From the NCBI GenBank assembly GCA_030539115.1, contig JAUNSR010000007.1, positions 14,929 through 78,928 on the forward strand: 64,000 nt of DNA, in the 5' to 3' direction. Below the pieces are notes generated by a model, which saw only the letters and a program-made list of their open reading frames with translations, had not been told where the DNA came from and made no database searches. Of the stretch, positions 1-64,000 are shown one piece after another; the first letter of the stretch is position 1; each line of letters opens with the position of its first letter. Source of the DNA: Bacteroidales bacterium (GTDB taxonomy: Bacteria; Bacteroidota; Bacteroidia; Bacteroidales; JAUNSR01). Position numbers and translations under genes: made by a program.

Positions 1-1287
1 TATTAATAAAGAGCCTCCGACACCGGCACAATAAGTAAGAAAATGCCAATATATCCCATCGGGAACAAAATAAGCCATAAACGTAGGATCCGATATAGTT
101 GAAAGTGTTGAAGAATCAACCAAAGGATATAGACCTAATGCTGCAGCAACTAAAGGGACATTATCTACTATCGCAGAAAGAAAACCAATGACAATATTAA
201 TTGTATATATGTTGTTGAATTTAGTTTCAAGAAATTTAGATAATGCTAGTAAACCTCCGGCTTCTTGAATAGCGGCTACAGCCAATAATATTCCCATAAA
301 GAATAAAAGAGTCGGTAAATCAATTCTTTTTATCAATGACGCTGCTCTTAGATGGAATGGTATGTTATCCGGAATGCGTCTGTACATCAAATCTGTAATA
401 ATCCAAAGTGTTCCTAAAACAAGCATTATTGCAACAAAGGGTGGAAGATTGGTGAAATTCTTAAATATTGGAACCATTAAAAGACCGCTTATTCCCATAA
501 CAAGTACAGTGATTTTTCTTCTTTGATCAATTATTTCATCATGACGCATTTTATGTTTATGCTCATCTGTCATAACAGGAATCTCTCCATGCAGAGACCT
601 TGAAACCATTAAAAGAGGAATAATAACAGATACAAGACTTGGAATAAATACATATTCCATAAGTTTAATCGGAGTAACAGTGCCTTTGACCCAGAGTAGA
701 ATTGTAGTTACATCTCCAATGGGAGACCAGGCGCCTCCGCTGTTGGAGGCAATTATAACAACGCTTGCAAAGAGCCATCTTTCATTTTTATCTGCAATTA
801 TCTTGTTTAAAAGAGTTACCATTACGATTGCTGTTGTCAAATTGTCTATTATGGCAGAAAGAAAAAATGAAATTATAACGAGAATCCAAAGTAGTTTTTT
901 CCTGTTTCTTGTAGTAATTCTATCAGTAATCAGAGAAAAGCCACAATGCATATCAATAAGTTCAACTACAGCCATTGCACCAAGTAGGAAAAAAACTATT
1001 TCTGCAACATCTCCAACATGTTCTATAAGTTGATAATTTTCAACAAAACTTACTGTTTGTTCTTTTAAAGACAACTCCCTTAGAACATCATTTTCAGAAA
1101 GATAAAATTTAAAAGCCTCCTCATGATGTTGCGGTACTATTCCGGGAGAAATAAAAATGTATATCGTCCAAAGCAGCATTCCAGTTACAAGAGCTGTGGC
1201 TGCTTTGTTTATCTTTATTTTGTGCTCTAAAGAAATTAGTATGTAAGCAGCAATAAAAAGAATACTCATTAAAATTACCATAAACAT
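1..1287 (-). CDS. nhaD: NhaD-type Na+/H+ antiporter (ArsB/NhaD permease superfamily); C-terminus runs off the left edge of the window
   Basis: Absent from the ORF track because no stop codon lies in the window. My reverse-strand translation from the ATG at 1287..1285 reads MFMVILMSILFIAAYILISLEHKIKINKAATALVTGMLLWTI... and stays open to position 1. It is a multi-pass membrane protein with ..ASNSGGAWSPIGDVTT.. The + ORF 680..1033 is its antisense shadow. Confidence 0.65.
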   Translation of the reverse strand, partial: MFMVILMSILFIAAYILISLEHKIKINKAATALVTGMLLWTIYIFISPGIVPQHHEEAFKFYLSENDVLRELSLKEQTVSFVENYQLIEHVGDVAEIVFFLLGAMAVVELIDMHCGFSLITDRITTRNRKKLLWILVIISFFLSAIIDNLTTAIVMVTLLNKIIADKNERWLFASVVIIASNSGGAWSPIGDVTTILLWVKGTVTPIKLMEYVFIPSLVSVIIPLLMVSRSLHGEIPVMTDEHKHKMRHDEIIDQRRKITVLVMGISGLLMVPIFKNFTNLPPFVAIMLVLGTLWIITDLMYRRIPDNIPFHLRAASLIKRIDLPTLLFFMGILLAVAAIQEAGGLLALSKFLETKFNNIYTINIVIGFLSAIVDNVPLVAAALGLYPLVDSSTLSTISDPTFMAYFVPDGIYWHFLTYCAGVGGSLLI

Positions 1288-1408
1288 CCAATTAAAAAGC
1301 CACCAGTGTCCAACCGGATATTTGACACTTGGTGGCTTGGTGTATTTCAATCTCCCCGGTAAATAAAACAAACTTGCTCAAATCGCAATTAATTCTTTAT
1401 TGCTTACG

Positions 1409-1699
1409 CTATGGGATTATATCCTCAGTAGCCTCAGGTGAATTTTGTTGATAAGAGCGCTCATTACATCCTTTTATGCCCCAAAATAGAGCGACAATTA
1501 ATACAACAATAATTGTAGTTATTAGAACGTAATTAGGCTTATTTTTCTTTACCCCACCTAATGGTGGCTCATCTGTTTCTACAACATCTCCAATGATTAC
1601 ATAATTCTCTTCGCTTATTTGCTGGTCAGGATAATGTTTATCAGCTGGAAGTTTATCTTTATCATTTTTTTCATTTTTAATATTCTTAAATTCTTTCAT
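1409..1699 (-). CDS. hypothetical small membrane-anchored protein
   Basis: 96-aa ORF with a charged N-terminus followed by one hydrophobic helix (YVLITTIIVVLIVALFWGI). No family recognised. Confidence 0.4.
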   Translation of the reverse strand: MKEFKNIKNEKNDKDKLPADKHYPDQQISEENYVIIGDVVETDEPPLGGVKKNKPNYVLITTIIVVLIVALFWGIKGCNERSYQQNSPEATEDIIP

Positions 1700-1856
1700 A
1701 ATATTATAATGATAATGAGATGTAAATCGAAATAATCATATCTAATTTATAAACAATGGAAAATTGATAAGGTTTACAAAATAAATATTCAGATTCTTTT
1801 TTATTTAAATGATTTAATTCTCGGAGGCGGATGTCAGCAGCTATATTTGAATAATT

Positions 1857-2561
1857 TTATTTATGGTCATGATTGTTAATTGATTTTTGGAACTTATTTG
1901 TTATATAGGCAGTTAAAATAGGGAACATGCTCATTCCCAATATTGCCAAGACAACAGCAAGTATTCTTCCTTCTGGCGTTGTTGGTTCTATACTGCAGCC
2001 AACAGTTGTAACATCCATACATGCCCACCATATTGAATCAGAAAAATCTTTTATTCCTGGATTAGTCGCTTTTTCTAAAGTATAGAAAGCTAAACTGCCA
2101 AAATATGTACATCCAAGAAGAATTGCAATATATGAATAGAGAAGATTTGATATCTTGCTTTGATTAAACCATGTTATCATTATAACTAATCCATAACCTC
2201 CTCTGATTAATACTATTGCTTTTAATAGAATTTGATAAAATGGATCAACAGGTATATTAACCCAATGAGTGATATTAATGTATGGAATAGAGACTATAAG
2301 GAATAGGAAATTTCTTAGTAAATATTTTTTTCTATTATTACTAATTATAAAAAGATATATAAAGTCTAAAAGAAATATTATGCATATTATCAGTTGAATC
2401 CTTAAATACCAGTTGTTTGGGATGTAACTTGATCCCTCTAAAACTTCAATTGACAAGACTAAAAATATAACAAGGCTGCAAATTAAAACTATTATATTAA
2501 ACCACCTTGCAATTCTTATGGTCCAATCAGGATATTTATTATTTATATTGGTTTTATTCAT
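1857..2561 (-). CDS. ion-transport (K+ channel-like) membrane protein with a non-canonical pore filter
   Basis: 234 aa with about 6 hydrophobic segments. The pore-helix and filter region WWACMDVTTVGCSIEP aligns to the KcsA-type WW..TTVGYGD. Confidence 0.6.
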   Translation of the reverse strand: MNKTNINNKYPDWTIRIARWFNIIVLICSLVIFLVLSIEVLEGSSYIPNNWYLRIQLIICIIFLLDFIYLFIISNNRKKYLLRNFLFLIVSIPYINITHWVNIPVDPFYQILLKAIVLIRGGYGLVIMITWFNQSKISNLLYSYIAILLGCTYFGSLAFYTLEKATNPGIKDFSDSIWWACMDVTTVGCSIEPTTPEGRILAVVLAILGMSMFPILTAYITNKFQKSINNHDHK

Positions 2562-3405
2562 AAAGATAACATTCTATATTAAGTTTAAGATTAAAGTCAA
2601 TCTTTAGAAATTATGTTGCCTAATAAATTAATTAAGCGACAAAATTCATTTAATTTGAGATATCAAAGAGGATAAATCATGACGCATTTTTATCTTAGTG
2701 TTAAAGATTTAATTATATGGAGATAAATTTATATCGATATAATAAATATAAATTCCCTATTTTCTTAAATAAATACTTATAAGATTAATTTGTAACACTT
2801 GATTTTAATCAATGTTTTTTTTATATGATTTGAGAACCTTTGATAATAACTTTTTTGTTTTATTAATAATGAAATTGAAAAATAGAATTAATTGTAAAAT
2901 AATATAAATAATTGATAATTAGTAAATAACAGTGTGCGATTTAAAGTGGTTTTTATAATTTCTACAACTTCGTTTAGGTTATAATTGCTTTCTTTTTATA
3001 TTGCGAATGAGATGTATGGCATATTACAATAGAGGCATTCAATCATATCGGGCTCATTTTTAAGTTTATTAATTTGTTTTATTAATATGACATCATATGT
3101 ATCTATTAAATAAACGTTATTATAGATATTATCATTATATTTCTTGTTAGTAAAGGACAAACATGAATATAGGCAACACTACCGACAATCGGATGATATG
3201 AAGAGATTATTCGTTTGCAGTGATGGGAAGATATTGGTCACCTATTGCAAAATGAATCGTAGAATCAGACGATATTGAAAGTATAAGTGAACTGAATTAA
3301 ACATACGAGCTAGCCAAGAAGCAATAAAAAATTTTAATTGCGTTTTAGTGAATTCAAATAAAAGCATTTGAGCTTCTGAGCAAAATCGCAACGTGATATA
3401 GCATG

Positions 3406-3413
3406 TATCTTTG
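3406..3413 (+). promoter_or_regulatory. candidate Bacteroidota -7 box (TATCTTTG)
   Basis: Exact TAnnTTTG match 27 nt upstream of the ATG at 3440. A TTTG lies at 3367-3370, but its spacing is longer than typical for a -33 element. Confidence 0.4.
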
Positions 3414-3439
3414 CAAGCGAAATAATACTAATCAAGAAT

Positions 3440-4303
3440 ATGCAAACAATTAAACTAAACAATGGAATTGAAATACCCCAGCTTGGCTATGGCGTTTTTC
3501 AGGTATCACCCGAAGAGTGTGAACGTTGTGTATCGGATGCCATCAGTGTTGGCTATCGTTTAATCGACACCGCTCAGGCTTATTATAATGAAGAAGGAGT
3601 TGGTAATGCGATAAACAAATGTGGTGTGAATCGTGATGAACTATTTCTTACCACTAAAGTCTGGATTTCTAATGCCGGAGAAGAGAAAACCGCTTTTAGT
3701 ATTGAAGACAGCCTCCGAAAATTGAAGACAGATTATATAGACCTTTTGCTTATTCATCAGCCATTTAGTGATTACACTGGCACATGGAGAGCCATGGAAA
3801 AAGCCGTAGCTGCCGGTAAAGTGCGAGCTATCGGTCTGAGTAATTTCTATCCTGACCGTTTCGTGGATATGGCTGAGTATGCTTCCATAAAACCAGCAGT
3901 CAATCAGTTGAAGACAAATGTGTTTTCTCAACAATGGGATTCAGAAGCAGAGATGAACGCTTATGACACTAAAATTATGGCATGGGCCCCTTTGACACAA
4001 AGCGATCCTGAACTAATGACGAATAAAGTCATAACTACTTTGTCAGACAAGTACGGAAAGACACCGCAACAAATCGCTTTGCGTTATTTACTTCAGCGTG
4101 GTATCATTGCTATTCCTAAGTCTGTTCATATCGAACGTATGCGTCAAAATCTTGAAGTGTTTGATTTTACTATGACAGATGAAGAGATGGAAAGTTTTCG
4201 TTGTCTTGATAAACCTGCCGATTTTCAATGGTCACATCGCAATCCAAACCTTGTGAAATTCCTTCTGAATTATGATAAGCAATTCAATCCATCAAATAAA
4301 TAA
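3440..4303 (+). CDS. aldo/keto reductase (2,5-diketo-D-gluconate reductase-like)
   Basis: 287 aa. N-terminus has the LNNGIEIPQLGYGVFQ motif, followed by IDTAQAY, LTTKVW and LLLIHQP (the AKR D-Y-K-H tetrad context). Confidence 0.85.
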   Translation: MQTIKLNNGIEIPQLGYGVFQVSPEECERCVSDAISVGYRLIDTAQAYYNEEGVGNAINKCGVNRDELFLTTKVWISNAGEEKTAFSIEDSLRKLKTDYIDLLLIHQPFSDYTGTWRAMEKAVAAGKVRAIGLSNFYPDRFVDMAEYASIKPAVNQLKTNVFSQQWDSEAEMNAYDTKIMAWAPLTQSDPELMTNKVITTLSDKYGKTPQQIALRYLLQRGIIAIPKSVHIERMRQNLEVFDFTMTDEEMESFRCLDKPADFQWSHRNPNLVKFLLNYDKQFNPSNK

Positions 4304-4311
4304 GCAAAACG

Positions 4312-4842
4312 ATGAAGATTGTTGTTCTTACAGGAAGCTCACGAAAAAAAGGTAATTCCAATTATTTGGCCGAGCAGTTTATCAAAGGTGCAAAGGATTC
4401 CGGTCATGAAGTATTCGCTTTCGATTGTGCTAAACAGAAATTTTCTCCTTGTTTGGCTTGTGATCATTGTGGTATAAATGGTGACTGTGCCATTAAAGAT
4501 GATTTTACGCTCATTCTTCGACCTCAGATAGAGCAGGCAAATATGGTTGTTTTTGCATCGCCAATCTATTATTTTGGATTATCTGCTCAATTGAAAATGG
4601 CTATCGACCGCTTTTATGCCCTTAACAGTAAAATGTACAGTAAGAAGAGTGCCCTCCTTGTAGCTATGGCTGATACTGCGGATGCTACAGGAAGTTATGC
4701 TGTGGACTATTACAAAGCTCTTGTTGGATATTTGAAATGGAAAGATGAAGGGATTATCGTTGCAAAAGGATTATGGAATGCCGGCGCTGTTGTCGGTACT
4801 TCCTATGCTGAGAAATCGTATTCTTTGGGTCGTAATATTTAG
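4312..4842 (+). CDS. NADPH-dependent FMN reductase / iron-sulfur flavoprotein-like flavodoxin-fold protein
   Basis: MKIVVLTGSSRKKGNSNYLA start and the CLACDHCGINGDC cysteine cluster, typical of Isf-like flavoproteins. Confidence 0.7.
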   Translation: MKIVVLTGSSRKKGNSNYLAEQFIKGAKDSGHEVFAFDCAKQKFSPCLACDHCGINGDCAIKDDFTLILRPQIEQANMVVFASPIYYFGLSAQLKMAIDRFYALNSKMYSKKSALLVAMADTADATGSYAVDYYKALVGYLKWKDEGIIVAKGLWNAGAVVGTSYAEKSYSLGRNI

Positions 4843-4854
4843 ATAGTAAAAATT

Positions 4855-5052
4855 ATGCCAGTCATTAAATTGGAACTTATAAAAATGAGTAAGGAAACAA
4901 AATCTAAACTCGTTAAGGAAGTAACAGATGTTGTTGCTCGCAATACGGGATTGCCGATACAATCTTTTTATGTTTTTATCACAGAGAATGAATCTGATAA
5001 CGTAGGAATAGGAGGCACATTGCTTTCCGACATCCATATAAATAGCAAGTAA
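4855..5052 (+). CDS. 4-oxalocrotonate tautomerase family protein
   Basis: 65 aa starting MPVIKLEL (catalytic Pro1 after Met removal). Size and pattern fit the tautomerase family. Confidence 0.7.
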   Translation: MPVIKLELIKMSKETKSKLVKEVTDVVARNTGLPIQSFYVFITENESDNVGIGGTLLSDIHINSK

Positions 5053-5055
5053 ACT

Positions 5056-5805
5056 ATGTACAAGTCATTAAACAACAAAACAGCACTTGTGACTGGTGCA
5101 GGAACAGGTATTGGACGTGCCATTGCCCATCGCTTAGTTGATGAAGGAGTTCGTGTTATCATTGTGGGTCGTACAGAAGATACGCTGAAAGAGACGGCTG
5201 GCTATAGTGCAAGAATAAGTTATATCGTAGCCGATCTTGAAACAGAAGAGGGTATCCGCTCCGTTTTTTGTACAGTTAACAACGACAATGAACAACTGGA
5301 TATTCTCGTCAATAATGCAGGTTGGGCTCCTGTTTCTTCATTATCATCGATGAAAATAGAGGAATTTGATAAGGTTTTTTCTATTAATGTACGTTCATTG
5401 GTGCTGTTGACTCAATCAGCCTTACCTTTTCTCAAGAAAAGTAAAGGTTCTATTGTGAATGTCACGACAACCATGACAACCAATCCCATCGCAACAATGG
5501 CGAATTATGCGGCATCCAAATCGGCTGTTTATACTTTGACACGTGCTTGGGCGAAAGAATTGGCAAAAGATGGTGTTCGTGTAAATTCTCTTGGTGTAGG
5601 ACCGATTGAAACGCCTATATACATGAAAACAGCATTGAGCGAGGAAGCTGCTAAAGCACATAAAGAGATTGTAATCAAGTCTGTTCCATTAGGAAGAATT
5701 GGACGACCGAAAGAAGTTGCTGCTGTTGTTGCATTCCTCGCGAGTGATGAAGCAAGCTTTGTTACCGGAGCTGACTATAAGGTTGATGGTGGTGTTGGAG
5801 CATAA
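5056..5805 (+). CDS. SDR-family oxidoreductase
   Basis: TGAGTGIGRA cofactor motif, NNAG, and the YAASK catalytic motif. Confidence 0.85.
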   Translation: MYKSLNNKTALVTGAGTGIGRAIAHRLVDEGVRVIIVGRTEDTLKETAGYSARISYIVADLETEEGIRSVFCTVNNDNEQLDILVNNAGWAPVSSLSSMKIEEFDKVFSINVRSLVLLTQSALPFLKKSKGSIVNVTTTMTTNPIATMANYAASKSAVYTLTRAWAKELAKDGVRVNSLGVGPIETPIYMKTALSEEAAKAHKEIVIKSVPLGRIGRPKEVAAVVAFLASDEASFVTGADYKVDGGVGA

Positions 5806-5819
5806 AATACAGGAAAAAG

Positions 5820-6377
5820 ATGAAAAATATATTGGTGATAAGTGGTCATACGGATTTATCCGCATCCGTAGCCAACAAAACAATTCTTAAAACCATCGAA
5901 CGGAATATGCCAACTGCAGAAATCGTTCGACTGGATAGTTTATATCCCGACTTCAAGATTGATGTAGAAACAGAACAAACTCGTTTGCTAAAAGCTGCTA
6001 TTGTTGTGCTGGAGTTTCCTATCTTCTGGTATTCTGCTCCTTCCTTGTTGCAACGATGGATGGAAGAAACCTTCAAGCATGGGTTTTCGCATGGCTCTAC
6101 CGGTGATAAGTTGAAAGGCAAGAAATTGGTACTTTCATTTACTACAGGTGCTCCTGCTTCCATGTATCAAAAAAATGGTGCGATGGGCTATTCAATTGAT
6201 GAGTTCATTCCCTGTTTTATAGCTACATGTAACCTTTGTGGAATGGAGTATGCCGGTTATATTTACACTGGAGGTGTTAGCTATGGCAACCGTACCACTC
6301 CGGAATTGATAGAGAATCAAAAGAAGTTATCAGTAGAACATGCTGAAAGACTTATAAAATTGCTTGAAACACTGTAA
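5820..6377 (+). CDS. NAD(P)H dehydrogenase (quinone)/flavodoxin-like fold protein (KefF/GS14-like)
   Basis: MKNILVISGH start and FPIFWYSAPSLLQRWMEE, characteristic of Flavodoxin_2 proteins. Confidence 0.7.
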   Translation: MKNILVISGHTDLSASVANKTILKTIERNMPTAEIVRLDSLYPDFKIDVETEQTRLLKAAIVVLEFPIFWYSAPSLLQRWMEETFKHGFSHGSTGDKLKGKKLVLSFTTGAPASMYQKNGAMGYSIDEFIPCFIATCNLCGMEYAGYIYTGGVSYGNRTTPELIENQKKLSVEHAERLIKLLETL

Positions 6378-7213
6378 TGCTTGAAGACAGACTACACAAT
6401 CTGGATAACAGAATCGTATTCAGTTGCTTTCTGAATGATGATTGGTTAAATGAATTTCGTATGCCGCATCATGTGCTCTTGTTTATTTACGAGGGTATCA
6501 TGCATGTGGAATTCGGTACTACAGCAATGGATGTCAAACCGGGACAATTTGTTTTTTTACGCAGAGACCATAAGGTGTTACTTCACAAAACGTCTTATAA
6601 TGGCAAAGCATGGAAATCGATCAACATCCTGCTCAAGAATGACACTTTGCGTAAATACGTTAGGGAACATAAAGAGGAAATTTGCAGAATACGAGAGAAA
6701 CGACGAATAGAAGAGTCCGCTTTCATTATACCGCATACGTCAGAGACTGAATCAATCTATAGGAATCTTGTCCCTTATTTGGATAAAACCTTGTCTGCCC
6801 CTGAAGGGTTTTCTGAAGATATTGTAAACCGGGCAATATCTGCACTTGTAGGAATGGATAATAGGTTTTGTCCTACTCTGTTCGATTTTGTGGATACATG
6901 GAAAATCAATCTTGCAGACTTCATGGAGCAGAATTTCACAAACGATATGACATTGAAAGAATTTGCACTTTATACGGGCCGTAGTCTTGCTACGTTTAAA
7001 CGTGATTTTGCGAAATTTAGCAATATGTCTCCTGAACAATGGCTTACAACCCGTCGATTAGATAAGGCTTACGACTTATTGAAACAAGGAGTGGGCAATA
7101 TAAGTGAAATATGTTGGAGTGTCGGATTTCATAATCGTTCCCATTTTACGATTGCATTTAAAAGACAATTTGGAGTTGTTCCCAGTGAAGTAAAGTTATC
7201 GAATTTTGATTGA
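6377..7213 (+). CDS. AraC-family transcriptional regulator
   Basis: C-terminal HTH_18 signature (..SEICWSVGFHNRSHFTIAFKRQFGVVPSE). Its start overlaps the upstream stop (TAATG). Confidence 0.85.
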   Translation: MLEDRLHNLDNRIVFSCFLNDDWLNEFRMPHHVLLFIYEGIMHVEFGTTAMDVKPGQFVFLRRDHKVLLHKTSYNGKAWKSINILLKNDTLRKYVREHKEEICRIREKRRIEESAFIIPHTSETESIYRNLVPYLDKTLSAPEGFSEDIVNRAISALVGMDNRFCPTLFDFVDTWKINLADFMEQNFTNDMTLKEFALYTGRSLATFKRDFAKFSNMSPEQWLTTRRLDKAYDLLKQGVGNISEICWSVGFHNRSHFTIAFKRQFGVVPSEVKLSNFD

Positions 7214-7237
7214 TTTAATATATCATTATTAAATTCC

Positions 7238-7285
7238 ATACAAACGGAACAACTTTGTATAAGACAAAGTCGTTCCTGTTTGTAT
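7238..7285 (+). terminator. long hairpin downstream of the AraC gene
   Basis: ATACAAACGGAAC..GTTCCTGTTTGTAT outer stem with an inner ACTTTG/CAAAGT stem. It lies 25 nt after the stop. Confidence 0.55.
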
Positions 7286-7667
7286 ATTGATTAGCGATTA
7301 TTGGAATAGGATTATTTTCTAATTTCCTTTTTATCTTTAGAAATAATAATCCCATTAGAATTGGATTTTGCTATTTCTCTGTTTAAGATATATGTGTTAG
7401 CTCCACTTTCAAAATGTTTTTCTTCACTGAGTAAATTTCAATTGTGGAAGTTTCATGATATAAGCAGATGCTCAAACCAATACTCTCATCGGTCACGAAT
7501 TATTTGATAGCGTAGCAAATCGTTGCAACATGTAGAAATCAAGACTGTCGTCAAATCATTAGCAAATTTTCAAGGCAAATTCATAAGTCGCTTATTTTTT
7601 TAATAATTCGTTCAATAGGTAAAATAAAAAATGAGTTATATAAAGCTATGTAACTCAAAACTATTAG

Positions 7668-7751
7668 TACGAAGGAGGAGATTCGAACTCCCACACCGCA
7701 ACCGGCACTACCCCCTCAAAGTAGCATGTCTACCTATTCCATCACCTTCGC
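7668..7751 (-). tRNA. tRNA-Leu (anticodon GAG), class II with long variable arm
   Basis: Reverse complement is GCGAAGGTGATGGAATAGGTAGACATGCTACTTTGAGGGGGTAGTGCCGGTTGCGGTGTGGGAGTTCGAATCTCCTCCTTCGTA. Anticodon stem is CTACT/GGTAG and the loop is TTGAGGG. Predicted G1-U72 wobble. No encoded CCA. Confidence 0.85.
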
Positions 7752-7765
7752 AAATTAAATAAAAG

Positions 7766-7849
7766 TACCCAAAACAGGGCTCGAACCTGCACATCCTTTC
7801 GGACACTAGTACCTGAAACTAGCGCGTCTACCTATTTCGCCACTTGGGC
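7766..7849 (-). tRNA. tRNA-Leu (anticodon CAG), class II
   Basis: Reverse complement is GCCCAAGTGGCGAAATAGGTAGACGCGCTAGTTTCAGGTACTAGTGTCCGAAAGGATGTGCAGGTTCGAGCCCTGTTTTGGGTA. Anticodon stem is CTAGT/ACTAG and the loop is TTCAGGT. It also has G-U pairs in the acceptor stem. Confidence 0.85.
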
Positions 7850-7851
7850 TT

Positions 7852-7895
7852 ATTCCAATATTTCCAATATTTCCAATAAAAATGTCTCCAATATA
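7852..7895. repeat. 9-bp tandem repeat TTCCAATA(T) x3 plus one degenerate copy, upstream of the tRNA pair
   Basis: TTCCAATA at 7853, 7862 and 7871 (9-bp period), with CTCCAATA at 7887. Confidence 0.6.
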
Positions 7896-8306
7896 TAATT
7901 AATTGAAAGACCATTATTTAACAAAGGGAATAGGTAAGTGATTTATAAAAGTCATACAAAAACTCTTTTTGCAGGCTTTCAAAATGATATATCTATCGAT
8001 TTGTTTTACAAATATAAATCAAGTTTTACTATAAAAGCAAGAATATTCTTCTTTTTATAGACAATACTTATGAGATAAATACCTGAAGTATTTAAAAGTT
8101 AAATGCGAATAGGCTTATTTAAATAAAAATTTTTAGTATATATTTTATTTTAATTGTACCATAAATTTATGCATTTTCTCAAATGCAGATTATTATCTCT
8201 TTTTTTGTTATTTATTGTGGTTGGTTTATAAAGAAATAGTCAATTTCCAACCTATTTCCAAGCCATTTGTTAAGTTAATATAAGCTGAATGATAAATTAT
8301 AAACAA

Positions 8307-8402
8307 ATAAAACCGTCATAGCTTATCCAATAACATATGCCATATAAAAGGTATTTAAATGGCGCATTTGCATCTCGGTGTTAAAAATAGATTATATAGA
8401 TG
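8307..8402 (+). repeat. AFSR repeat copy A (diverged); its 3' ATG is the start codon of the phosphatase gene
   Basis: ATAAAACCGTCATAG...AAAAGGTATTTAAATGGCGCATTTGCATCTCGGTGTTAAAAATAGATTATATAG-ATG aligns to the family consensus. Confidence 0.7.
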
Positions 8403-9701
8403 AAAAGCAGGTTTATAACAATAATAACTTTAATTCTCCTTCTTATGTTGTCGGCATGCAATGAAAAAGATTTAAGAATGAATGGAACTGATATGCCTTA
8501 TGTTTATAAAGAACAGAAATATACACCGGCACCTGAAAGTTTCGTGCCTTTTTATATAAACTTTGTTTGCAGACATGGTTCCCGTTATCCAATAGAATCC
8601 AAATATATTGATGAATTGATTGAGGTTTTATCAGATGCTGAAAAAAAATCAATGATAACTCTTACAGGATCTCAACTAAAGACTTCATTAGAGCATATAA
8701 TTAATAAATTTAATAATAAATGGGGCCTTTTAAGTCATGTAGGTGTTGCCGAGATACAAGGAATTGCTTCAAGAATGATTAAAAACTATATTCATGTTTT
8801 TGATGAAGCTATATACGTGCAAAGCGATTCCGCTGAAAGATGTGTAAAAACTATGGATGCGTTTATTGATGTATTTAAAAATAAAAAAGACAGTATTAAA
8901 ATCAACACTGAAATTGTAAAGAAAGACAATGTAGTATTGAATTTTTTTGATGTTAATTTAGAATATCTGAAATTTAAGAAACATGGAACATGGAAAAACA
9001 TATATAATAGTTATTCAGACTCGATTTTGGGAAATACTCGGTTATTATATAAGTTCTTTCTTCCAGAGTATGTAAGTACCATAAACAAAGCCCCTCAGTT
9101 TCTTCATGCCCTTTTTAAAATAAATGCAATACTACCTAACACAGATGAAAAGATTTCACTAAAAGACTTCTTTACAGGTGAAGAGGAATATTTATTATGG
9201 AATACTCAGAATGTTAAGGAATATATGGAAAAAGGACCTTGGCCGGGAGAGTATGGTCTTCAGACAGACATTTCTTTCCCGTTATTAGAAGATTTTCTGA
9301 TTACTTCATATAATTCCATTGTTGATGGTGGAGTCAGTGCAGACTTTAGATTTGCGCATGCTGAAACAATCATACCATTTGCAGCTTTTCTTGATATTAA
9401 CATTGCTTCTGCCAAAACTATGGATATTAATAATGTAAGCAATGTTTGGAAAGATTTTGAGATAGCTCCTATGGCTGCAAATATTATGTGGATTTTTTAT
9501 AGCAATAATGATGGAGAGATAATTGTAAAAATGCTGCTTAATGAAAAAGAGGTTAGCTTTCCTGTTAATTCAAATATAACGCCTTATGCTCATTGGGAGG
9601 ATATTCAAAAATATTATCAAAACAAACTTGATGCTCTTTCTGTAATTCCATCATTATCTACTGAGGCTAAACTTAAATATTTTAAAGAATATAAAAAATA
9701 A
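8400..9701 (+). CDS. histidine acid phosphatase, MINPP-like (putative phytase), lipoprotein
   Basis: Signal and lipobox LLLMLSAC. RHGSRYP catalytic motif (FVCRHGSRYP) and HAE (FAHAETIIP) in place of HD, as in multiple-inositol-polyphosphate phosphatases. Confidence 0.75.
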   Translation: MKSRFITIITLILLLMLSACNEKDLRMNGTDMPYVYKEQKYTPAPESFVPFYINFVCRHGSRYPIESKYIDELIEVLSDAEKKSMITLTGSQLKTSLEHIINKFNNKWGLLSHVGVAEIQGIASRMIKNYIHVFDEAIYVQSDSAERCVKTMDAFIDVFKNKKDSIKINTEIVKKDNVVLNFFDVNLEYLKFKKHGTWKNIYNSYSDSILGNTRLLYKFFLPEYVSTINKAPQFLHALFKINAILPNTDEKISLKDFFTGEEEYLLWNTQNVKEYMEKGPWPGEYGLQTDISFPLLEDFLITSYNSIVDGGVSADFRFAHAETIIPFAAFLDINIASAKTMDINNVSNVWKDFEIAPMAANIMWIFYSNNDGEIIVKMLLNEKEVSFPVNSNITPYAHWEDIQKYYQNKLDALSVIPSLSTEAKLKYFKEYKK

Positions 9702-9708
9702 TATTTAT

Positions 9709-11355
9709 ATGTCTAAAGCTTATACACTTAAAAATATATTAGAAAAAAGCGTAGAGCGCTATAGTTCTAAAATTGCACTAAAAGATAATTTACATTCAGG
9801 TATTACTTATGAACAACTGCTTCAGAATAGTAAAAAAATAGGTTTTTGGATGGCTCAAAATGGAATTATGAAGACTGAAAAGGCTGCCATTTTGAGTGAA
9901 AATTCAATCAATTGGGTAAATGCTTTCTGGGGTATTGTATGTATGGGAGCTGTCGTAGTGTCAATATTGCCTGATTTTTCTATAAGAGAGATAAATCATG
10001 TATTAAAGCATTCAGATGCAAAGCTTTTATTTATCTCAAAAAAATATTATATAAAACATAAAGACAAACTGGAATTTGGCGGATTAATAATTATTATGGA
10101 ACCCTCAATAATGAGGCATAATAATACTAATATTCTTGATGTACCTGAGAAAAAAGAGTACACAGATTTTGAAACAGAAGAAATACTATCTGAAGATGTT
10201 GCCAATATTATTTATACCTCCGGCACCACCGGCAATCCAAAAGGTGTGATGCTTACTAATGAAAATCTTTGTTATGAAATCCAGAAAGTTCTTATAGTTC
10301 AGGATGTTGTGTCTTCAGATATATTTCTTTCGCTTTTACCTTTGTCTCATGTTTATGAAAATGTCTTGGGAATGATACTTCCTATAAGCCAAGGGGCATC
10401 CATCTTTTATAATAATAAACCGCCCATTCCCTCTGTTTTATTGGAAACAATGCAGCAAGTACGTCCTACAATGATTCTTACAGTGCCATTAATAATGGAA
10501 AAAATATATTTCTCCAAAATTATACCTGTAATTAATAAGAAAAAATTTATAAAATATGCATATAATATTTGGCCTGTAAGGTATATTTTGAATAAAAAAG
10601 CCGGTAAGAAATTAAAAAAAGCCTTTGGAGGAAGATTAAGATTCCTTGGGGTGGGAGGTGCTGCACTAAATCCTAAAGTGGAACGCTTTCTTAGAGATGC
10701 TGCTTTTCCATATTCATGTGGATATGGTTTAACAGAGACGTCTTCTTTAATATTTGCTTCAAAGGTAGGTAAAGTAAAGTTTCAATCAGTAGGTAAGCCA
10801 TTAAATGGATTGGAGTATAGAGTTGTCCGTTCTGATTATAAACAAGATGTAGGTGAAATCGTGGTTAAATGGAATGGCACGATGAAAGGTTATTATAAAG
10901 ATCCTGTTTTGACATCTAATGTTCTCACCTCCGGCAGTTGGTTCCATACAGGTGATTTAGCTCAAATGGAAAATGGTAATTTATATCTTAGAGGACGTTC
11001 AAAAACAATGATTCTTGGTCCAAGCGGTGAAAATATTTATCCAGAAGAGATAGAATCTATAATCAACAAAATGGAAGGTGTAATAGAATCACTTGTCTAT
11101 GAGGTAAAAGGAAAGATCCTTGCCAAAGTTTATTTAAATATTGATGAACTTTCAAAAAAATATGGTTTTTTAAAAGAGTCAGCCAAATATCATTCTGCTG
11201 ATGTGCATAATCAAATATCACAATATTTAAAAGAGATGCGAAACAATTTAAACAGCCATTTAAATAAGTATTCTCAGATTTCCAAGCTGGAATTGGTTCA
11301 TCAACCTTTTGAAAAAACACCGACTCATAAAATCAAACGACATATTCACAAATAA
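9709..11355 (+). CDS. AMP-dependent synthetase/ligase (long-chain acyl-CoA synthetase-like)
   Basis: YTSGTTGNPKGV AMP-binding motif, GYGLTETS and TGDL motifs. 548 aa. Confidence 0.8.
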   Translation: MSKAYTLKNILEKSVERYSSKIALKDNLHSGITYEQLLQNSKKIGFWMAQNGIMKTEKAAILSENSINWVNAFWGIVCMGAVVVSILPDFSIREINHVLKHSDAKLLFISKKYYIKHKDKLEFGGLIIIMEPSIMRHNNTNILDVPEKKEYTDFETEEILSEDVANIIYTSGTTGNPKGVMLTNENLCYEIQKVLIVQDVVSSDIFLSLLPLSHVYENVLGMILPISQGASIFYNNKPPIPSVLLETMQQVRPTMILTVPLIMEKIYFSKIIPVINKKKFIKYAYNIWPVRYILNKKAGKKLKKAFGGRLRFLGVGGAALNPKVERFLRDAAFPYSCGYGLTETSSLIFASKVGKVKFQSVGKPLNGLEYRVVRSDYKQDVGEIVVKWNGTMKGYYKDPVLTSNVLTSGSWFHTGDLAQMENGNLYLRGRSKTMILGPSGENIYPEEIESIINKMEGVIESLVYEVKGKILAKVYLNIDELSKKYGFLKESAKYHSADVHNQISQYLKEMRNNLNSHLNKYSQISKLELVHQPFEKTPTHKIKRHIHK

Positions 11356-11417
11356 ATCTTTATAAATCACTACCGCTCACTTAAAAACTATAGCATTAAA
11401 GAATAATTATCAAATAA

Positions 11418-11448
11418 AAAGGCTGTTATAAATAAAATAACAGCCTTT
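11418..11448. terminator. bidirectional hairpin between convergent genes
   Basis: AAAGGCTGTTAT-N7-ATAACAGCCTTT, flanked by A and T runs. Confidence 0.7.
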
Positions 11449-11485
11449 GCTTAAATACTAAGGTCTCATATATAAATTAAAGTAC

Positions 11486-11767
11486 TTAATCAATATCTTC
11501 ATCACTTACAGCTTCAATATAGGCATTGTCAAGCAATTGATCTATCTGCTTTTCAGAGATATTACCTTTCTCGTAGTGATGTATAAGTTTGTCAATCGCT
11601 TCACGATAATCATGAAGCTTATTTTTTGCGTTTCGGTTATTTTTCTTTACAACATACACAATTTTTCTTCTTGTCCTATCACCACTATCGGGAGCAAAAA
11701 GAAGACCTAATGCAGCTCCTGTCACTGCACCAACTGCAAATCCTACTAATAAATTTACCGTTTTCAT
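11486..11767 (-). CDS. YtxH domain-containing protein
   Basis: N-terminal LLVGFAVGAVTGAALGLLFAPDSGDRTRRKI is the YtxH signature. 93 aa. Confidence 0.7.
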   Translation of the reverse strand: MKTVNLLVGFAVGAVTGAALGLLFAPDSGDRTRRKIVYVVKKNNRNAKNKLHDYREAIDKLIHHYEKGNISEKQIDQLLDNAYIEAVSDEDID

Positions 11768-11935
11768 ATTTCCAATATTTAAAGTTCAATATCTAATTAA
11801 TAAACACATATACAAAACATTTGTTTTTTTATATGTTGTGTTATTTCTCATTATATATAAGAGATTTAAACCTATTAAAACAATGATATGTTAATCTGAT
11901 AAAAAAATTGAGAATTTTTTCTCGATTTTATTCCC

Positions 11936-11943
11936 TATTTTTG
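11936..11943 (+). promoter_or_regulatory. candidate -7 box (TATTTTTG)
   Basis: TAnnTTTG match 29 nt upstream of the ATG at 11972. Confidence 0.4.
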
Positions 11944-11971
11944 TATTATTCTTAATTAATATAAAATCATT

Positions 11972-12277
11972 ATGATAATTTTCAATACAACATTCAGCGT
12001 TGACAATGCAAGCATTGAGGAGTTTATAGACTTTGTTAAACAAATCTATGTTGTTAAAGCTATTGAAACAGGTGAACTTACAAGACCTCGTTTGGTAAAG
12101 ATACTTACCGAAAATGCTGAAAGCTCAAGTATTGCTCTTCAGTTTGAGGTTAAAGAACCTGAACATTTGGACAATTGGTATGATTCAACAGGAGATTCTC
12201 TTAATGAAATTCTTGTAAATCAGTTTGGAGATAAAGTCCTTGGATTCTCTACTATCATGGAGGAGGTAGAACTGTGA
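11972..12277 (+). CDS. DUF4286-family protein
   Basis: 101 aa ([10 protein letters not shown]...). Size, sequence style and position directly upstream of ruvC, with a GTGA overlap, match the conserved Bacteroidota DUF4286-ruvC pair. Confidence 0.6.
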
Positions 12278-12837
12278 TTAAGGGTGAAAAAATTATTTTA
12301 GGAATTGATCCCGGCACAAACTTTATGGGTTATGGATTAATCCAAATTATAAATAACAAGCCATCCCTTCTTACCATGGGTGTGATTCAATTAAATAAGA
12401 TAGATGATCATTACCTTCGGTTAAAGCGCATTTATGAACGTATTACTATGCTTATAGATGAATTTCACCCTGATGAATTGTCTATTGAAGCACCTTTTTT
12501 TGGCAAAAATGTTCAGTCTATGTTAAAACTTGGCCGGGCACAAGGTGTAGCAATGGCTGCTGCTTTAGGAAGAGACTTGCCTGTTACTGAATATGCTCCA
12601 TTAAAAATAAAAATGGCAATAACTGGCAATGGAGCTGCTTCTAAAGAACAAGTTAGTGGAATGATTCAAAAAATACTTAAGATAGAACAAGACAAAATGC
12701 CTGCTCAGTTTGATGCCACAGATGCTTTAGCTGCCGCTCTTTGTCATTATTATCAAAGCTCTCGGCCATCAATCACCAAGAGTTATTCAGGATGGAAAGA
12801 TTTTATGGCTAAAAATCCTTCCAAAATAAGAAAATAA
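12274..12837 (+). CDS. ruvC: crossover junction endodeoxyribonuclease RuvC
   Basis: [16 protein letters not shown] (catalytic Asp), [25 protein letters not shown] and [13 protein letters not shown] motifs. GTG start. Confidence 0.9.
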
Positions 12838-12857
12838 CCTTTTATACCATACATTAA

Positions 12858-14675
12858 ATGAGGACACGAATTAAATCTTTCCTATTAAGATATAGACTTC
12901 TAACTAACTCATTGGAAGAAGTTTTTGGGAAAGCTTTATCTTTGATTTTATTCATTGACAGTATAGCGGTTATAGCACTTATGCTGATTCATCTTGGATA
13001 TGATTTGACTCCCGGTATTAAATATAAGTTTTATGATTTTTATAATCTATCGCTTTTTGTTTTATCACTGGGAGGCATATTTTATTTTCTTGTACAAAAT
13101 CATTCTCAAAAACATTTTTCAAAAGCAGGAAAGCTTGACATTTTTATCCACTCTTTTTTATTGGTTTCATCTATTCTTTATTTTATTATAAAACCTCATA
13201 GAATAGCTGCAATAGATTCTCTCAAATGGATAACAGAATATAATATATTATATATTCTTCTTTTTCTTCTTTCTATTTTCCATGCCTCAGGAGCTATTAT
13301 GCGATTTGCAAATACAAAGCTTCAGCCAGCTCGTTTATTTGCAGGTAGTTTCCTCTCATTTATTCTAATTGGTTCATGGCTTCTTATTCTTCCACATTCT
13401 CTTCAACACCCAATCAGTTATATAGATTCACTCTTTACATCAACAAGTTGTGTTTGTATTACAGGATTGACAGTGGTAAATATTGCCGACACATTTACAG
13501 ATACAGGACGCTTTATTATGCTCATACTTATTCAAATTGGAGGTCTTGGAGTAATAACTTTTACAACATTGTTCAGTCTTTTGGCTATGGGCAAAACAAC
13601 CATTAAAACCAATGTTTTGATAAAAGATATGTTCAATCAAAACAATTTTAATGATGTCTTTAAATTAATGAGGCTAATATTTCTAACAACATTTACTATA
13701 GAAATAATTGGTGCAATATGGCTTTATGAGGCAGCTGCCAATCCCATATTGTTTCCTTTTAAGAGAGCAATTTTTCATTCTATTTCTGCTTTTTGTAATG
13801 CCGGATTCTCTACAATGCCTGATGGTTTAAACACTCCATTTATCAAATACAATTGGGATTTCCTTTTTGCTATATCAATAATAGTAATGCTCGGAAGCAT
13901 AGGTTTTCCAATCTTGAATAATATAAGATTCGGCTTATACTATATCCTTCAAAACATTTTCAAGAAATTCGGATTAAGAAAAAAATATATCCACAGAGCC
14001 AATTTGTTTACATTAAATACAAAAATTGCCGTATGGATGACTATAATTCTTGTTTTTGGTGGTATGGCCATTTTCTATTTTTTAGAATCTTCTTCAATGT
14101 TTAAAACCCTTGATGTTAAAGGCAAATTGACAACTCTATTGTTTCTTGCCACTACACCAAGGTCAGGAGGATTCAATTGTTATTCAATGTCATCAATGGC
14201 TCCATTGTCAGTATTATTAACAATGTTTTTAATGTGGATTGGAGGAGGTCCTCTTTCCACGGGAGGGGGAATAAAGACTACAACATTCGGACTCTCTATG
14301 ATTAGTATTTGGAATATTATGAGAGGTAGAGATAAAGTAATAATTGGAGATAGAACAATTGAGCCATCTTCAATACTACGAGCATCCGCTTTAATTTTTA
14401 TTTCAATGCTGCTCACATCTATAGGAACATTTATTGTTGCTTATTTCGACCCGCAAATTAACTTTCGTGATATAGTTTTTGAAGTTTTATCTGCAATTTC
14501 AACCTGTGGATTAAGCATGGATGTGACTCCTCAGTTATCTGATCCAAGTAGAATAGTTCTTATTGTTCTTATGTTCTGTGGAAGAGTAGGGTTGCTTGTT
14601 ATTTTGGATAGCTTAGTGAGAAACAGCAATGAAAATGATTTTACTTATCCTAAAGCCTATATAGCTGTTGGTTAA
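12858..14675 (+). CDS. trkH: TrkH/KtrB-family potassium uptake membrane protein
   Basis: 605 aa, polytopic, with repeated pore-loop motifs (CITGLTV, NAGFST, RSGGFN, STGGGIKT). Confidence 0.85.
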   Translation: MRTRIKSFLLRYRLLTNSLEEVFGKALSLILFIDSIAVIALMLIHLGYDLTPGIKYKFYDFYNLSLFVLSLGGIFYFLVQNHSQKHFSKAGKLDIFIHSFLLVSSILYFIIKPHRIAAIDSLKWITEYNILYILLFLLSIFHASGAIMRFANTKLQPARLFAGSFLSFILIGSWLLILPHSLQHPISYIDSLFTSTSCVCITGLTVVNIADTFTDTGRFIMLILIQIGGLGVITFTTLFSLLAMGKTTIKTNVLIKDMFNQNNFNDVFKLMRLIFLTTFTIEIIGAIWLYEAAANPILFPFKRAIFHSISAFCNAGFSTMPDGLNTPFIKYNWDFLFAISIIVMLGSIGFPILNNIRFGLYYILQNIFKKFGLRKKYIHRANLFTLNTKIAVWMTIILVFGGMAIFYFLESSSMFKTLDVKGKLTTLLFLATTPRSGGFNCYSMSSMAPLSVLLTMFLMWIGGGPLSTGGGIKTTTFGLSMISIWNIMRGRDKVIIGDRTIEPSSILRASALIFISMLLTSIGTFIVAYFDPQINFRDIVFEVLSAISTCGLSMDVTPQLSDPSRIVLIVLMFCGRVGLLVILDSLVRNSNENDFTYPKAYIAVG

Positions 14676-14753
14676 CTATATCTTAAATAAAGGTATATAA
14701 ATGGCGCATTTGTACCTTAGAGGTAACGGTTATAAAAAAATTATATATAAATG
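14652..14753 (+). repeat. AFSR repeat copy B in the trkH-trkA spacer; its 3' ATG is the trkA start codon
   Basis: 14685-14753 (AAATAAAGGTATATAAATGGCGCATTTGTACCTTAGAGGTAACGGTTATAAAAAAATTATATATAA-ATG) is near-identical to copy F. The 5' part overlaps the trkH stop and is only weakly alignable. Confidence 0.75.
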
Positions 14754-15440
14754 AAATTCATAATTATTGGTTTAGGTAATTTAGGCTATACAATGGCCAA
14801 GTTACTTACAGAACAGGGAGATGAAGTTATTGGTGTTGATTCAAATCTTTCAAGAGTTGAAGAATATAAAAATGATATGTCCAGCACAATTTGTATGGAC
14901 GTCAGTGAATTTCATGCCTTAAGTTCTTTGCCTATTAAAGAAGTTGATGTCGTAATTGTTGCTATAGGTGATGTGTTGAGCACTTCAATAGAAGCTGTCG
15001 CCTATGTAAAACAATTGGGAGCTAAAAGAATCTTTGCGAGAACAAATTCAAGAGTTGAAACTGCCATTCTTGAAGCTATTGGAATAGACTGCATTATGAA
15101 GCCAAGTGAATTTGCTGCTGAAATGTATAGTTTTGATGTTAGCTCTTCAAAGATTGAAGCTCTTTTTCCTGTTGATGACTCCTATCGTATTTATGAATTC
15201 AAAGCTCCAAAGGTCTTTTTGGGCAATAATATAGAATCTTTAAAGCTTGAAGATAATTTCAAGATGAAGCTTGTTTCTGTTTTGCGCCCCACATTCCAAT
15301 TGAATATGTTTGGAAATAAAAACAATGTATTAAAGGTTATATCCGACATCTCTCCACAAACAATTATTAATGAGGGTGACGTTTTAGTTGTTTTTGGCCG
15401 AAAAGAAGATTTTGCAAAAATGAAGAAACTTATATCTTAA
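14751..15440 (+). CDS. trkA: TrkA/KtrA potassium uptake protein, NAD-binding subunit
   Basis: MKFIIIGLGNLGYTMAKLL Rossmann GxGxxG at the N-terminus and a C-terminal TrkA_C-like region. Confidence 0.85.
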   Translation: MKFIIIGLGNLGYTMAKLLTEQGDEVIGVDSNLSRVEEYKNDMSSTICMDVSEFHALSSLPIKEVDVVIVAIGDVLSTSIEAVAYVKQLGAKRIFARTNSRVETAILEAIGIDCIMKPSEFAAEMYSFDVSSSKIEALFPVDDSYRIYEFKAPKVFLGNNIESLKLEDNFKMKLVSVLRPTFQLNMFGNKNNVLKVISDISPQTIINEGDVLVVFGRKEDFAKMKKLIS

Positions 15441-15490
15441 AAAAAACATAACTTATCCAAAGTTGAAACACCCCTCAAAAGTTACATTAA

Positions 15491-15533
15491 AAAAACAGAT
15501 GGCAGAGAAATATTTCCCTGCCATCTGTTTTTT
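15491..15533. terminator. bidirectional rho-independent terminator
   Basis: A5-ACAGATGGCAG-N12-CTGCCATCTGT-T5, between convergent trkA and the AKR gene. Confidence 0.8.
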
Positions 15534-15545
15534 AATGTAAATATT

Positions 15546-16937
15546 CTACAAAGTATTTTGTTTCAGTTTTTCTATATAATCATCAATAAGATTCAGTTGT
15601 TCCGGTATCTTAATTGCCTGAGGGCAATGCACAGAACATTGATTACAACCAATGCAATGATTTGCCTGTCTTAATTTTGGCACGCTTCTGTCATAACCGA
15701 CCAAAAATGCCTGTCTGGCTTTTTTGTAATTCTCATCATTTCTGCTTTTAGAAATCTTTTCTTCACATATACATTTATTATAATGAAGGAATATAGCGGG
15801 TATATCCAAACCATAAGGACAAGGCATGCAATATTGACATCCTGTACATGGAATCAAAGAATATGTAAGCATTAGTCTTGCCGTATCTTCAAGAAGAGAA
15901 TTTTCCTCCTCATTTATAGACTCAAGAGGAGAATATGTCCTTATATTATCCTGAAGATGTTCCATATAAGTCATTCCACTAAGCACAGTCAATACTTCCG
16001 GATAAGAGGCAGCATATCTAAATGCCCAAGAAGCAACACTATCCTGAGGTCTTTTTTTCTGAAGTCTTGAGGCAAGATAATCAGGAAGTTTAGACAATCT
16101 GCCACCAAGTAAAGGTTCCATGATTACAACCTGAATCCCTCTTTTCTCCAATTCCGGATATAGATAAGATGCATTTGTGTTTCTGTCATTAATTTCCTTT
16201 GCATGGTCCCAATCAACATAATTTAATTGAATTTGTACAAAATCCCATTTATATGTATCATGAAGAGACAACAAATAGTCAAACACCTCAATATCTCCAT
16301 GATATGAAAATCCAAGATTCTTTATTCTGCCTGCTTTTCTTTCCTCTACAAGAAAATCAAGAATACCATTGTCAAGATATCTTTTCTTTAAGGCATCCAT
16401 TCCACCCATACCAATTCCATGAAGTAGAAGGAAATCAATATAGTCTGTTTGAAGATATTTTAAAGAATTATTGTACATCTCTATTGACTTTTCCCTGCTC
16501 CATGTATCTGGTGAGAAATTAGATAGTTTTGTGGCAATAAAATATTTATCACGAGGATGTCTTTTCAATGCTATTCCTGTTGCCCTTTCAGACCATCCCT
16601 GCATATAAGCGGGTGATGTATCATAATAGTTTACACCATGTTCAAAGGCATAATCTATAAGCTCATTTACAGCCTCTTGATCAATTACATTCCCATCAGG
16701 GGCAGGAGTCGGCAATGTCGGCCATCTCATGCATCCATAACCAAGAATTGAAACTTTCTCGCCCGTTTTCTTCAACGTCCTATAAGACATTTTATCAGTT
16801 GGCACTTCCTGCTGTGTGTTTCCTCCTCTTGTTTTTTCTTTATTATATGTACATCCTGCCAAAGTGGAAGTAGCAGCAACCGCTCCTCCAAGCACTTTAA
16901 GAAAATCTCTTCTATATAATTTGTTTTTTTCAGACAT
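15546..16937 (-). CDS. Tat-signal lipoprotein aldo/keto reductase with C-terminal 2x[4Fe-4S]-type cysteine motifs (COG1453-like)
   Basis: YRRDFLKVLGGAVAATSTLAGC (twin-arginine motif plus lipobox). AKR core (YYDTSPAY, ATKLS, LLLHG). CTGCQYCMPCP and CIGCNQCSVHCP clusters. Confidence 0.8.
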   Translation of the reverse strand: MSEKNKLYRRDFLKVLGGAVAATSTLAGCTYNKEKTRGGNTQQEVPTDKMSYRTLKKTGEKVSILGYGCMRWPTLPTPAPDGNVIDQEAVNELIDYAFEHGVNYYDTSPAYMQGWSERATGIALKRHPRDKYFIATKLSNFSPDTWSREKSIEMYNNSLKYLQTDYIDFLLLHGIGMGGMDALKKRYLDNGILDFLVEERKAGRIKNLGFSYHGDIEVFDYLLSLHDTYKWDFVQIQLNYVDWDHAKEINDRNTNASYLYPELEKRGIQVVIMEPLLGGRLSKLPDYLASRLQKKRPQDSVASWAFRYAASYPEVLTVLSGMTYMEHLQDNIRTYSPLESINEEENSLLEDTARLMLTYSLIPCTGCQYCMPCPYGLDIPAIFLHYNKCICEEKISKSRNDENYKKARQAFLVGYDRSVPKLRQANHCIGCNQCSVHCPQAIKIPEQLNLIDDYIEKLKQNTL

Positions 16938-16949
16938 AACTAATTAGAT

Positions 16950-18440
16950 TTAAATTGTTTTATGCATTAAGTGACCCTCAACATAAATTGCACTGAAAGG
17001 ACGGGCAGGACAAAGATTCTCACACGCTCCGCATCCTATACATGTTTCTACATTTATTATTGGAATTTTTGGAGAATCAGGATTTCCTTCCTCTTTCTCT
17101 ACCATAGTTATTGAACCTGTTGGACAATGGTCTGCACAGTTTCCACAACTTACTCCATCTTTTAAAACAACACAATTCTTTTCTACCCATACTGCATGAC
17201 CTATTTGAGTAGACGATTTATCCTCTATTGTTAAAGGTTCTATTGCTCCTGCCGGACAAACTTCAGAACACTTATTACATTCAGGTCTGCAATAGCCTTT
17301 TTCATAAGAAAGTTCCGGCTGCATAAAATTCTGTAGATTTGTTGATGGTCTCAATACATCATTTGGACAAACAGATACACACAATTGACAAGCTGTGCAA
17401 TGTTGTGAAAAGTGTCTTATACTTTTAGCTCCCGGCGGAACCAATCTATTGTTTCTTTTAGGAACTTTTTTGTCCTCTATAAAAGCCAATCCACCATCAA
17501 CCTTCTTTTCCTGAGCTTTAAGTACAGAAGTTGCAAGAACAAGGGCAGAAGCTGTCATTACGTTTCTTCTTGAATTATCTACTTTATCATCCTTTTCTAA
17601 ATGGATATCATTTTTTTGTTTTTTATATCCAAAACTGATAGCACCTTGTTTACATTTATCGATACAATCAAAACAGTCAACACATCTTGAATAATCAATC
17701 TTATGCTCTTTAGGATTAATGCACGATGCTTTACAATTTCTTGCACAAAGCCCACAATAATTACATTTATCAGTGTCTATATGTATTTTTAAAAAAGAAT
17801 ATTTTGAGATAAATCCTAAAACAGTACCAACAGGACAGATTGTGTTACAATAGCTTCTCCCGTTTTTCCAAGCTAAAACTAAGATTACTACAAATGTTGC
17901 TATTGAAATAATAAATGTTGAAAGACTCTTAATCCATATTTCTTTAGAATAAAAAAGATAATTGTCAGCTCTTTCAGATATAAAAGCTAAAACATTGTTT
18001 AAACCCTGATAGATAGGAGCAAAAAGGTTTGACACGATTCTTCCATAAGAACTATATGGAGCTAATAGTGCAACAAGAGAGTTTAATCCTGCTACCAACG
18101 CTATAATAAATAATAAAAGAATAGAATATCTTAACCACGAGATAGCTTTAGAATAACTATACTTATTTTTCTTCCTTTTTACAGAAATATGAGATATAAC
18201 ATCTTGAAATATCCCTAAAGGGCAAATAACAGAACAATATATCCTGCCAAAAACTAAAGTTAAAGCAATTAGTGCTCCGACTATAATAAAATTTACTGCC
18301 AACAAGGCGGGAAGAAATTGAATTTTTGCCATCCATCCAAGGTATGAATGTACTATTCCGGTAAAATCCAAAAATAGAAGTGTGATGCCTAAAAAGAAAA
18401 TAATGGCAACAATAGTTCTTAATTTTCGTAATAGATTCAT
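16950..18440 (-). CDS. membrane polyferredoxin, NapH-like N-terminal half fused to a NapG-like Fe-S domain
   Basis: N-terminal half has TM helices plus CSVICPLG, CNTICPVG, CNYCGLCARNC and CVDCFDCIDKC. An internal SRRNVMTASALVLATSVLKA segment follows, then PPGA..CTACQLCVSVCP and three further CxxCxxCxxxCP motifs. Confidence 0.7.
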   Translation of the reverse strand: MNLLRKLRTIVAIIFFLGITLLFLDFTGIVHSYLGWMAKIQFLPALLAVNFIIVGALIALTLVFGRIYCSVICPLGIFQDVISHISVKRKKNKYSYSKAISWLRYSILLLFIIALVAGLNSLVALLAPYSSYGRIVSNLFAPIYQGLNNVLAFISERADNYLFYSKEIWIKSLSTFIISIATFVVILVLAWKNGRSYCNTICPVGTVLGFISKYSFLKIHIDTDKCNYCGLCARNCKASCINPKEHKIDYSRCVDCFDCIDKCKQGAISFGYKKQKNDIHLEKDDKVDNSRRNVMTASALVLATSVLKAQEKKVDGGLAFIEDKKVPKRNNRLVPPGAKSIRHFSQHCTACQLCVSVCPNDVLRPSTNLQNFMQPELSYEKGYCRPECNKCSEVCPAGAIEPLTIEDKSSTQIGHAVWVEKNCVVLKDGVSCGNCADHCPTGSITMVEKEEGNPDSPKIPIINVETCIGCGACENLCPARPFSAIYVEGHLMHKTI

Positions 18441-18497
18441 TATAATTAAATATTTGTTTTTTACTTATTACACACTTTAAAATTCTTTATCCAACAA

Positions 18498-18505
18498 CAA
18501 AAATA
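18498..18505 (-). promoter_or_regulatory. candidate -7 box (TATTTTTG on the minus strand)
   Basis: The + strand reads CAAAAATA, about 58 nt upstream of the ATG at 18440. Confidence 0.35.
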
Positions 18506-18773
18506 TGCATTCATATTCATCTTAAGATTATCATTTTTACTGATGATGTTATACATATTACTGTTTTTTGCAGTGTTAAATATACTTTTATTAAATAGTA
18601 TTGCAATAATAACACAATGTTAATAGTTAGAAAATATTAATTGAAACTTTATCTTTCCATTAACACTTAAATTGTTATTGCATGAAAACTTTAAAAAAAT
18701 TACTTTCCAAAGATAATAGCTTGCATATTTCAATAAATTTATTGAATATTACTATTTCAAAAAACTAATAATT

Positions 18774-19247
18774 ATGGCAATAGAAAAACACAACAATATA
18801 TATCGCTCAAGAATTAGCGTGCTTATAATCCTATTTATTCTTTTTGTAGTTTTGTTGACCTTTGTACCCAACTATAAGCATGGCAACCTTTATACTTTAG
18901 CAATTCCCTTATCTATCGTTTCATTTGTGTTTCTTATTTTGGCAAGTATAAAATATAAAATAGCAAACGATAAGCTTTTGATAAAAGTCCTCTTTATCAC
19001 AATGGATTCTATTCCTATAGATCAGATTAGTTCTATCCGCAGATCTTATAATCCATTATCCTCTCCAGCCTCTTCTCTTAAAAGATTGGCTGTTTATCGT
19101 CAAAAAAGGAGGGAAGAACTTATTGCTCTTATCTCTCCAATACGTGAAAAAGAATTTATCGAGGAATTATTGAAAAAAAATTCTTCAATAAAAGTTGATG
19201 TCAAATCAGATGATGGAAAGTGGAATCCTTTAAACTATGATATTTAA
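18774..19247 (+). CDS. membrane protein with bacterial PH domain (bPH_4/DUF1200-like)
   Basis: Two N-terminal TM helices, then ..IRRSYNPLSSPASSLKRLAVY..ISPIREKEFIEEL, resembling the bPH_4 signature. Confidence 0.5.
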   Translation: MAIEKHNNIYRSRISVLIILFILFVVLLTFVPNYKHGNLYTLAIPLSIVSFVFLILASIKYKIANDKLLIKVLFITMDSIPIDQISSIRRSYNPLSSPASSLKRLAVYRQKRREELIALISPIREKEFIEELLKKNSSIKVDVKSDDGKWNPLNYDI

Positions 19248-19360
19248 TAGAGGGTAATATTTCTGCATTTTTTTAAATACTCTTTTTTTATCCTTTATTA
19301 TCTTTTAAATGAGAGGTGCATTTATTTATATTAATCATTATCATTTCATTGTCAATTTCT

Positions 19361-20485
19361 TCATTTCCCCCCAATATTTCCCCTTACCGTCCAAACGCCA
19401 TCTCCATTATGATTTTTAGAAAACGAAGAAACTGCAATAACTGTATTGTTGTCAATAAGACAAAGTGAATTCCAAAGTGCACTGCCATTTTTTGGTATAT
19501 TTTCAAATGGGGTAGTTTTATTGCAGAAATTATGACAATTTGAGTCACCTATATAAACCTGCATAATGGCAAATTTTTCATTTTCACCCTCTCTGTTCTC
19601 TGTAGATTGAAAGCTCAAAAGAGTTCTGTTGTTTGGTATTTTTATTATATAAGGTGCCCCGGCATAAACATCACTTTTTAATTTATTCTCATTTTTCAAA
19701 CAAACTTCTCTTTCATTTCTCTCACCATCAATTGGAAGATCAGTCCAATCAGGCTTTATTGAAATCACAGCTGGTTTAAATAGTCCATCAATACCGTTAT
19801 CCTCAATAGCCAAAGCTATTGTTTTGCTCTCTTTTAGATATATTGCAACAGGCATTCCATCTCTGTGTTTTTCTCTAAAGGAAACAGTAACAGGCTTATT
19901 CCAAGTCTTACATTTGTCTTTGCTCTCAATCATTGTAATCTCCTGCTCATTTGAATTAATATATGGAGCTTCATTGGCAAAATAAACCTGTATTGTTCCA
20001 TTAGGCAGTTCTAAAGCACAAGGTTCCCAACAACCATTCTCAAAGCTGTTGCCACCCTCATAAATGATCTTGCTTTTTTCCCAGCTATTTCCATAATCAT
20101 AAGAAAGAGAATACATAATCAGGTAATTATCATTACCACCTTGATTTACTACACGACCATTCCAGCAGTAAAAAAGAGTGCCGTTACTTAATTGAATAAG
20201 TTCGGAATTGGTATAATTGTAATTTTTATTATTACCATCAACGAAAACCTCATCACTCCAAGTTATACATTTATCTTTGCTTTTTCTAAAGTATACTGAA
20301 TTACCCTTTGAATAAACCAATGCAAAATCACCTGTATTTAACTTTTTAATCCTTCCATAAACGCCATCACATACTTTTTTAGCAGTCTCTTGATCCCAAT
20401 TAATTGAACAATTTTCTTTTTGAGAATACATTAAATTAAAGAGAGAAAGAAATGAGATTAACAATAAAAATTTTTTTATCAGCAT
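19361..20485 (-). CDS. BNR/Asp-box repeat protein, sialidase-like (secreted)
   Basis: Signal peptide MLIKKFLLLISFLSLFNLMYSQ. Asp-box-like motifs SKDKCITW, SYDYGNSW and SKDKCKTW. Confidence 0.65.
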   Translation of the reverse strand: MLIKKFLLLISFLSLFNLMYSQKENCSINWDQETAKKVCDGVYGRIKKLNTGDFALVYSKGNSVYFRKSKDKCITWSDEVFVDGNNKNYNYTNSELIQLSNGTLFYCWNGRVVNQGGNDNYLIMYSLSYDYGNSWEKSKIIYEGGNSFENGCWEPCALELPNGTIQVYFANEAPYINSNEQEITMIESKDKCKTWNKPVTVSFREKHRDGMPVAIYLKESKTIALAIEDNGIDGLFKPAVISIKPDWTDLPIDGERNEREVCLKNENKLKSDVYAGAPYIIKIPNNRTLLSFQSTENREGENEKFAIMQVYIGDSNCHNFCNKTTPFENIPKNGSALWNSLCLIDNNTVIAVSSFSKNHNGDGVWTVRGNIGGK

Positions 20486-20654
20486 ATAATCTATTTTTAA
20501 TGCTTTTGTACATATTCAATATTTAAACCCTCCTGCCTTTTTACCATCATCACTTAGGTATTGAGCTATTTCTGTTGTAAAAAACTTATTCAGCAATTAA
20601 CTAACAAATTATAAATATATGCAATTATTGATAGTCTCATAACTAAAATTTATA

Positions 20655-20689
20655 AAAAAGAGGTCATTTCATTTGAGTGAAATGGCCTC
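20655..20689 (-). terminator. rho-independent terminator of the wHTH operon
   Basis: GAGGTCATTTCA-N6-TGAAATGGCCTC, followed on the minus strand by a T6 run. Confidence 0.75.
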
Positions 20690-20706
20690 ATAAGATTTTA
20701 AATACA

Positions 20707-20994
20707 TTATTGTATATTAATATAACTTTTCAATGCTTCTACATAATCTTCGAAAGCTTTTCTACCGATGTCTGTTATTCGACAAACAGTGCAAGGCATC
20801 TTTCCTTTAAATTTCTTTTCTACTTCAATATATCCGGCTGTAGACAACTTATCAATCTGTACACTTAGATTTCCTGATGTAGCTTTTGTTTGTTCTTTAA
20901 TAAAAACAAAATCAGCATCTTCAACTCCAAGTAAAATTGACATTATAGCAAGCCTAAGTTCCGAATGAAGAAGAGGGTTTAGCTCTTTAAACAT
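20707..20994 (-). CDS. winged-helix transcriptional regulator (HTH_34-like)
   Basis: 95 aa. LHSELRLAIMSIL...SGNLSVQIDKLSTAGYIEVEKKF pattern. Confidence 0.65.
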   Translation of the reverse strand: MFKELNPLLHSELRLAIMSILLGVEDADFVFIKEQTKATSGNLSVQIDKLSTAGYIEVEKKFKGKMPCTVCRITDIGRKAFEDYVEALKSYINIQ

Positions 20995-21584
20995 TATTTA
21001 TTTGTTTTATAATTTAGAATATGGCCTGGAACTATCATCATAAGGGCAAATATTGCAGCAAAAAACAATATAGGCAACCCACGATATTCCAAATGCAAAG
21101 GTAAAGAAAATGCCAAAGAACCAATTATTCCTATGAACCCGCTTATAATAAGAAGTCTGAATTTCAACAATCCTCCTGTTAATGCTGTTCCTATTCCCAT
21201 AAATAAAGTCATAGTAAATAAGATGCTTGTACGTCCAAAAATTGAGATAGGTAATGCAAATAATGTTGCAATAGAGACAATAATCCATACTAAGTTTATA
21301 GCCCTATCTATAAAATTTGAAGGCAAATTCTCTTTTTTTCTTTTCTTTAACTGTGGAATCATCAAAAGCCATCCAATGATCGGTATTAACCACCATCCCC
21401 ATTTTAGATTCGGGTTTAATCCCTGGTTTTCTACGAAAAATTCAAGAATAGATACTATAACCGTTGTATATCCCCATGTTAGGAAAGGGAGTCCACTGTT
21501 TTTTTCAATTTTTGTTTTTGTATCCTGTATCATAGATGTAATGATCTCAAGGCTTTTCTGTTCAGAAATTTTAATGTCTTCCAT
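20994..21584 (-). CDS. hypothetical polytopic membrane protein, translationally coupled to the wHTH regulator
   Basis: 196 aa with 5-6 hydrophobic helices. Its stop overlaps the downstream ATG (TAATG). Confidence 0.5.
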   Translation of the reverse strand: MEDIKISEQKSLEIITSMIQDTKTKIEKNSGLPFLTWGYTTVIVSILEFFVENQGLNPNLKWGWWLIPIIGWLLMIPQLKKRKKENLPSNFIDRAINLVWIIVSIATLFALPISIFGRTSILFTMTLFMGIGTALTGGLLKFRLLIISGFIGIIGSLAFSLPLHLEYRGLPILFFAAIFALMMIVPGHILNYKTNK

Positions 21585-22749
21585 TGTTTTGTAAATTTTT
21601 ATTTTTAATCTCTTTTTTTAAAATTATATTCCCATTATTCTGCATCTCAGTGATATTCACCAAAATATTGATAAATGGATAATATATTTAATAATGCTAA
21701 AATTTTTTTTATTCGCTAATTAAATAATAGTAATATGCCAACTTCGAAGCTTATTCATTGTATTATTATGTTGTAAATGCAAACTTGTTTATAACATAAA
21801 CCAAAATAAAAAGAATAATTTTTTTGTAATATTTTAATTTTAACATTAGGACCGGTAATTTTCTAACTCTCACTAATTAAAGGAAATTTGTCATTTTATA
21901 TTTAGAATAATATATTATTCACTTTCTAACATTCAATAATTTAGTTTCCCTATTTAAAATATTATATTGAAAAAAATTAATAGGAGATAAGTATTTAAAT
22001 CAATTTTGTGCGTATTTTATATCAACTAAAATAAATATTTACCCACCCTTTTTAAGCCCTAAAAAACATCATTATTGTAAATTTTGACACAAAATATTTT
22101 TCTTAAATAGGAAATGGAGTGTATAATATTGATATTCAAGGGTATAAAAGATTTTATTAAATTAAAAATTTCGTTTTTTCAATTATTATTATCAAAAAAT
22201 TCTTTTTCATTTGCCTTAAGAAAATTTTAATCTTCGATAATTGATTTTTAATCAGTCTTTTTGATTAAAAGGCAGTAAAAAACATAGAAATGACTGATGA
22301 AAATTTTTCTTTTGAAAATTGACATTAAAAAATGTTTTTATGTTTTCTCAAAATTAAGGATGACAGTAATTGTTAAAATGAAGAAAATAGAAGAAAAACC
22401 CATTTGTGGGTATTAATGTATTATTGTGATGAAATATTGAAAAGGTTAAATATGTCCCTATTTAATGAATGATAGATTTTGATGTAATATATATTGTTGG
22501 ATAAATATGATACTGCTTTACTCTCAAATAATTATGCTAAATATAAAAATATATTTTTGATTATCTCATAGTTTTTAATAAAAAATGCTGTTAAATTATT
22601 TTTTAATCATCAGTATATAATATTAGATATCAGATTGTTGATTGTTTTATTATGATTTGATATTTTTATAATCAGTTAAAGTAGGAATAATTAAAAATAT
22701 TCTGTTTTGCTGTATAAATAAATCTTCAACAACCTAATTTGTCAATAAA

Positions 22750-24165
22750 ATGAGACCCTTTATAATAAGCTTAATATCATTATTTTCATTTATATCTACA
22801 AATTTATACTGTGAAATTATTGTTGAAGGCAATGAAACCTCAATATTTAATAGAAAGAATAAAGACTCTGATTTTAGAAATTTCTATGGTATAACATGGA
22901 ATGGCAAAGCGTCCGATAATTTGAAGTTTGCTAAGCAAATGGGGTATGATTATATTTTCTACTCCTATGGCATGGAGAATGAAACAGAGGCTCATGATAT
23001 ATATTTTTATCTTGAATCGCCTGAATATATGACATATACACGAAAGGTGGATAGAAGAAAAGCTTATACTAAAGAGGAGCAAGAAAAAATCTCTGAGTTT
23101 TGTGCTTTAAAGGATGCCTCACTGCCTTTCCCTGATAATTTAGCATCAGGATGGACCACTGAATCACAATCGTTTACAGTATTGCCAGATTTTCAGCAGC
23201 AAAAGGTTATAGATGTTGTTGTGGAAAAAATAATAGAACGGATAAAAGAGATAGAACGTCCCAACAAGAATTTCCTTTTTGGCGGCATTGCCTGGGATGT
23301 GCCTCAATTGGAGGGCGATTTCTACGATAAAGCTCAGGCTCTTGGAGGGAAACAAATAACTCTTAGCTTTTGGCGTGGAGAGGATAGTGGTGATATATGT
23401 CCGGGCACAGTTCATGATTATAATACTTACAGCGATGGCAGAGCAATGTTCTACAAGACACTATATAAGAGAGTTAAGGATTTATATCCAAATGCAAAAT
23501 TTATGGTTGAGCCATGGCATATTTATAACGATTGGATTGAGGATATGCAAAAACGGAATGATGCAAAAGAGTTGATGCCAGATTTAGTATTGCAGGAGGG
23601 ACCATGGACAGATTTTGTTACCGATAATAAAAATTTCTCTTCCGGATTGGTTGACTATAACAATATCGGCTGCACAACACCCAATGTGTATAGTGAAGAG
23701 AAAAACAGGGAAATTGCTGCCATGGCAGCTGTTCATGGAGCCATCTTTGGCTGGTTTGGAAGATTTGGAGGCACAGGAGAAATGCCTGCCTATAAAAATG
23801 TATTTGATGTTCCGGCTTGGCTTTTATTAGTTAGAGCCATCTGTGGATGGGAAAATAAGAACAAAACTCCTCTTAACAAACGCAAATGGGTGGATGGCAT
23901 TTATTCTTCACCAACTGCATATATTTCAGATGATGTAATATATGCAAAACAACCAAATACAGATAGAATATTTGTTGTTTTTAATAAAAGTAATTCAAAA
24001 GCTCCATTCTATTTATTTAAAAAGGGAATGAAAGTCTTTTCTTCAGACAATATGTTGATTGAGAATGGTGTTTCAACCGATGATGTTTTAATCTCAAATA
24101 ATATTATTACTCTTGTTAATGAGAATAAGATTGGAAAGGCATTTATAATCAAGAAGGCAAAATAA
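22750..24165 (+). CDS. hypothetical secreted protein (function unknown; possibly carbohydrate-active)
   Basis: 471-aa ORF with signal peptide MRPFIISLISLFSFISTNLYC. No motif I can assign. Confidence 0.4.
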   Translation: MRPFIISLISLFSFISTNLYCEIIVEGNETSIFNRKNKDSDFRNFYGITWNGKASDNLKFAKQMGYDYIFYSYGMENETEAHDIYFYLESPEYMTYTRKVDRRKAYTKEEQEKISEFCALKDASLPFPDNLASGWTTESQSFTVLPDFQQQKVIDVVVEKIIERIKEIERPNKNFLFGGIAWDVPQLEGDFYDKAQALGGKQITLSFWRGEDSGDICPGTVHDYNTYSDGRAMFYKTLYKRVKDLYPNAKFMVEPWHIYNDWIEDMQKRNDAKELMPDLVLQEGPWTDFVTDNKNFSSGLVDYNNIGCTTPNVYSEEKNREIAAMAAVHGAIFGWFGRFGGTGEMPAYKNVFDVPAWLLLVRAICGWENKNKTPLNKRKWVDGIYSSPTAYISDDVIYAKQPNTDRIFVVFNKSNSKAPFYLFKKGMKVFSSDNMLIENGVSTDDVLISNNIITLVNENKIGKAFIIKKAK

Positions 24166-24196
24166 TCAATATTATATCCACTAAATTATATTTAAT

Positions 24197-24598
24197 ATGA
24201 ATGTAAAGGAGAGAACCACACCTCAGAATATTAGTGTATTAAAGCCAAATGAGGTTTTCGTTTTTGGAAGTAATCTTGCGGGGATTCATGGCGGAGGAGC
24301 AGCAAGAACTGCAGTTGAAAAATTTGGTGCGATAATGATGCAGGGGATTGGGCTTCAGGGACAATCTTATGCCATACCGACTATGCAGGGAGGTGTTAAA
24401 ACAATAAAGCCCTATGTAGATGGCTTTATTGACTTTGCAAAGAGTCATCCTGAGATGAAATTCTATGTTACACGCATAGGCTGTGGCATTGCCGGGTTTA
24501 AGGATGAAGAGATAGCCCCGCTCTTTGCAAAATGTTTTTCTATTGACAATATTTATCTTCCGGCTTCTTTTTGGAAAGTCTTAATAGATGAATTTTAG
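24197..24598 (+). CDS. A1S_2505-like conserved protein (phage-associated family)
   Basis: VFVFGSNLAGIHGGGAARTA...GQSYAIPT...YVTRIGCGIAGF matches my memory of that family's pattern. Confidence 0.45.
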   Translation: MNVKERTTPQNISVLKPNEVFVFGSNLAGIHGGGAARTAVEKFGAIMMQGIGLQGQSYAIPTMQGGVKTIKPYVDGFIDFAKSHPEMKFYVTRIGCGIAGFKDEEIAPLFAKCFSIDNIYLPASFWKVLIDEF

Positions 24599-24673
24599 TT
24601 TCCAATTTATAAATAACCATTAGTTAAGAAAAACCAATCATTAACCCTGATAAATCTTTTAGCTATAAATTTA

Positions 24674-24681
24674 TATATTTG
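24674..24681 (+). promoter_or_regulatory. candidate -7 box (TATATTTG) for metH
   Basis: TAnnTTTG match. It implies a leader of about 130 nt before the ATG at 24821. Confidence 0.35.
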
Positions 24682-24820
24682 CCATTAAAAGAAATAGAAA
24701 TAGCATATTGTGATATAAGTAAGCGTTTTTTCGATATAAAATCTACTTATACCGACTCCTTAAGAAAACAGGAGTAATGTTATTAAAAATATTTATCTCT
24801 CTTGAATATAAGGCTGTGTT

Positions 24821-27800
24821 ATGAATATTAAAGATATACTGAAAAAAAGGATTCTTGTTCTCGATGGTGCGATGGGAACACAGATACAACAATATAAGCT
24901 TAGCGAGGCTGATTTTCGTGGCGAAAGATTTAAAGATTCCCTTTATTCATTAAAGGGGAACAACGATTTGCTTGTTCTTACCAAGCCTGAGATAATTAGT
25001 GAGATTCATAACAATTATCTTGAAGCGGGAGCTGATATAATTGAAACTGACACATTCAATGCAAATGCAGTTTCAATGGAGGATTATGGTATGCAGGATA
25101 TTGTATATGAAATAAACTATGAAGCTGCCCGTTTGGCAAAACTTTCGGCTCAGGAGTTTACTAAAAAAGATCTTTCAAAACCAAGATTTGTTGCAGGTTC
25201 GGTAGGCCCAACAAATAAAACAACCAGTATGTCTCCTGATGTCAACGATCCATCTTTTAGAGCCTTGGATTTTGACACCTTAAAAAATGCATATATAACT
25301 CAGTTTGAAGCATTGATAGCGGGAGGCGTCGATTTACTGCTTATCGAAACAATTTTTGATACTTTAAATGTAAAGGCTGCAATAGCTGCATTTGAGCATG
25401 TTTTTGATAAAACAGGCAAAAACATTCCAGTAATGCTCTCTTTAACTTTATCAGACAAAAACGGACGTACTCTTTCCGGACAAACTATTGAAGCTTTTTT
25501 AGCCTCTATTATGCATGCAGATATCCTTTCTGTGGGACTTAACTGTTCATTTGGAGCAAGAGACATGAAGAGCTTCTTAAAGCAAATGGGTGAGAAGGCT
25601 CCCTATTTTATCTCTGCTTATCCAAATGCGGGGCTTCCAAATAGATTTGGAGAATATGATGAAACGCCGCAACTGATGGCTGAGCAGGTAAAAGAGTTTA
25701 TTGACGAACGCCTTGTCAATATTATTGGCGGTTGTTGCGGCACGACTCCTCAGCATATTAATGCAATAGCTCAACTTGCTAAAGAGGGAACGCCTCATTC
25801 AATTGCTCCAAACTATGATTGTTGTAAGCTGTCGGGACTTGAGCTTCTTGAAATACGACCTGAGAACAATTTTGTAAATGTAGGTGAAAGATGTAATGTT
25901 GCAGGGTCAAGAAAATTTCTAAGGCTTATAAATGAGAAAAATTATGACGAGGCTCTAACAATAGCCCGTCATCAAGTAGAAGATGGAGCTCAGATTATAG
26001 ATGTCAATATGGATGACGCAATGCTTGACACTAAAGCTGAGATGGTGAAATTTATGAATCTTTTAGCCGGAGAACCGGATATCTGCAAAGTTCCGGTAAT
26101 GATTGACTCCTCAAAGTTTGATGTTATTGAGGCTGCTTTGAAATGCGTTCAGGGAAAGTCTATTGTCAATTCCATATCCTTGAAAGAGGGAGAAGAGATA
26201 TTTATAGAGAGAGCTAAAACAATCAAATCTCTTGGTGCGGCAACTGTTGTAATGGCTTTTGATGAAAAGGGTCAGGCAGACAGCTATGAAAGAAGAATAG
26301 AAATCTGCAAGAGAGCCTATGATATATTAGTGGAAAAAGTTGGCTTTAATCCCTATGATATAATTTTTGATCCAAATGTATTGAGCATTGCAACCGGTAT
26401 TGCCGAACATAACAATTATGCTGTAGATTTTATTAATGCCACAAGATGGATTAAAGAAAACTTGCCACATGCAAAAATAAGCGGTGGAGTAAGCAATCTT
26501 TCTTTTTCTTTAAGAGGCAATAATTATATCAGAGAGGCGATGCATGCTGTATTTCTTTATCATGCCATAAATGCCGGGATGGATATGGGTATTGTAAACC
26601 CCGCAACAAGCGTTACATATAATGATATTCCTCAGGATATTCTTGAAGTTATAGAGGATGCAGTTTTAAACAGACGAGAAGATGCTACCGAAAGACTTAT
26701 TGAGACAGCAGAGAGATTAAAGGAGAACAAAAACGAAAGCAAAGCAGAGAAAACAGATCCAAGAAAAGATCTTGATGTTGATGGACGGTTGGAATATTCA
26801 CTTTTAAAGGGTACTCCCGAATTTCTTGAAGCAGACCTTAAGGAGGCTTTGGAGAAATATGGCAAAGCAATAGATATTATTGATATTCCTTTGATGAAGG
26901 GTATGAATAAAGTGGGTGAACTCTTTGGAGAGGGAAAAATGTTTCTTCCTCAGGTTGTGAAAACAGCCAGAACAATGAAAAGAGCTGTAGAGATTTTGCA
27001 GCCGGAAATTGAAAAGGAGAGGAGCTCTTCGACTTCTAAGAGCATCGGGAAATTTCTTTTGGCAACTGTAAAGGGAGATGTGCACGATATAGGTAAAAAT
27101 ATTGTAGGTGTCATTTTAGCATGCAACAATTATGAAGTTATTGATTTGGGTGTTATGGTTTCATCCGACGATATTATTAACACTGCTATTAAGGAAAATG
27201 TCGATTTTATAGGTCTAAGCGGACTGATAACTCCTTCACTTGAAGAGATGTGCAATGTGGCTAAGAAGATGGAGGAACACTCTATGAAAATTCCTTTAAT
27301 GATTGGCGGTGCCACAACTTCCGAAATACATACTGCAGTGAAGATTGCTCCGCAATACAGCGGTCCTGTTTTTTATGTTAAGGATGCAGCTCAAAATCCT
27401 ATTCTTGCCTCCAACTTGCTTAATCATGAATTGAAGGACAACGTAGTAAATGAAAATTTTAAAAGACAACAGGCATTAAGGGATGGTTTAGTGAAAATTG
27501 AAACAGTTGATTTTGAAGAAGCTAAGAATAATTCTTTAAAAATTGATTTTTCAAAACAAACGATTATTAAACCTTCATATTTAGGTGTTAAGAAGTATGA
27601 TGATATAAGTATAAAAGATCTTAGAGAATTTATTAACTGGAGGTATTTCTTTAATGCATGGAAGATTGATGCAAGTTTTGCTAAAGTTGCCGATATAAAA
27701 GGTTGCGATTGCTGCAAGGCTTCTTGGCTGGCATCTTTCCCTGTGGAAAAAAGAGAAAAAGCTTCTCAAGCTATGCAGCTTTATAAGGAGGCTCAGAGAA

Positions 27801-28543
27801 TGCTTGATAAACTAATATTTGACGTTGATATCAAAATGAAGGCTAAGGTTGGCTTTTTTAAGGCTTCTTCAAATAAGGAATTTATTAGAATTTTTGAAGA
27901 AAATGATAATAAAGAACTTCATATTGATGAAACTTTAAAGAGCACAAAACAAACTATTATTCCATTTTTAAGGCAGCAGGCAAAGAATGATGATAAAGAA
28001 ACTTATCTCTCACTTACTGATTTTATTGCTGATGATGAAAATAAAATAGATGACTATATCGGAGCCTTTGTGATTACAGTTGGCGAAGATTTTGAGAATC
28101 TGTTAAATGTTTATAAGAAAAAGGATGATTATCAAGCCATTTTGCTGCAAACAATAGGAGATCGTCTTGCCGAGGCTGCAAGCGAATGGCTTCATCAAAA
28201 GGTAAGAAAAGAGTTGTGGGGATATTCAAAGGATGAAAATATGGCTGTTTCTGATATGTTTAAAAGTAAATATCAGGGTATTAGACCTGCTGTGGGTTAT
28301 CCTTCTATTCCTGATCAATCCATTAATTTTATTCTTGACAACTTGCTTGATTTTAAAGAGATTGGGGTGCGCATGACAGAAAATGGAGCTATGCAGCCAA
28401 ATGCGTCAGTCAGTGGTTTTTATTTTGCTAATCCAAAAAGCTCATACTTTATGATTGGAGCAGTGGATGACAAACAGAAAAACGAATACTCAAAGAACAG
28501 AGGATTTACAGCCGGGGAAATGGATAAGTTTCTGGGCAAATAA
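24821..28543 (+). CDS. metH: cobalamin-dependent methionine synthase
   Basis: 1240 aa. Domains in order: Hcy-binding ([18 protein letters not shown]), pterin-binding, B12-binding ([11 protein letters not shown]), and AdoMet activation domain. Confidence 0.95.
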
Positions 28544-28577
28544 TTTTCCCTTTTATTATTTGTTAAATATATTTCTG

Positions 28578-28618
28578 AAAAAAGCTGTATAAATATCAAT
28601 GTTTATACAGCTTTTTTT
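28578..28618 (+). terminator. rho-independent terminator of metH
   Basis: AAAAAAGCTGTATAAA-N8-TTTATACAGCTTTTTTT. Confidence 0.8.
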
Positions 28619-28690
28619 ATGGATATAAGTTATAGTTTTTACTTCTCTGTAATTTAAAGTTTAGGCAGAGCCTCACAATAAAGAGATCGT

Positions 28691-29461
28691 TTAGAAAACC
28701 TTGAAAAGCTTAAAAAGAAGCATATATAAAAGAGATAGAAGAAGTATTATGATCATTAAAATTCTTATAAATTTTGGGCTCCAACTAATTGCAGCCTTTG
28801 CTCCATACCATCCTCCTATAAAACTGCCTATTCCAAGAAGCAGACCATCAAAGATTAGTACCTGATGGTAGTAAAAGAAGATTATCAAGGCAAATGGAGT
28901 AAGCACAAGATTCAGAAATATTTTGATTGCATCAGCTGCTACCATATCGACTTTTACTCTCCACAATAATGCGGCAAACCAAATATAAGTTGCGGCAGCT
29001 TGAATAAATCCTGCATAAAAACCGATAGCCAAGAATATTATGAATGTAAAAATATCTATCTTGTCTTTTGGATTTGTTTTAGTTGAAGGATTCCAGTTTT
29101 GGGGCTGCCAAACAACATAAATTATCATTAACACAAGAATCGAAATGATGATAATATTTAGAATTTTATCTGTCAGACCGGCAGCAAGTACAGCACCGAT
29201 TACACCACCTATGATTGTAGGAAGCATAAGCTTAAGCCCAATTTTTATTGGCAGCCTTTTATTTTTAATGAATTTGTAAGTAGCAGAAATATCCTGCATT
29301 ATCACTGCTATTCTATTTGTGCCATTGGCTGTGGTAGGAGGCATCCCCAAACCTATAAGAATGGGAAGAGTTATTAATGAGCCGGCACCGGCGATAATAT
29401 TTATTAGTCCCGCAAGAGCTCCTCCTATAACCAGAAGAGCATATTTTATAATTTCTTCCAT
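28691..29461 (-). CDS. sulfite exporter TauE/SafE family membrane protein
   Basis: 256 aa, polytopic. GAGSLITLPILIGLGMPPTTANGTNR is typical of TauE/SafE. Confidence 0.75.
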   Translation of the reverse strand: MEEIIKYALLVIGGALAGLINIIAGAGSLITLPILIGLGMPPTTANGTNRIAVIMQDISATYKFIKNKRLPIKIGLKLMLPTIIGGVIGAVLAAGLTDKILNIIIISILVLMIIYVVWQPQNWNPSTKTNPKDKIDIFTFIIFLAIGFYAGFIQAAATYIWFAALLWRVKVDMVAADAIKIFLNLVLTPFALIIFFYYHQVLIFDGLLLGIGSFIGGWYGAKAAISWSPKFIRILMIIILLLSLLYMLLFKLFKVF

Positions 29462-29634
29462 AATGTATATATTATCTTGATAACACTTAAGAAATAAAAC
29501 TGTTTTATTTTTTGTGAGGTTTAGTCATACATTAATTGGATAATATATTATAGGGAAGATGATGATTAGCTTTTTTTCATGTACCGAATCCTTTTTTTTA
29601 ACAGGCAAATAAAGTCGAAGAACCATATAAACAT

Positions 29635-29671
29635 AAAAAAGGACAGCCCGCTTCTCAACGGACTGTCCTTT
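29635..29671 (-). terminator. rho-independent terminator of htpG
   Basis: AAAGGACAG-N16-CTGTCCTTT, followed by a T run on the minus strand. Confidence 0.75.
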
Positions 29672-29692
29672 ATCAATCAAATAACTATAAAT

Positions 29693-31747
29693 TTAAAGAA
29701 GTTGTGTAGAGCGTTTAATGAAATTGCTCAACGCTTCACCTTTCAACATATTGTTGCTTAAGAATGCAAGGTCTACAAGTTGCTTAAGCATAGAGTCGGA
29801 AGATGCATATTTCTTGACAATATCCTCTTCTTTCTTTCTTAGATCAGCCACTTCGTCCTCAAGTTTTCTTAAAGACTCTTTATCCTGAACAGGAATTTCA
29901 TCCTCTTTCTTATCATGAGTAGCTTTTCTTAGCTCTTCAGCTTTAAGGTTCTTTTCTTTGATATCAACATTTATTGGAGCAATCTCTTCTCCAAATGAAA
30001 TATTGGCTTTTTCAAGAACTTTCTTAACAAGAGGATTGTCGATATTGACAATTAAATTGAAAGAGTCAGGCATTTTACCATAAAAACTCATTCCCGGCTG
30101 AACAGACTGCATCTCTTTCATACGACGCATAAACTCATTTTGAGTAATTAGAAGAGGTTGGTCAAGAGCACCGACAGCTTCGAACATAACGATAAATTCA
30201 GAGTTTTCTATAGTAGGGATTTGTGATTTAAACATTTCGGCATAAACTCTTCTTTCATCATCGTTGAGAGAATCGGTTTTTATATCATCCTTTTTAATCA
30301 AGTTAGGAATAATATCACTATCCACACGTACAAAGCGACTCTTCTCAAGTTTTTGTTCCAACATTGAAGCAAGGTGATTGTCCAACTGTCCATCCATAAG
30401 AAGAACATCATAGCCTTTAGCCTTAGCATTTTCAATATATTGATATTGAGTATCCTTGTCGTTTGCGTAAAGATAAATCAATTGACCATCTTTGTCTGTC
30501 TGGTTATCTTTGATAAGGTTCTGATACTCTTCAAGAGAGAAGTACTGGCCATCGATATTTTTTAAAAGAGTAAATGATTTTGCTCTGTCGAAGAACTTTT
30601 CATCAGACAACATACCAAATTCGATAAATATCTTGATGTCATCCCATTTAGTTTCAAACTCTTTTCTATCATCGTTAAACAATTGCTGAAGTCTGTCGGC
30701 AACTTTACGAGTAATATAGCCTGAGATTTTCTTTACATTGCTGTCACTCTGAAGATAAGAACGAGAAACATTTAAAGGAATGTCAGGTGAATCGATAACG
30801 CCCTGAAGAAGCATCATAAATTCAGGCACAACACCTTCAACTGAATCTGTAACAAAAACCTGATTGCAATATAATTGAATCTTATTTCTGTTGAAATTAT
30901 TCTTGTCAAGTTTAGGGAAATACAGAATACCTGTCAAATGGAATGGGAAATCAACATTAAGGTGAATCCAAAACAAAGGATCCTCAGACATCGGATAAAG
31001 ATCATGATAGAAATTGATATAATCTTTATCGGTCAACGTAGCAGGGGATTTAGTCCATTCAGGTTCAGTTTTATTAATGATGTTGTCTTGATCTGTTTCA
31101 ACCATTTTTCCATCTTTCCATTCCTCTTTTTTACCGAAGATGATAGGTACAGGCAAGTAACGGCAATATTTCTTAAGCAATGATTCAACTTTTGATTTTT
31201 CAAGAAAGTCTTTGTTTTCATCATCTATATAAAGAATAATCTCTGTGCCTCTATCTTTCTTGTCTATATCTTTCATTGTAAATTCCGGAGAACCATCACA
31301 TTCCCACTCAACGCCTACAGAATCGTCACGATATGATTTTGTTTTAATTACAACCTTGGTTGCAACCATGAAAGCGGAATAGAAGCCAAGTCCGAAATGT
31401 CCAATAATTGCATTGGAATCATTTTTATATTTAGCCAAGAACTCCTCAGCACCGGAGAATGCAATCTGATTGATATACTTGTCAATCTCTCCAGATGTCA
31501 TACCAACGCCATGGTCGATAACTGAAAGGGTACCTGCCTCTTTGTCAATCTTAACCTCTACATTAAGATCGTTCATCGGACCTTTATATTCGCCTACAGA
31601 ATTTAGAGTTTTTAGTTTTTGAGTTGCATCAACAGCATTTGATACAAGCTCACGAAGAAATATTTCATGATCGCTGTATAAGAATTTCTTTATAACCGGG
31701 AAAATGTTTTCTGAAGTTACATTAATTGAACCTTTTTGAGCATCCAT
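29693..31747 (-). CDS. htpG: molecular chaperone HtpG (Hsp90)
   Basis: FLRELVSNAVDATQKL and GHFGLGFYSAFMV motifs. 684 aa. Confidence 0.95.
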   Translation of the reverse strand: MDAQKGSINVTSENIFPVIKKFLYSDHEIFLRELVSNAVDATQKLKTLNSVGEYKGPMNDLNVEVKIDKEAGTLSVIDHGVGMTSGEIDKYINQIAFSGAEEFLAKYKNDSNAIIGHFGLGFYSAFMVATKVVIKTKSYRDDSVGVEWECDGSPEFTMKDIDKKDRGTEIILYIDDENKDFLEKSKVESLLKKYCRYLPVPIIFGKKEEWKDGKMVETDQDNIINKTEPEWTKSPATLTDKDYINFYHDLYPMSEDPLFWIHLNVDFPFHLTGILYFPKLDKNNFNRNKIQLYCNQVFVTDSVEGVVPEFMMLLQGVIDSPDIPLNVSRSYLQSDSNVKKISGYITRKVADRLQQLFNDDRKEFETKWDDIKIFIEFGMLSDEKFFDRAKSFTLLKNIDGQYFSLEEYQNLIKDNQTDKDGQLIYLYANDKDTQYQYIENAKAKGYDVLLMDGQLDNHLASMLEQKLEKSRFVRVDSDIIPNLIKKDDIKTDSLNDDERRVYAEMFKSQIPTIENSEFIVMFEAVGALDQPLLITQNEFMRRMKEMQSVQPGMSFYGKMPDSFNLIVNIDNPLVKKVLEKANISFGEEIAPINVDIKEKNLKAEELRKATHDKKEDEIPVQDKESLRKLEDEVADLRKKEEDIVKKYASSDSMLKQLVDLAFLSNNMLKGEALSNFIKRSTQLL

Positions 31748-31902
31748 AATAGTATCATTATTTAGTTAAATAATTATTTTTATTAATTTATTGTCAATAT
31801 CTCTATTGTAAGAAAGATGAAATTTGACTTCATTTAAAAAACTTTTGATTGCAAAGTTCATCTTTTGATGAGTTTTGTTGATATCATCATTCTCATTCAG
31901 AC

Positions 31903-31936
31903 AAAAAAAATGCCAGACCATTTGGTCTGACATTTT
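31903..31936 (-). terminator. rho-independent terminator of clpC
   Basis: AAAATGCCAGACC-ATTT-GGTCTGACATTTT, followed by T8 on the minus strand. Confidence 0.8.
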
Positions 31937-31960
31937 GACTATGAAATATGACATTATTTA

Positions 31961-34513
31961 CTATTCCTTGCTATCCTGAGTGTTTTTTATCTCAGTAATT
32001 ATTTTATCGTTCTCTTTGTCATAATCTACAACGATAGTATCCCCTTCGCTAACTGTAGCTCTAATAATCATTTCAGCCATCTCATCTTCAAGATATTTTT
32101 GAATTGCCCTTTTTAATGGACGAGCCCCAAATTGCACATCATATCCTTTCGATGCGATAAAATCTTTAGCCTGATCTGTTATTACAAGTTTATAACCAAG
32201 ATTTCCGACTCTTTGATAGAAGCCCACCAATTCAAGATCGATTATTTTGTGGATAGCCTCTTTATCGAGTTGATCAAACATTACAATATCATCAATACGA
32301 TTGATAAATTCAGGAGAAAAGGCACGGTTAAGAGCTTTTTGAATCACGCTTCTTGAGAAATCCTTATCGTTTTCGCTTTGCGGAGTCCCAAAACCAACCC
32401 CTCTGCCAAAATCTTTCAATTGACGGGTACCTATATTTGAAGTCATTATAAGAATTGTATTTTTAAAATCGATTCTTCTTCCTAATGAGTCTGTCAAGCG
32501 TCCTTCATCCATTACTTGCAAAAGAATGTTAAAGACATCAGGATGAGCCTTTTCGATTTCATCGAGAAGAATGACTGAATAAGGATGACGACGCACTTTT
32601 TCAGTTAATTGTCCGCCCTCTTCGTATCCTACATATCCCGGAGGTGCACCAATCAATCTTGAAACAGTGAATTTTTCCATAAATTCACTCATATCAATCC
32701 TTACAAGATTATCTTTTGTATCAAAAAGATATTGAGCCAACTGTTTGGCAAGATGAGTTTTTCCTACACCTGTCGGTCCAAGGAACATGAAAGTACCTAT
32801 AGGCTTGTTCGGATCTTTTAAACCAACCCTGTTTCTTTGAATAGCTTTAACTATTTTGTTGACAGCATCGTCCTGACCAATAATTCTTGTCTTTAAGACA
32901 TCGCCCATTTCAAGAAGCTTATTTCCTTCTGCTTTGGCAATTCTTTGAACGGGAACCCCTGACATCATAGCAACAACTTCAGCTATTTTATCCTCATCGA
33001 CAGTTTGTCTTTGTTCTTGAATCTGCTCCTCCCAATGCTTCTTAGCAGTTTCAAGATTAGCCATATATTCTTTTTCCTTATCTCTGAAACTGGCAGCAAG
33101 TTCAAAATTCTGAGCTTTGACAGCTTTAATTTTGTCTTCTCTGGTTGCATCTATAAGCTTTTCCAATTCTTCGATCTCTTTTGGAACAACAATATTGGAA
33201 ATATGGACTCTTGATCCGGCTTCATCAAGAGCATCAATGGCTTTGTCTGGGAAATTACGATCGCTGATATAGCGGTCTGTAAGCTTAACGCAGGCTTCAA
33301 GAGCAGCATCAGTATATGTTACATTGTGATGGTCCTCATATTTGTCTTTGATATTTTTAAGTATCTGAAGAGTCTCTTCACTTGTGGTTGGATCGACCAT
33401 AATCTTTTGAAAACGCCTTTCTAATGCTCCATCCTTTTCAATGCTCTTTCTATACTCATCCAATGTTGTAGCTCCAATACATTGAATTTCACCTCTTGCT
33501 AAGGCTGGTTTTAACATGTTGGCAGCATCCATAGAACCCGTAGCGCCTCCTGCACCAACAATAGTATGGAGTTCATCAATAAAAAGAATAATATTGGGAT
33601 TTTTAGAAAGCTCATTTAAGATTGCCTTTATTCTTTCTTCAAATTGACCTCTATACTTTGTGCCGGCTACAATAGAAGCCATGTCCAAAGCAACAACTCT
33701 TTTGTCAAAAAGAATACGAGAAACTTTTTTCTTTGTAATACGAAGAGCAAGACCCTCTACAATAGCAGATTTACCAACGCCGGGCTCACCAATTAGGACA
33801 GGATTATTCTTTTTTCTTCTTGACAAAATCTGAGCCAATCTTTCAATCTCCATTTCTCTACCTACAACAGGGTCGAGGCGACCTTCTTCTGCTGCTTTTG
33901 TCATATCTGTACCAAAATTATCCAGAACAGGAGTGTCATTTGAAGATTTACCTGATGAGGGATTCTTGCTTTGTTCGCTGTGATAACGACGCTCTTCTTC
34001 CATCTCTTCATCGTCATCATCGTCAGTAAAGCCTGCACCCATATGAGGTTCTATGCTATTAAAAAGATTGGAATCTTGATCCATATTTTCAGGAGAGGTT
34101 ATTGATTTATAAACGCTTGTATAGTTAATTGAATATTCTTCAAGGATTTTTGTAACATCATTGGAGTTGTCTTTAAGAATAGCAAGTAAAATATGCTCTG
34201 TATCAGCAACCCCGCATTTTAAAAAACGAGCCTCCAAAAGGCTTATTTTCAATGCCCTATCAGTAGTTTTGCTAATTGTTAAATCCGTTGTGTCCCAATC
34301 ATCCTGAGGTTTAATGTGTGATTCAATTTTTTGCCGTATCTCAGTAAGATCAATGCATGATTTGCGAATTATGTCAAAAGCTTTACCGGTGCCCTCTTTA
34401 ATTATACCTAAAATCAGATGTTCCGGTGAAATGTAAGAACTATGAAGCCTGATTGCTTCATCTCTTCCATAAGCTAATACATCTTTTACACGGGGAGAAA
34501 AATTTTTTTCCAT
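31961..34513 (-). CDS. clpC: ATP-dependent Clp protease ATP-binding subunit ClpC (two AAA+ modules, N-terminal Clp repeats, UVR-like linker)
   Basis: Two Walker A motifs ([16 protein letters not shown]). UVR-like segment [17 protein letters not shown]. Confidence 0.9.
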
Positions 34514-34544
34514 ATAATAAAATTACTCGAATCAATTAATTAAA

Positions 34545-34624
34545 CTGACATTGCAAACTTAAACATTATAATCAAAAATATGTATCGATAAAGAAAATAT
34601 ATAATGTTTCAACATAAATGTCAG
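34545..34624. promoter_or_regulatory. large imperfect inverted repeat overlapping candidate clpC -7 boxes
   Basis: Arms are CTGACATT..AAACATTATA (34545-34570) and TATAATGTTT..AATGTCAG (34600-34624). CAAACTTA (34554-34561) and CAAAAATA (34573-34580) read as TAnnTTTG on the minus strand. Confidence 0.4.
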
Positions 34625-34797
34625 CATTAGATTTGTTTCTTGTAGTATAACAATATCTATGCCGTTTTTCTCAAAAATAATAAAATATAATTGATAGTTT
34701 ATTTATAAAATACTCATTTTGACTAAATAAAACATTATTAAAACATTCTATAGGGAATTAGTTTTTGAGGTTAGGGTAAAACGAATCAGTAAAACAA

Positions 34798-34875
34798 AAA
34801 CATTCCCTTTAAAAATTGCAAGAATCGAACAATCAAAATGATGAATCAATTGTGCAGTTTAAAAAGGGAATGTTT
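34798..34875 (-). terminator. 13-bp stem with a large (52-nt) loop downstream of the GH35 gene
   Basis: AAACATTCCCTTT (34798-34810) pairs with AAAGGGAATGTTT (34863-34875). A T-rich tract follows on the minus strand. Confidence 0.4.
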
Positions 34876-34956
34876 ATATTGTAAAATCTAATTATTGAAA
34901 GCCGTTTTCTTTAAAAGAAAAATAATGATTGATAAATATTCATCCTTTATATTCTG

Positions 34957-37359
34957 TTATTTAAAGAAATCATCGGATACATAAAAATTATATCCATCTA
35001 TTGCCCCGGGGATATCTTTTTCCATTCTTGGCAAATATTCAAAACCATAAATTTCCTGTGCTGAACCTAAGTCAATAATGAGAGCATGAGGCATATTATC
35101 CTTTTCTGAAGTTTTCCAATAGGTTGATTCTTGTAAATCGAAAACTTTATCTGCAGTATAATTGCCTTGATTGATCTCTTCACTATCGGCATATCTCACT
35201 TTCCATGGCTCTCTTGAAATTCTTTTGCCATCTTTTCCTAAAATATATATTTCAGCTATTGAAACAAAATCTTTATTTCCATGCACCGATTTTGCTTCAA
35301 GGCAAATATACCTTCCATTCTGAGGTTTTGAAAGTTTAATAGTTTGCCATCCATTACTATTTTTAAGATTTCCTTTTGCTGCCGGAGTAAATTTTGAAAG
35401 ATTAAGAGATTCTCCCTCCTTTTTATTTGTTACAGGCTTTTCAAGTATAAGCATGTCTAATATTGGTTCTTTAAGTCCTGAACTTTTTAATGCTTTAGGT
35501 CCTTTTATATCAAAAATCAGCACTTCATTTTCACCTTTTTTAAGCCAACACCCGGGCATATATATAGTTTGTTGCGGCCCAACCTCCCAAAATCTGCCCA
35601 TAGGATGACCATTAACCCAAATTAAACCTTTTCCAAAATTTCTCATATCAAGGAATGTATCGCCTACTTTATTTAATTTGAAGGTTGCTTTGTAGAAACC
35701 CGGAACATTCAACACAGAAGATGATTTGAAGTCCTTGTCTAAAGAAAATTCATAGCTTGAAGGAAGATTATAAACCTGCCAATTTTTAAGATTTGAAACG
35801 AATAAAAAGCCATCATTATCAACGCTCAACTCCACTTTATCGGTAATTCCTTTATAGTCTTTTATTGCTTTGCCGAAATTAACCCTTCCCATAGCTTCAA
35901 CAAGGATGTCGAGAACAGCACCCTTTTTAACAGAGGGTATTACAATCTCCTTTTCTCCATTCTTGCGATAAAGAGTTCCTATCTTTTCACCATCTATAAA
36001 TATCTGAGCCCAATCATGGACATCGCTTATTGTTAGTTTGCTTTGACCTTTAATTTCGGGCAAAGTGGTTCTGTAAAGAATAGAACCCCAACCCTGATCG
36101 AAATCTTCCATACTCTTTATATCATAGCTTTGTTTTGCACTTGGAAGATTATCAAATAAAGGAGCGCATTTAGAAAATGTAAATTCAGGTATTGATATTA
36201 TATTTTTTGCTTTTGGTATGCTTGAAATCTTTTCGCCCTTTGGCATAAACTCTTTCATCATATCCCTTAGTTCAAAAAATTTAGGAGTAGTTTGTCCTGA
36301 CTCATTAATAGGAGCATCATAATCATAGGAAGAACACATTGGAGAATATCCTGGACTGTTTGCACCTCCCCAATGTCCGAATGTTGAACCGCCGTGAGTC
36401 ATATATAAAGAGAAAGATATGTTTTTTTCAAGCATTTCCTTAAGTCCGGAAACCATTGTTTGAGCATCTCTAGTTTCATGTTTTCTTCCCCAATTGTCAA
36501 ACCAGCCACTCCAAAACTCACTGCACATTAGAGGAGTTGAAGGACGTAATTCCTTTAATTTACTGAATTGAGAGTCGATATTTGCTCCAGTGCCAAAATT
36601 CATTGTCCATAAAAGATCATCAAGACCGTTTAAAGTAAAATTGGAACTCCAATCACATTGGAAAAGCTGCGTATTTGGATAGTTTTTCTTAATGATATCT
36701 CTGATAGAAGAGATATATTCTTTGTTTTGAGCATAAGAACCATACTCATTTTCAACTTGAATCATGATTATATTTCCTCCATTCTCAATAGTAAGAGGAG
36801 AAAGCTGCTTTGCAACCTCATTTTCGAATATTTCCACTCTTTCCATAAAATATGGATCATTATCTCTAAGGCTTATATCTTTTTTCTTAAGAAGCCACCA
36901 AGGCAAACCGCCCATTTCCCATTCAGCACAGACGTATGGACCTGGACGGACAATAACATACATACCATTTTTTTGAGCTATTTTACAAAATTGAGCAATG
37001 TCATTATTGCCTGTGAAGTCAAATTCACCCGGATTCTGCTCGTGAATGTTCCAAAATATGTAGATACAAATGGTGTTCATGCCTAAAGCTTTACACATTT
37101 GAATCCTGTGTTCCCAATATTCCATTGGAATTCTCGGGTAATGGATTTCAGCAGCTTTGACAATAAATGGTTTATTGTTTAAAATAAATGTTTTGTCACC
37201 AATGCCGAAGGTCTCTTTATCGTTTTTATTTGTTTTGTCTGAAATACCAATTGTTTTATCGTTACCGGTTGATATTTCATTTATTATGACTGCCTCTTTA
37301 GCAGAAATAAACTGAAAAAATAATAATGTGAGGAGGGTTAAAGAAATGAGTTTCTTCAT
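34957..37359 (-). CDS. beta-galactosidase, glycoside hydrolase family 35, with C-terminal F5/8 type C (discoidin) domain
   Basis: Signal peptide. GH35 motifs GPYVCAEWEMGGLPWWL and IMIQVENEYGSY. C-terminal region of about 150 aa resembles F5/8-C. Confidence 0.85.
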   Translation of the reverse strand: MKKLISLTLLTLLFFQFISAKEAVIINEISTGNDKTIGISDKTNKNDKETFGIGDKTFILNNKPFIVKAAEIHYPRIPMEYWEHRIQMCKALGMNTICIYIFWNIHEQNPGEFDFTGNNDIAQFCKIAQKNGMYVIVRPGPYVCAEWEMGGLPWWLLKKKDISLRDNDPYFMERVEIFENEVAKQLSPLTIENGGNIIMIQVENEYGSYAQNKEYISSIRDIIKKNYPNTQLFQCDWSSNFTLNGLDDLLWTMNFGTGANIDSQFSKLKELRPSTPLMCSEFWSGWFDNWGRKHETRDAQTMVSGLKEMLEKNISFSLYMTHGGSTFGHWGGANSPGYSPMCSSYDYDAPINESGQTTPKFFELRDMMKEFMPKGEKISSIPKAKNIISIPEFTFSKCAPLFDNLPSAKQSYDIKSMEDFDQGWGSILYRTTLPEIKGQSKLTISDVHDWAQIFIDGEKIGTLYRKNGEKEIVIPSVKKGAVLDILVEAMGRVNFGKAIKDYKGITDKVELSVDNDGFLFVSNLKNWQVYNLPSSYEFSLDKDFKSSSVLNVPGFYKATFKLNKVGDTFLDMRNFGKGLIWVNGHPMGRFWEVGPQQTIYMPGCWLKKGENEVLIFDIKGPKALKSSGLKEPILDMLILEKPVTNKKEGESLNLSKFTPAAKGNLKNSNGWQTIKLSKPQNGRYICLEAKSVHGNKDFVSIAEIYILGKDGKRISREPWKVRYADSEEINQGNYTADKVFDLQESTYWKTSEKDNMPHALIIDLGSAQEIYGFEYLPRMEKDIPGAIDGYNFYVSDDFFK

Positions 37360-37565
37360 AAAGTGTTAGATTTAATAATAAATTCAATTTTTACCATTTA
37401 TATATGCAATAAAAAAGTAAAAATTGAATTTAGTGGTATTTGGATTATTTTTTTTTCAAATGTAAAAAATAATAACTGTAACTCAGAAAATTTATTTACT
37501 CATTCAGATTAAAACTATTATTTAGAAATTCATAATCGAAGTAATCATTTAAATTAGAGAAATAC

Positions 37566-39134
37566 TCATTCTACAACTATTCTTTTAGAATTATTCTTTC
37601 CATTCTTATCTTTCCAAGAAAGAATATATTCTCCTTTAAATCCTCTAAAAGAAATGTTGCCGTTTTTGTCTGCTTTACAAGTTATATTAGTTTTCCATTC
37701 ATTGTTTATTAAATTGTTTAGCGTATAATAAACAGGTTTTTCTTTCATATCTCTTGTAAAAAGACCGGAAGTAGATGGTTCCCCGGGAGCTCCACAGTTA
37801 TCTACAACATTCCACCAAGTTATTCCCATCATAGAAGGTATGCTAAACCATAATCTATATAAATTTTGAGTTATAATAGATTGAATCAACAATCCTTTTT
37901 CTGAATTTTCTGGGGCAGTAATTGTAATTTCACTAAGATGAATTGGTTTTCCGGCTTGTGTAAGCAGTTTCATCTTATTCCATACTATAGTTGGAGTTTC
38001 TATACTATCACCTAAGGAAATAGATAAACATTGTCTTGGATCAAATAAATGCATTTGTGATCCTACTATATCAATTCTACAGCCCCTATCTAAAAGAGAC
38101 TTAATTTCATTTATATAATCTTTGTCATTCTTGTAATCATTTATATTTAGCATTACATTTTCAGGCAAAATGCTTTGAGCCTCTTTAAAAGCATTATAAG
38201 GATAATCTCCCGGCATTATACCATAACTGCTTTTACAAAGTTTCTTGTTGGGAGATAAGACCCCTTTACCGTAATCAACAGCACTCTCATTGACAACATC
38301 CCAACTATTTATATCATTCTTATATTTTGCAGCCAAAGCATAAACCCTCATTTTGAAAAGAGTATTTATATCTTCAGAAAATTTTGGGAGCTTATTGATT
38401 AGTTCTTCATCAGAGAGATTTCGATATTTATCAGTGAAGCCATCAAAAATTACATTATTTTTATCATTAGCTTTTTGGTACATAAGTGAATCGATAAAAA
38501 TCTTTTCATTTCCTTTTGGCAAAGAATCAAAGAGCCATTCCGGACTATGCCAATGTCTATTTCCCCAAATCATTGGGTGTCCATGAATTCTAATTCCTTT
38601 TTCTTTACAGAATGCTATTACAGGATCAGTTGAAGGTCTTCTCCAATTTGTATGTGATTGGGCATTCTCTAAATTATTCCAGAAATGTTGAGTATCCTCA
38701 TATTTCTCTTCAAATCTCATATCGCCGGGATTGGGTTCAAACTTTTTCCAATAAAAAGCAACAGTAGCAGAATTAAAAAGGGTTCCGTAAAGACTTTTGT
38801 ATTTATCATTCATTTCTGTTGAACCAAGTTGATTGAAATTGAATATATGAGCCCCAAAAATAAATTTATGTGAGATTTGCTCAACTTTAACTTTTGTTCC
38901 TTTCTTAATATTGTCAATTTTTATCAGAGCATCAGCTTTTCTATATTTTTCAATATTAGAATCTATTGTTTTCTGAACAGTTTTATTCCATACCTCCCAA
39001 TATTTCTTGTCCATAACATGATTTTTGTCATCTATTTCATACAATGGGGTAGCTTGTTGAGACAAAAGAATTGATGTATGCATTAATACAAAAAGAATAA
39101 AACAATCTTTCAGGATAGATTTTATAAGTATCAT
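37566..39134 (-). CDS. glycoside hydrolase family 10-like protein (endo-xylanase family), secreted
   Basis: Signal peptide. WDVVNES (acid/base context) and HLSEITITA (nucleophile context, compare TELDI). Confidence 0.65.
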   Translation of the reverse strand: MILIKSILKDCFILFVLMHTSILLSQQATPLYEIDDKNHVMDKKYWEVWNKTVQKTIDSNIEKYRKADALIKIDNIKKGTKVKVEQISHKFIFGAHIFNFNQLGSTEMNDKYKSLYGTLFNSATVAFYWKKFEPNPGDMRFEEKYEDTQHFWNNLENAQSHTNWRRPSTDPVIAFCKEKGIRIHGHPMIWGNRHWHSPEWLFDSLPKGNEKIFIDSLMYQKANDKNNVIFDGFTDKYRNLSDEELINKLPKFSEDINTLFKMRVYALAAKYKNDINSWDVVNESAVDYGKGVLSPNKKLCKSSYGIMPGDYPYNAFKEAQSILPENVMLNINDYKNDKDYINEIKSLLDRGCRIDIVGSQMHLFDPRQCLSISLGDSIETPTIVWNKMKLLTQAGKPIHLSEITITAPENSEKGLLIQSIITQNLYRLWFSIPSMMGITWWNVVDNCGAPGEPSTSGLFTRDMKEKPVYYTLNNLINNEWKTNITCKADKNGNISFRGFKGEYILSWKDKNGKNNSKRIVVE

Positions 39135-39288
39135 TATTTTGTGGATTAGTTTAAGAATATAGTGCTTAATTATTAGATGATTAAAGATATTAAATATATT
39201 AATTAGACGTAAATAATCTAATCTTTTTATATTTTATAATTTAGAGAAAAGTAAAAATAATTTACAATAAAGGATAAAAGTTATAGAT

Positions 39289-39326
39289 AAAAAAAGTGCT
39301 GCCAGATAATTAATAACTTGCAGCAC
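39289..39326 (-). terminator. rho-independent terminator after the cupin gene
   Basis: GTGCTGC-N17-GCAGCAC, followed by T7 on the minus strand. Confidence 0.65.
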
Positions 39327-39478
39327 AGTATTAAGAAAAAATTAATTTTAAAAATATGAAACCAGTATTTCTTTTGAAAAGATTAATTATACAATAAAAG
39401 ATGCTTAAACACCATAATTTTATTTTATAGATGACTATAAATCAAACAAAAGATTACAATAAAAAAATTAAAAATCTA

Positions 39479-39775
39479 TTAGTTGCTATAACTTGCATTG
39501 AAAAGGATCAGTTTACTATCCTCCATAGCTTTAACAGAGTGGACTATAGAAGCTTTAAATTCAAGCAAATCATTTCTTTTAAGCTCAAAACTTTCGCCGT
39601 TGTCGAATTCTATATGAATCTTACCATCAAGGACCTGAATTATGCCTATGCCATTTTTTGAATGGTTTGCCAAACCTTCACCCTTAGCAAACTTCATATA
39701 ATAAACAGTAACCATATCATCAGTAATGACAATCTTTTTATTGTCAATAATTTGATCAAGTTGTATTAGTTTCAT
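39479..39775 (-). CDS. cupin domain-containing protein
   Basis: 98 aa. ..FAKGEGLANHSKNGIGIIQVLDGKIHIEF.. matches the cupin beta-barrel motif pattern. Confidence 0.6.
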   Translation of the reverse strand: MKLIQLDQIIDNKKIVITDDMVTVYYMKFAKGEGLANHSKNGIGIIQVLDGKIHIEFDNGESFELKRNDLLEFKASIVHSVKAMEDSKLILFNASYSN

Positions 39776-39814
39776 AAATCACATATTAAAGTTTCTAATA
39801 ATCTATTTTTCAAT

Positions 39815-40582
39815 TCAATATTCAGAAGGATAAGGAAAATTTCGTTCTGCAAAACCAACCTTTATTAATTCTACTACATCATGAGGAAGTTTCTCCATGT
39901 TAGTAAAAGTAAGTTGATCTTGTTTTGGAGAGCAAGGGAGGTATGCCCATCTCTCAATAATAAGCTGCCAAGGAATATCTATTTCAGGATATGGATTTTG
40001 CTTTTTATCCTCTTTATTGCTTTCGTAGTCTCTTTTATCCTCTTTTGCATCTGTGGTTTCTTCAAGGTCATCTTGAATATTTACACCATCTTTAATAAAG
40101 GATGTAGTGTATCTGTCAGAAATTACTATATCAATTTTGTTTGTTGTCTCAAAATACCAGCATATATCAATGATAGATTCGAGTATTAACTTTTCACAAA
40201 CATAAATTTTAGGGTCAATAATCTCCAATTGTTTTAGATTTTCCTTACAAACACTGAACCAAGAGTAAAAATATTTCAGAAATGTTTTAACTCTAAAAAG
40301 AAACTTTTGATATTCTTTAGTTTGAGTGTCAGAAGGAATATCCCATTTAAAAATAATATTATCATAAACTCCCCATCTTCTAAGCGCTATTGCCCAACCT
40401 TCAAAAGAATCCTTATTATTGAGTTTTTTTAGAATTAGATTTGAGGTGTATGTATATTTTACATTGACACCATCTATTTCAAAAACAGCCTCTTCAGGAA
40501 GGTCGGTATAACTGTAATAATCTGTTTTCTTATGATATTCATGTTGTAGGGTCTCTAACACCTGAATATTGTTGTTCTTCAT
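39815..40582 (-). CDS. hypothetical protein (no recognisable domain)
   Basis: 255-aa ORF 39 nt upstream of the cupin gene on the same strand. It has an acidic, Lys-rich central linker. Confidence 0.4.
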   Translation of the reverse strand: MKNNNIQVLETLQHEYHKKTDYYSYTDLPEEAVFEIDGVNVKYTYTSNLILKKLNNKDSFEGWAIALRRWGVYDNIIFKWDIPSDTQTKEYQKFLFRVKTFLKYFYSWFSVCKENLKQLEIIDPKIYVCEKLILESIIDICWYFETTNKIDIVISDRYTTSFIKDGVNIQDDLEETTDAKEDKRDYESNKEDKKQNPYPEIDIPWQLIIERWAYLPCSPKQDQLTFTNMEKLPHDVVELIKVGFAERNFPYPSEY

Positions 40583-40775
40583 AACACTTTTTTTATCTCT
40601 AACATAATAGTCGTAAAATTTGTTCAGTCATAAATCTTTTATAAAATATCAGACTTCATTGTTTTACAATTAACCTTTTTGATTGTCACTAAGCATTTGA
40701 TATTATATTTTTTCTCAAATCAATTTATGGTACTTGTTTGTTTATATATAAATCAGACAATCAATAAGGCATTTT

Positions 40776-41507
40776 ATGATTATAAAAAATAGAATATTAT
40801 TGATATTTCTTGCCGGATTCCTATTCATAATTATAGGTCATTCTCAGATTGATACAATAAAAAGTGATACATTTTCATCAATTTTAGAAAAGAATACATT
40901 ATTAAATAAAAAGAAAACCGGAGAGATAGTTCCACCATACAGGGCTGCCGATAATATGGAAGCTTATCCTGCCAATAATTTGTATAATACATGGACTTCT
41001 GAATTTCTGACACCTTATTCATTTCCTAAATCAAATATTCCTGATACCTTTTCTATCAATCTTGCCGGTTTTAATTTTCCTACTGATGGAAAGGTTACCT
41101 CAAACTTCGGTTATAGAAGCCCACGCCAGCATTATGGTATAGATTTAAAAATAAGCATGAAAGATACAATAAGAGCTGCCTTTGCCGGTAAGGTTAGAAT
41201 TGAGAGATATGAGCCAAGGGGATATGGCTATTATATTGTAATCAGGCATTCCAACGGACTTGAAACTATTTACGGTCATCTGTCAAAGTTCTTAGTTAAG
41301 GTTAATCAGTATGTAACCTCAGGAGAGCCAATAGCTTTAGGCGGTAATAGTGGACGATCAACAGGTCCACATCTGCATTTTGAGACAAGATTTCTTGGAA
41401 ATCCTTTAAATCCAAGTGATTTAATTGATTTTAATAATAAAAGTCTTTTAGCCTCAACATATACCTATGTCAAAGACAAAAAAATTACAAGAACAGCCAA
41501 GAAATAA
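40776..41507 (+). CDS. M23 family metallopeptidase (LytM-like)
   Basis: HYGIDL and GNSGRSTGPHLHFE zinc-ligand motifs, with an N-terminal signal/anchor. Confidence 0.85.
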   Translation: MIIKNRILLIFLAGFLFIIIGHSQIDTIKSDTFSSILEKNTLLNKKKTGEIVPPYRAADNMEAYPANNLYNTWTSEFLTPYSFPKSNIPDTFSINLAGFNFPTDGKVTSNFGYRSPRQHYGIDLKISMKDTIRAAFAGKVRIERYEPRGYGYYIVIRHSNGLETIYGHLSKFLVKVNQYVTSGEPIALGGNSGRSTGPHLHFETRFLGNPLNPSDLIDFNNKSLLASTYTYVKDKKITRTAKK

Positions 41508-41669
41508 TATTTTATACGCTGCTGTATTTTTTTGTTAAATATTAAATCAAGGAAAATGCGATAACTACCAAAAAAGAATTTTTATAATATAGAATATCAA
41601 ACAATGTTATTTTAGGAATGTTCTATGTTTATAATGTTTAGAGTTAATAATATAATTTGATATGAAATT

Positions 41670-42044
41670 ATGTCTGAAATAAATAAACCATTGGTTAAAC
41701 AATCATTTGAGATAATTAGAAATTTTCTCAAAAGTGCTGTTCCTCCCTGCACTGCAACAGTCGATACTACAACTCATTATGAAGTGGTAGCTGAAAATAA
41801 TGGACAAAAACACATTTATGGATATTGTATAGCTCATAGAAATGTCGTTACTCTTGGATTTGATGAAAATATTCCTGAGGAAGATTTTAAACGACTTATA
41901 CCAAAAAGATTAAGAGAGATGATGAATGAGCATCGTCGCTTGGAAATAAGAGAAGTTCAGGTAAATGAATTAAGAGCTGATATTCAAGATGCACTAAATA
42001 AACTGTTATATTATTTTAATGAAAAAAACTGGTATCCAATTTAA
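41670..42044 (+). CDS. hypothetical protein, paralog 1 of a tandem pair (remote DUF1801/YdhG-like resemblance, uncertain)
   Basis: 124 aa. Shares ..NFL..AVPP....D...HYEV.A.N... and a C-terminal ..LLYYF/LLQYF motif with the next ORF. Confidence 0.4.
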   Translation: MSEINKPLVKQSFEIIRNFLKSAVPPCTATVDTTTHYEVVAENNGQKHIYGYCIAHRNVVTLGFDENIPEEDFKRLIPKRLREMMNEHRRLEIREVQVNELRADIQDALNKLLYYFNEKNWYPI

Positions 42045-42056
42045 TTAATTAAAACT

Positions 42057-42425
42057 ATGCACAAGCTTAAAGTTATATTTAAAAGAATAATAAATTATCT
42101 TCATGCCGCGGTTCCTCCATTATATTTAAAGATTGATCAGGAGCATCATTATGAAGTTTGGGCAAAGAATGATAACAAAGAAACTTTTTTTGCTAAGGTT
42201 GTTTTAAATGAAAGCAGCGCTGATCTTGCGTTCTATAAAGACTTAACAAGAGAGGAAGAGTGGCTGATGTTTCCAGGTGATATTTTTAAAAGAATGGAAA
42301 ATACTTTTGAATGTCATATAAGCGATCTTTCTCCAGAGCTTGAGGATAATATTAAAGAGGTTATAGATAATCTTCTTCAGTATTTTGTTGACAACAAACT
42401 TCTTCCTCCTCCTGAGAAATTCTAA
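42057..42425 (+). CDS. hypothetical protein, paralog 2 of the tandem pair
   Basis: 122 aa, collinear with 41670..42044 (AAVPPLYLKIDQEHHYEVWAKNDN versus SAVPPCTATVDTTTHYEVVAENNG). Confidence 0.4.
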   Translation: MHKLKVIFKRIINYLHAAVPPLYLKIDQEHHYEVWAKNDNKETFFAKVVLNESSADLAFYKDLTREEEWLMFPGDIFKRMENTFECHISDLSPELEDNIKEVIDNLLQYFVDNKLLPPPEKF

Positions 42426-42609
42426 ATATATTAATGAAATATATAAATCAATTGTTTGCAACGGGGCAATAATTTATTAAATCATAAGATGTGTATTTAC
42501 AGTTTAATTAATGTAAATATGTGAATAGCCTTTAATATTAGGCTTTTACAAGTACATACAATAAAATAAAATGATGAACAAATGAAGTTAACTCCTTTTA
42601 TTTTATTTC

Positions 42610-42933
42610 TTACTCCGAAAGAATAGAATTTCTTTTAAAAGCAAACACTATCAGAAATAGTATAGCAAAAAGAGTTATATAGGTAGAGGTTGGAGAGTAT
42701 TCCTTTTCAATTGAAAAAATAGGATTATAATAAATTGCCCCCATTAATAATGCCAGATTCCATACTGCAAGACTTTTATTTCTAAAATCTTTCCATGCCA
42801 ACCATAAAAATCCGCCGCATACAATAGATTTCCATACTTGTGTAAACCAATGTTCTGAAGATGGCAGCCAAGACATAATAGGAAACAGGCTTATTACAAG
42901 AACTGCAACACAAATTAATGATACTGTTTTCAT
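42610..42933 (-). CDS. hypothetical small membrane protein (3-4 TM)
   Basis: 107 aa, hydrophobic throughout. Confidence 0.45.
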   Translation of the reverse strand: MKTVSLICVAVLVISLFPIMSWLPSSEHWFTQVWKSIVCGGFLWLAWKDFRNKSLAVWNLALLMGAIYYNPIFSIEKEYSPTSTYITLFAILFLIVFAFKRNSILSE

Positions 42934-42940
42934 AAAAATA

Positions 42941-43018
42941 TATTCCTTGTAAGACCAATTGATATATATATATATATTTTAAACACAAATAATTCAATTT
43001 AGTTTCTTACAAGGAATA
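42941..43018. repeat. perfect 14-bp inverted repeat enclosing a 50-nt segment with (AT)8
   Basis: TATTCCTTGTAAGA (42941-42954) and TCTTACAAGGAATA (43005-43018). The (AT)8 tract is at 42962-42977. The first arm ends 8 nt from the ATG of the 42933 gene. Confidence 0.85.
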
Positions 43019-43167
43019 TAAAGATTATCTCATATAATTCCAAAATTAAAGAGGTCGCATTTATTAATTAAAAATAACATTAACAATACTATATATAATT
43101 AAGGTCAATCCTCATTTTAAATCAATTATATAAAAATATGCTAAATAAACGTTCTTTAGCAACTTTA

Positions 43168-43467
43168 TTAAGCCGATTCTATATCAGATGCTATTTTTAG
43201 AATCTTCATGATTCTAACATCCTTAAGTGAATAATAGGCGTTTCTTCCATCTCTTTCAAGAGATAAAAGTCCCTTAGAATGCATATCTAAAACATGATGT
43301 GAAACCAACGGTTGAGCAAATCCCGTTTTTTCAGAAATATCGCCTACAGATAGGCGTTTGCATTTAGATAAAAGATTTATGATTATTATCCTATTAGGAT
43401 GACTCATGGCACGTAATGTCTGAGACATTATTTCCACATTTTCCGAAGAATTATTATTTATTGCCAT
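43168..43467 (-). CDS. ArsR/SmtB-family transcriptional regulator
   Basis: LRAMSHPNRIIIINLL...VGDISEKTGFAQPLVSHHVLDMHSKGLL winged-helix pattern. Confidence 0.8.
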   Translation of the reverse strand: MAINNNSSENVEIMSQTLRAMSHPNRIIIINLLSKCKRLSVGDISEKTGFAQPLVSHHVLDMHSKGLLSLERDGRNAYYSLKDVRIMKILKIASDIESA

Positions 43468-43642
43468 ATAGAATAGTTTAATATAACATTAAAATTATAT
43501 ATAATTAATCAATAAATCAATATATATTTATTTATTTTTTGATTATTCCTTGATTTTAATATTTATCAATCAGAAGTTGTAATATAATATTTGGATATTT
43601 ATTGAAATTCATATCAAAAACATATTAATTAAGGATTTACAT

Positions 43643-43785
43643 ATCTATTTAGTAAGTAATTATATATTTGATATTGTTTAAACATGATATTATGATATTA
43701 GCTTAAGATAAACTATCATTTGAAATAATGATATTAGCTTAAGATAAATCAAACATGATATAATGATGTTAGCTTAAGATAAACC
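43643..43785. repeat. iteron-like array: three 35/36-bp tandem units with ATGATATTAGCTTAAGATAAA core plus one inverted degenerate box
   Basis: Units start at 43692, 43728 and 43763, with CTTAAG at 43702, 43738 and 43773. A degenerate opposite-orientation box ATCTATTTAGTAAGTAATT is at 43643-43661. Confidence 0.8.
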
Positions 43786-43806
43786 ATACGCGATTATATA
43801 AAACAA

Positions 43807-43849
43807 TAATGGTCGGAAACTCTAATAAAAATAGAATCTCCGACCATTA
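43807..43849 (-). terminator. hairpin downstream of def
   Basis: TAATGGTCGGA-N21-TCCGACCATTA, with a T-rich tract on the minus strand. Confidence 0.55.
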
Positions 43850-43892
43850 CTGTTTTTATTAACAGGACAATAAAGAATTAAATTTCTATTAA

Positions 43893-44486
43893 TTATTCTA
43901 TTGTCTCAACAATTTTATCAATATAAAGAGTGCCATCCAAATGGTCTATTTCATGTTGAAAAATAATAGCAGTAAAGCCGTTAATTGTTTCCTGTTTTAT
44001 TTGCTTGTCGTTATCTAAATACTCAATCTTTACAGAAGCGTATCTAATAACATCGCCTTTTTTGTCGGGCACAGACAAACAACCCTCTGTACTTACAACA
44101 GTTGAATCTGAATGAGCAACAATAACAGGATTAATATAAAATTCAAAAGGATTATCCTCTTTGTCAAATCTTTGAACGGCAATTAATTTTCTTAATATTC
44201 CAACTTGTGGAGCAGCTATTCCAACACCAGGATGTTCAGGATTTTTTACTGTGGCAAGCATTTTGGATTTTAATTTTTCAAGAGTCAAATCTTTAATCTC
44301 GTCTTTATTGAAAGAATTGGATTTTTCCCTTAAAAGTTCGTTTTCCTGCTCATTGTCATACGTGTAAAGATTTAGAATCAAATTTTCAGAATTGATAATA
44401 GCTAATTCCTGAGGAGTAAATATTTTGTTTTGAGATGTACAACTTATAATCATAAGAGAAATAATAAAAATTAAAGGGTTCTTCAT
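43893..44486 (-). CDS. def: peptide deformylase with N-terminal lipoprotein-type signal peptide
   Basis: PDF motifs GVGIAAPQVG, EGCLS and HEIDH. N-terminus is MKNPLIFIISLMIISC, followed by an extension of about 60 aa. Confidence 0.8.
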   Translation of the reverse strand: MKNPLIFIISLMIISCTSQNKIFTPQELAIINSENLILNLYTYDNEQENELLREKSNSFNKDEIKDLTLEKLKSKMLATVKNPEHPGVGIAAPQVGILRKLIAVQRFDKEDNPFEFYINPVIVAHSDSTVVSTEGCLSVPDKKGDVIRYASVKIEYLDNDKQIKQETINGFTAIIFQHEIDHLDGTLYIDKIVETIE

Positions 44487-44651
44487 TGTTCGATTTTTTT
44501 AATTTTTTATTAAGAAAAAATAAAAATCAATTTTAGACAGATCATTAAAATAATCTATCGAAATACTGTTTAATTATGATTCTTCAAAGATAATGATAAA
44601 AAATAAATTAATAATTCTTTATCTATACTTAGAATTAGATAAAAAGCCGTT

Positions 44652-45512
44652 TTAAATATTCTTATTAAGCTTTCTATATTTTGAAGGAGAAACTCCTAAA
44701 TTATGAGTAAAAACTCTTATGAAATGAGGCAAATCGTTAAAACCTACTATATAACAAATCTCTGATATAAGTTTTTGTGAATTTTTTAATAGTTCACATG
44801 CTGTGTCCAATCGATACTGAGTTAAATAATGAGAGAATGTTATTCCTTTTTGCTTTTTAAAATAAGTACAAAATGCAGACCTATTCATGCCGACATGGTG
44901 AGCTATATCATCAAGAGATATACAATGTACATAATGAGCCATTACATATGCACTTATTTGCTGCATTCTTACTGCATCCTTTTCCAACCTAAGAGGCTTG
45001 CCTATAAAAGTATAGTCAGTGGCAGTGAAAATAACAGGCAATAATCTAAACATGGTGCAAAGTCTATCCAATTCATCCATTTCATTCATATCTGTCAAGG
45101 CTTTGCGAATAAATCTGGAACTTTCAGGACCGAACTTTATTGCTTCAACCGGAAAATTAATTCCTGAGAAACGATTTCTTAATTCCGGAAATGTCTTTAT
45201 ACATTTATCAACTAAAGAGTGACTGAAAGCCGACATTAAATAATTGATATATCCATTGGAATCTGCTGAATGCTTATCATATTCCCATTTATGAATCATG
45301 GATGGAGGTATCAATACAACATCTCCTGCACTAAAAGGCAATAATGTATCACCTGCCATTCTATTGCCATGTCCTTGAACAACAAAATATAATTCCCAGG
45401 CATCATGTTGATGCAGTTTTGCCTCTAAACTTAAATCTATACGTTGATTGATATAGAAAAAAGAATGGTTTTCAACTTCCGGCAATTTATATGGTATTAT
45501 AAATTCTTCCAT
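44652..45512 (-). CDS. AraC-family transcriptional regulator (cupin-type sensor plus HTH)
   Basis: N-terminal cupin-like HQHDAWELYFVVQG. C-terminal ..ICYIVGFNDLPHFIRVFTHNLGVSPSKYR. Confidence 0.85.
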   Translation of the reverse strand: MEEFIIPYKLPEVENHSFFYINQRIDLSLEAKLHQHDAWELYFVVQGHGNRMAGDTLLPFSAGDVVLIPPSMIHKWEYDKHSADSNGYINYLMSAFSHSLVDKCIKTFPELRNRFSGINFPVEAIKFGPESSRFIRKALTDMNEMDELDRLCTMFRLLPVIFTATDYTFIGKPLRLEKDAVRMQQISAYVMAHYVHCISLDDIAHHVGMNRSAFCTYFKKQKGITFSHYLTQYRLDTACELLKNSQKLISEICYIVGFNDLPHFIRVFTHNLGVSPSKYRKLNKNI

Positions 45513-45547
45513 TTAACAGAATTCTTGTGGTAAATATAAATATTCAA

Positions 45548-45555
45548 CAAATATA
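45548..45555 (-). promoter_or_regulatory. candidate -7 box (TATATTTG on the minus strand)
   Basis: The + strand reads CAAATATA, 36 nt upstream of the ATG at 45512. Confidence 0.4.
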
Positions 45556-45625
45556 TGAAACAATATCACAAATAATAGGCAATTAAATATGGTTTATTTG
45601 CCAATTGAATACAAAAATTTTATTT

Positions 45626-47443
45626 ATGAATCAAAATAACTTTTTAATTTCCTCCAAACCAAGATATGAGATTCTTGATGGGCTTCGAGGTGTGGCAGCA
45701 TTAGTTGTTGTTGCATTCCATATCTTAGAAACCTATTCCAAAGGGCCTGCTTATCATGTTATCAATCATGGTTATCTTGGAGTAGACTTTTTTTTCGCTC
45801 TTTCTGGTTTTGTGATTGGTTATGCTTATGATGACCGTTGGAATAGAATGTCGTTAAAAGATTTCTTCAAACGTCGTATTGTTCGATTACATCCATTGGT
45901 AATATTAGGATGTGTTTTTGGTCTTTTTATGTTTTATTTTACTGATTCATCATTCTTCCCATTAGTTAATGAAGCACCCTTATGGAAAGTTTCTATTTTA
46001 TTCATATTAGCTTCTCTAATGATTCCTTCACTTACTAAATGGGATATAAGAGGATGGCAGGAAATGAATGTATTCAATAATCCTACATGGTCTTTGACAT
46101 ATGAATATATTGCAAACATATTGTATGCTCTATTCATTCGTCGTTTCAATACTAAAACACTTGCTTTTTTTGTTTTTTTATTTTCATTGTTTACAATAAA
46201 TCTAACAATGAATATTGATGCTTTGGGAGTATGGAAAACACGAACAAATGAAGCCTTTACAGTTATTGGTGGATGGTCGATGACAATAGACCAAATTATT
46301 ATAGGATTTACACGCCTTTTATATCCTTTCTTTATAGGTTTACTGCTGTCTCGTATTGGTAAACGTATTAAAGTAAAAGCAGGTTTTTGGATTTGTTCCA
46401 TAATTATTTTAATCTCACAGTTTATGCCTCGCATAGGAGGAGAAGAACATCTATGGATGAACGGGCTATATGAAACAATAATTATTTTGTTTGTTTTTCC
46501 TCTTGTTGTAAGCATCGGCGCCGGCAGTGAAGTAAAAGGTAAAACTTCACAATCTCTTTGCAAATTTCTTGGGGAAATATCTTATCCCTTATATATAATG
46601 CACTATCCTTTTGCCTATTTGCAGATGAAATGGGTAAGTGAGCATCAAGATTCTCCTTTATCCATACATGTATTTGTTGGCATCTCTGTATTCTTTCTTG
46701 CAATAGGTGTTTCTTATGCCGCTCTTAGAGTGTATGACATTCCTGTTCGTGAATGGCTTACCCGTAATTGGATAAAAACAAATAAAAATGTCAAAAATGA
46801 TAAACCTGTTATTGCTATGGAATTGTATGATGTAATGGACAAACGTCGCACTTATCGTGACTTTACAGATCGTGAAGTAAGTGATAAAATACTTAAAAGA
46901 GTAATAAATTCAGCTTTTAAAGCTCCTACAAACGACCATCTTCGTCAACTTGAATTTGTTGTTGTTAGAGGTCGAGAGAATATTGGCAAAATAATTGCTC
47001 CTCTTGGAAAGAATATTGATGATTTTAAAAAACTTGTTTTCGAGGTAAATGATTCAGCCGATAAAGATAAAATGGATATGTTTGCAGATGCACTTCCAAA
47101 ACAGCAAAAAATGTTGATGGAGAGTGGACTGCTTATCATACCTTTCTATAGACAAAAACAAACTCCTTTACTTAAACCTTCTGAACAAAGCTCATTAAAT
47201 TATTTTGCCTCTGCATGGTGTGCATTAGAAAATATGTTGCTTGCTGCAACACAAGAGGGATTAGGAAGTGTATTTCATATTCCTGTAAGCGATGAAACGG
47301 ATAAAATAAAGAAGTTGGTAGGAGCTCCTGAAGAGTATGAATTCATATGTCTTCTTACAATCGGATATCCTGCAGAAAATGCTTTTATTCCAAAGCAAAA
47401 GCAAATAAATGTTGAAGATAGGATACATGAGAATGTTTGGTAA
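45626..47443 (+). CDS. fusion protein: acyltransferase family 3 (membrane) N-terminal domain plus nitroreductase C-terminal domain
   Basis: The track ORF begins at a TTG (45605); the first ATG is at 45626 (MNQNNF..). YEILDGLRGVAALVVVAFH plus about 10 TM helices indicate Acyl_transf_3. From about residue 400, YDVMDKRRTYRDF...APTNDHLRQLEFVVV...GYPAEN is nitroreductase-like. Confidence 0.75.
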   Translation: MNQNNFLISSKPRYEILDGLRGVAALVVVAFHILETYSKGPAYHVINHGYLGVDFFFALSGFVIGYAYDDRWNRMSLKDFFKRRIVRLHPLVILGCVFGLFMFYFTDSSFFPLVNEAPLWKVSILFILASLMIPSLTKWDIRGWQEMNVFNNPTWSLTYEYIANILYALFIRRFNTKTLAFFVFLFSLFTINLTMNIDALGVWKTRTNEAFTVIGGWSMTIDQIIIGFTRLLYPFFIGLLLSRIGKRIKVKAGFWICSIIILISQFMPRIGGEEHLWMNGLYETIIILFVFPLVVSIGAGSEVKGKTSQSLCKFLGEISYPLYIMHYPFAYLQMKWVSEHQDSPLSIHVFVGISVFFLAIGVSYAALRVYDIPVREWLTRNWIKTNKNVKNDKPVIAMELYDVMDKRRTYRDFTDREVSDKILKRVINSAFKAPTNDHLRQLEFVVVRGRENIGKIIAPLGKNIDDFKKLVFEVNDSADKDKMDMFADALPKQQKMLMESGLLIIPFYRQKQTPLLKPSEQSSLNYFASAWCALENMLLAATQEGLGSVFHIPVSDETDKIKKLVGAPEEYEFICLLTIGYPAENAFIPKQKQINVEDRIHENVW

Positions 47444-47491
47444 TTGAGAAGATTAATTTATGCTGAATTCAAGTTTTTTTGACAATACGTT

Positions 47492-47595
47492 TTTAAAACG
47501 CCATAACTCACTAAAAGTTGAGATACCCAACAAAAGGTATATTAATGGCGCATTTGTACCTTAGTGTAAAAAATTAAATTATATATAAATTAAAA
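47492..47595 (+). repeat. AFSR repeat copy C (both flanking ATG-type heptamers read TTAAAA)
   Basis: TTTAAAA-CGCCATAACTCACTAAAAGTTGAGATACCCAACAAAAGGTATATTAATGGCGCATTTGTACCTTAGTG..ATTATATATAA-ATTAAAA. It ends 43 nt upstream of the ATG at 47638. Confidence 0.8.
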
Positions 47596-47637
47596 AGGCT
47601 TCTGAACATATTTAAACATAAAATAAAAGCAACTACT

Positions 47638-48561
47638 ATGATAATTAATACCGGTGGGCGTACTGATACAGTACAATACTTTACAAAATGGTTGTTGAAA
47701 CGTTTTAAAGAGGGATACGTCTATTCCAGAAACCCATTATTCCCCAATAAAGTAACTCGGTATGATCTTACACCGGATAATGTTGATGTTGTAATGTTTT
47801 GTTCAAAAAACTATGAACCTATATTAGATGAATTACCTAACATTATCAATCGTTTTCATACATATTTCCACTACACTATTACAGCTTATGGAAAAGATAT
47901 AGAGCCCGGAGTTCCATCAATAGCTAAAAGCATCGAAACTCTAAAAAAACTTTCTGCAATAGTAGGAAAGCAGAGAGTCGCTTGGCGATATGATCCTGTT
48001 TTGTTAACAGATAAATACACTGTAAAAGTTCATATGGAAACATTTGAGTACTTGGCAAAAGAATTATCTCCATATGTGGACAGGTGTATTTTTAGTTTTG
48101 TGGAAATGTATAAAAAGTTGGAAACTAATATGCCTGAATTAATCCCATTGACAGAAATTGACAAAGAAACATTGACAAATGGGTTGGGTGAGATTGCTAA
48201 AAAAAATGAATTATATATTCAAACATGCGGTACAAATGGGGATTATTCCAAACAAGGAATTCATTCATCAGGCTGCATGACACTAAAAATGGTTGGAAAG
48301 GCCAATGAAATATCTTTTAGAGATCTAAAGCATAAAGGCATGAGAGAAGGCTGCCATTGCATGGAAAGCAGGGATATTGGTGCTTATGATACTTGTTTGA
48401 ATGGCTGTAAGTATTGTTATGCAAACAAAAGGCCGGAAAAGGCATTTGAAAACTTTAAACTTCATGATCCTGATTCTCCATTATTTCTTGGCCATATAAA
48501 GGAAACCGATGTAATAATGCAGGGTAATCAAAAAAGTTTTCTTGTGACAAAACATAAATAA
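47638..48561 (+). CDS. DUF1848 domain-containing protein (Fe-S, DNA-repair-photolyase-like)
   Basis: IINTGGRTDTVQYFTKWLLKRFKEGYV start and C-terminal cysteine cluster GCHCMESRDIGAYDTCLNGCKYCYAN. Confidence 0.65.
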   Translation: MIINTGGRTDTVQYFTKWLLKRFKEGYVYSRNPLFPNKVTRYDLTPDNVDVVMFCSKNYEPILDELPNIINRFHTYFHYTITAYGKDIEPGVPSIAKSIETLKKLSAIVGKQRVAWRYDPVLLTDKYTVKVHMETFEYLAKELSPYVDRCIFSFVEMYKKLETNMPELIPLTEIDKETLTNGLGEIAKKNELYIQTCGTNGDYSKQGIHSSGCMTLKMVGKANEISFRDLKHKGMREGCHCMESRDIGAYDTCLNGCKYCYANKRPEKAFENFKLHDPDSPLFLGHIKETDVIMQGNQKSFLVTKHK

Positions 48562-48606
48562 ATTATTCTTACGATAATCTCCAAATACAAAATAATAGCG
48601 ATACTA

Positions 48607-48753
48607 ATGTTTATCTCTACTTTTTATGCTATTGCTAAAGAAAGAGAGGATGAATCATTTCCTTTTAATCATCATCAATTAAAGAGAGAGTGTATTGAAC
48701 TATCAAATGGAGTATTTGCATTTGTAGGTTACAGTTCTTCAAATTTTGGATAA
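48607..48753 (+). pseudogene. N-terminal fragment resembling an MBL-fold hydrolase (truncated)
   Basis: Short ORF MFISTFYAIAKE...IELSNGVFAFVGYSSSNFG ends in a double stop. A +1 shift continues IIKTNHGYILIN, which is MBL-like. The assignment is weak. Confidence 0.3.
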
Positions 48754-48759
48754 TAAAAA

Positions 48760-49185
48760 CTAATCACGGTTATATATTAATTAATGAAGCTAAAAATATA
48801 TCAACTCTGGCAGGAGGAACAAATAAATTTATAAGTGCTGTAAATAAGGCTTTAGATCAAAAAAAATTCTTCCTGCTTAATATTCCCATATTTTTTGCAG
48901 AAAACTTCGATGTATCAATCACAAAATGTTTTTGGCTTAATTAATTATGGAGCTACTTGGGCTCTTATTGAAAACATACTTCTTTCTTCAACAGCAGAGA
49001 ACCTCGGTTGTGCTATTCATGTTCCGGTAGGAAAAGAAGATTCCACCTTTCATTCGCTTCTAAATGTTCCTGATAATTATACTCTTCCGGCTATAATAGG
49101 AATAGGATTCCCGGATGAGAATGCTCAAACGCCGACTCAAGTATCGGCAACGATAGAAGAAAAAGTGCATTGGGAAAAATGGTAA
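48760..49185 (+). pseudogene. nitroreductase C-terminal remnant (frameshifted, lacks the N-terminal two thirds)
   Basis: ORF 48895..49185 (..NYGATWALIENILLSSTAENLGCAIHVPVG...GIGFPDEN...) aligns with the C-terminus of 45626..47443 (..NYFASAWCALENMLLAATQEGLGSVFHIPVS...TIGYPAEN). An upstream piece LLNIPIFFAE, in another frame, aligns with LLIIPFYRQK. Confidence 0.6.
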
Positions 49186-49246
49186 GAGTAAGCAGTGACT
49201 TATTTAAAGATTTTAGAATGAACTGCATTTTAGTCAAATAATTCAT

Positions 49247-49283
49247 AAAAAAGCCATCCCTTTAATAAAAGGATGGCTTTTTT
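49247..49283. terminator. bidirectional rho-independent terminator
   Basis: AAAAAAGCCATCC-N11-GGATGGCTTTTTT. Confidence 0.8.
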
Positions 49284-49294
49284 AAATTAATATT

Positions 49295-49642
49295 TTATTT
49301 AAGATTCTTGGAGGAAATAATCTCTCCCAATGTATAAACCATCTCGGCATCTTCAATCAAAAGATTATTGTTATCGTCTTCATAAAGTTTTATATAGCCA
49401 TCTTCATCTGCCTCATATTCAAGCTCTGTTTTGTCGATTTTGACGAGAGCTTCAGGAGCATCCTCCTCATGGCCTGCTTTAAAAAGGATGGCATCATACA
49501 TAATTAATGTAACCTCATTTGGAGTTATTTTTACATATTTCTTCTGAGTGGAAGGAGTGATTGTTCTTTTTTCCTCTTTCTTTTCACCTGCAATTATCTT
49601 GTCGAAAGACGCATTTTTAATAAGAAGCGTAAGTATTTCCAT
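49295..49642 (-). CDS. ASCH domain-like protein
   Basis: 115 aa. The N-terminal ..ASFDKIIAGEKKEEKR.. pattern is typical of ASCH/PUA-like folds. Confidence 0.45.
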   Translation of the reverse strand: MEILTLLIKNASFDKIIAGEKKEEKRTITPSTQKKYVKITPNEVTLIMYDAILFKAGHEEDAPEALVKIDKTELEYEADEDGYIKLYEDDNNNLLIEDAEMVYTLGEIISSKNLK

Positions 49643-49801
49643 AATTGTAATTTTTTACAAACTTAACCAGAAAAGTTAATTATAAATAGATTTTAGTGTT
49701 TAAATAAAAACGCAATAACTCTCTTAAAGTTGCAATAGTTAAGTAAAAGTAAATTTATGACCCATTTAAGCTTTTGCTAAATTAATAGTTGGACATTATT
49801 A

Positions 49802-50121
49802 TTCATTTGTATATTATTTATTTTCCTAACCATAACTTCTAAGGTGCAAATGCGCCATTTATATACCTTTTGTAAGGTATCTCACCTTTAAGTGAGTTAT
49901 GGCGATTTCATTTGTATATTATTTATTTTCCTAACCATAACTTCTAAGGTACAAATGCGCCATTTATATACCTTTTGTAAGGTATCTCAACTTTAGGTGA
50001 TTTATGGCGATTTCATTTGTATATTATTTATTTTTCTAACCATAACTTCTAAGGTACAAATGCGCCATTTATATACCTTTTGTAAGGTAACTCAACTTTA
50101 GGTGATTTATGGCGATTTCAA
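49802..50121 (-). repeat. AFSR tandem array D: three units of exactly 105 bp
   Basis: TTCATTTGTATATTATTTATTTT starts at 49802, 49907 and 50012. Units are more than 90% identical. The array lies 160 bp upstream of the ASCH gene. Confidence 0.95.
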
Positions 50122-50171
50122 TATTAATTTCATTTAAAAGTTGTTTTTACAAATTTATCGCTGCTATTAAT

Positions 50172-50774
50172 TTAACATCTAATCAAATCATCAGGAGTAT
50201 TTATTTCTTTCATATTTTTTAATAGATCATCATTGATAGTATAAGATATAATGTTATTATTTAAAATGAATTCTGTAATGCTCTCTTTATTGTTAAGAAT
50301 GCATCTTTTTATATCTATATTAATACTTTTATATAAAATGATTGGGTAGGGGAATACTATGCTATTATAATTGAAACAAAAAACAGTATGATCAAGAGTG
50401 ATGGATTTTTTATCATAGTTTTTCTCAAGATCGACAAGAGATGCAACCATTTCTTTGTTTAAAAATGGCATATTACAGCTGACTATAAGATTCTTTTGAT
50501 TATTACTTACATTTAAAGCGCTGAAAACACCTCCTAAAGGACCTGAATATGGGAAAACATCTTCAACCATTTTTAAATTGTAAACCTCATACTCAGGATC
50601 ATTTCCACTGATAATTATTTCATTGCAGAAATCTGACAAAAGATCAATTGCCTTTTTTAATAATGTTCTTCCTTGTAAAAGATAGACAGCCTTATTTGAT
50701 CCAAATCTTTTGTTTAATCCTCCTGCCAAAATTATGCCTGTAAGTAATTCATCTTTATGCATTATAATAAACAA
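50172..50774 (-). CDS. MobA-like NTP transferase (molybdenum cofactor guanylyltransferase family)
   Basis: GIILAGGLNKRFGSNKA, SGPLGGVFSAL and VSCNMPFL motifs. The true start may be the internal Met at 50762 (MHKDELL). Confidence 0.65.
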   Translation of the reverse strand: MFIIMHKDELLTGIILAGGLNKRFGSNKAVYLLQGRTLLKKAIDLLSDFCNEIIISGNDPEYEVYNLKMVEDVFPYSGPLGGVFSALNVSNNQKNLIVSCNMPFLNKEMVASLVDLEKNYDKKSITLDHTVFCFNYNSIVFPYPIILYKSINIDIKRCILNNKESITEFILNNNIISYTINDDLLKNMKEINTPDDLIRC

Positions 50775-50834
50775 TTATAACCGTGTTTATAATAACTCAA
50801 ACTATATATAATAACATAATGATTTTTTATTTGG

Positions 50835-50920
50835 TTTCATTTGTATATATTTTAATTTTTAACACCGAGGTACAATTACACCATTTATATACCTTTTGTT
50901 GGGTATCTTGGCGGTTTTAT
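50835..50920 (-). repeat. AFSR repeat copy E (degenerate, hairpin 1 deleted)
   Basis: In element orientation it reads ATAAAACCGCCAAGATACCCAACAAAAGGTATATAAATGGTGTAATTGTACCTCGGTGTTAAAAATTAAAATATATACAA-ATGAAAC. Confidence 0.65.
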
Positions 50921-50930
50921 TTCAAAAGCT

Positions 50931-52235
50931 TTAATTATCGACTCTTGTGCCGTCACTTTTAATCCAAATGGGAATAGAAGGATCAATACAAGTAACAGGA
51001 AAACGAAGTGTAGTGTCGTAAATAGTCTGCATAAAGTTTGGAGCATATGTAAGACGTTCCTCTTTTGAACACATTTGTTTCTGTGCATCATTTTTACTTG
51101 TAACATTTTGTCCGTTACCTTTTGCCCAGAATGGCTTTTTGGGAGTATTGGCATGATAGAAACCATCCTGTTCAAAACTCATGATATTATAATCTATACT
51201 TCCATACCATTGGCCAGGAACTTTTTCTGTTGCTAAATTACCACCGATAGCAAAATAATTAGGATAATGCTCCATATTGAAATTAATAATTACTACAGGT
51301 TGACGACCGGTATTATCTCCAAAAAGAGGGTAGTTGGCAGAAGCTTCATCACAACAGTTTATTAATGTTATAGGATGAACCCATACACCGCTTGTAAGAG
51401 GATAACAATTGAAAGTAAATCCATACCTGCAAAATACTGAACCAAGATTTGTGCCGTAATAATGTTCTCCTCCAACAGCAAATCCAACTCCAAAAGAGGT
51501 GCAATCAACATATTCGATATTAAATTCCAAACAATTGTTTGAACCCTGAACTCCTCTAACGCCGATACATCCCTCAACACCTAAATGTGGAGTGCTGTTA
51601 ATATCATATCTGTTTTTATCACTGCCTTGCAGGGCACAATGCATTACACGTATTGATTCAAACATAATTCCATCAATACAGACAATATTTTTTTGGTTAT
51701 ACGGAAGAACAATAGCAATGTATCTGAAATCCAAATGAGTTTTTCTGTTTTTCAAACTGCGAATGACTGCATATTGTTGAGTGGAATCCAAGTTGTCATA
51801 ACAGGATTTAGAAACTGTAAATAAAACTCCATTATATTTAAAATCAAGAGGATTGTCACCTAAATGAATATCAATGCTGTTGCAGTCAAAACCTATTAAT
51901 CTGATTTTTGAGTGGACATCATCTTCTCCGGGAATGCCAAGAGCATAGAATGGAGTCCCATCGGTGGTCTCTTGAAAATGATCGAAAATATATACACCTG
52001 CCAAAAATTGAATCTCGCCATAACTGCCCAAGCTGTTAATGGCATTTTGAATTGTTTTTTCATCATTTTTGCCGGTGCATACGATGTCTGCCGATGACTT
52101 GTCGGCATTTGAAGAATTTACTGCTGCTATAACAATTTTATGACATTCTTTAAATAGTTTTTGTTCATCCTTTTGTGAAAATGCAGCAATGTTCACACAG
52201 AATAGGAATAAAATAAGGCTTTCGAGTGTTTTCAT
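50931..52235 (-). CDS. hypothetical secreted protein, possibly right-handed beta-helix (pectate-lyase-fold) protein
   Basis: I place the start at MKTLESLILFLFCVNIAAFSQ (52235). The track's 14-aa N-terminal extension runs into repeat copy F. ..DIVCTGKNDEKTIQNAINSL..GEIQFLAGVY resembles Pectate_lyase_3 N-termini. Confidence 0.45.
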   Translation of the reverse strand: MKTLESLILFLFCVNIAAFSQKDEQKLFKECHKIVIAAVNSSNADKSSADIVCTGKNDEKTIQNAINSLGSYGEIQFLAGVYIFDHFQETTDGTPFYALGIPGEDDVHSKIRLIGFDCNSIDIHLGDNPLDFKYNGVLFTVSKSCYDNLDSTQQYAVIRSLKNRKTHLDFRYIAIVLPYNQKNIVCIDGIMFESIRVMHCALQGSDKNRYDINSTPHLGVEGCIGVRGVQGSNNCLEFNIEYVDCTSFGVGFAVGGEHYYGTNLGSVFCRYGFTFNCYPLTSGVWVHPITLINCCDEASANYPLFGDNTGRQPVVIINFNMEHYPNYFAIGGNLATEKVPGQWYGSIDYNIMSFEQDGFYHANTPKKPFWAKGNGQNVTSKNDAQKQMCSKEERLTYAPNFMQTIYDTTLRFPVTCIDPSIPIWIKSDGTRVDN

Positions 52236-52257
52236 GACTTCTGTAAAGTGTTTGTAT

Positions 52258-52365
52258 ATGAAATCGCCATAACTCACCTAAAGCTGAGATACCCAACTAA
52301 AGGTATATAAATGGCGCATTTGTACCTTAGAGGTAACGGTTAAAAAAAATATATATATACAAATG
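52258..52365 (+). repeat. AFSR repeat copy F (solo, full-length 105-nt unit with ATGAAA at both ends)
   Basis: ATGAAATCGCCATAA-CTCACCTAAAGCTGAG-ATACCCAACTAAAGGTATATAAATGGCGCATTTGTACCTTAGAGGTAACGGTTAAAAAAAATATATATATACAA-ATG. No gene follows it directly. Confidence 0.9.
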
Positions 52366-52541
52366 AAAGAAATAGACAAAAATAATCTCTTTTAGTTTAT
52401 TTCTTGATAATCATTACAATATAATATCAAAGAAAGGAATAAATTTCTTAGTAAAATGATTTTTATGCAAATTCTTATTTATTTGTTTATTTTATGACAA
52501 TAAACCTTCATTATTTAATTTTGATTGTCATTATTATAATA

Positions 52542-52676
52542 TGTCTTAAGTAACATAAATGTGTAACTTAAGTATGTTTGCATACTATCTTAAGTAACAT
52601 ATTAAACTATCTTAAGTAATTTAAACATGTTATTTAAGTCGTACGTTAGTGTATCTTAAGTTGTTTAAATAAATTG
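52542..52676. repeat. iteron-like array: six CTTAAG-centred boxes at exact 22-bp phasing
   Basis: CTTAAG at 52545, 52567, 52589, 52611 and 52655, with TTTAAG at 52633. Conserved core (C)TATCTTAAGTAA with variable 10-12 nt between boxes. Confidence 0.9.
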
Positions 52677-53129
52677 ACAAGTATAATTTGAAAATTAATG
52701 ATTAAAAATTAATGTTGACAATTCAGATGATAAGAGCATAATTAAACAACCGAGTAGAAGAGTGTTTTGTTTAATAAATAAGTTGTTAAGAGATGAATAT
52801 ATTTTACAGCAATTGATTTTCGTACAAAATAACAAAGATTTTATTTACTGCAATTCGATTTATTTTGATAACATAATATCTCATATACGAAATATTGGAC
52901 AACCATTCGATGCAAATAATCAGTTTATGACTATTAATCCCAAAGCAAGAATGGATGGAGTGATTTTTGTTAAAGAGTCGGAGTGATTTTGTTGGAATAA
53001 AATAGGAATATGTATAGATGTTTTTTTGATAAATTTCAATATTCGTTAAATTACGAACACTTCTTTATTTAATTATTTTAAGTCAGTATATTTGTGAGTG
53101 GAAAATGTAAGTCGTTTTTTATTCTCTTA

Positions 53130-53137
53130 TAGATTTG
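53130..53137 (+). promoter_or_regulatory. candidate -7 box (TAGATTTG) of the arsR operon
   Basis: TAnnTTTG match 78 nt upstream of the ATG at 53215. Confidence 0.4.
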
Positions 53138-53155
53138 TATACTAAAAAGAGGTAT

Positions 53156-53177
53156 AAATGATTTGCAAATATCATTT
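53156..53177. promoter_or_regulatory. palindromic candidate ArsR operator
   Basis: AAATGAT-TTGCAAAT-ATCATTT, a 7-bp inverted repeat around a TTGCAA centre, just downstream of the -7 box. Confidence 0.5.
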
Positions 53178-53214
53178 TGTGAATAATTAGAATATGTATT
53201 AATAAAAAGATTAT

Positions 53215-53535
53215 ATGTCCAAAGAATATACTATCCGACAAGAGCAAATAGCCCGTTTTGCAAAGGCTTTAGGTCATCCGGCACGTATTGCAATATTGGA
53301 TTTTTTACTTAATCAGGAAACTTGCTATTTTGGAGATATTCATGATGAACTTCCCATATCAAAAGCTACCGTTTCCCAACATTTGAAGGAGTTGAAAGAG
53401 GCGGGTCTTATTCAAGGAGAGATAGAAACGCCCAAAGTAAAATATTGTATTAATAAGGAAAATTTAAAGCTGGCAAATACTTTGTTTGGAGAGCTTTTGG
53501 GAAAAGACTTACATAAAAAAGAAAATTGCTGTTAG
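53215..53535 (+). CDS. arsR: ArsR/SmtB-family metalloregulator
   Basis: [18 protein letters not shown]...[19 protein letters not shown], with a C-terminal CC pair. Confidence 0.85.
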
Positions 53536-53605
53536 GTCAGCTTTTTTTTATGTTGTTTGTTCGTTGTTTTACGAATAATTATCAATTAAATAAATATAAA
53601 AGGTT

Positions 53606-53854
53606 ATGGAAATAAAAATTTTAGGAACAGGTTGTGCAGGTTGTATGTCTTTATACAAAACAGTAGTTGATGTAGCTTCTGAGCTTAAATTAGATGCAAC
53701 AATAGTAAAGGAAGAAGATATAATGAAAATAATGGAGTATAATGTAATGACATTACCGGCTTTAGTGATAGATGGCAAAGTTGTTGCAAAAGGAAAGATA
53801 TCTTCAATCGAAGTTAAAACATTGCTAATGAAATCACCATTTTCTTTAAAATGA
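53606..53854 (+). CDS. thioredoxin-fold small protein (redox-active disulfide protein 2-like)
   Basis: MEIKILGTGCAGC... with a CxxC at the N-terminus. 82 aa. The antisense ORF 53569..53913 is rejected. Confidence 0.7.
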   Translation: MEIKILGTGCAGCMSLYKTVVDVASELKLDATIVKEEDIMKIMEYNVMTLPALVIDGKVVAKGKISSIEVKTLLMKSPFSLK

Positions 53855-54828
53855 TACAAAAATTTGCTGACTGGCTTGTATATGATCTCTTTAGTATAGA
53901 TGCTTCTACTCATTTTGGAGCATCTTTAAACTTCTTTTTCTATGACACAATAAAGATTCTCATTTTGCTTTTCTTAATTAGTTCAATAATGGGAGTTATA
54001 AATGCATATTTCCCAATTGAAAGGCTAAAGAACTTTTTGACAACAAGAAAACTTTATGGATTTCAATATCTTTTTGCTTCCTTATTTGGAGCGATAACAC
54101 CTTTTTGCAGTTGTTCATCGATACCGTTATTTATAGGATTTGTTAAAGGTGGAATACATTTGGGAGTGACATTCTCTTTTTTAATAACATCTCCGCTTGT
54201 GAATGAAGTTGCTGTGGCTATGTTTTTAGGAACTTTTGGACTAAAAGCTACTCTTATTTACACTATCTCAGGAATTGCTCTTGGGATGATAGGCGGTGTA
54301 ATTTTAGAAAAATTGAAATTGGAACGTTATCTTAGTGATTGGGTTAAACAGATACAAGCTAAATCAGAAATAGAAACAGCTCAGTGGAAAATTGAACATG
54401 TTTCATTCATAAAACGGGTGCCGACAATTATACGAGATGCTGTTGGAATAGTTAGGGGTGTAATAATATATGTAATTATTGGAATAGGAATAGGAGCAAT
54501 TATTCATGGGTTTGTTCCCGAAGGCTTCTTTGAAACATATTTATCAGCAAACAGATGGTATAGTGTTCCATTGGCAGTTATTCTTGCCGTCCCAATGTAT
54601 GCAAATGCTGCCGGGATTGTTCCAGTGGTTCAGGTTTTTGTTGCAAAAGGGGTGCCTCTTGGAACAGCTATTGCATTTATGATGGGGGTTGTTGGACTTT
54701 CTCTTCCTGAGGCTACAATGCTTAAAAAAGTAATGACGTGGCGTTTGATAGCTATTTTCTTTGGACTTATCACTTTGTTTATTATTGTTTCTGGATATCT
54801 GTTTAATATTTTATTAATTTCGCTGTGA
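53851..54828 (+). CDS. permease (ArsP/DUF318-type)
   Basis: 325 aa, polytopic. TPFCSCSSIPLF motif. Conserved arsR/thioredoxin-like/permease gene order. Confidence 0.7.
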   Translation: MIQKFADWLVYDLFSIDASTHFGASLNFFFYDTIKILILLFLISSIMGVINAYFPIERLKNFLTTRKLYGFQYLFASLFGAITPFCSCSSIPLFIGFVKGGIHLGVTFSFLITSPLVNEVAVAMFLGTFGLKATLIYTISGIALGMIGGVILEKLKLERYLSDWVKQIQAKSEIETAQWKIEHVSFIKRVPTIIRDAVGIVRGVIIYVIIGIGIGAIIHGFVPEGFFETYLSANRWYSVPLAVILAVPMYANAAGIVPVVQVFVAKGVPLGTAIAFMMGVVGLSLPEATMLKKVMTWRLIAIFFGLITLFIIVSGYLFNILLISL

Positions 54829-54848
54829 AAATTGACTTAAAGATTAAA

Positions 54849-54947
54849 ATGGAAATGCCATAACTCAGCTAAAATTGAGATACACGGCAAAAGGTATATA
54901 AATGGCACATTTATACCGTGATGCTAATAATAAATTATATATAAATG
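54849..54947 (+). repeat. AFSR repeat copy G; its 3' ATG is the start codon of the PatB-like gene
   Basis: ATGGAAATGCCATAA-CTCAGCTAAAATTGAG-ATACACGGCAAAAGGTATATAAATGGCACATTTATACCGTGATGCTAATAATAAATTATATATAA-ATG. Confidence 0.85.
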
Positions 54948-56120
54948 GAGAACTACGATTTTAATAAATATATCGATAGAAAGAACAGTGATTGTGTAAA
55001 GTATGATGCATTGAAACAATTCTATGGAAGAGATGATTTGATTCCTCTTTGGGTTGCTGATATGGACTTTGAAACTCCTGACTTTATCATTGATGCCATC
55101 AAAAAAAGGCTTGAACATCCTATTTTAGGTTATCTTTCAATCCAGGATGGTTACTATCAAAGCATAATTGACTGGTGTGCAAAAATTCATAATTGGGATA
55201 TTAAAAAAGAATGGATTTCATACATTCCCGGCATTGTAAAGGGGGTAGGACTTGTATTGCAGGCTTTTACAAAGCCCGGTGACAAGGTTATTATTCAGCC
55301 TCCGGTTTATCATCCTTTCAGAATAGTTCCTGAATTAAATAAAAGAGAGATTGTTTGGAACAATCTTATATTTGAGAATGGGGAATACAAAATGGATTTT
55401 AAACAACTTGAATCTATAATCACTCCGGATTGTAAAGTTTTGATTCTTTGCAATCCTCATAATCCTGCCGGTATTGTTTGGGATAAAGAAACTCTTATTC
55501 AGCTCGCCAAGATTTGCAAAAAGCATAATATACTTGTCATATCTGACGAGATACATTCTGAAATGGTTCATAAAGGTTTTAAACATACCTCTTTTGCAAC
55601 ATCTTGTAAAGAGGCAGCTGAGAATAGCGTTACATTTATGGCACCATCAAAGACATTTAATATACCGGGGATTGTTAGTTCCTATTCCATTGTTCCCTCT
55701 GATACAATTAGAGAGAAGTTTTATTCTTTTCTTGAGGCTAATGAGTTTGGAGATTCAACGATTTTTGCAGTGACAGCGACAATTGCAGCATATGAAAAGG
55801 GTGAAGCTTGGCGTACTCAAATGATGGAATATGTTGAAGAGAACATCTCTTTTGTAAACGATTATATTTCAAATAATATTAAAGAAATAAAATGTTTTAT
55901 ACCTCAGGCATCCTATTTAATGTGGCTTGATTGCAGAGGATTAAATTTAAATCATGATGAACTTATAGACTTGTTTGTCGATAAAGCTCATTTGGCTTTA
56001 AATGATGGAACTATGTTTGGTCCAGGTGGAGAAGACTTTATGAGAATGAATTTAGGAGCTCCAAGAGTAATTTTAGAAAAAGCTTTAAAACAATTAAAAG
56101 ATGCAGTTTCAGGATTATAA
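54945..56120 (+). CDS. PatB/MalY-type cystathionine beta-lyase (class I/II aminotransferase)
   Basis: DRKNSDCVKYD...LIPLWVADMDFETP N-terminal signature and the SPSKTFNIPG PLP-lysine context. Confidence 0.85.
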   Translation: MENYDFNKYIDRKNSDCVKYDALKQFYGRDDLIPLWVADMDFETPDFIIDAIKKRLEHPILGYLSIQDGYYQSIIDWCAKIHNWDIKKEWISYIPGIVKGVGLVLQAFTKPGDKVIIQPPVYHPFRIVPELNKREIVWNNLIFENGEYKMDFKQLESIITPDCKVLILCNPHNPAGIVWDKETLIQLAKICKKHNILVISDEIHSEMVHKGFKHTSFATSCKEAAENSVTFMAPSKTFNIPGIVSSYSIVPSDTIREKFYSFLEANEFGDSTIFAVTATIAAYEKGEAWRTQMMEYVEENISFVNDYISNNIKEIKCFIPQASYLMWLDCRGLNLNHDELIDLFVDKAHLALNDGTMFGPGGEDFMRMNLGAPRVILEKALKQLKDAVSGL

Positions 56121-56862
56121 GGAAGTGAAAGATTTTCTTGATGAATATGTTTTAAAAATAAATACTCCGGATTTTATACAAAATGATCCGGTTCAATTTC
56201 CAAGAAGATATTCAGATTTAAGAGATATTGAAATAGTTGGAATGTTAATTGCAACAATATCTTGGGGAAAAAGGAACATGATTTTAAGAGATGCAGAAAG
56301 AATGCTTTCAGAAATGGGTGCATCTCCTTTTGATTATGTTATGTCTGCAGATTTGGATGAAGATGAAACATATACAATTCATAGAACTTTCAATAAAAGC
56401 GATTTTCAGTTTATTGTAAAGGGACTTCGGGAGGTTTACAAGCGTTATGATTCTATGGAATCGTTATTTATTGGAAAGGATAATTTTGAAGGCATCAAAT
56501 CTCTTAGAGATATTATTCTTTGTGCCAATAATATGCCTGGACATAGAGGTGAAAAACATGTTTCAAACCCTGATAAAAATTCAGCTTGCAAAAGACTTCA
56601 TATGTTTTTAAGATGGATGTCAAGAAAAGATGGAATTGTTGATATTGGTTGTTGGAAAAACGTTTATCCTTCCTCTTTATATATTCCTCTTGATGTACAT
56701 GTAGGTAATATTTCAAGAAGACTTGGGCTTTTAAACAGAGCACAAAATGATAAAAAATCTGTTTTTGAACTTACCAATATTTTAAGAGAATTTGATAAAG
56801 AAGATCCTATAAAATATGATTTTGCACTCTTTGGAATAGGCGAAGGTGGTTTTATGGATTAG
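56101..56862 (+). CDS. TIGR02757/DUF2400-family protein
   Basis: 253 aa. ..RLHMFLRWMSRKDGIVDIGCW...IPLDVHVGNISRRLGL.. pattern. Confidence 0.6.
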   Translation: MQFQDYKEVKDFLDEYVLKINTPDFIQNDPVQFPRRYSDLRDIEIVGMLIATISWGKRNMILRDAERMLSEMGASPFDYVMSADLDEDETYTIHRTFNKSDFQFIVKGLREVYKRYDSMESLFIGKDNFEGIKSLRDIILCANNMPGHRGEKHVSNPDKNSACKRLHMFLRWMSRKDGIVDIGCWKNVYPSSLYIPLDVHVGNISRRLGLLNRAQNDKKSVFELTNILREFDKEDPIKYDFALFGIGEGGFMD

Positions 56863-56895
56863 AATATTTATAGATTTATCCTTTTTAGATATAAA

Positions 56896-56939
56896 AGAAA
56901 ATGGAGACTTTATTAATTATCAATAGGTCTCCATTTTCT
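56896..56939. terminator. bidirectional hairpin terminator
   Basis: AGAAAATGGAGAC-N18-GTCTCCATTTTCT. Confidence 0.75.
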
Positions 56940-57031
56940 TTTTCTGTTAAATAAGCATACCCCAAGTCTTGTAAACAAGCAAAGACTTGAAATAATTTCT
57001 ATTTAAAGCTATGATATTCACATCATTCTAT

Positions 57032-57928
57032 CTAATATTTAATAAGGTGAATTTTTTCACCACCGCTGTTATTTTCTTTATAGGTTTCAATTATGACATC
57101 TTTATTAAACCATGAGAAGAATTTCTCGGGATCACCTTTAAATATGCTTTTTATAAACATATCATCTTTGTTGTCGTAAGGTTTGTAATTATCTATTTCT
57201 GCTTTATTATAAAAGTCTTTTATGCTGTCATCTGAATCTTTATTAATTTTCTCTTCTATTAAAGAGACTGCCTTAAGGGGATAAAAGTCTTTATCTTCAA
57301 TAGGCCATATTTCATTTAGAGTTTTAATAATATTGCTTGCCAAAAGTCCGTTTTTAAATAAAAGTGTCTTTATGTCTCGTTCTTTTGTTTGGATATCTAC
57401 ATTTGGGTTTCTGAAATGATTGATTATTACATCAATTTCAAGATTAAAATTTCTAAAGGCTATATAAAGGTCATTGATATTTTTAAATTCAATGTCATTA
57501 CCATAAAAAACATCCACATGAATATTTTCCAAAGGAATGGTTAGCTTAATAAAATGCTCTTCGGAAGGATAAGCATCAAAATTAGCTTTTTCAAGCTTTG
57601 TTTTCATTGTATATGTTATTACCATATTTCTATATAGATGCTTGATAAGTTCCTCTAAAAGATTTTTTTGAGCTTCATTAGTTAGTTTTTTTGTGTTTTG
57701 TTCTGTGTTTGATTGAGATAAATATGTTTTTACAGCATAATAAACTGAAATAGCTGTTGCTGCTAATGCAATTATATCCCAAAGACTTAAAGCTTCAAAG
57801 AATCTAAAACTCGTATTCTCTGCTGTTTCATGAGTAAAGTCCTTAATAAAGTTTAAATGCTCGGATGTAATTGGTGAGTTTTCTTCCAATTGAATAAAAA
57901 GAATAGTTGAAAAAAAAGATAATCCCAT
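57032..57928 (-). CDS. hypothetical membrane-anchored protein (no recognisable domain)
   Basis: 298-aa monocistronic ORF with one clear TM helix (LSLWDIIALAATAISVYYAV) and a Lys/Asn/Asp-rich soluble domain. Confidence 0.4.
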   Translation of the reverse strand: MGLSFFSTILFIQLEENSPITSEHLNFIKDFTHETAENTSFRFFEALSLWDIIALAATAISVYYAVKTYLSQSNTEQNTKKLTNEAQKNLLEELIKHLYRNMVITYTMKTKLEKANFDAYPSEEHFIKLTIPLENIHVDVFYGNDIEFKNINDLYIAFRNFNLEIDVIINHFRNPNVDIQTKERDIKTLLFKNGLLASNIIKTLNEIWPIEDKDFYPLKAVSLIEEKINKDSDDSIKDFYNKAEIDNYKPYDNKDDMFIKSIFKGDPEKFFSWFNKDVIIETYKENNSGGEKIHLIKY

Positions 57929-58105
57929 AAATTTAGATTTTAGTTAATAAGCGTGATGAATAGCTAATGTTTGTCACATATAATTATACAATTGTAGTAA
58001 TTATTAATAATATTATTTGCAAAAACAGTGAAATTTGTGGAATATTGCAGGATAATTACGTAATCGTAAGTTTTAATTTAATGAATAATACCTTAGAATA
58101 AATTT

Positions 58106-59284
58106 ATGAGAAAACACATTTTAATGAAGAGATTATTTATCATTCTCTTTGGATTCATTCTTTTAATTAATTGCAAATTTTCTTATTCACATAATAATGT
58201 AATTAATAATTCTCCTGAAACTAATAGTAATGAAGTATTGATAAAAAACTTTCATCCCGGGGAGATATGGACTGATATGAATGGAAAACATATCAATGCC
58301 CATGGAGGAGGTGTTATTTTTTATGAAGGAAAATATTATTGGATAGGCGAACACAAAGATTCAGGCACTTCAAATGCTTTGGCAGGGATAAGAATGTATT
58401 CTTCGGAGGATTTATATAATTGGAAAGATGAAGGTATTGTTTTAGCAGTTGATCCGGAAAACAGTGGAAGCGATATAGAGAAAGGTTGCATTATGGAAAG
58501 ACCTAAAGTTGTCTATAATAAGAAAACAGGGAAGTTTGTAATATGGTTTCATCTTGAATTAAAGAATAAGGGTTATAAAGCAGCGAGATATGCAGTGGCA
58601 ACAAGTGATAAAATAACCGGTCCATATAGAATGGAATATTCGGCTCGCTCTTGTAAAGATATTTGGCCGTTAAATATGAGCTTAAAGGAAAGAAGTGAGG
58701 CCATTAAAAGCTTCCAAGATAAAGAAGAGTCAGGAAAAGAAAATTCTGTTCTTAAAGGGAAATTTGTAGCAAGAGATTTAAAAGAGGGTCAAATGTCAAG
58801 AGATATGACAATATTTGTAGATGATGATGGTAAAGCATATCATATTTTTTCTTCTGAAGAAAATGCCACCCTTCATATTGCTGAATTGAGTGACGATTAT
58901 TTATATCATTCTGGAAAATGGATAAGAATATTGCCTGGAAGAAGCAATGAAGCCCCGGCAATAATGAAAAAAGATGGAAAATATTGGCTTATAACTTCTG
59001 GATGTACAGGCTGGGCTCCTAATAAAGCCCGTCTTGCTGTTTCAGAATCTATTTGGGGCCCTTGGAAAGAACTTCCTAACCCTTGTCGCGGTCTTAATGC
59101 TGAAAAAACATTCAATGGACAAAGCACATATATCTTAAAAGTTGAAGGAAAGAAAGATTCATGGATATTTATGGCGGATATATGGAAACCGGAAAACCAA
59201 CTTGATTCAAGATATATTTGGCTTCCAATAGAATTTGAAAACAATGTTCCTGTAATTAATTGGAATGATGAATGGGGATTATAA
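58106..59284 (+). CDS. glycoside hydrolase family 43 protein (lipoprotein)
   Basis: Lipobox LLINC. GH43 five-bladed propeller motifs (..HGGGVIFYEGKYYWIGE.., ERPKVVYN, DMTIFVDDDGKAYH, NEAPAIMKKDGKYWLITSG). Confidence 0.8.
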   Translation: MRKHILMKRLFIILFGFILLINCKFSYSHNNVINNSPETNSNEVLIKNFHPGEIWTDMNGKHINAHGGGVIFYEGKYYWIGEHKDSGTSNALAGIRMYSSEDLYNWKDEGIVLAVDPENSGSDIEKGCIMERPKVVYNKKTGKFVIWFHLELKNKGYKAARYAVATSDKITGPYRMEYSARSCKDIWPLNMSLKERSEAIKSFQDKEESGKENSVLKGKFVARDLKEGQMSRDMTIFVDDDGKAYHIFSSEENATLHIAELSDDYLYHSGKWIRILPGRSNEAPAIMKKDGKYWLITSGCTGWAPNKARLAVSESIWGPWKELPNPCRGLNAEKTFNGQSTYILKVEGKKDSWIFMADIWKPENQLDSRYIWLPIEFENNVPVINWNDEWGL

Positions 59285-59328
59285 AAGATTAGTTTTATGA
59301 TATCATTAAAAGATTAAATTTTTTTTAT

Positions 59329-59359
59329 ATTCGCCAATTATGTAAATAGTTGGCGAATT
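59329..59359. terminator. bidirectional hairpin between convergent genes
   Basis: ATTCGCCAA-N12-TTGGCGAAT. Confidence 0.6.
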
Positions 59360-59418
59360 AGTTTCTAACTATCTTGTAAATACAATTCTAAAGAAAATGG
59401 GATTTATTGACAATTTTA

Positions 59419-60339
59419 TTATAAACTGGTTGGAACAAGATAGTTCTTTTTATATTCAATCGGTGAGCATCCGGTAATTTCATGAAAAACTCTTGTAAAA
59501 TGATACCTATTGGCAAAGCCGGTCTTTTCTGTAATCATTTCTATACTATAATTTGTATGCAAAAGAAAAAGACAAGCTTTTTTTATCTTTTTATTTTTAA
59601 TAAATTTCTGAATTGTTATTCCCGTTTCCTCTTTAAATAGCCTTGCAAAGGCATTTGTAGCCATATATGTCATCTGAGCTAATTCTTCATTTGAAATATT
59701 CCTGTCAAGATTGTTTTCAATGAAACTTATAGCTTTTCCCACTCTCTCATCTTTGTAAGAATTATTCCAAATGTTTGAATCCATTTTAAAAAACAATTCT
59801 AATATTAAGGATTGAACAGCCATAAACAAGGAAAAATCTATTTTCTCAGCTTGTTTTGATAGGCTTTTGCAGATAAAATCGACTTTTGTTTTAAGATAAT
59901 CTTCAAGTTCAAAGACAAAAATCTGAGGCTTTATATTATCATAAGGATAACCAACAGTGAAATGAATAAAAAGATGCTCGATAAAATCATCTTTTTTAAA
60001 ATTATTTGTTAGTTCGGAAGAGAGGTCAGAGATTCTTCCACCATTTAAAACATAAGATGACTTAGGTATAGAATGATTGAAAAGATGAGATGAATAGCTT
60101 GTATTTGGTGCTATTAAATAAACATGATTTGGAAGCATCTCATATTCAATATTATCATATTTTATAAATCCACCTTTTTTCGAATTATAATAAACTCTCC
60201 AAAAAGGGAAATCAAGCTGTGGATATTCCCAGTTTTTTAACCACCAATATCTACAACAAAGAAGTTGAAGATTAAACTTAGGAAAATATTGAACTAATTC
60301 AGAAGGATCTCCTTTATATGTCTCTTTATTATCTTTCAC
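59419..60339 (-). CDS. AraC-family transcriptional regulator
   Basis: C-terminal HTH (..MITEKTGFANRYHFTRVFHEITGCSPIEYKK). Divergent from fucI. Confidence 0.85.
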   Translation of the reverse strand: MKDNKETYKGDPSELVQYFPKFNLQLLCCRYWWLKNWEYPQLDFPFWRVYYNSKKGGFIKYDNIEYEMLPNHVYLIAPNTSYSSHLFNHSIPKSSYVLNGGRISDLSSELTNNFKKDDFIEHLFIHFTVGYPYDNIKPQIFVFELEDYLKTKVDFICKSLSKQAEKIDFSLFMAVQSLILELFFKMDSNIWNNSYKDERVGKAISFIENNLDRNISNEELAQMTYMATNAFARLFKEETGITIQKFIKNKKIKKACLFLLHTNYSIEMITEKTGFANRYHFTRVFHEITGCSPIEYKKNYLVPTSL

Positions 60340-60361
60340 AATCTAATGTTTGTTTTAGATA

Positions 60362-60369
60362 CAAATATA
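60362..60369 (-). promoter_or_regulatory. candidate -7 box (TATATTTG on the minus strand) of the AraC gene
   Basis: The + strand reads CAAATATA, 23 nt upstream of the ATG at 60339. Confidence 0.4.
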
Positions 60370-60404
60370 TATGTTTTGGATATTTATATTGCATTATCTC
60401 TCAG

Positions 60405-60412
60405 TAACTTTG
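60405..60412 (+). promoter_or_regulatory. candidate -7 box (TAACTTTG) for fucI
   Basis: The only TAnnTTTG match I found upstream of fucI. It would place both AFSR units inside a 5' leader of about 290 nt. Confidence 0.3.
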
Positions 60413-60520
60413 TCTCAGAAATAAAAAACACAGAATAATATATAGATATATTTTTATTCAAAATAGTTAATTGTCATTTTTAGTGACATAAAATGATTTT
60501 AAAATAAAAACAATATATAA

Positions 60521-60711
60521 CTGCCATAGCTCACCTAAAGGTGAAATACCAAATAAAAGGTATATAAATGGCGCATTTGTACCTTAATGAAAATAATATA
60601 AAAATACACAAATGAAACCGCCATAACTCACCTAAAGGTGAAATACCAAATAAAAGGTATATAAATGGCGCATTTGTACCTTAATGAAAATAATATAAAA
60701 ATACACAAATG
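60521..60711 (+). repeat. AFSR tandem array H: two units of 97 bp; the second unit ends in the fucI start codon
   Basis: The ATGs at 60612 and 60709 are 97 bp apart. The units are identical except at their 5' ends (CTGCCATAGC versus CCGCCATAAC). Confidence 0.95.
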
Positions 60712-62484
60712 AAAAAACATCCTAAAATTGGTATTCGCCCTACAATAGATGGTCGTCAGGGTGCTCTTCAAGTAAGAGAATCTCTTGAAGAACAAACAAT
60801 GAATATGGCTAAATCTGCAGCTAAACTATTCACAGATAATTTAAAATATTCAGATGGTTCTCCAGTTGAAGTCGTAATTTCAGATACAACGATAGGTCGA
60901 GTTGGGGAAGCTGCAGCTTGTGCAGAAAAGTTTAGAAAAGAGGGAGTTGACATAACCTTAACTGTTACTCCTTGCTGGTGTTATGGCTCTGAAACAATGG
61001 ATATGGATAAATTGACAATAAAAGGAGTTTGGGGATTTAATGGAACCGAACGTCCCGGCGCTGTTTATCTTGCTGCTGTTCTTGCGGGGCATGCACAAAA
61101 AGGTCTTCCTGCTTTCGGTATTTATGGACATGATGTTCAAAATGCAGACGATACTTCTATTCCTAATGATGTGCAAGAGAAACTTCTTCGTTTTGGTAGA
61201 GCCGCCATTGCTGTTGCCCAAATGAGAGGACAATCTTATCTTCAGATTGGCTCTATTTGTATGGGGATTGCCGGTTCTATAATAAATCCGGAATTTATTG
61301 AAGAATATCTTGGTATGAGAGTTGAATCGGTTGATGAAGTTGAAATAATTCGTCGCATGACTGAAGGCATATATGATAAAGCCGAATTTGAAAAAGCATT
61401 GGCTTGGACAAAAGAAAAATGTAAAGAAGGTGTCGATAAGAATCCTATAGAATTGCAAAAATCTCCGGAACAAAAAGAGAAAAATTGGGAGTTTGTTGTA
61501 AAGATGATGATAATTATCAAAGATCTTATGCATGGAAATCCTGATCTTCCAAAGGGTTGTGAAGAGGAAAAAATAGGACATAATGCTATTGCTGCAGGTT
61601 TTCAAGGACAAAGACAATGGACAGACTTTTATCCCAATGCTGATTATCCCGAAGCTCTTTTAAACACTTCTTTTGATTGGAATGGAGCAAGAGAACCTTT
61701 TATTTTAGCAACAGAAAATGATACTCTTAATGGATTGGGTATGTTGTTTATGAAGCTACTTACCAATCGTGCTCAGATGTTTGCCGATGTTCGTACTTAT
61801 TGGAGTGGTGATGCTGTAAAGAAAGCAACAGGATATGAAATTGAGGGAAAAGCTAAAGAAGCTGACGGCTTTATTCACTTGATTAATTCAGGAGCTTGTT
61901 GTTTGGATGCTTGTGGAGAAGTAAAAGATGAAAATGGTAATGGTGTGATTAAACCATGGTATGAAATGACCAAGGATGATCAAAATAAAGTAATGGATTC
62001 TGTTGAATGGTGTGCTGCTGATTGTGGCTATTTTAGAGGTGCAGGTTATTCTTCAAGGTTTATTACAAGAGCAGAAATGCCGGCTACTATGATTCGTTTA
62101 AATCTTGTAAAAGGACTTGGCCCAGTTCTACAAATTGCTGAAGGATGGACCATTAATCTTCCGGATAATGTTTCTGATATTCTTTGGAAAAGAACTGATT
62201 ATACTTGGCCTTGTACTTGGTTCGCTCCTCGCATAACAGGAAAAGGCGCTTTTAAATCAGCTTATGATATGATGAATAATTGGGGCGCAAACCATGGCGC
62301 AATTAGTTACGGTCATATAGGAGCTGATTTAATTACTCTTTGTTCTATTCTTCGAATTCCCGTATGTATGCATAATATTGAAGAAAAAGATATTTTCCGT
62401 CCTGCTTCATGGAATGCTTTTGGAATGGATAAAGAGGGACAGGACTATCGTGCATGCAAAAATTATGGACCTTTATATAAATGA
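60709..62484 (+). CDS. fucI: L-fucose isomerase
   Basis: [35 protein letters not shown]... is collinear with E. coli FucI through the C-terminal ..[13 protein letters not shown]. Confidence 0.95.
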
Positions 62485-62598
62485 TAAATAACCTTTTATT
62501 TAAAATTACTTAGTATAATTATTTTATAATTCATCACAGTTTACAATTAATAAGTAAGAAAATAATTATTATATTAAAAGTGTGTTTAACTTAAACCT

Positions 62599-62634
62599 TA
62601 ATAGGGCAGTCGTGAAGATTGCCCTATTGTTTTA
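62599..62634 (+). terminator. rho-independent terminator of fucI
   Basis: AATAGGGCA-N11-TGCCCTATT followed by GTTTT. Confidence 0.7.
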
Positions 62635-62743
62635 TAATAGAGTATACAAACAGCCTATTTAAATCAGTAAAGGAAATACTCACCACTACTGTTCCTTTAA
62701 TTAATTATTATCAACCCATTTAAATCAGCATAGTGTGATATAT

Positions 62744-64000
62744 TTAATTAGTTATCATTCTGAAATTTACTTTTTTTGTCACCTCATTGTTTGCCTTTTC
62801 AGCAAGTTCTGTGGGTTTAATATTGATTTTACCTTTTATAAATTCAGGAATATTGAACGATTTCATGAATTTGTCATAAAACTCAGGATTCTTTTGAGGA
62901 AGCAGAAAAGGCTTAGAAACATTTCCATTATCATCCAAATAAGCAAAATATATATTTGTATAAAGTCCGTTGTTTCTTCTGCTATTAAACATTATCCAGT
63001 GACTATTGCTGCTCCAAGAATGGTAGCTTTCAGCCTGACTACTATTTATAAGGCTTATATCAATATCTTTATTTGTTTTTAAATCAATAAGCTTCAGATC
63101 AGAATCATTATGCCATATAGAAAAATTGCCATAATTAGATAAAGCATAAAGGAGATATTTGCCATTTGATGAAACTCTTGGAAAGGAGGCACTTCTTTTA
63201 TTTATATAGGCATTATACAAAGTATCTATTATATTGCCGAAAGTTGCTTTATCGGAGTTGAAATCAATAGAATAAAGACTATATTTTGCATCTTTAAAAT
63301 GTTCAGGCATCTTAACCGTGTCTGAAGAGCAAAAATATAACTTTTTGCCATCAGCAGAGAAAGTTGGAAAAGTTTCAAGTTTATCTTTCCTAAAAAGATG
63401 CGGAGTTGTAATAATCTCATGCTTTTCCACATCATAAACCACAACATCCGATTCACTGTCATAAACTTCCACTCTGTTGCTGTCGTTAGAAAGAGTTGTC
63501 AATCTGGTAATATTATTTGAAAAAGCTATAAATTTCCCCTTAGGATGCCAAGATGGATAGACAAGAGGGGAAATAGTCTCTTTAGTTGATGTATTGATTT
63601 TTTCAATTTTCTTCCCATCAGTAATAATCGTACCGGAACATTTTTCTCTTAAATGAAACAACATCTTATTTTGGTTGTTCATACAAAAGGAATGACAATT
63701 CATACATCCAAATCCGGTTGATGAATTCTCTAAAATAGGAATTTCTTTAAAAGATTCTATCTCTCTTTGATAAATTCCCATCTCTCCCCAAGATTCATAT
63801 CCCGGTTCTATTAAGCGATAAACAATAAAAGGGTCTATAGAATCAGTTGAAATATAAAGAAAGAATGGTTTAAATTTAATCCAAGATGAATTGTTTTCAA
63901 TAAAAACTGAAACCATAATCCTTTTGTCATCAATAATTGATGAATCGATAAGTTCTCTCCATCGTTTTATGGGAATGGTAATCTTACCATCTTTGGAATT
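62744..64000 (-). CDS. TolB-like PD40 beta-propeller protein with a CxxCH motif; N-terminus beyond the right edge
   Basis: PD40-like repeats (YPSWHPKGKFIAFS, FPTFSADGKKLYF, PRVSSNGKYLLY, HSWSSNSHWIMF) and CMNCH. The frame stays open from 63916 to 64000 (..KDGKITIPIKRWRELIDSSIIDDKRIMVSV..), so the listed Met is probably internal. Confidence 0.6.
   Translation of the reverse strand, partial: NSKDGKITIPIKRWRELIDSSIIDDKRIMVSVFIENNSSWIKFKPFFLYISTDSIDPFIVYRLIEPGYESWGEMGIYQREIESFKEIPILENSSTGFGCMNCHSFCMNNQNKMLFHLREKCSGTIITDGKKIEKINTSTKETISPLVYPSWHPKGKFIAFSNNITRLTTLSNDSNRVEVYDSESDVVVYDVEKHEIITTPHLFRKDKLETFPTFSADGKKLYFCSSDTVKMPEHFKDAKYSLYSIDFNSDKATFGNIIDTLYNAYINKRSASFPRVSSNGKYLLYALSNYGNFSIWHNDSDLKLIDLKTNKDIDISLINSSQAESYHSWSSNSHWIMFNSRRNNGLYTNIYFAYLDDNGNVSKPFLLPQKNPEFYDKFMKSFNIPEFIKGKINIKPTELAEKANNEVTKKVNFRMITN

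Follow-up and report, generated by a model that had tools for sequence, protein, structure and literature searches.

MITEs such as the Correia/NEMIS elements of Neisseria and BrickBuilt of Porphyromonas gingivalis (PMC4596501) are short, non-coding, multi-copy and non-autonomous. They have target-site duplications, are insertion-polymorphic and often are co-transcribed with their neighbours, and terminal inverted repeats are the defining test for the class. The pneumococcal BOX and enterobacterial ERIC/IRU repeats are intergenic, roughly 100 bp long, highly structured, transcribed, modular and capable of tandem arrangement. Palindrome-associated derivatives of IS200/IS605 and the REP/REPIN-RAYT systems have folded hairpins and no terminal inverted repeats; they are mobilised in trans and insert asymmetrically, in fixed orientation, beside a short specific sequence. 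Elements of this type abut a fixed 4-5-nt target on one side and carry subterminal hairpins at both ends. Rickettsia palindromic elements (RPEs), which are structured and about 100-150 bp long, insert inside coding sequences, are translated, and survive by preserving the frame or expression of the host gene. Integron attC sites and ORF-less cassettes fold into stem, bulge, stem and variable tip, and they form head-to-tail arrays sharing a short core. The dif site has 28 bp in an 11-6-11 arrangement with conserved inner ATAA...TTAT arms.

The stretch of DNA analysed here, in the following called the window, comprises 64,000 nucleotides of an ordinary Bacteroidales chromosome (about 31% G+C; MetH, ClpB, HtpG, RuvC, Def, TrkHA, glycoside hydrolases). 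It contains several copies of a short repeat. We consider it probable that these copies represent one family of non-autonomous insertion elements, which are just 93-105 bp in size, have no coding capacity and are limited to a narrow lineage of uncultured Bacteroidales.

Copies, anatomy and spread of the repeat

Tandem Repeats Finder describes the array at 49802-50120 by a period of 105, 3.0 copies, 97% matches and 0% indels, and a second array at 60519-60714 by a period of 97 and 2.0 copies, the two units of the latter being identical at 95/97 positions. The three 105-bp units match pairwise at 101/105, 99/105 and 103/105 positions. The window has 11 copies of a 28-nt core, AAAGGTATWTWAATGGYRYAWTTRYAYC; the expectation from 100 shuffles is 0.00. 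A covariance model (R1), built from ten full units and run on the window with filters off, recovered all 11 core-bearing units plus a decayed twelfth, giving 12 units at nine loci, nine of them between 47.5 and 60.7 kb (Table 1). A sequence-only reading of the window had spoken of three exact tandem units and of 12 units at eight loci, ten of them in that interval. The period is indeed exact and free of indels, but the units are 94-98% identical, its listed copies add up to 11, the copy at 2626-2731 was not among them, and ten should read nine. All 11 core matches lie where it had placed them, and its consensus and internal palindromes agree with our alignment and fold. That all copies are intergenic likewise stands after correction of two mechanical ORF calls: for the ORF at 50931..52277, the most likely start is ATG 52236 (MKTLES..., signal-peptide-like), and in the copy at 14652 the element-homologous part begins directly after the trkH stop codon at 14675.

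Table 1. Repeat units in the window, with the parts of one unit, in window coordinates
Feature	Position	Strand	Basis
Tandem unit 1 of the 105-bp array, nearest the downstream side	49802..49906	-	TRF, core match, fold, R1 114 bits
Unit 1, left repeat ATGAAA	49906-49911	-	alignment/structure used for R1
Unit 1, P1	49899-49904 with 49853-49858	-	alignment/structure used for R1
Unit 1, P2	49891-49896 with 49881-49886	-	alignment/structure used for R1
Unit 1, P3	49876-49880 with 49863-49867	-	alignment/structure used for R1
Unit 1, conserved 28-nt core	49843-49870	-	core match
Unit 1, P4 (predicted)	49845-49852 with 49804-49811	-	alignment/structure used for R1
Unit 1, terminal ATGAAT	49801-49806	-	alignment
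Tandem unit 2	49907..50011	-	101/105 identical to unit 1; TRF, core, R1
Tandem unit 3, 5'-most in element orientation; left repeat decayed to TTGAAA	50012..50121	-	108 bits
Decayed twelfth copy in an ORF-free intergenic stretch	2626..2731	+	R1, 34.7 bits, E = 3e-4 to 8e-4
Single unit; terminal ATG 8400 is the histidine-phosphatase start; left repeat decayed to ATAAAA; P2 degenerate	8303..8402	+	61 bits
5'-truncated unit (P3 to tail) filling the trkH-trkA spacer; terminal ATG 14751 is the trkA start	14676..14753	+	core, R1
Full unit, 40 nt upstream of a DUF1848 gene; flanks TTTAAA / ATTAAA	47488..47597	+	110 bits
Unit without P2; flanks ATAAAAC / ATGAAAC; tail ATG opens a 12-codon ORF only	50832..50924	-	65 bits
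Full 105-bp unit; flanks ATGAAA / ATGAAA; tail ATG 52363 opens a 10-codon ORF only	52254..52371	+	116.5 bits
Full 96-bp unit; flanks ATGGAA / ATGGAG; terminal ATG 54945 is the start of patB (PatB-type C-S lyase)	54845..54953	+	104 bits
Array of 2 x 97 bp, first unit, in the araC-fucI interval; left repeat decayed to ATATAA	60511..60617	+	82 bits
Array of 2 x 97 bp, second unit; L-fucose isomerase starts at its terminal ATG, 60709	60618..60714	+	115 bits

Alignment and folding give the order of parts in element orientation. The left 6-mer ATGAAA is followed by the 5' arm of P1 (CGCCAT), the P2 hairpin (CTCACC-N4-GGTGAG), the P3 hairpin (ATACC-N8-GGTAT), the junction ATAAA and the 3' arm of P1 (ATGGCG); then come directly CATTTGTA(CC), the tail and the right 6-mer ATGAAA. 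P1 thus encloses P2 and P3 in a three-way junction, and directly after it stands an almost invariant block, TATATAAATGGCGCATTTGTACC. Each unit consists of two modules, a strongly conserved body of 62 nt and an A/T-rich tail, which varies, is 25-40 nt long and has TATA(C/T)AA as its end. The hairpins are confined to the 5' two-thirds of the element. In a predicted fourth helix, P4, CATTTGTA is able to pair with TACAAATG, which spans the right ATG. In the model-fitted alignment of 15 copies, 91% of the cells are paired, versus 25-47% when the partners are slid by 1-3 columns; both sides have changed in 7 of the 25 pairs, and at 54849 P1 is compensated as TGCCAT/ATGGCA. A divergent member from the MAG JAVWAL01 (L010, 20905-21031) keeps P1 and the core and has unrelated hairpins in place of P2 and P3. 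Terminal inverted repeats are absent: inside the duplication the ends read TCGCCATAAC... and ...TTATATACAA, and the reverse complement of the right end, TTGTATATAA, is unlike the left one.

Two candidate functions of the unit itself were dropped. For a leader peptide starting at the core ATG (MAHLYL...), frame and stop are inconsistent between copies. By eye, no Bacteroidetes promoter with the correct spacing of its two motifs (-33 TTTG / -7 TAnnTTTG) is visible within the element; a native promoter-like box of fucK, TATTTTTG, precedes the insertion site in L007 and L010.

The copies cover a range of decay, with internal deletions at 50835 and in L002, 5' truncation at 14652 and general erosion at 2626. 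The trkH-trkA spacer measures 75 nt in the window, where it holds the truncated copy, versus 18 nt in the syntenic L037. Upstream of fucI in L006, L007 and L010 stands a relic consisting of the tail only (e.g., GTGTAAAAAATAAATTATATACAG-ATG), so that at fucI and trkA the body was lost and the tail kept. Body identity is 81-94%, alike within and between genomes, while orthologous proteins of the element-bearing genomes are only 60-88% identical. Something other than descent at a locus keeps the body constant. Tail identity in contrast ranges from 29 to 82% and is locus-specific, tails being identical only within an array. From this it follows that the arrays grew locally, and the alignments show them as later duplications between flanking ATGAAA repeats.

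Beyond the window, members of the family occur in at least three Bacteroidales assemblies, namely JAVVPN01, ENA ERZ27277089 and, as the divergent variant, JAVWAL01. Their distribution is patchy, the element being absent from L006, L033, L034 and L036-L039. A GTDB genome scan with a strict core found only the MAG JAVVPN01, with a pattern that would miss the L007- and L010-type variants. No similarity to the element was found in phage and plasmid collections or IMG/VR, and two JGI metagenome scans gave nothing, or chance matches without CGCCAT arm and tail. Rfam 15 cmscan returned no match on the whole window at the gathering score, nor on the repeat (47.4-60.8 kb, and the array alone) at E <= 10. 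Literature searches by accession, sequence and topic retrieved no description of the repeat and no occurrence of its core sequence. The sequence-only reading had proposed a structured, dispersed family rather than a local duplication, without match to any known RNA family, IS or MITE, and on all of these points the fold, the further assemblies and the searches bear it out. It had not noticed that the units always run in the direction of the downstream genes, that their 3' ends are fused to start codons, that 6 bp of the target are duplicated, or that there is evidence for insertion.

In short-read assemblies of the window's species, a break occurs within the repeat, 24 nt before fucI. The Logan contigs L003-L005 and L008, which are independent short-read assemblies, stop 24-25 nt short of the fucI ATG, and L008 ends there although the locus of the same protein in L007 carries only the tail relic. 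The tail may by itself be frequent enough as a repeat to cause such breaks.

The surroundings of the units hold some further features. The 8307 unit is closely preceded by two adjacent tRNA genes of about 84 nt each (7668-7849, minus strand; Rfam tRNA, 44-47 bits). In the intergenic DNA ahead of the gene for peptide deformylase, 43623-43787 is a separate tandem repeat with a 35-bp unit in three copies (81% matches) and a 23-bp unit in two copies, unrelated to the element. Next to the 105-bp array, short ORFs at 48607-49185 are similar to the protein encoded at 45605-47443 in its C-terminal nitroreductase domain (LGCAIHVPV... vs LGSVFHIPV...), and from this likeness the segment looks like a fragmented paralogue or pseudogene. 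A hairpin at 49245-49300, downstream of a 115-aa gene, gave sub-threshold Rfam matches to Thr_leader/His_leader (about 26 bits vs cut-offs of 49-55) and is most likely an intrinsic terminator. Finally, TCTTAAGTAAC... occurs three times at 52544-52640, with spacings of 22-44 nt. The 850 nt around these copies, which separate the 52258 unit from the gene of an ArsR-type regulator (53215), are free of ORFs; the copies may represent operators or what is left of a degraded gene.

Insertion at start codons

At 13 of 13 independent loci, nine in the window and four in other assemblies, the element is co-oriented with the next downstream gene (P = 1.2e-4). At eight of these the terminal ATG (...TATACAA-ATG) is the start of an intact gene: four are in the window, and in other genomes the genes encode a biotin carrier (L001), a lipoprotein (L002), fuculokinase (L007) and GH97 (L010). 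These downstream genes have no function in common. Against the insertion reading, the other five of the nine loci in the window lack an intact gene start; their copies run into ORFs of 9-12 codons or are followed by no ATG. A MobA-like gene starts about 78 nt beyond the tail ATG of the 50832..50924 unit, and about 850 nt of non-coding DNA follow the 52254..52371 unit. Outside the elements, the window contains 264 genic, 59 intergenic and 13 start-codon ATGAA sites. Gene starts hence make up 13/72 of the non-genic ATGAA sites versus 8/13 of the element loci (P = 6e-4), more than the motif alone predicts. In JAVVPN01, an array of at least three units, partly masked by a run of N (L001, 5759-6094 of JAVVPN010000008.1), separates the genes of the gamma-like subunit and the biotin carrier within an operon for methylmalonyl-CoA decarboxylase. 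Here the element must be transcribed through, or it must carry a promoter.

Only two clean pairs of filled and empty sites are available. For fucK, the syntenic loci were reached via FucI homologues at 87-89% identity. The empty site in L010 and L033, two assemblies of one species, reads ...ACCACATT-ATGAAA-GACATCGC, and the filled site in the close relative L007 reads ...ACCACATA-ATGAAA-TCGCC...(93-bp unit)...ATACAA-ATGAAA-GACATCGC. L007 thus differs by an extra 93-bp unit and a second ATGAAA; the strings upstream of fucK are ...AATACCACATT ATGAAAGACATCGC in L010/L033 and ...AATACCACATA ATGAAA TCGCCATAAC...AATAATACAA ATGAAAGACATCGC in L007. The patB pair involves a more distant, syntenic relative: L037 has the empty site ...AAATAAA-ATGGAA-AGATAC, and the window the filled site ...ATTAAA-ATGGAA-atgcc...tatataa-ATGGAG-AACTAC. 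Target-site duplications, which MITEs also have, are hence present; here they measure 6 bp, ATGAAA at fucK and ATGGAA at patB.

The flanking 6-mers moreover co-vary with the locus (ATGGAA/ATGGAG at patB, TTTAAA/ATTAAA at 47492, ATAAAAC/ATGAAAC at 50835). The 6-mers therefore come from the target, of which about 6 bp are duplicated, and do not belong to the element. Judged from these site comparisons, insertion takes place at ATGRAA-like sites, always in the same orientation, and leaves a 6-bp duplication. From its flanks, the 47488..47597 unit evidently did not land on an ATG. Where the target is a start codon, the duplication is two codons long, and the orphaned left ATG hence always reads into an in-frame stop, as ATG AAA TCG CCA TAA or, in two copies, with TAG instead of TAA.

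In relatives (L006, L007, L010, L033, L034), the fucose locus has the order araC <-> fucK-MFS-(fucU)-fucI-aldolase. At 59419-62484, the window has only araC, two repeat units and fucI, without fucK, MFS transporter and fucU; no aldolase follows fucI, and a PD40-like gene stands on the opposite strand instead. The loss, as read from this gene order, would fit a deletion between an element upstream of fucK and a relic at fucI. In L006, L007, L010 and L033, the 30 nt before fucI (e.g., L010 9975-10000, AAATTAAATTATATACAA-ATG) are almost identical to the tail consensus of the element. We read this tail-like sequence in body-less relatives as the relic of an old insertion, but it could be the source from which the tail originated. 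Longer PatB and FucI homologues (P0122, P0123, P0007...) were considered as element-encoded extensions and rejected, as they are assembly duplications.

Proposed mechanism and rival explanations

We think it probable that the family consists of insertion elements, whose copies, as the site comparisons show, integrate at ATGRAA-like sites in one orientation and duplicate 6 bp. At a start codon, the duplicated DNA would be the ATG plus codon 2, so that the gene keeps an intact start, now behind the unstructured leader of the element. The tail would act as a replacement leader, in line with a predicted accessibility of element-borne starts like that of control genes, and ribosomes starting at the orphaned upstream ATG would be disposed of by the built-in in-frame stop. 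Insertions are tolerated at start codons and even inside an operon, and the element would be co-transcribed with the gene. Tandem arrays arise after insertion by local duplication between the ATGAAA flanks. Bacteroidales are not known to use Shine-Dalgarno-based initiation.

The conserved body would serve as a recognition module, perhaps folded and single-stranded, for a trans-acting enzyme encoded elsewhere. Against the proposal, domains of transposases, recombinases, integrases or reverse transcriptases were not found in the window, nor was a Y1 (HUH) transposase. The window and the compared loci contain no autonomous IS with the same ends, no transposase Pfam matches and no longer autonomous relative. 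A 6-bp duplication without inverted repeats fits no standard transposase family. More tentatively, and in our estimate rather doubtful, the family may represent a new class of mobile element that recognises translation start sites. Such an element, a three-way junction without inverted repeats, would duplicate ATG and codon 2, install a portable leader, stop translation from the orphaned ATG and so rewire the initiation of arbitrary genes, being moved by a recombinase or an RNA-guided enzyme.

If confirmed, the proposal would describe a mobile element whose surviving copies stand precisely on start codons, where they replace the native leaders of unrelated genes, including genes inside essential operons. 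These would be natural leader swaps for the study of Shine-Dalgarno-independent initiation in Bacteroidetes. The integration chemistry, combining a 6-bp duplication, no inverted repeats and a folded recognition module, would lie outside the standard IS families, and the element would account for short-read assembly breaks at gene starts in these genomes. It also appears to be involved in operon erosion, with fucK, the MFS transporter and fucU missing between two element-derived sequences.

Alternatively, the repeat might be a cis-regulatory leader RNA of the host, for example an RNA thermometer or a three-way junction that binds a protein or ligand, spread by DNA rearrangement, in which P4 pairing of CAUUUGUA with the start region UACAAAUG controls translation. 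We regard this as unlikely. The permanent sense orientation and the fusion to start codons would suit such an RNA, and a host function could equally account for the conservation of the body across genomes. RNAalifold predicts P4, which shows two compensatory double changes, in the patB copy at 54849 (CATTTATA/TATAAATG, CAUUUAUA/UAUAAAUG) and in L002 (CAUUUGCA/UGCAAAUG, CATTTGCA/TGCAAATG), and on the gene-sense strand G-U cells exceed A-C cells by 20 to 11. However, the mean folding energy is −19.3 kcal/mol for the antisense versus −17.7 kcal/mol for the sense strand, and a preference for sense-strand RNA by folding energy was rejected, antisense being slightly better.

Sequestration of the start codon was likewise rejected: the predicted accessibility of element-borne start sites equals that of 27 control genes (0.59 vs 0.54; for the AUG 0.37 vs 0.40). 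Few unpaired positions are conserved, and an Rfam match is lacking. Against a leader RNA stand furthermore the unrelated downstream genes (fucose isomerase, C-S lyase, TrkA, phosphatase, GH97, biotin carrier, lipoprotein), the near-identical tandem arrays, the insertion polymorphism between close relatives and the loss of the body with retention of the tail at fucI and trkA. A riboswitch-like leader in particular fails on the unrelated genes, on its presence or absence between close relatives and on the body loss.

It is quite improbable that the units spread without any dedicated mobility, as leader/start-codon cassettes that gene conversion or microhomology-mediated template switching at ATGAAA copies from gene to gene and that unequal crossing-over amplifies. 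Passive copying of this kind would agree with units bounded by the same short repeat and with tandem units that share one ATGAAA, and the locus-specific tails within arrays do show local duplication. The loss of fucose genes from the window would fit recombination between the fucK element and a native tail-like fucI start, and no transposase was found in the window. Yet 6 bp of homology are very little for many dispersed copies in several genomes, the site repeats ATGGAA and TTAAA differ from the donor repeat, and the body is far better conserved than neutral, passively copied DNA should be.

A site for tyrosine recombinases, either dif/Xer-like (IMEX-type) or a folded integron attC-like site with the units as ORF-less cassettes, can be dismissed as highly improbable, although we take the core ATGGCGCATTT-GTACCT-TGATGTTAAAA to resemble dif sites by eye and although stem, bulge, stem and variable three-way tip, in head-to-tail arrays, recall folded attC. 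A dif weight matrix of ten sites (eight predicted Bacteroidetes sites from PMC3025954, supplement file 2, and those of E. coli and V. cholerae) scored the element at −8 to −35 bits versus +7 to +11 bits for the top matches in the window, which largely refutes a dif/Xer identity; the insertion junctions moreover lie about 70 nt from the dif-like stretch, RYYYAAC/GTTRRRY boxes are absent from the unit ends, no integrase is found in the window, and the copies are dispersed at gene starts and not at one attachment site.

Comparison with known small repeats

With the MITEs of Neisseria and P. gingivalis, the element shares short length, lack of coding capacity, multiple copies, a non-autonomous nature, target-site duplications, insertion polymorphism and, in all likelihood, co-transcription with neighbouring genes. 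Unlike them, it has no terminal inverted repeats, and a parent IS was not found in the window or the compared loci; its 6-bp duplication at ATGRAA comprises start codon and codon 2, and it keeps a fixed orientation to the gene. BOX and ERIC/IRU resemble it in all traits named for them at the outset, but they are not fused to start codons, have no defined target duplication, belong to another phylum and show no sequence similarity to it.

The IS200/IS605-derived and REP/REPIN-RAYT elements are like the repeat in their folded hairpins, in the absence of terminal inverted repeats, in their asymmetric insertion in fixed orientation and, if our proposal is right, in mobilisation in trans. In contrast to the element, whose flanking repeats change with the target at either end (ATGGAA/ATGGAG, TTTAAA/ATTAAA), they produce no target duplication. 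Moreover, both element orientations occur within 3 kb and follow gene direction, not one replication strand. Integron attC sites and ORF-less cassettes agree with the repeat in fold and in head-to-tail arrays sharing a short core; the element, however, lacks the R/L box consensus and an integrase in the window, and is dispersed at many gene starts instead of forming a single array. RPEs are comparable in size and structure and in sparing the expression of the host gene. Whereas they become part of the coding sequence, the element remains ahead of it, restores the start codon and ends any translation that begins at the orphaned ATG. An insertion geometry centred on the start codon is unusual among small non-autonomous bacterial repeats.

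Follow-up and report, generated by a model that had tools for sequence, protein, structure and literature searches.

The repeat family described here is real: a non-coding unit of ~90-105 nt recurs in an AT-rich Bacteroidales genome, and the stretch at 52258-52368 (copy F) is one of its members. In our judgment the unit is, with a probability of about two in three, a non-autonomous, orientation-specific insertion element that leaves ATGAAA on both sides and is tolerated at start codons. The structure of the element was observed directly. It is present at some sites and absent from their counterparts in relatives, its orientation is fixed, terminal inverted repeats are lacking, and the ATG on its left decays while the ATG on its right is retained. 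Neither the published literature that we searched nor Rfam holds an account of such an element, and a repeat that rebuilds a start codon is apparently undescribed so far.

Copies in the window and in related genomes

The window, i.e., the whole stretch of 64,000 nucleotides that was analysed, has a GC content of ~32%, and its genes are the usual housekeeping and sugar-use genes of Bacteroidales. A profile was built from eight copies in the window, and an nhmmer scan of the 64-kb window with this profile revealed 11 good and 3 degenerate copies. The units are short (90-105 nt), present in multiple copies and non-coding, with no ORF longer than 4 codons. Besides copy F, which is dissected further below, the window holds the following family members:

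2640..2722, plus strand: weak degenerate family member (nhmmer E=6e-4)
8307..8405, plus strand: copy A, with a rearranged 5' half; left hexamer ATAAAA, right hexamer ATGAAA, which is the start codon of a histidine phosphatase gene (8400..9701)
14688..14756, plus strand: copy B, 5'-truncated, between the trkH stop and trkA; the right ATGAAA is the trkA start (14751)
15447..15490, plus strand: weak partial family member just past the trkA stop (nhmmer E=2e-3)
47492..47594, plus strand: copy C, with the variant hexamers TTTAAA and ATTAAA, 43 nt 5' of the start of a DUF1848 gene (47638)
49711..49773, plus strand: degenerate 3'-truncated copy, convergent with array D
49802..50121, minus strand: array D, three head-to-tail units of 105 nt, 93-98% identical, with ATGAAA at every junction
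50835..50920, minus strand: copy E, with an internal deletion; left ATAAAA, right ATGAAA, ~60 nt 5' of a MobA-like gene
54849..54950, plus strand: copy G, with the variant hexamers ATGGAA and ATGGAG; the right ATG is the start of a PatB-type aminotransferase (54945)
60515..60714, plus strand: array H, two 97-nt units, 98% identical; the right ATGAAA is the start of fucI (60709)

Further copies were found in at least eight other Bacteroidales assemblies. The conserved core was recovered from only two Bacteroidales MAGs in the species-representative genome collection. We used neighbouring proteins as handles, namely FucI of the window and then the OadG-like subunit encoded beside the array in MAG bin31, which led to syntenic contigs from relatives at graded distances, with a GC content of 40-47%. 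A profile scan of these contigs gave more copies, which carry L numbers in the following. FucI was too conserved to single out relatives, yet following it gave the fucK site. Carriers of the element include the MAG lineages GCA_036650035.1, GCA_036649595.1, GCA_036655355.1, GCA_051646395.1 and CGS10Y1-bin31; SRR24915786, ERZ27277089 and ERZ23499975 are among the source samples. A 17-nt motif of the tail was nearly confined to element copies, with 12 matches compared to 2.8 expected.

Searches of other collections were negative. The core pattern had no match in the JGI metagenomes, and three matches to the left-end pattern in these data were due to chance, as they lay in soil contigs of 47-66% GC and extended to no further similarity. 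IMG/VR viral contigs contained neither the core nor the left-end pattern, and blastn against PLSDB plasmids and INPHARED phages found no match to the element. Rfam, searched at the gathering threshold and with permissive E-values, returned only tRNAs (two in the window) and no element family. Its best sub-threshold match on the element, GP20-a, scored 19.8 bits against a threshold of 47.2 and was attributed to chance similarity of A/T-rich sequence.

The family is old in this Bacteroidales clade, since copies in the window are no closer to one another (80% identity) than to those of the relatives of 40-47% GC (81%), and since the AP-endonuclease copy is common to lineages in which the neighbouring protein is only 72-85% identical. 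The copy in the methylmalonyl-CoA decarboxylase (mmd) operon is probably common to lineages of the same divergence. Copies in the window differ by ~20%, and recent change was seen in the arrays only. A transposition-like process is needed to account for the spread to at least 18 unrelated sites.

Filled and empty sites, flanking hexamers and start codons

The original prediction proposed that the copies are flanked by a target-site duplication of 6-7 bp and named empty sites in relatives as a check. Such sites were found at four orthologous gene starts, where a duplication of fixed length was seen: the empty allele has one ATGAAA and the filled allele has two. All filled/empty pairs come from related Bacteroidales contigs and none from the window's own copies. 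PatB homologues were followed as a route to an empty site for the window, and the closest usable ones were ~64-65% identical; the higher-scoring homologues P0122 and P0123 were discarded as assembly chimeras.

At all four loci the single hexamer of the empty allele is the start codon of the gene together with its second codon, and the filled allele consists of ATGAAA, ~90 nt, a second ATGAAA and the gene. At fucK, the empty allele (L010) reads ...TTTAATACCACATT ATGAAA GACATCGCG, and the filled allele (L007) reads ...TTTAATACCACATA ATGAAA, then the element (TCGCCATAAC...GAATAATACAA), then ATGAAA GACATCGCG. The gene for the biotin carrier in the mmd operon is empty in L012/13, L014-16, L020 and L027 and filled with one unit in L018, two each in L017 and L019 and at least three in L002; diverged copies are present in L024 and L025. 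The rubrerythrin gene is filled in L020 and empty in L014, L017-19 and L025. The AP-endonuclease gene is filled in L014, carries a 5'-degenerate form in L017/18 and is empty in L027 and L025. At some of these empty sites a copy may once have been present and then been lost precisely: the mmd-locus copies of several lineages have tail variants in common (TAGAT).

The heptamers from which the duplication was first proposed were all recovered from the window, i.e., ATGAAAT (52258) and ATGAAAG (52363) for copy F, ATGGAAA (54849) and ATGGAGA (54945) for copy G, TTTAAAA (47492) and ATTAAAA (47589) for copy C, ATAAAAC and ATGAAAC for copy E (minus strand, 50920..50835), and ATAAAAC (8307) and ATGAAAA (8400) for copy A. 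A permutation test was performed on 15 independent loci, with each array collapsed to one locus and with copies from other genomes added. In agreement with the prediction, flanks matched better within than between copies (P=0.0097 for 6-mers and P=0.0008 for 7-mers). Left and right hexamers of the same copy agreed at 79/90 positions, compared to a permuted mean of 75.7, and the signal was carried mainly by copies G (ATGGAA/ATGGAG) and C (TTTAAA/ATTAAA). A duplication by staggered cut would fit these two copies best. In copy G the sequence ATGGA(G/A) is plausibly that of the native target; the N-terminus of a PatB homologue reads MERYNF.

The duplication as such was thus borne out, and its length can be narrowed to 6 bp (ATGAAA), possibly 7. 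The unit comprises six bases because the element itself normally begins with base seven of the left flank (T or C before CGCCAT). Copies E and A had also been quoted as pairs. Their flanks are indeed present and are unequal (ATA on the left, ATG on the right), which reflects decay of a useless upstream ATG. The left ATG has been lost in 5/15 loci (A, E, H1, D1 and L018, with the forms ATA, ATA, ATA, TTG and AAG), while the right ATG is intact at 11/11 loci with a gene beginning there. The start codon in use is therefore the one on the right, and the decay on the left explains the unequal pairs of E and A. In the aligned sequences, an in-frame stop follows shortly after the left ATG wherever a copy has kept it.

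The orientation of the element is that of the downstream gene in every copy, and every intact copy has its left junction beside ATGAAA or a decayed form of it. The preference for start codons that had been suspected was clear: 11/18 independent loci are on a start codon, compared to 4-21% expected from the share of ATGAAA hexamers in these sequences that begin a long ORF (binomial P 3e-11 to 2e-4). In the window, half of the copies (C, D, E and F) are not on a start codon. The bias may be due in part to a selection filter, to enzyme specificity, or to both, as insertion at other ATGAAA sites, which are mostly intragenic, would be lethal or costly.

The downstream genes encode a histidine phosphatase, TrkA, a DUF1848 protein, a MobA-like protein, PatB, FucI, FucK, a biotin carrier, rubrerythrin, an AP endonuclease and a GH97 protein. 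These functions are unrelated, which argues against a regulon-specific leader. Within the copies there were no terminator-like sites on the sense strand, and this fits the presence of the element inside operons (trkH-trkA, mmd). A scan for sigma-70 promoters gave no excess (38 found, 45 expected), and inspection by eye of both orientations revealed no Bacteroidetes-type TTTG / TAnnTTTG pair in the element. It probably contains no promoter.

Element anatomy, predicted fold and proposed mechanism

The general layout is ...ATGAAA, then TCGCCATAAC...core...A/T-rich tail...TATACAA, then ATGAAA and the gene. The element is bounded by TCGCCATAAC... and ...TTATATACAA. A circle junction of the element would read ...TACAAATGAAATCGCC.... 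In copy F the sequence from 52258 to 52368 is ATGAAA-T-CGCCATAACTCACC...GGTATATAAATGGCGCATTTGTACC...AAAAAAAATATATATATACAA-ATGAAA, with the following parts:

52258..52263, plus strand: left ATGAAA hexamer, the orphaned upstream start codon
52258..52272, plus strand: mini-ORF ATG AAA TCG CCA TAA (MKSP*)
52264..52362, plus strand: element body (TCGCCATAAC ... ATATATACAA), 99 nt, without an ORF and without a terminal inverted repeat
52265..52316, plus strand: predicted helix P1, CGCCAT (52265-52270) with ATGGCG (52311-52316), enclosing two small hairpins
52317..52365, plus strand: predicted helix P4, CATTTGTA (52317-52324) with TACAAATG (52358-52365), which takes in the right-hand ATG
52363..52368, plus strand: right ATGAAA hexamer, the start of a 9-codon ORF only, with no gene behind it

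The in-frame stop just past the left hexamer of copy F comes from the 5' end of the element. An inverted-repeat search on copy F and L007 revealed no terminal inverted repeats, and inspection by eye of the 7 possible end registers gave no inverted termini. The inverted repeats common to the copies are internal only, namely CGCCAT/ATGGCG (P1) and CATTTGTA/TACAAATG (P4). Consequently, the element falls outside a strict definition of MITEs, although the other parts of the proposed MITE-like character, i.e., a short, non-coding, multi-copy unit with a duplicated target, were upheld.

When eight copies, taken from five genomes, were folded to minimum energy, P1 formed in 8/8 and P4 in 7/8, side by side; P4 was missing only in copy C, which is without the right ATG. 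Across an alignment of 22 sequences the proposed pairs were formed in 90%, compared to 25-45% when the partners were slid. Compensatory changes were found in P1 (copy G, C-G to U-A) and in P4 (G and L017, G-C to A-U; L004, U-A to C-G). These amount to 6 compensatory cells, a count that was reached by 7/500 shuffles, and covariation support for the modelled helices appears real, if thin. An alternative long hairpin (GGTATATAAATG-GCG-CATTTGTACC) is 96% paired and has no compensatory change. It was rejected as the main fold, since it is disrupted by the T-to-C change of L004 for which P4 shows compensation, and may be a possible conformer. Mismatches of the G-U and A-C type numbered 18 and 14, respectively, and are uninformative on which strand folds. 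The central ATGGCG-CATTTGTA forms the complement of the junction between the right and left ends of the element, TACAAATG-AAAT-CGCCAT.

We propose that the unit integrates one way round at ATGAAA, most often at a gene start encoding Met-Lys, and that the hexamer then lies on both sides. We infer that it would be tolerated there as an element built for this site: its first bases would stop the orphaned frame of the upstream ATG (MKSP*), transcription of the operon would pass through for want of a sense-strand terminator, and the A/T-rich tail would provide a new leader without a Shine-Dalgarno sequence for the regenerated start codon. According to a study on Bacteroidia, these bacteria start translation without Shine-Dalgarno pairing and depend on other features, among them upstream adenines (PMC13000457). 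In the predicted fold the regenerated ATG pairs with the internal CATTTGTA (P4) beside P1, and on a single strand the two ends of the element would meet. This fold might serve transposition of single-stranded DNA or control of translation on the mRNA. Tandem arrays would arise later as the flanking hexamers slip against each other or recombine unequally, precise deletion would follow the same route, and deletions on the 5' side would leave truncated copies and 'solo tails'. The mobilizing enzyme would act in trans. Neither the window nor the 10-kb flanks of the related copies contained a transposase or recombinase, and a Pfam search of 40 ORFs of the window revealed no transposase, integrase or HUH protein, only the housekeeping RuvC. 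A longer element with the same ends was not seen in the window or at the related loci.

Several observations would also fit a derivative of the HUH/Y1 IS200/IS605 type that inserts 3' of ATGAAA, in which case the right hexamer would be borne by the element and the duplication would be only apparent. Terminal inverted repeats are absent, orientation is strict with respect to an asymmetric target, hairpins are sub-terminal, internal sequences complementary to both ends join the junctions on one strand, and empty sites are seamless; moreover, a right end identical to the target would invite insertion beside itself. We nevertheless regard this origin as unlikely. Copies G and C, two loci only, have the same non-consensus hexamer on both sides (ATGGAA/ATGGAG and TTTAAA/ATTAAA). 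The distance from P4 to the right junction varies by ~10 nt between copies, whereas IS608-type ends have a fixed geometry, and no Y1 transposase, RAYT or TnpB was found near any copy in the 64-kb window and the fetched loci.

The arrays D and H had been ascribed to repeated insertion into the regenerated ATGAAA. This part of the original prediction is the weaker explanation, and the arrays seem better accounted for by local events in which the flanking hexamers slip or cross over unequally. Repeated insertion would account for the ATGAAA at all junctions of D and H, and about a third of the left flanks are tail-like, so that sites beside an existing tail have been reused. Units within an array are, however, 93-99% identical and have private variants in common, compared to a mean of 81% and a maximum of 91% between loci. 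In L017 and L019 the three hexamers are AAAGAA, ATGGAA and ATGAAA, and the junction ATG/GAA is a chimera, as expected from unequal exchange of right and left repeats, and no copy of a target. Contigs with an identical 297-aa neighbouring protein (P0244) hold one or two units, and copy number therefore varies at strain level and has changed very recently. For the arrays of D, H and the relatives we thus consider repeated insertion rather improbable. Slippage or unequal crossover can also delete the element precisely. The run of N inside the array of L002 may stem from a gap in the assembly or from masking.

The similarity between the left flank and the 3' tail of the family reaches 10-21 nt in A, H, L002, L003 and L004 (about a third of the loci). 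Comparison of the 13 nt 5' of the left hexamer with the family tail gave 10-13 matches in these five, compared to 3-8 at 29 element-free ATGAAA gene starts with one exception. That exception (L004, 3078-3106, between two his genes) is itself a tail without a core, i.e., a 'solo tail'. The match takes in private variants, as L004 has TATGCAAATG on both sides. These stretches were rejected as long target duplications because they are conserved family tail and not target. A SINE-like retroposition, suggested by 5' truncations, an A-rich 3' region and long 'duplications', was discarded for the same reason. Most simply, a long left-flank match would be the leftover tail of an earlier 5'-truncated copy. 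Such truncated copies keep the last 68, 58 and 51 nt (B, L010 and L017, respectively). The 'empty' mmd site of L012/13 is tail-like as well. Together the sequences suggest progressive 5' deletion, with the part that acts as gene leader retained, followed by re-occupation or array growth beside the remnants.

The fold also permits a bolder scheme, which we regard as a long shot: an element homing to start codons that passes initiation from the old start to the new one, with P1/P4 joining its ends on single-stranded DNA. Ribosomes would start at the orphaned ATG and translate the 4-codon mini-ORF (MKSP), which overlaps P1 (CGCCAU). Opening of P1 would free UAUAAAUGGCG to pair with CAUUUGUA, and the regenerated AUG would leave P4. 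On single-stranded DNA, the same P1/P4 fold would join the element ends for excision and integration. Such an element would be adapted to landing on start codons at a small cost to the host gene.

Alternatively, the unit could be primarily a cis-regulatory leader RNA that many genes have acquired and in which the AUG is sequestered to control translation, and not selfish DNA. It always lies on the sense strand, its end coincides with the start codon, its predicted conserved fold pairs the AUG with CAUUUGUA and has compensatory changes, and the mini-ORF overlaps P1. Against this stand the downstream genes, which have no common function and form no coherent gene set, and the distribution of the unit. 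It is present or absent between relatives with a 95%-identical neighbouring protein, its copy number differs where that protein is identical, and it forms tandem arrays of up to three or more units. Furthermore, the identity of ~80% runs through loops as well as stems, and no Rfam family matched. We therefore judge a purely regulatory origin to be quite improbable. Finally, ATGAAA is frequent (135 sites in the window) and most flank pairs are plain consensus, but the idea that flank similarity is a by-product of AT-richness and of ATGAAA as the commonest start context, with no duplication at all, deserves next to no credence in the face of the permutation test, the four filled/empty comparisons that refute it and the near-confinement of the tail motif to element copies.

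Relation to known mobile elements

If confirmed, the non-autonomous insertion element would be a natural portable cassette for translation initiation in Bacteroidia, a class in which the rules of start-site selection are still under study (PMC13000457). It would also be a source of rapid variation in 5' leaders at strain level, with one to three or more units between near-identical strains, and a cause of mis-called start codons and broken assemblies. For the search for a site-specific recombinase or transposase, it would supply a concrete target sequence.

Bacteria commonly contain small non-autonomous repeats. MITEs such as the Correia elements of Neisseria have terminal inverted repeats, insert at a 2-bp TA target in either orientation, are co-transcribed and can alter the expression of neighbouring genes. 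Like these, the element described here is short, non-coding, multi-copy and non-autonomous, and it lies beside genes, flanked by a short duplicated target. In contrast to them, it has no terminal inverted repeats, uses an asymmetric 6-bp target in one orientation and rebuilds a start codon.

Palindrome-associated elements derived from IS200/IS605 and the REP/BIME-RAYT systems make no target duplication and use targets of 4-5 nt, and REPs are found mostly after genes. The lack of terminal inverted repeats, the hairpin-forming ends, the orientation-specific position beside a short sequence and the seamless empty sites are common to these systems and the element. Unlike them, the element has duplicated variant hexamers (G and C) and a variable spacing at its right end, and no Y1 gene was found.

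A third comparison concerns IS110/IS1111, which encode a DEDD recombinase guided by a seeker or bridge RNA (PMC11187229). Their insertion is specific for sequence and orientation, the IS110 type is without terminal inverted repeats, a short core is common to junction and target, and non-coding RNA segments are complementary to the ends; in each of these respects the element is similar. IS110/IS1111 are autonomous elements of 1.2-1.5 kb with a guide RNA of ~150-200 nt and a recombinase gene, while the element here has 95 nt. It has no second guide for variable target flanks, and no DEDD gene was seen. The resemblance of the element centre to such a guide might be taken as a lead only.

Rickettsia palindromic elements are inserted in frame and translated, and introns are spliced out. 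With these elements, IStrons and group II introns, the element has in common that a selfish insertion is structured such that the host gene remains functional. It differs from Rickettsia elements and introns in being neither spliced nor translated into protein; instead, the start codon is duplicated, the orphan frame ends after 4 codons and the gene receives a new leader. In Rfam and the literature that we searched, we found no counterpart of a small repeat that lands preferentially on the start codon itself, with the damage repaired by a duplicated start, an immediate stop of the orphan frame and a portable leader without a Shine-Dalgarno sequence.

Surroundings of copy F

The repeat unit at window 52258-52368 (+), copy F, is bordered by an inverted sequence match. 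Its left flank TTTGTATAT (window 52251-52259) is a perfect inverted repeat of ATATACAAA (52355-52363), which lies in the A/T-rich tail of the element, and this match was found at copy F only. The flanking sequence may be what remains of an oppositely oriented tail. The following features surround the copy (window coordinates):

52235 (-): ATGAAA start of a divergent minus-strand gene, with TTTGTATAT 20 nt upstream
52363: right-hand ATGAAA of copy F, opening a 9-codon ORF only
52544-52661: four direct TCTTAAGT(AAC) motifs, spaced by 44, 22 and 44 nt
53215: ArsR/HTH_20-type regulator gene, at the far end of the gene-free stretch after copy F

Among the window ORFs, no convincing gene was found in the approximately 850 nt that follow the right-hand ATGAAA (52363-53214), and a gene formerly located downstream of copy F may have been lost. 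The TCTTAAGT(AAC) cluster is located within this stretch between copy F and the regulator gene. The motif occurs six times in the whole window, four of them here, and these sites look like operator or iteron sites.

Further features of the window

45605-47443: acyltransferase-nitroreductase fusion protein
48607-49185: short ORFs resembling by eye the C-terminal nitroreductase half of the fusion protein
7668-7849 (-): two adjacent tRNA genes (Rfam)

A Pfam search at 1e-4 returned no match for the short ORFs at 48607-49185, which are probably a gene fragment. The tRNA pair represents the only Rfam matches in the whole window.

Partial copies and possible assembly artefacts in relatives

In the Bacteroidales contigs compared with the window, partial and degenerate forms of the element were observed, as well as an interrupted array:

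L004 3078-3106: "solo tail" in the interval separating two histidine-biosynthesis genes, with the sequence AAAATTAAAATTATATTCAG and then ATGAAA
L025 14879-14960: degenerate copy preceding a NUDIX gene
L002 5847-5943: run of N within an element array of MAG bin31

No element core was found upstream of the solo tail. In the degenerate copy the right-hand ATG has changed to ATA and the start codon of the NUDIX gene is an ATG located 8 nt downstream; this gene is a case of a start codon that moved after the insertion decayed. The run of N may represent either a gap in the assembly or bases masked in the genome collection, and if it is a gap, short-read assemblies are broken by arrays of the element. 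Two high-scoring homologues of the PatB-type aminotransferase, P0122 and P0123, contain internal duplications, as is typical of assembly chimeras.

The fuc locus compared with relatives

We compared window 59419-62484 with L006, L007 and L010. In these three contigs the gene order is AraC(-) / fucK-fucP-(fucU)-fucI-aldolase, whereas in the window it is AraC(-) / array H / fucI, array H being two 97-nt units (60515..60714, +), and fucK to fucU are absent. One could speculate that fucK to fucU were lost by deletion between two element copies. In L007 an element lies at the fucK start, the same AraC-proximal position that array H occupies in the window.

Follow-up and report, generated by a model that had tools for sequence, protein, structure and literature searches.

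The segment 54849-54951, in front of the patB gene, is best explained (with a probability of roughly three in four) as a copy of a small, non-coding insertion element of a Bacteroidales clade, which comprises about 90 bp plus a target duplication of 5-6 bp and has a fixed orientation. The sequence-only reading had taken the same segment for a leader-peptide or attenuator-like device with a four-codon upstream ORF ending in Pro-stop. Below, "window" means the whole 64-kb stretch of DNA that was analysed.

Using nhmmer, we found that the segment, here called copy G (match at 54848-54952, E = 5.7e-23), belongs to a family of repeats of about 95-105 nt. Twelve copies lie at nine places in the window, and together with 25 loci of four Bacteroidales MAGs there are 56 matches in total. 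The 22-nt core, AAGGTATATAAATGGCGCATTT, matches 11 times in the window with at most three mismatches, compared with 0.01 matches expected. Outside the window the family is present in at least seven other Bacteroidales assemblies (additional copies include those in the loci L058, L060 and L064), and its core does not vary among genomes whose GC content ranges from 32 to 47%. The window has no orthologous genes in common with the 25 MAG loci. All counts on structure and ORFs given below refer to 44 aligned copies, and the count of terminal ATGs refers to 36 loci. The copies in the window are the following:

54854-54944, plus strand: body of copy G, between two copies of ATGGA (nhmmer and alignments).
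52256-52370, plus strand: copy F; its terminal ATG opens 10 codons only, and the divergent gene that starts at 52235 is 22 nt away.
60515-60716, plus strand: copies H1 and H2 in tandem with a period of 97; fucI starts at their terminal ATG (60709).
49799-50121, minus strand: copies D3-D2-D1 in tandem with a period of 105, located 157 nt upstream of the ATG of a 115-aa gene, in the spacer that separates this gene from mobA.
50833-50913, minus strand: copy with P2 deleted and the core altered to ATGGTGTAATTG, between a 434-aa ORF and mobA.
47495-47601, plus strand: copy that has lost both ATGs (upstream TTT, terminal ATT), 37 nt upstream of a DUF1848 gene.
14689-14759, plus strand: 3' half only, from the foot of the long hairpin; trkA starts at its terminal ATG (14751).
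8305-8411, plus strand: diverged copy with the orphan start mutated to ATA; a gene of the histidine phosphatase family begins at its terminal ATG (8400).
2635-2724, plus strand: heavily decayed copy in a divergent intergenic region (nhmmer, E = 1.2e-4).

Compared by eye, the left end of the element (ATCGCCATAAC...) and its right end (...AAATTATATACAA) are not inverted repeats. We did not find a transposase or recombinase in the 64-kb window, neither HUH nor Y1 nor any IS, and an autonomous partner of the element was not found either. This raises the question of which enzyme places an element of about 90 bp without terminal inverted repeats (TIRs) into ATGRA with a duplication of 5-6 bp. Searches of plasmids, phages and viral contigs gave no match to the repeat. 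When metagenome contigs were scanned with the pattern GATACC-N5-8-AAGGTATATAAAT, none of the 28 loci that were hit carried the element according to nhmmer, and we regard these hits as chance matches. With the covariance models of Rfam 15 at the gathering score, only two tRNAs and no repeat unit were found in the window; at E<=10 there was nothing meaningful on the repeat units, the best overlaps scoring 17-23 bits against thresholds of 40-55. Retroposition, which 5'-truncation had suggested, was rejected, as most short copies retain both ends and have internal deletions instead.

The insertion itself can be followed where orthologous sites with and without the element are available. At fucK, the loci L060, L063 and L057 are empty and read ...CACATT ATGAAA GACATC, that is, ATGAAA directly followed by GACATCGCG; the filled locus L058 carries 94 nt exactly after ATGAAA, with ATGAAA on both sides and flanks that are otherwise near-identical. 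At patB, L065 reads ...TAAAATGGAAAG (the uninterrupted site being ...AAATAAAATGGAAAGATAC) and L064 reads ...CACATGAAACAA, with the element in neither, while the window reads TAAAATGGAA joined to ATGCC...TAAATGGAG, the left flank before ATGCC being GATTAAAATGGAA. Copy G has the unusual, non-consensus pentamer ATGGA on both sides, and this pentamer equals the native patB start; therefore a duplication is indicated. Further filled and empty sites are seen at trkA (filled in the window, empty in L065, where the trkH-trkA spacer is 18 nt long and holds no copy), at the DUF2400 gene (filled in L064, empty in the window and in L065) and in the mobA spacer (three units in the window, none in the orthologous spacer of L064). 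The flanking pentamers are identical on the left and on the right in 33 of the 44 copies, which is informative as to duplication in G and L058 only, most copies having ATGAA on both sides under any mechanism. The elements of the patB site are these:

54849-54853, plus strand: left copy of the duplicated target ATGGA, i.e. the original patB start codon and 2 nt of codon 2 (Glu).
54916-54944, plus strand: A/T-rich linker and new initiation region (...AATAATAAATTATATATAA), conserved in all copies, with no Shine-Dalgarno sequence.
54945-54949, plus strand: right copy of the duplicated target ATGGA, with the patB start now in use.

From the alignment of filled with empty sites we conclude that the element integrates into ATGRA, that is, into the start codon and the first two bases of codon 2, and that the pentamer is then found on both sides. 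The same comparison shows what becomes of the two pentamers: the left one retains the native upstream region and the ATG of the gene but now reads into the element, and the right one, preceded by the A/T-rich initiation region of the element (...AAATTATATAYAAATG), which has no Shine-Dalgarno sequence, becomes the working start of the gene. Target sites are recreated by each insertion, and the tandem arrays, including those of mixed subfamilies, fit this. In principle, the empty sites could also have arisen by precise deletion between the 6-bp repeats rather than never having been filled. L023 and L024 were at first taken for an empty and filled pair as well; this pair is ambiguous, as the "empty" site of L023 (...CAAAATAAAAGGTATG) resembles a deleted remnant. 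The closest PatB homologues, P0002 and P0003 (in L055 and L056), are not syntenic and have no element, and are informative for the N-terminus only.

In 29 of the 36 loci the terminal ATG of the repeat opens the downstream gene (an ORF of at least 100 codons or one running off the locus). In the case of copy G this is ORF 54945-56120, a PatB C-S lyase, and the N-termini of both patB and fucI align with their homologues from residue 1. The upstream flanks of single units end in TATG, as do ordinary gene starts of these genomes (T at position -1 in 50 of 100 controls), and the element itself ends in AATG. The genes headed by the element are unrelated in function, for example PatB, FucI, TrkA, a histidine phosphatase, FolD-like and NADH-oxidase-like proteins and many secreted or signal-peptide proteins. 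Genes are headed even by units from which the 5' half is missing entirely (14689-14759, L018 and L064), and before the fucI orthologues of several lineages the 3' initiation module alone is retained; such cases are natural experiments on what an initiation region needs in Bacteroidales. By eye, the Bacteroidetes promoter TTTG-N19-21-TAnnTTTG (-7 motif TAnnTTTG) is found on neither strand of the element consensus. The consensus does contain a sigma70-like TTGAGA-N16-TATAAA, which is absent from the copies with a deleted P2; promoters of this kind are not known to be used in Bacteroidetes.

The upstream ORFs described previously are indeed there. They read ATG GAA ATG CCA TAA in G, ATG AAA TCG CCA TAA in F (52258-52272) and ATG AAA CCG CCA TAA in H2 (60612-60626), and those of D1 and D2 lie on the minus strand at 49897-49911 and 50002-50016. 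The idea that they evolved as leader peptides does not survive the comparison with empty sites. Because filled and empty orthologous sites are found at fucK and patB, the ATG of the mini-ORF, together with its second codon, can be recognised as the original start of the gene, cut off by the insertion:

54849-54863, plus strand: four-codon mini-ORF ATG GAA ATG CCA TAA, i.e. the orphaned native start, two codons of the element and the TAA of the element.

As the aligned sites show, the element contributes the two codons TCG CCA (ATG CCA in G) and the TAA, and the result is a mini-ORF of four codons (eight in TCA variants) whose end lies about 80 nt before the new ATG. Of the 44 aligned copies, 37 have this junction ORF, the ATG being lost in the other seven. 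Its stop has undergone eight changes to a sense codon and three to TAG, as expected under neutrality (2 in 9); its peptide is variable (MKSP, MKPP, MEMP, MISP, M-stop, MK-stop), and neither ATG nor stop nor peptide is conserved above the neighbouring positions in the 44 copies. Judged by this comparison, the mini-ORF was left behind as a scar of the insertion and is no purpose-built leader peptide. Its Pro-stop context is a by-product: CGCCAT is a strand of helix P1, and the TAA of the element comes next. In annotation and motif searches the element is likely to recur as an apparent leader peptide, attenuator or riboswitch before unrelated genes, and recognising it as an insertion scar should lead to fewer false regulatory calls; the element also accounts for mis-extended gene models.

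Next, we consider the RNA that the element would encode. Its predicted pairings in copy G are the following:

54856-54861, plus strand: 5' strand of P1, TGCCAT (consensus CGCCAT), pairing with 54902-54907; it covers codons 3-4 and the first base of the stop.
54864-54879, plus strand: hairpin P2, CTCA-gctaaaat-TGAG, in the predicted MFE structure.
54880-54897, plus strand: hairpin P3, ATACA-cggcaaaa-GGTAT, 95.7% paired across copies, with one-sided changes only.
54902-54907, plus strand: 3' strand of P1, ATGGCA (consensus ATGGCG), pairing with 54856-54861.
54908-54915, plus strand: anti-start strand CATTTATA, directly 3' of P1, pairing with 54940-54947 in the MFE structure.
54940-54947, plus strand: start strand TATAAATG, which contains the patB ATG (54945-54947), from alignment and fold.
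54891-54918, plus strand: alternative long hairpin AAGGTATATAAATG-GCA-CATTTATACCGT, mutually exclusive with P3, P1 and the anti-start helix.

The three pairings that had been described as competing (CTCA/TGAG, ATAC(A)/GGTAT and AAGGTAT...ATACC(g)T enclosing AAATG-GCA-CATTT) are all present; however, they do not all compete. P2 (CTCACC/GGTGAG) competes with nothing, and among them the long hairpin alone has competitors, namely P3 and CGCCAT/ATGGCG. The three-way junction with the start helix is the MFE structure in all six copies that were folded (z from -1.3 to -4.6). Across the copies folded, the long hairpin lies 1.3-7.6 kcal/mol above the MFE; in G, it has -15.0 kcal/mol when forced, against -16.3 for the MFE. 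This "ON" state is 94% paired across copies and has no covariation support. P1 is nearly invariant (97.7% paired). P2 is 76% paired, its middle pair being mostly C.U, and is deleted in several copies (50833-50913, L018, L020 and L023); P3 has one A.G pair in G.

Covariation had been proposed as a check on these helices, and its outcome over the 44 aligned copies is divided. There is almost none in P1, P2 and P3, and P1 rests on one event in G: the change of both TGCCAT (54856-54861) and ATGGCA (54902-54907), noticed before, is real and is the sole double change in that helix. We rejected an indel shift as its origin, as TGCCAT differs from CGCCAT by a substitution once the ATGGA(A) duplication is set aside. 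The best comparative support belongs to a helix that had been overlooked, in which CATTTR (54908-54913 in G) pairs with YAAATG (54942-54947) and which includes the ATG of the gene. It is 98.5% paired, with pair counts of GC 25, AU 17, GU 2 and of UA 36, CG 4, UG 2; mutual information peaks within the unit at the former column pair (92/140), with 0.75 bit against 0.45 for the next partner. The helix has 27 double-change cells, compared with 11.0 +/- 3.2 in shuffled data (0 of 500 reach 27) and at most 9 in slid registers, a covariation that derives from about two subfamily-level events and not from many independent ones. With the start of the upstream mini-ORF, the anti-start strand pairs in 83% of cells only. 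An excess of G.U over A.C (15:2 in P1, P3 and the anti-start helix) was rejected as a sign of sense-strand pairing, because the variation in P1 and P3 is confined to one strand, whose composition explains the excess; that strand has 8 pair-keeping and 3 pair-breaking transition sites, and 10 of 25 changes keep pairing, compared with about 36% expected without selection. The predicted accessibility of the start codon is not lower in genes headed by the element (mean 0.55) than in 100 control genes (0.49, p = 0.10).

On these grounds we infer that the sense strand of the body would fold into a three-way junction of P1 (CGCCAT/ATGGCG), P2 and P3, and that the next six to eight bases 3' of P1 (CATTTRTA) would pair with the new start region (TAYAAATG), a pairing apparently preserved through compensatory changes between subfamilies. 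Such pairing may either tune translation at the new start or serve the propagation of the element. In the former case, ribosomes coming from the orphaned old start could melt P1, as proposed earlier from the overlap of the mini-ORF with the 5' strand of P1; the long hairpin would then be favoured and the new start freed. From the modelled folds, a ribosome-driven switch is possible. No selection is seen on the mini-ORF. If the start-codon helix or the orphan start does modulate translation, dozens of genes per genome would be under one post-transcriptional layer. One may speculate further, although we consider it rather unlikely, that the element is a mobile "translational relay" adapted to the SD-independent initiation of Bacteroidota, which would part a gene from its start codon and then bring expression back by means of a new initiation region and an RNA switch, or else that its internal stretch provides a nucleic-acid-guided recognition of the ends or of the ATG target. 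In a relay, orphan-start ribosomes would melt P1, the long hairpin would capture CATTTR and the new start would be released, so that the gene would retain its native translational control despite the insertion. In guided integration, the stretch complementary to both ends would reflect a so far undescribed recognition of ends or ATG target.

How, then, does the favoured explanation compare with the alternatives? The helices may serve the propagation of the element itself, the mRNA fold being incidental; this has a smaller chance of being right, though the largest among the rivals. In an intermediate of single-stranded DNA or RNA, an internal stretch of 12-14 nt (ATGGCG-CATTTGTA) could pair with both ends, CGCCAT on the left and TACAAATG on the right. 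Internal guide sequences play a similar part in IS200/IS605-type elements, where they recognise the ends. In line with such a role, the joined ends, TACAAATG-AAAT-CGCCAT, are complementary to the stretch, which forms one bulged helix with them in the MFE structure when the upstream unit matches (H2, L004, L010 and L024); the covariation is at the level of subfamilies, which would follow if spread were limited to master copies whose ends match, and the unchanged accessibility of the start points in the same direction. However, the ATGGA duplication flanking G is unexpected for an insertion of the IS200/IS605 type, and neither an HUH nor any other transposase was found in the window. Copies at gene starts that are old and partly deleted, moreover, mostly retain CATTTG complementary to the start (14689, L018, L060 and L064). 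The orthologues L016 and L018 have 100% identity in the 22-nt core but only 75.6% in the flanks, a difference which suggests a constraint on the core in place.

The purpose-built attenuator, with a selected ORF that stalls ribosomes at Pro-stop and thereby switches the fold and controls the gene, we regard as improbable. Part of its basis stands: the mini-ORF overlaps the 5' strand of P1 and is intact in most copies, alternative folds are possible, the gene start can pair, and P1 with the anti-start helix excludes a long hairpin that is nearly isoenergetic in G. Translation of an upstream ORF is also known to open a sequestered initiation region, e.g. in mgtQ/mgtB of Salmonella (PMC8092293). 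The origin of the mini-ORF start as the orphaned native start of each gene speaks against it, as do the free variation of ATG, stop and peptide, the genes headed by units that lack the 5' half (the fucI orthologues with the 3' module only included) and the want of any function common to the downstream genes that would suit one stalling signal. Least probable of all is a non-mobile cis-regulatory RNA, a riboswitch or protein-binding leader that defines a regulon, with the junction as aptamer and the anti-start strand as expression platform. The compact three-way junction, the high conservation of its junction and 3'-strand bases, the position of the anti-start strand directly 3' of P1, the invariance of the core over so wide a range of GC and the tandem occurrence known for some riboswitches would all suit it. 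Against this, we see orthologous sites filled and empty with a target duplication, subfamilies mixed within arrays, P2 and P3 often deleted with the gene fusion kept, unrelated downstream genes, no Rfam family even at the relaxed threshold and the near lack of covariation in P1, P2 and P3.

The closest known analogues of the insertion element are the mycobacterial MIRUs and Neisseria REP2, and the element may be seen as a counterpart of these rare start-codon repeats in a phylum without Shine-Dalgarno pairing. MIRUs are repeats of 40-100 bp, often in tandem and co-oriented with the flanking genes. They are reported as mobile units that enter start codons and affect the gene only minimally (PMC12548453); short direct repeats are described for them, as are sites with and without a unit (PMC3184786). 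Both traits recur here, in the filled and empty gene starts of fucK, patB, trkA and DUF2400 and in the direct repeats that flank the unit (ATGAAA in L058, ATGGA in G). However, the ORF of a MIRU runs through the unit and overlaps stop and start of the neighbouring genes, with a -4 coupling to the gene, whereas here the orphan ORF stops after four codons, about 80 nt short, and the element supplies its own initiation region without a Shine-Dalgarno sequence. Furthermore, MIRUs are G+C-rich and the present element is A/T-rich; the phylum is different, and a sequence relationship is not to be expected.

Neisseria REP2 and Borrelia IR-A/IR-B have no TIRs; two stem-loops are predicted inside them near the 5' end, they bring an RBS region with an ATG fused to the downstream ORF, and they sit immediately upstream of many genes (PMC3184786). 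The present element likewise has no TIRs, has P2 and P3 as predicted hairpins and a terminal ATG that is fused to an ORF at most loci. On the other hand, REP2 has a promoter and a Shine-Dalgarno sequence and marks a co-regulated set, while we see no Shine-Dalgarno sequence and, by eye, no -7 motif, and the genes headed by the element are not known to be regulated together; and the mode of spread of REP2 is unknown, while here there are empty sites and a duplication of the ATGRA target.

MITEs and further co-transcribed dispersed repeats such as Correia, ERIC, BOX and RUP are small, non-coding, multi-copy and intergenic; they are flanked by target duplications, have a predicted RNA structure and may affect the expression of genes nearby (PMC3184786). 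The element described here shares their size, non-coding nature, copy number, intergenic position, flanking duplication and predicted structure, but it is without TIRs and without a known parent IS, is strictly oriented with the downstream gene and is fused exactly to its start codon. The palindrome-associated elements derived from IS200/IS605 insert 3' of a fixed target without duplication, by means of a Y1 transposase; here, ATGGA on both sides of G points to a duplication, and no Y1 transposase was found in the window. Finally, there is a likeness to the erm and cat leaders and to mgtQ-mgtB, in that a short ORF overlaps a helix strand whose melting could free a sequestered start (PMC8092293 for mgtQ). 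Their ORFs, however, are gene-specific and conserved, with one signal each, whereas the ORF found here is an insertion scar before unrelated genes; it decays without restraint, and the gene fusion does not depend on it.

The repeat inserts at start codons. It enters at ATGRA, and this pentamer then flanks it on both sides; the native start, now orphaned, leads into a TAA encoded by the element, and the downstream gene is headed by the duplicated ATG and the 3' region of the element. Relatives for comparison (37-47% G+C, some syntenic with the window; loci designated by L-numbers) were found through a search for FucI homologues and genomic context. The empty fucK site in L060, L063 and L057 reads ...ACCACATT ATGAAA GACATCGCGATTG, and in L058 the same flanks hold a 94-nt insert exactly after ATGAAA, with a second ATGAAA at the end of the insert. 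The patB gene, which lies behind the unit at 54849-54951 (copy G), is without the element in L065 (...AAATAAAATGGAAAGATAC, Met-Glu-Arg-Tyr) and L064 (...GCACATGAAACAATAT). In the window one reads GATTAAAATGGAA|ATGCCATAAC... at the flank and ...TATATAAATGGAGAAC where the unit ends, so that the native patB start is the ATG GAA of the mini-ORF in copy G. The non-consensus pentamer ATGGA borders copy G on both sides, which, judged from the sequence, marks a target duplication of 5-6 bp.

Other sites differ in the same way: trkA has an 18-nt spacer in L065 versus a 3' partial unit in the window, the mobA spacer holds three units in the window but is free of them in L064, and DUF2400 has a decayed unit in L064 while it overlaps patB in the window and L065. 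The upstream flanks of single units end in TATG and in this resemble the ordinary gene starts of the genomes concerned (a T stands at -1 in 50 of 100 controls), unlike the element's own end, AATG. We found no transposase or recombinase gene within the 64-kb window and no terminal inverted repeats in the element. Between 12858 and 63916 many genes of the window are also present, in rearranged order, in L064 and L065 (ClpB, HtpG, def, MobA-like, PatB, DUF2400, M23 peptidase, MetH, TrkA/TrkH); the window patB comes after a permease of the ArsP type, and mobA is not divergent from it.

The 22-nt core, AAGGTATATAAATGGCGCATTT, has 11 matches in the window (at most 3 mismatches) against 0.01 expected, a profile search gives 12 copies at 9 places, and the exact core is also present in 25 stretches from four Bacteroidales MAG assemblies. 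Alignments of 41 and 44 copies both give the unit consensus ...TATAYAAATG AAATCGCCATAACTCACCTAAAGTTGAGATACCCAACAAAAGGTATATAAATGGCGCATTTGTACCTTAATGTTAAAAATTAAATTATATAYAAATG AAA.... Every copy lies in the same orientation as the downstream gene and, in 29 of the 36 loci whose last unit retains its terminal ATG, the reading frame that begins there has 100 codons or more or extends past the end of the locus. The genes headed by the element have no function in common. In the window we note:

2635-2724, decayed copy, read directly in the sequence
8400, start of a histidine-phosphatase-family gene, opened by the element's terminal ATG
14751, start of trkA, opened by the element's terminal ATG
54945, start of patB, opened by the element's terminal ATG
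60709, start of fucI, opened by the element's terminal ATG

The element matches no Rfam family, searches of plasmids, phages and viral contigs did not match it, and a metagenome scan gave chance matches only.

Units are single or form head-to-tail arrays of two or three. At array junctions the terminal ATG of one unit runs into the next as ATG AAA TCG CCA TAA, and the four-codon mini-ORF is thus a junction product. Subfamilies are mixed within arrays, which fits repeated insertion into a recreated target.

The sequence-only reading had seen in this mini-ORF, with its alternative helices, a leader-peptide or attenuator-like architecture. The mini-ORFs lie where it placed them (G, ATG GAA ATG CCA TAA, 54849-54863; F, ATG AAA TCG CCA TAA, 52258-52272, identical on the minus strand in D1 and D2; H2, ATG AAA CCG CCA TAA, 60612-60626), as do the jointly altered partners of CGCCAT/ATGGCG in copy G (TGCCAT, 54856-54861; ATGGCA, 54902-54907). 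Alternative folds are indeed predicted, as described below. However, the mini-ORF is a scar: across the 44 aligned copies we were not able to find any sign of selection on its start, stop or peptide. Its ATG is missing in 7 of 44 copies, all among the 34 first or single units, of which only 2 lack the terminal ATG. The TAA shows 8 changes to a sense codon and 3 to TAG, matching the neutral expectation of 2 in 9, and the peptide is variable, with a stop at codon 2 or 3 in two copies. Furthermore, units without the entire 5' half still head genes (14689-14759, L018, L064), and all fucI orthologues examined retain only the 3' module AAATTATATACARATG, the A/T-rich initiation region, before the start (more diverged in L057); body and mini-ORF are therefore dispensable for the gene, whereas the 3' initiation region, as far as these sequences indicate, is not. 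The first interpretation thus keeps partial support, with the attenuator reading mostly explained away. The Pro-stop context would follow from CGCCAT being the helix strand that adjoins the element's stop.

The fucI module without body (AAATTATATACA[A/G]ATG) is found at 9971-10007 in L058, at 9988-10003 in L057, and just upstream of fucI in L060 and L063, where the 3' end of the upstream MFS gene contains it. Such a module looks like a 'solo' remnant turned into the normal initiation region of fucI.

RNAalifold predicted two helices from the first alignment. P1 (CGCCAT/ATGGCG) is 97.7% paired and almost invariant, its sole double change being that of copy G. In the other, the anti-start helix, which had gone unnoticed in the sequence-only reading, the CATTTR that adjoins P1 on its 3' side pairs with YAAATG, the strand that includes the gene's ATG. 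It is 98.5% paired across copies and varies as CATTTG...CAAATG, CATTTA...TAAATG and CATCTG...CAGATG (GC 25, AU 17, GU 2 at one position; UA 36, CG 4, UG 2 at another). There are 27 double-change cells; shuffles give 11.0 +/- 3.2, with none of 500 reaching 27, and slid registers never exceed 9. This covariation derives from about two subfamily-level events. These columns are the unit's top mutual-information pair (0.75 bit, against 0.45 for the next partner). Complementarity of the CATTTR strand to the upstream, mini-ORF start is limited to 83% of cells, and in mixed arrays the strand tracks the downstream start.

Of the hairpins, P2 is 76% paired and often deleted, and pairing in P3 reaches 95.7%, all of its changes being one-sided; the alternative fold, the long hairpin AAGGTA..AAATG-GCG-CATTT..TACCTT, is 94% paired but indistinguishable from shuffles. 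An excess of G.U over A.C (15:2) was at first taken to speak for sense-strand pairing; we rejected this, since the variation in P1 and P3 is confined to one strand, whose composition favours pair-keeping transitions. Pair-keeping changes (10 of 25) are at about the neutral level. Columns 49/51 of the 44-copy alignment, in the P2 loop, have the second-highest mutual information (TAA-AG versus TAT-GG in three L022 copies), which probably reflects common descent within one array.

In the minimum-energy structure predicted for each of the six folded copies, P1, P2 and P3 form a three-way junction and CAUUUR pairs with a start region, namely the gene's own start in G, F, L013 and L058, and the upstream start wherever that matches (z-scores from -1.3, in G, to -4.6). 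A fold constrained to contain the long hairpin is 1.3 kcal/mol less stable in G, and the penalty reaches 7.6 kcal/mol among the other copies. Ensemble start accessibility is not lower for element-headed genes than for 100 controls (0.55 versus 0.49, p = 0.10), so any occlusion of the start would be weak.

Presumably only sense-oriented insertions survive, because only those would restore translation. The CATTTR/YAAATG pairing appears to be under selection and may tune the new start, possibly by a relay in which ribosomes from the orphan start melt P1 and the long hairpin captures CATTTR. On the other hand, an internal stretch complementary to both ends may be needed for propagation rather than tuning. 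Constraint acting in place is suggested by several sequence comparisons. In the orthologous loci L016 and L018 the element precedes the same gene, and the 22-nt cores are identical despite the loss of P2 from one copy; over 3.7 kb the flanks share 75.6% identity. The element is A/T-rich and nearly unchanged across genomes of 32 to 47% G+C (the window, 32%), and old partial copies mostly retain CATTTG complementary to their own start (14689, L018, L060, L064). Potentially, gene conversion or repeated insertion at one target could have preserved the cores instead. In L024 a decayed unit (4657-4718) and a second half-unit (4832-4883) lie about 113 nt apart with a terminator-like hairpin between them; the decayed unit gives the upstream gene its last 8 codons and stop (...EIAKPHLK*), while the L023 orthologue ends ...QL*.

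By analogy, the functionally closest known system is that of the mycobacterial MIRUs; according to a 2025 review these are mobile and enter at start codons, which couples an internal ORF to the gene (PMC12548453), and an earlier review notes short direct repeats as well as filled and empty sites (PMC3184786). Here, in contrast, the junction ORF ends after four codons, and an initiation region without a Shine-Dalgarno sequence comes with the element. Also close are REP2 of Neisseria and the IR elements of Borrelia, which lack terminal inverted repeats, carry two stem-loops internally and fuse a ribosome-binding site with an ATG to ORFs (PMC3184786); unlike REP2, our element is without a recognisable promoter and shows a visible target duplication. 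Given these likenesses and differences, we file it as a variant among start-codon-associated dispersed repeats, a member of neither the MIRU nor the REP2 family, and not as a leader-peptide attenuator. What replaces the attenuator is an undescribed start-codon-targeting Bacteroidales element with a covarying start-codon helix, which is worth follow-up.

The window has some further features. At 43680-43787 there are three direct repeats of about 36 nt (AAACATGATATTATGATATTAGCTTAAGATAAAC...), flanked by an ArsR-family gene (43168-43467, minus strand) and a peptide deformylase gene (43893-44486, minus strand). At 52544-52640 a partly palindromic motif of 31 nt occurs three times (TCTTAAGTAAC...GTAACTTAAGTA), after copy F and ahead of an ArsR/MarR-type regulator gene (53215-53535); these copies may represent operator sites. 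No Pfam match (E <= 1e-5) was obtained for the ORFs 22750-24165 (471 aa), 50931-52235 (minus, 434 aa), 57032-57928 (minus, 298 aa) and 39815-40582 (minus, 255 aa). Finally, an adjacent pair of tRNA-Leu genes (7667-7849, minus strand; anticodons GAG and CAG) is preceded by TTTG...TATATTGG, which comes close to the -33/-7 promoter consensus of Bacteroidetes.

Follow-up and report, generated by a model that had tools for sequence, protein, structure and literature searches.

A short interspersed repeat joined to the start codons of unrelated genes in Bacteroidales

The window analysed in this study, a 64-kb stretch of DNA from an uncultured Bacteroidales bacterium with a G+C content of 32%, carries the fucose isomerase gene fucI, which is preceded by a tandem repeat of 2.0 copies at 60519-60714 (period 97, 97% matches). 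The repeat unit recurs in the same window: eleven units of 97-105 nt are spread over eight loci, including this two-unit array and a three-unit array on the minus strand (49802-50120, three copies, period 105) (Table 1). The 30-mer core AAAGGTATATAAATGGCGCATTTGTACCTT gave nine window matches at ≤3 mismatches, against 0 expected from shuffles, and 11 matches at ≤4 mismatches. Another 26 copies of the family were found in four other Bacteroidales MAGs and one additional copy in L066, with head-to-tail arrays also in L002, L011 and L019; these figures cover 64 kb of the source genome and 8-kb pieces of the other genomes. Short-read contigs break within the repeat, and for this reason no strain-level presence/absence polymorphism was visible.

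Table 1. Coordinates of the repeat units and associated features in the window
Feature	Position	Strand	Remarks
Degenerate 5' copy of the flanking direct repeat, start of fucI array	60515..60521	+	ATATAAC (consensus ATGAAAT)
fucI array, unit 1	60522..60611	+	
Unit 1, predicted P1, 5' and 3' strands	60522-60527; 60568-60573	+	
Unit 1, predicted P2 hairpin	60530-60545	+	
Unit 1, predicted P3	60546-60550 with 60559-60563	+	
Unit 1, start-complementary segment	60574-60581	+	CATTTGTA; then A/T-rich tail to 60611
fucI inter-unit junction	60612..60626	+	ATGAAACCGCCATAA; 4-codon mini-ORF MKPP*, begins at internal ATGAAA copy
fucI array, unit 2	60619..60708	+	Anatomy as unit 1, shifted 97 nt; tail 60683-60708 is the fucI leader
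fucI	60709..62484	+	ATGAAA 60709-60714 is the 3' flanking direct repeat copy; homologues 591 aa, 100% coverage
Single diverged unit	8303..8399	+	ATG at 8400 starts His_Phos_2 lipoprotein-like gene 8400-9701
5'-truncated unit (HMM positions 47-110)	14688..14750	+	Fills trkH-trkA spacer; ATG at 14751 starts trkA
Unit with TTAAAA flanks (47493-47498, 47590-47595)	47493..47595	+	Not at a gene start; DUF1848 gene begins 47638
Three tandem units, period 105	49790..50130	-	Terminal ATG opens 9 codons only; next gene begins 49642
Degenerate unit, tail to tail with the three-unit array	49702..49779	+	Opposite orientation to the array; nhmmer E = 1.8e-4
Unit without P2 hairpin	50834..50912	-	ATG opens 12 codons; MobA-like gene begins ~80 nt downstream
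Full unit with 5' mini-ORF ATGAAATCGCCATAA	52255..52370	+	Terminal ATG opens 10 codons, then 835 nt non-coding
patB upstream unit	54849..54949	+	ATGGA flanks at 54849-54853 and 54945-49; 3' copy is the patB start
Old diverged unit, no gene attached	2636..2724	+	Compensatory changes in AAGGTA/TACCTT palindrome; nhmmer E = 1.5e-3

In each unit a conserved, structured core with the helices P1 (CGCCAT/ATGGCG), P2 and P3 leads into an A/T-rich tail of ~30 nt. It had been claimed from the sequence alone that the unit always ends in ATG; this is true of 10 of the 11 window units, which terminate in ...ACAA/ATAA-ATG, but the unit at 47533 ends in ATT. The element has no coding capacity beyond a conserved mini-ORF of four codons (MKSP*), opened by the 5' ATG and closed by a conserved TAA/TAG stop inside the element. 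Terminal inverted repeats are absent, as the ends TCGCCATAAC... and ...TTATATACAA, compared by eye, agree at no more than ~5/11 positions once one is reverse-complemented. Truncated copies without P1 and P2 still precede genes (trkA, L015 and L016). At the orthologous genes of L013 and L015, 4-fold sites are near saturation (45% identity) and the element core is identical at 37 of 38 positions, from which we conclude that the family consensus is maintained.

ORFs of 433, 229, 391 and 591 aa begin with the ATGs at positions 8400, 14751, 54945 and 60709. In these, Pfam recognised, respectively, His_Phos_2, TrkA_N (residue 3 aligned to profile position 1), Aminotran_1_2 and the domains of fucose isomerase. 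Homologue lengths match (FucI 591 aa with 100% coverage, TrkA 229-230 aa, PatB 389-396 aa), and since the homologues are of the same length, coverage is full and the Pfam coordinates agree, the four start codons are authentic by homology, in agreement with the sequence-only reading. Its central observation, that a dispersed repeat provides the whole region immediately upstream of four unrelated starts, was also borne out, and the pattern holds in four other genomes. Among the other MAGs, 21 of 23 array-terminal copies finish on the ATG of a long ORF, and over all genomes 26 of 32 terminal copies open one (22 ORFs of 114 aa or more, and four cut by a contig end after 65-325 aa). From base composition we estimate that ~7.6% of codons are stops and that a random ATG opens at least 100 codons with p ~4e-4; the gene-start fusions cannot be explained by chance. 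The equation of the terminal ATG with a gene start nevertheless applies to four window loci only, as half of the window loci adjoin no gene: at 47533, the three-unit array, 50867 and 52299, the terminal ATG or ATT opens just 8-12 codons and the next gene start lies 48-800 nt further.

Every copy linked to a gene has the same orientation as that gene. At 18 of 31 loci an ORF on the same strand ends no more than 70 nt upstream, so that the element would need no promoter of its own, and transcripts presumably read through it from upstream promoters or operons. No match to the Bacteroidetes-type promoter TTTG-N17-23-TAnnTTTG was found in any copy, and the fucI units contain no sigma-70-type or terminator-like site. 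The linked genes are functionally diverse, comprising fucI, trkA, a phosphatase gene and patB in the window and, in the MAGs, genes resembling lipA, lysA, an FAD oxidoreductase gene and many for secreted proteins (judged by eye from their N-termini only); the downstream genes share no function. In a tblastn search, no orthologues common to the window and loci L001-L020 were found.

A direct repeat of 5-6 bp, ATGAA(A), lies on either side of the units. In an alignment of 30 units, which takes in the internal units of arrays, the 5' junction was identical to the 3' ATGAA (5/5) in 20. Three copies carry the same non-consensus variant at both flanks (L017, ATGAGA; window patB, ATGGA; window 47493/47590, TTAAAA), which points to target-site duplication. 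The sequence-only reading had extended the repeat through the start codon and into codon 2. This part was not upheld: ATGAA(A) also stands at the 5' flank, and because the flank variants are common to both ends, as target-site duplication gives, the first two codons most likely belong to the gene and were duplicated when the element inserted, the element itself supplying the leader only. The patB locus fits this reading. Its 5' junction gattaaaATGGAAA keeps an ancestral-looking leader plus ATGGAAA, relative L067, which lacks the element, has aataaaATGGAAAGA at the patB start, and the first codons read ME as in relatives (MR in L017). Most copies have consensus ATGAAA at both ends and are equally compatible with ATGAAA belonging to the unit, so the duplication argument rests on the three variant copies and the patB comparison. 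About nine copies have a longer 5' direct repeat, containing 15-28 nt of tail, which we explain as probable remnants of an upstream tandem unit, with L019:3378-3420 as a visible case; variable-length duplication or recombination between tails could also account for them.

Considering these results, we think it probable that a non-autonomous repeat inserts in one orientation at ATGAAA or near variants, duplicates its 5-6 bp target and supplies the leader of the gene. It is unlikely, in our view, that the unit itself ends in ATG-AAA and brings the start and second codon, replacing the native 5' end by short-homology recombination or entering as a circular unit with an ATGAAA(T) crossover core through site-specific recombination. 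Such a unit would account for ATGAAA at the unit junctions inside tandem arrays and for AAA as codon 2 in 23 of the 26 linked genes (in window genes without the element, codon 2 is Lys in 5 of 33, and AAG in four of those five), a bias that we also count, as target preference, in favour of the insertion model. The window fucI begins ATG AAA, against ATG AAG or AAC in its relatives, and the identical core of 6-7 bp is the size of a tyrosine-recombinase overlap region. However, the copies with the same variant at both flanks would need parallel mutation each time, patB retains ME and L017 retains MR, and no recombinase gene was seen among the 30 window ORFs scanned; a search of the same 30 ORFs for a transposase, integrase or HUH enzyme was likewise negative. 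The window also holds 24 intergenic ATGAAA sites that are not gene starts against five at gene starts, hence the excess of copies at gene starts would require extra target specificity or a faster loss of neutral copies.

Comparison with orthologous loci, which the sequence-only reading had proposed, gave filled and empty sites for trkA, patB and the DUF2400 gene, and a different picture for fucI. The trkH-trkA spacer holds 75 nt of element in the window and 24-34 unrelated nt in relatives, so that trkA looks like an insertion. The genes patB and DUF2400 overlap by 20 nt in the window and in L067/L068, whereas in L066 they are separated by 85 nt that include a copy of the element, and the ATG of this copy is where the DUF2400 gene is called to start. 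The relatives that provide the empty sites are distant, with 60-65% protein identity. Two PatB homologues, P0129 and P0130, were dropped as close relatives owing to internal duplications and ~62% identity. In relatives with 87-89% protein identity, fucI is preceded by ~30-38 nt from the 3' end of this repeat family, a tail that is a 5'-truncated remnant of the repeat.

The sequence-only reading had also described the leader as A/T-rich and unstructured, which suits the last ~30 nt in its first term, but the 5' two-thirds of the unit, its core, are predicted to form a three-way junction. P1 and P3 reach a predicted probability of ~0.9 in most copies, are found independently by RNAalifold and are 93-95% paired, and their wobble pairs favour the sense strand (13 G-U vs 1 A-C). 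Downstream of them, the segment CATTTG(T)A complements the region around the start codon, and the two sequences covary: this helix is 93.5% paired with seven double-change cells, and 0 of 500 shuffles reached the observed value, although the sequences are related and the shuffle control overstates the support. Compensated pairs include CATCTG/CAGATG in L019 and CATTTATA/TATAAATG in two genomes.

The conserved core might be a functional RNA or single-strand DNA device and not passive cargo, but we regard this as decidedly unlikely. One possibility would be a mobile translational switch, in which the three-way junction governs the sequestering of the start codon by CAUUUG(U)A; dozens of unrelated genes would then stand under one post-transcriptional signal. 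The other would be a guide-like structure that base-pairs with its own 3' end and the target ATG and directs insertion to start codons, with a logic like that of guide/cleavage-site pairing in IS200/IS605 or of the IS110 bridge RNAs. The covariation of CATTTG(T)A with the ...CAAATG end would fit either of them alike.

A related explanation puts a cis-regulatory RNA first (a switch, a thermosensor or a ligand- or protein-binding leader), whose dispersal would have wired unrelated genes into one post-transcriptional regulon, with mobility secondary. The confident P1 and P3 predictions, their sense-strand wobble bias, the start-pairing helix beyond all 500 shuffles, and a core much more conserved than neutral sites speak for such an RNA. 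Nevertheless, we consider it rather improbable as the primary cause, since the RNAalifold covariation term is ~0 and P1-P3 shuffles were only marginal, relatedness inflates the shuffle support, the start-pairing helix is weak (6-8 A-U-rich pairs closing a loop of 35-45 nt), the downstream genes are functionally unrelated, and the truncated copies before trkA and in L015 and L016 serve genes without P1 and P2. The complementarity could instead serve recognition of the element end at the DNA level. One specific form of regulation was rejected, a "ribosome relay" in which translation of the 5' mini-ORF melts P1, the palindrome described below forms and the start is freed; when the 5' 33 alignment columns were forced single-stranded, predicted start-codon pairing rose from 0.38 to 0.52 and the AUG was less likely to be unpaired (0.31 against 0.42), which does not support the relay.

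The most conserved stretch of the unit is an imperfect palindrome of 29 nt, AAGGTA(TA)TAAATG-GCG-CATTTG-TACCTT, which is 93.6% paired over the copies and is kept by compensatory changes in diverged ones (window 2636, window 49702 and L019:6510). As an RNA ground state it was rejected, having a probability of ~0 in unconstrained folds. It raises the alternative of a single-strand DNA element of REP/RAYT or IS200/IS605 derivation, whose AAGGTA..TACCTT hairpin would be bound by a trans-acting HUH (Y1) enzyme, with ATGAAA as the cleavage or target sequence at both ends and no true duplication. The conservation of the palindrome, insertion in a single orientation with the target regenerated at the 3' end, the lack of terminal inverted repeats and an internal segment complementary to the element end, which resembles the guide/cleavage-site pairing of IS608, are in keeping with it. 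We still judge it very unlikely, because the flank variants common to both ends argue for duplication, the palindrome is never the favoured RNA fold, the scanned window ORFs yielded no Y1 or RAYT gene, and REPs usually lie 3' of genes and alternate in orientation within BIMEs, neither of which holds for these copies. Judged by eye, a resemblance of the tail or core to dif/Xer sites or integron attC R'/R'' boxes was also set aside, given a spacing that differs by 1 nt from genome to genome and arms that lack symmetry. Finally, an ancestral, vertically inherited leader or a chance likeness of A/T-rich leaders, with no mobile element at all, is barely credible: the family tail before fucI in its relatives would agree with inheritance, but unrelated genes share ~100 nt of near-identical upstream sequence, tandem arrays exist, in relatives the corresponding sites at trkA, patB and the DUF2400 gene are empty, and the leaders of other window genes are unrelated to it.

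Translation in Bacteroidia does not rely on Shine-Dalgarno pairing to start, and the features that suffice for an initiation region in these bacteria are still under study. The A/T-rich end of the unit has A at positions -6 and -11 to -13, which fits the positive determinants of initiation at -6, -12 and -13 in Flavobacterium johnsoniae (PMC6847099); at -3 it has C, not A. We infer that the tail acts as a translation-initiation region. The repeat would then constitute a natural experiment, in which one ~30-nt leader has come to stand before no fewer than 26 unrelated genes across six genomes, whose expression it evidently supports, and the tail would be a candidate for a minimal and portable initiation region in Bacteroidota genetic tools. 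The repeat is also of practical concern, as it breaks short-read assemblies exactly at gene starts and could mislead gene callers on start codons and tiny upstream ORFs.

Returning to insertion with duplication of the target, we propose a plausible model for how the arrangement may have arisen. The target ATGAAA is a common "start codon plus Lys" sequence, and insertions within genes would be lethal, while an insertion exactly at a gene start would be tolerated. The 3' duplicated ATGAA(A) would remain joined to the gene and have the ~30-nt A/T-rich, Shine-Dalgarno-free element leader placed before it, and the 5' copy of the start codon would remain behind the native leader and open the four-codon mini-ORF. 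The element would recreate its own target at its 3' end, and re-insertion or unequal exchange could then yield head-to-tail arrays. Deletions would erode copies from the 5' side, with selection retaining the part that serves as the gene leader. The three-way junction of the core and the subsequent pairing of CAUUUG(U)A with (U)ACAAAUG at the start may tune initiation or may serve for recognition by the mobilising enzyme.

The element belongs to no known RNA family: in an Rfam search of the whole window only two tRNAs reached the gathering score, and a search of one unit (E up to 10) returned chance-level matches, the best being GP20-a with 19.8 bits against 47.2 required (E = 0.25). A 19-mer scan of the metagenome collection did not detect the element, all 25 of its matches being chance occurrences inside unrelated coding sequence, and viral contigs and plasmids gave no match. 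A literature search for a Bacteroidales repeat at start codons found no described case. We regard the element as a lineage-specific, non-autonomous interspersed repeat, with the mycobacterial interspersed repetitive unit (MIRU) as its closest known analogue.

Several other families of small repeats share some of these features. The MITE-like repeats (Correia/NEMIS, ERIC, RUP, BOX) are likewise small, non-autonomous and multicopy, with flanking direct repeats of a short target and possible co-transcription with neighbours; in contrast, the present element lacks terminal inverted repeats, keeps a strict single orientation to genes, uses an asymmetric 6-nt target that includes the start codon and forms tandem arrays. 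With REP/BIME-RAYT and IS200/IS605-derived elements the repeat shares an imperfect palindrome under conservation, a lack of terminal inverted repeats and insertion in a fixed orientation next to a specific short sequence, but those do not duplicate their target and REPs lie mostly 3' of genes, whereas here three copies share flank variants and no HUH enzyme was found among the scanned window ORFs. The Rickettsia palindromic elements are similar in that a repeat is tolerated at positions interacting with coding sequence because gene function is preserved; they sit in-frame inside ORFs and are translated, whereas this element stays outside the ORF except for the duplicated first two codons.

MIRUs are characterised as mobile elements whose insertion at start codons leaves the downstream gene expressed (Supply et al. 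1997, summarised in PMC12548453). As described there, they resemble the present element in being short (tens to ~100 nt) and non-coding, in occurring singly or as head-to-tail arrays, and in lying in spacers of co-directional genes, co-oriented with the downstream gene. Also by that description, the stop codon of an ORF inside the MIRU overlaps the start of the downstream gene (-4 spacing), which couples their translation. A comparable internal ORF from ATGGCG with an ATGA overlap was ruled out here, as ATGGCG lies 41-52 nt from the gene ATG, in all three phases, and its frame is not retained (distances of 29-40 nt); the only conserved ORF is the four-codon one at the 5' end, and an A/T-rich leader without a Shine-Dalgarno sequence takes the place of coupling. 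The two elements, compared by description, appear to have no sequence similarity and come from different phyla. The Bacteroidales repeat may represent a second, independent answer to the problem that MIRUs face in mycobacteria, that of a selfish repeat settling at a gene start without killing the gene: the MIRU solution is a coupled ORF, and that of this element would be a duplicated start codon together with a leader of its own.

Eleven element units were spread over 8 loci in the window (see the table), and alignment showed that their common sequence runs from ~(A)TGAAAT-CGCCAT to ...TATA(C/T)AAATGAAA. The 30-mer core AAAGGTATATAAATGGCGCATTTGTACCTT matched the window 9 times at up to 3 mismatches, compared with 0 in 100 shuffles, and 11 times at up to 4 mismatches. 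The sequence-only reading held that the unit always ends in ATG, which is the case in 10 of the 11 units, but at four loci the terminal ATG or ATT opens only 8-12 codons. The terminal ATGs of the remaining four loci begin ORFs of 433, 229, 391 and 591 aa with Pfam matches to His_Phos_2, TrkA_N/TrkA_C, Aminotran_1_2 and FucI, respectively. The last of these, with three fucose-isomerase domains, starts where a two-copy tandem repeat ends (period 97, 97% matches). Position 1 of the TrkA_N profile falls on residue 3 of TrkA, whose relatives are 229-230 aa long; PatB relatives measure 389-396 aa, and those of FucI 591 aa at 100% coverage. Judged by homology, these four ATGs are authentic starts, and ORFs, Pfam domains and homologue lengths agree with the proposal that the 3' end of the repeat is the start codon of the fucI, trkA, phosphatase and PatB-like lyase genes. 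Two adjoining tRNA-Leu genes (GAG, CAG; 7667-7751 and 7765-7849, minus strand) lie ~450 nt upstream of the 8303 element copy. An 835-nt A/T-rich non-coding stretch (52380-53215) separates another copy from an HTH_20/ArsR-like gene and contains six TCTTAAGT motifs with 22-nt phasing (~52544-52665), which look like an iteron or operator array.

Element copies in the window, parts of the unit, and copies sharing a non-consensus variant at both ends
Feature	Position	Strand or description
Element unit	8347	+
Element unit	14689	+
Element unit	47533	+
Three-unit element array	49802-50120	-
Element unit	50867	-
Element unit	52299	+
Element unit	54890	+
fucI pair of element units	60519-60714	two-copy tandem repeat
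Junction	first part of unit	ATGAAA(T/C)
Core, first elements		CGCCAT (P1 5' strand), AA, CTCACC-TAAA-GKTGAG (P2 hairpin), ATACC (P3 5'), variable loop
Core, following elements		GGTAT (P3 3'), ATAA, ATGGCG (P1 3' strand), CATTTG(T)ACCTT
Variable stretch	between core and tail	10-25 nt
A/T-rich tail	adjoins ATGAAA	...AAATTATATACAA
L017 (MAG locus)		ATGAGA/ATGAGA; gene begins MR
Window patB copy	54849-54853 and 54945-54949	ATGGA; gene begins ME
Window copy	47493-47498 and 47590-47595	TTAAAA; without start codon

The gene-start ATGAA(A) is repeated directly 5' of CGCCAT, with 5/5 identity between both junctions in 20 of 30 aligned units (internal array units included), and three copies share a non-consensus variant at both ends. 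The start codon is most likely duplicated target sequence rather than cargo of the element. At patB, the 5' junction and flank read gattaaaATGGAAA, which is similar to the native start, aataaaATGGAAAGA, at L067, an element-free relative's patB locus, and PatB begins ME in both. The 5' repeat copies have drifted (ATA, AAG, TTG, ATGTAA), as expected of a copy released from selection; where intact, the 5' ATG opens MKSP*, MKPP* or MEMP* (MKSPSLT* in some copies), mini-ORFs that stop at TAA/TAG within or just past P1. Codon 2 is AAA in 23 of 26 element-linked genes, and Lys occupies it in 5 of 33 element-free window genes, 4 of these with AAG; this bias points to ATGAAA as the preferred insertion target. 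Considering the shared variant flanks, the repeat probably does not run through the start codon into codon 2, as had been supposed, and the start is probably the gene's own; that the repeat supplies the leader before the start codon holds. ATGAAA occurs in the window 5 times at gene starts, 24 times elsewhere in intergenic DNA and 98 times within genes, so the surplus of gene-start copies requires selection, extra specificity or both. The mechanism of spread is one that we infer; scanning 30 window ORFs revealed no transposase or recombinase.

Orthologous loci showed the site with and without the element. The trkH-trkA spacer of the window (75 nt) is nearly all 5'-truncated unit, and trkA relatives at 60% identity have an unrelated 24-34 nt spacer with the start position unchanged (MKFII/MKLII). 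The DUF2400 gene and patB share a 20-nt overlap in the window (56101-56120), in L067 (2666-2685) and in L068, another relative; in L066 (GCA_036650655.1) an 85-nt spacer (3180-3264) carries a diverged unit (nhmmer E = 1.4e-9) whose ATG is the called DUF2400 start, and the N-terminus is remodelled, with different first few residues (MQFQDYKEV / MEFQELKTL / MEKNEIKEL). Upstream of patB, the element is present in the window and absent from L067, and L066 has a weakly tail-like leader. Comparison of upstream regions, as earlier suggested, thus yielded element-free sites for trkA, patB and DUF2400, but not for fucI, whose relatives carry the family tail. Window fucI has two units; these relatives (87-89% identity), in which fucI follows fucU or fucP, have only the last 30-38 nt of the family (e.g., GACTTTctagcAAAATTAAATTATATACAAATGAAG), which are 5'-truncated element remnants; other window leaders bear no relation to the element tail. 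An AraC-family regulator gene (59419-60339, minus strand) is divergent from window fucI, with 60340-60520 intervening. In relatives, fucI lies within a fucK-fucP-(fucU)-fucI-fucA operon with an AraC gene farther upstream, which indicates that window fucI lost its upstream operon partners. The FucI homologues P0007, P0010 and P0011 and the PatB homologues P0129 and P0130 are called 50-150 aa longer than others; the N-terminal extensions of the FucI proteins could come from miscalled starts that read through sequence upstream, and the extra length of P0129 and P0130 is due to internal duplications in contigs.

When one genome per species was scanned for the exact core pattern, 20 stretches of four Bacteroidales MAGs contained it, and looser matching gave 26 copies there. 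Leaving out three internal tandem-array units, 21 of the remaining 23 end on the ATG of a long ORF (114-1093 aa) or of an ORF leaving the contig. Many of the downstream proteins have signal-peptide-like N-termini, and others typical cytoplasmic ones such as MKYLLIGGVAGG. The element was not found in viral contigs and plasmids or in the JGI metagenome collection (25/25 matches were chance), no Rfam family matched it, and no description was found in the literature. Its host range is a narrow clade, and relatives of the window proteins reach only 60-89% identity. In one MAG array (L002:5822-6045, JAVVPN010000008.1), a run of N hides the copy number.

In single-sequence folding, P1 and P3 had a probability of ~0.9 in most copies, and RNAalifold found both independently with a covariation term near zero. 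Their non-Watson-Crick cells comprise 13 G-U versus 1 A-C, which favours sense-strand folding. A conserved 29-nt segment forms an imperfect palindrome, AAGGTA..TACCTT, which is 93.6% paired across copies and preserved by compensatory changes in old copies; it was not the favoured RNA fold in any copy folded. Immediately 3' of P1, CATTTG(T)A is complementary to (T)ACAAATG at the tail end and start codon. Of all helices tested, this one had the best covariation (93.5% paired, 7 double-change cells, observed values reached by 0/500 shuffles), with paired changes of CATCTG with CAGATG in L019, a MAG locus, and of CATTTATA with TATAAATG in the window patB copy and L019:6510. As the sequences are mutually related, this covariation is suggestive rather than conclusive, and any RNA-level function of the element would be putative.

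At 18 of 31 loci, an upstream ORF on the same strand stops no more than 70 nt away, so most copies are intercistronic and need no promoter of their own; no Bacteroidetes-type promoter was found within element copies. In the tail, positions -6 and -11 to -13 are A but position -3 is C; initiation in F. johnsoniae is favoured by A at -3, -6, -12 and -13 (PMC6847099).

In about nine copies, the core is preceded by 15-28 nt of tail sequence, and because one such stretch in L019 runs on into a recognisable partial upstream unit, we read them as eroded tandem units. Decayed window copies were detected by nhmmer at 2636-2724 and 49702-49779. The latter (plus strand) adjoins the three-unit array (49790-50130, minus strand) tail to tail in opposite orientation, which suggests insertion into or beside an older copy. 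A weak partial P2-P3 match (15447-15490, plus strand, E = 0.028), which contigs of other samples share, lies just past the trkA stop between convergent genes. Below the nhmmer reporting threshold, the leaders of a GH35 beta-galactosidase gene (~37360-37410, minus strand, TATATAAATGGtaaaaattgaattt...) and a BNR-repeat gene (~20486-20530, minus strand, ...gcattaaaaatagattatATG) look like internally deleted remnants. The trkA, 50867, L015, L016 and L018 copies lost P2 or the 5' half and kept the tail, which fits selection on the part now serving as gene leader. Between the orthologous genes of L013 and L015, four-fold sites are near saturation (45% identity) and the core is identical at 37/38 positions; the family consensus is thus maintained by selection, by conversion, or by independent insertions that recently hit the same gene. 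Short-read contigs from other samples with identical FucI or TrkA (L021, L054-L059) begin 24-41 nt ahead of the start codon, which indicates that assemblies break within the repeat, masking copy number and upstream context.

The clean gene-start pattern is useful for work on translation in Bacteroidia. The element lacks the inverted repeats that define MITEs, and it breaks the 'no duplication' rule of REP/IS200-type repeats. As summarised in PMC12548453 (citing Supply et al., 1997), the insertion mode of the mycobacterial MIRU limits its effect on expression. On that account, start-codon insertion has a known conceptual precedent, and the element shares the insertion behaviour of the MIRU but differs from it in having no coupled ORF, duplicating the start codon and bringing a Shine-Dalgarno-free leader.
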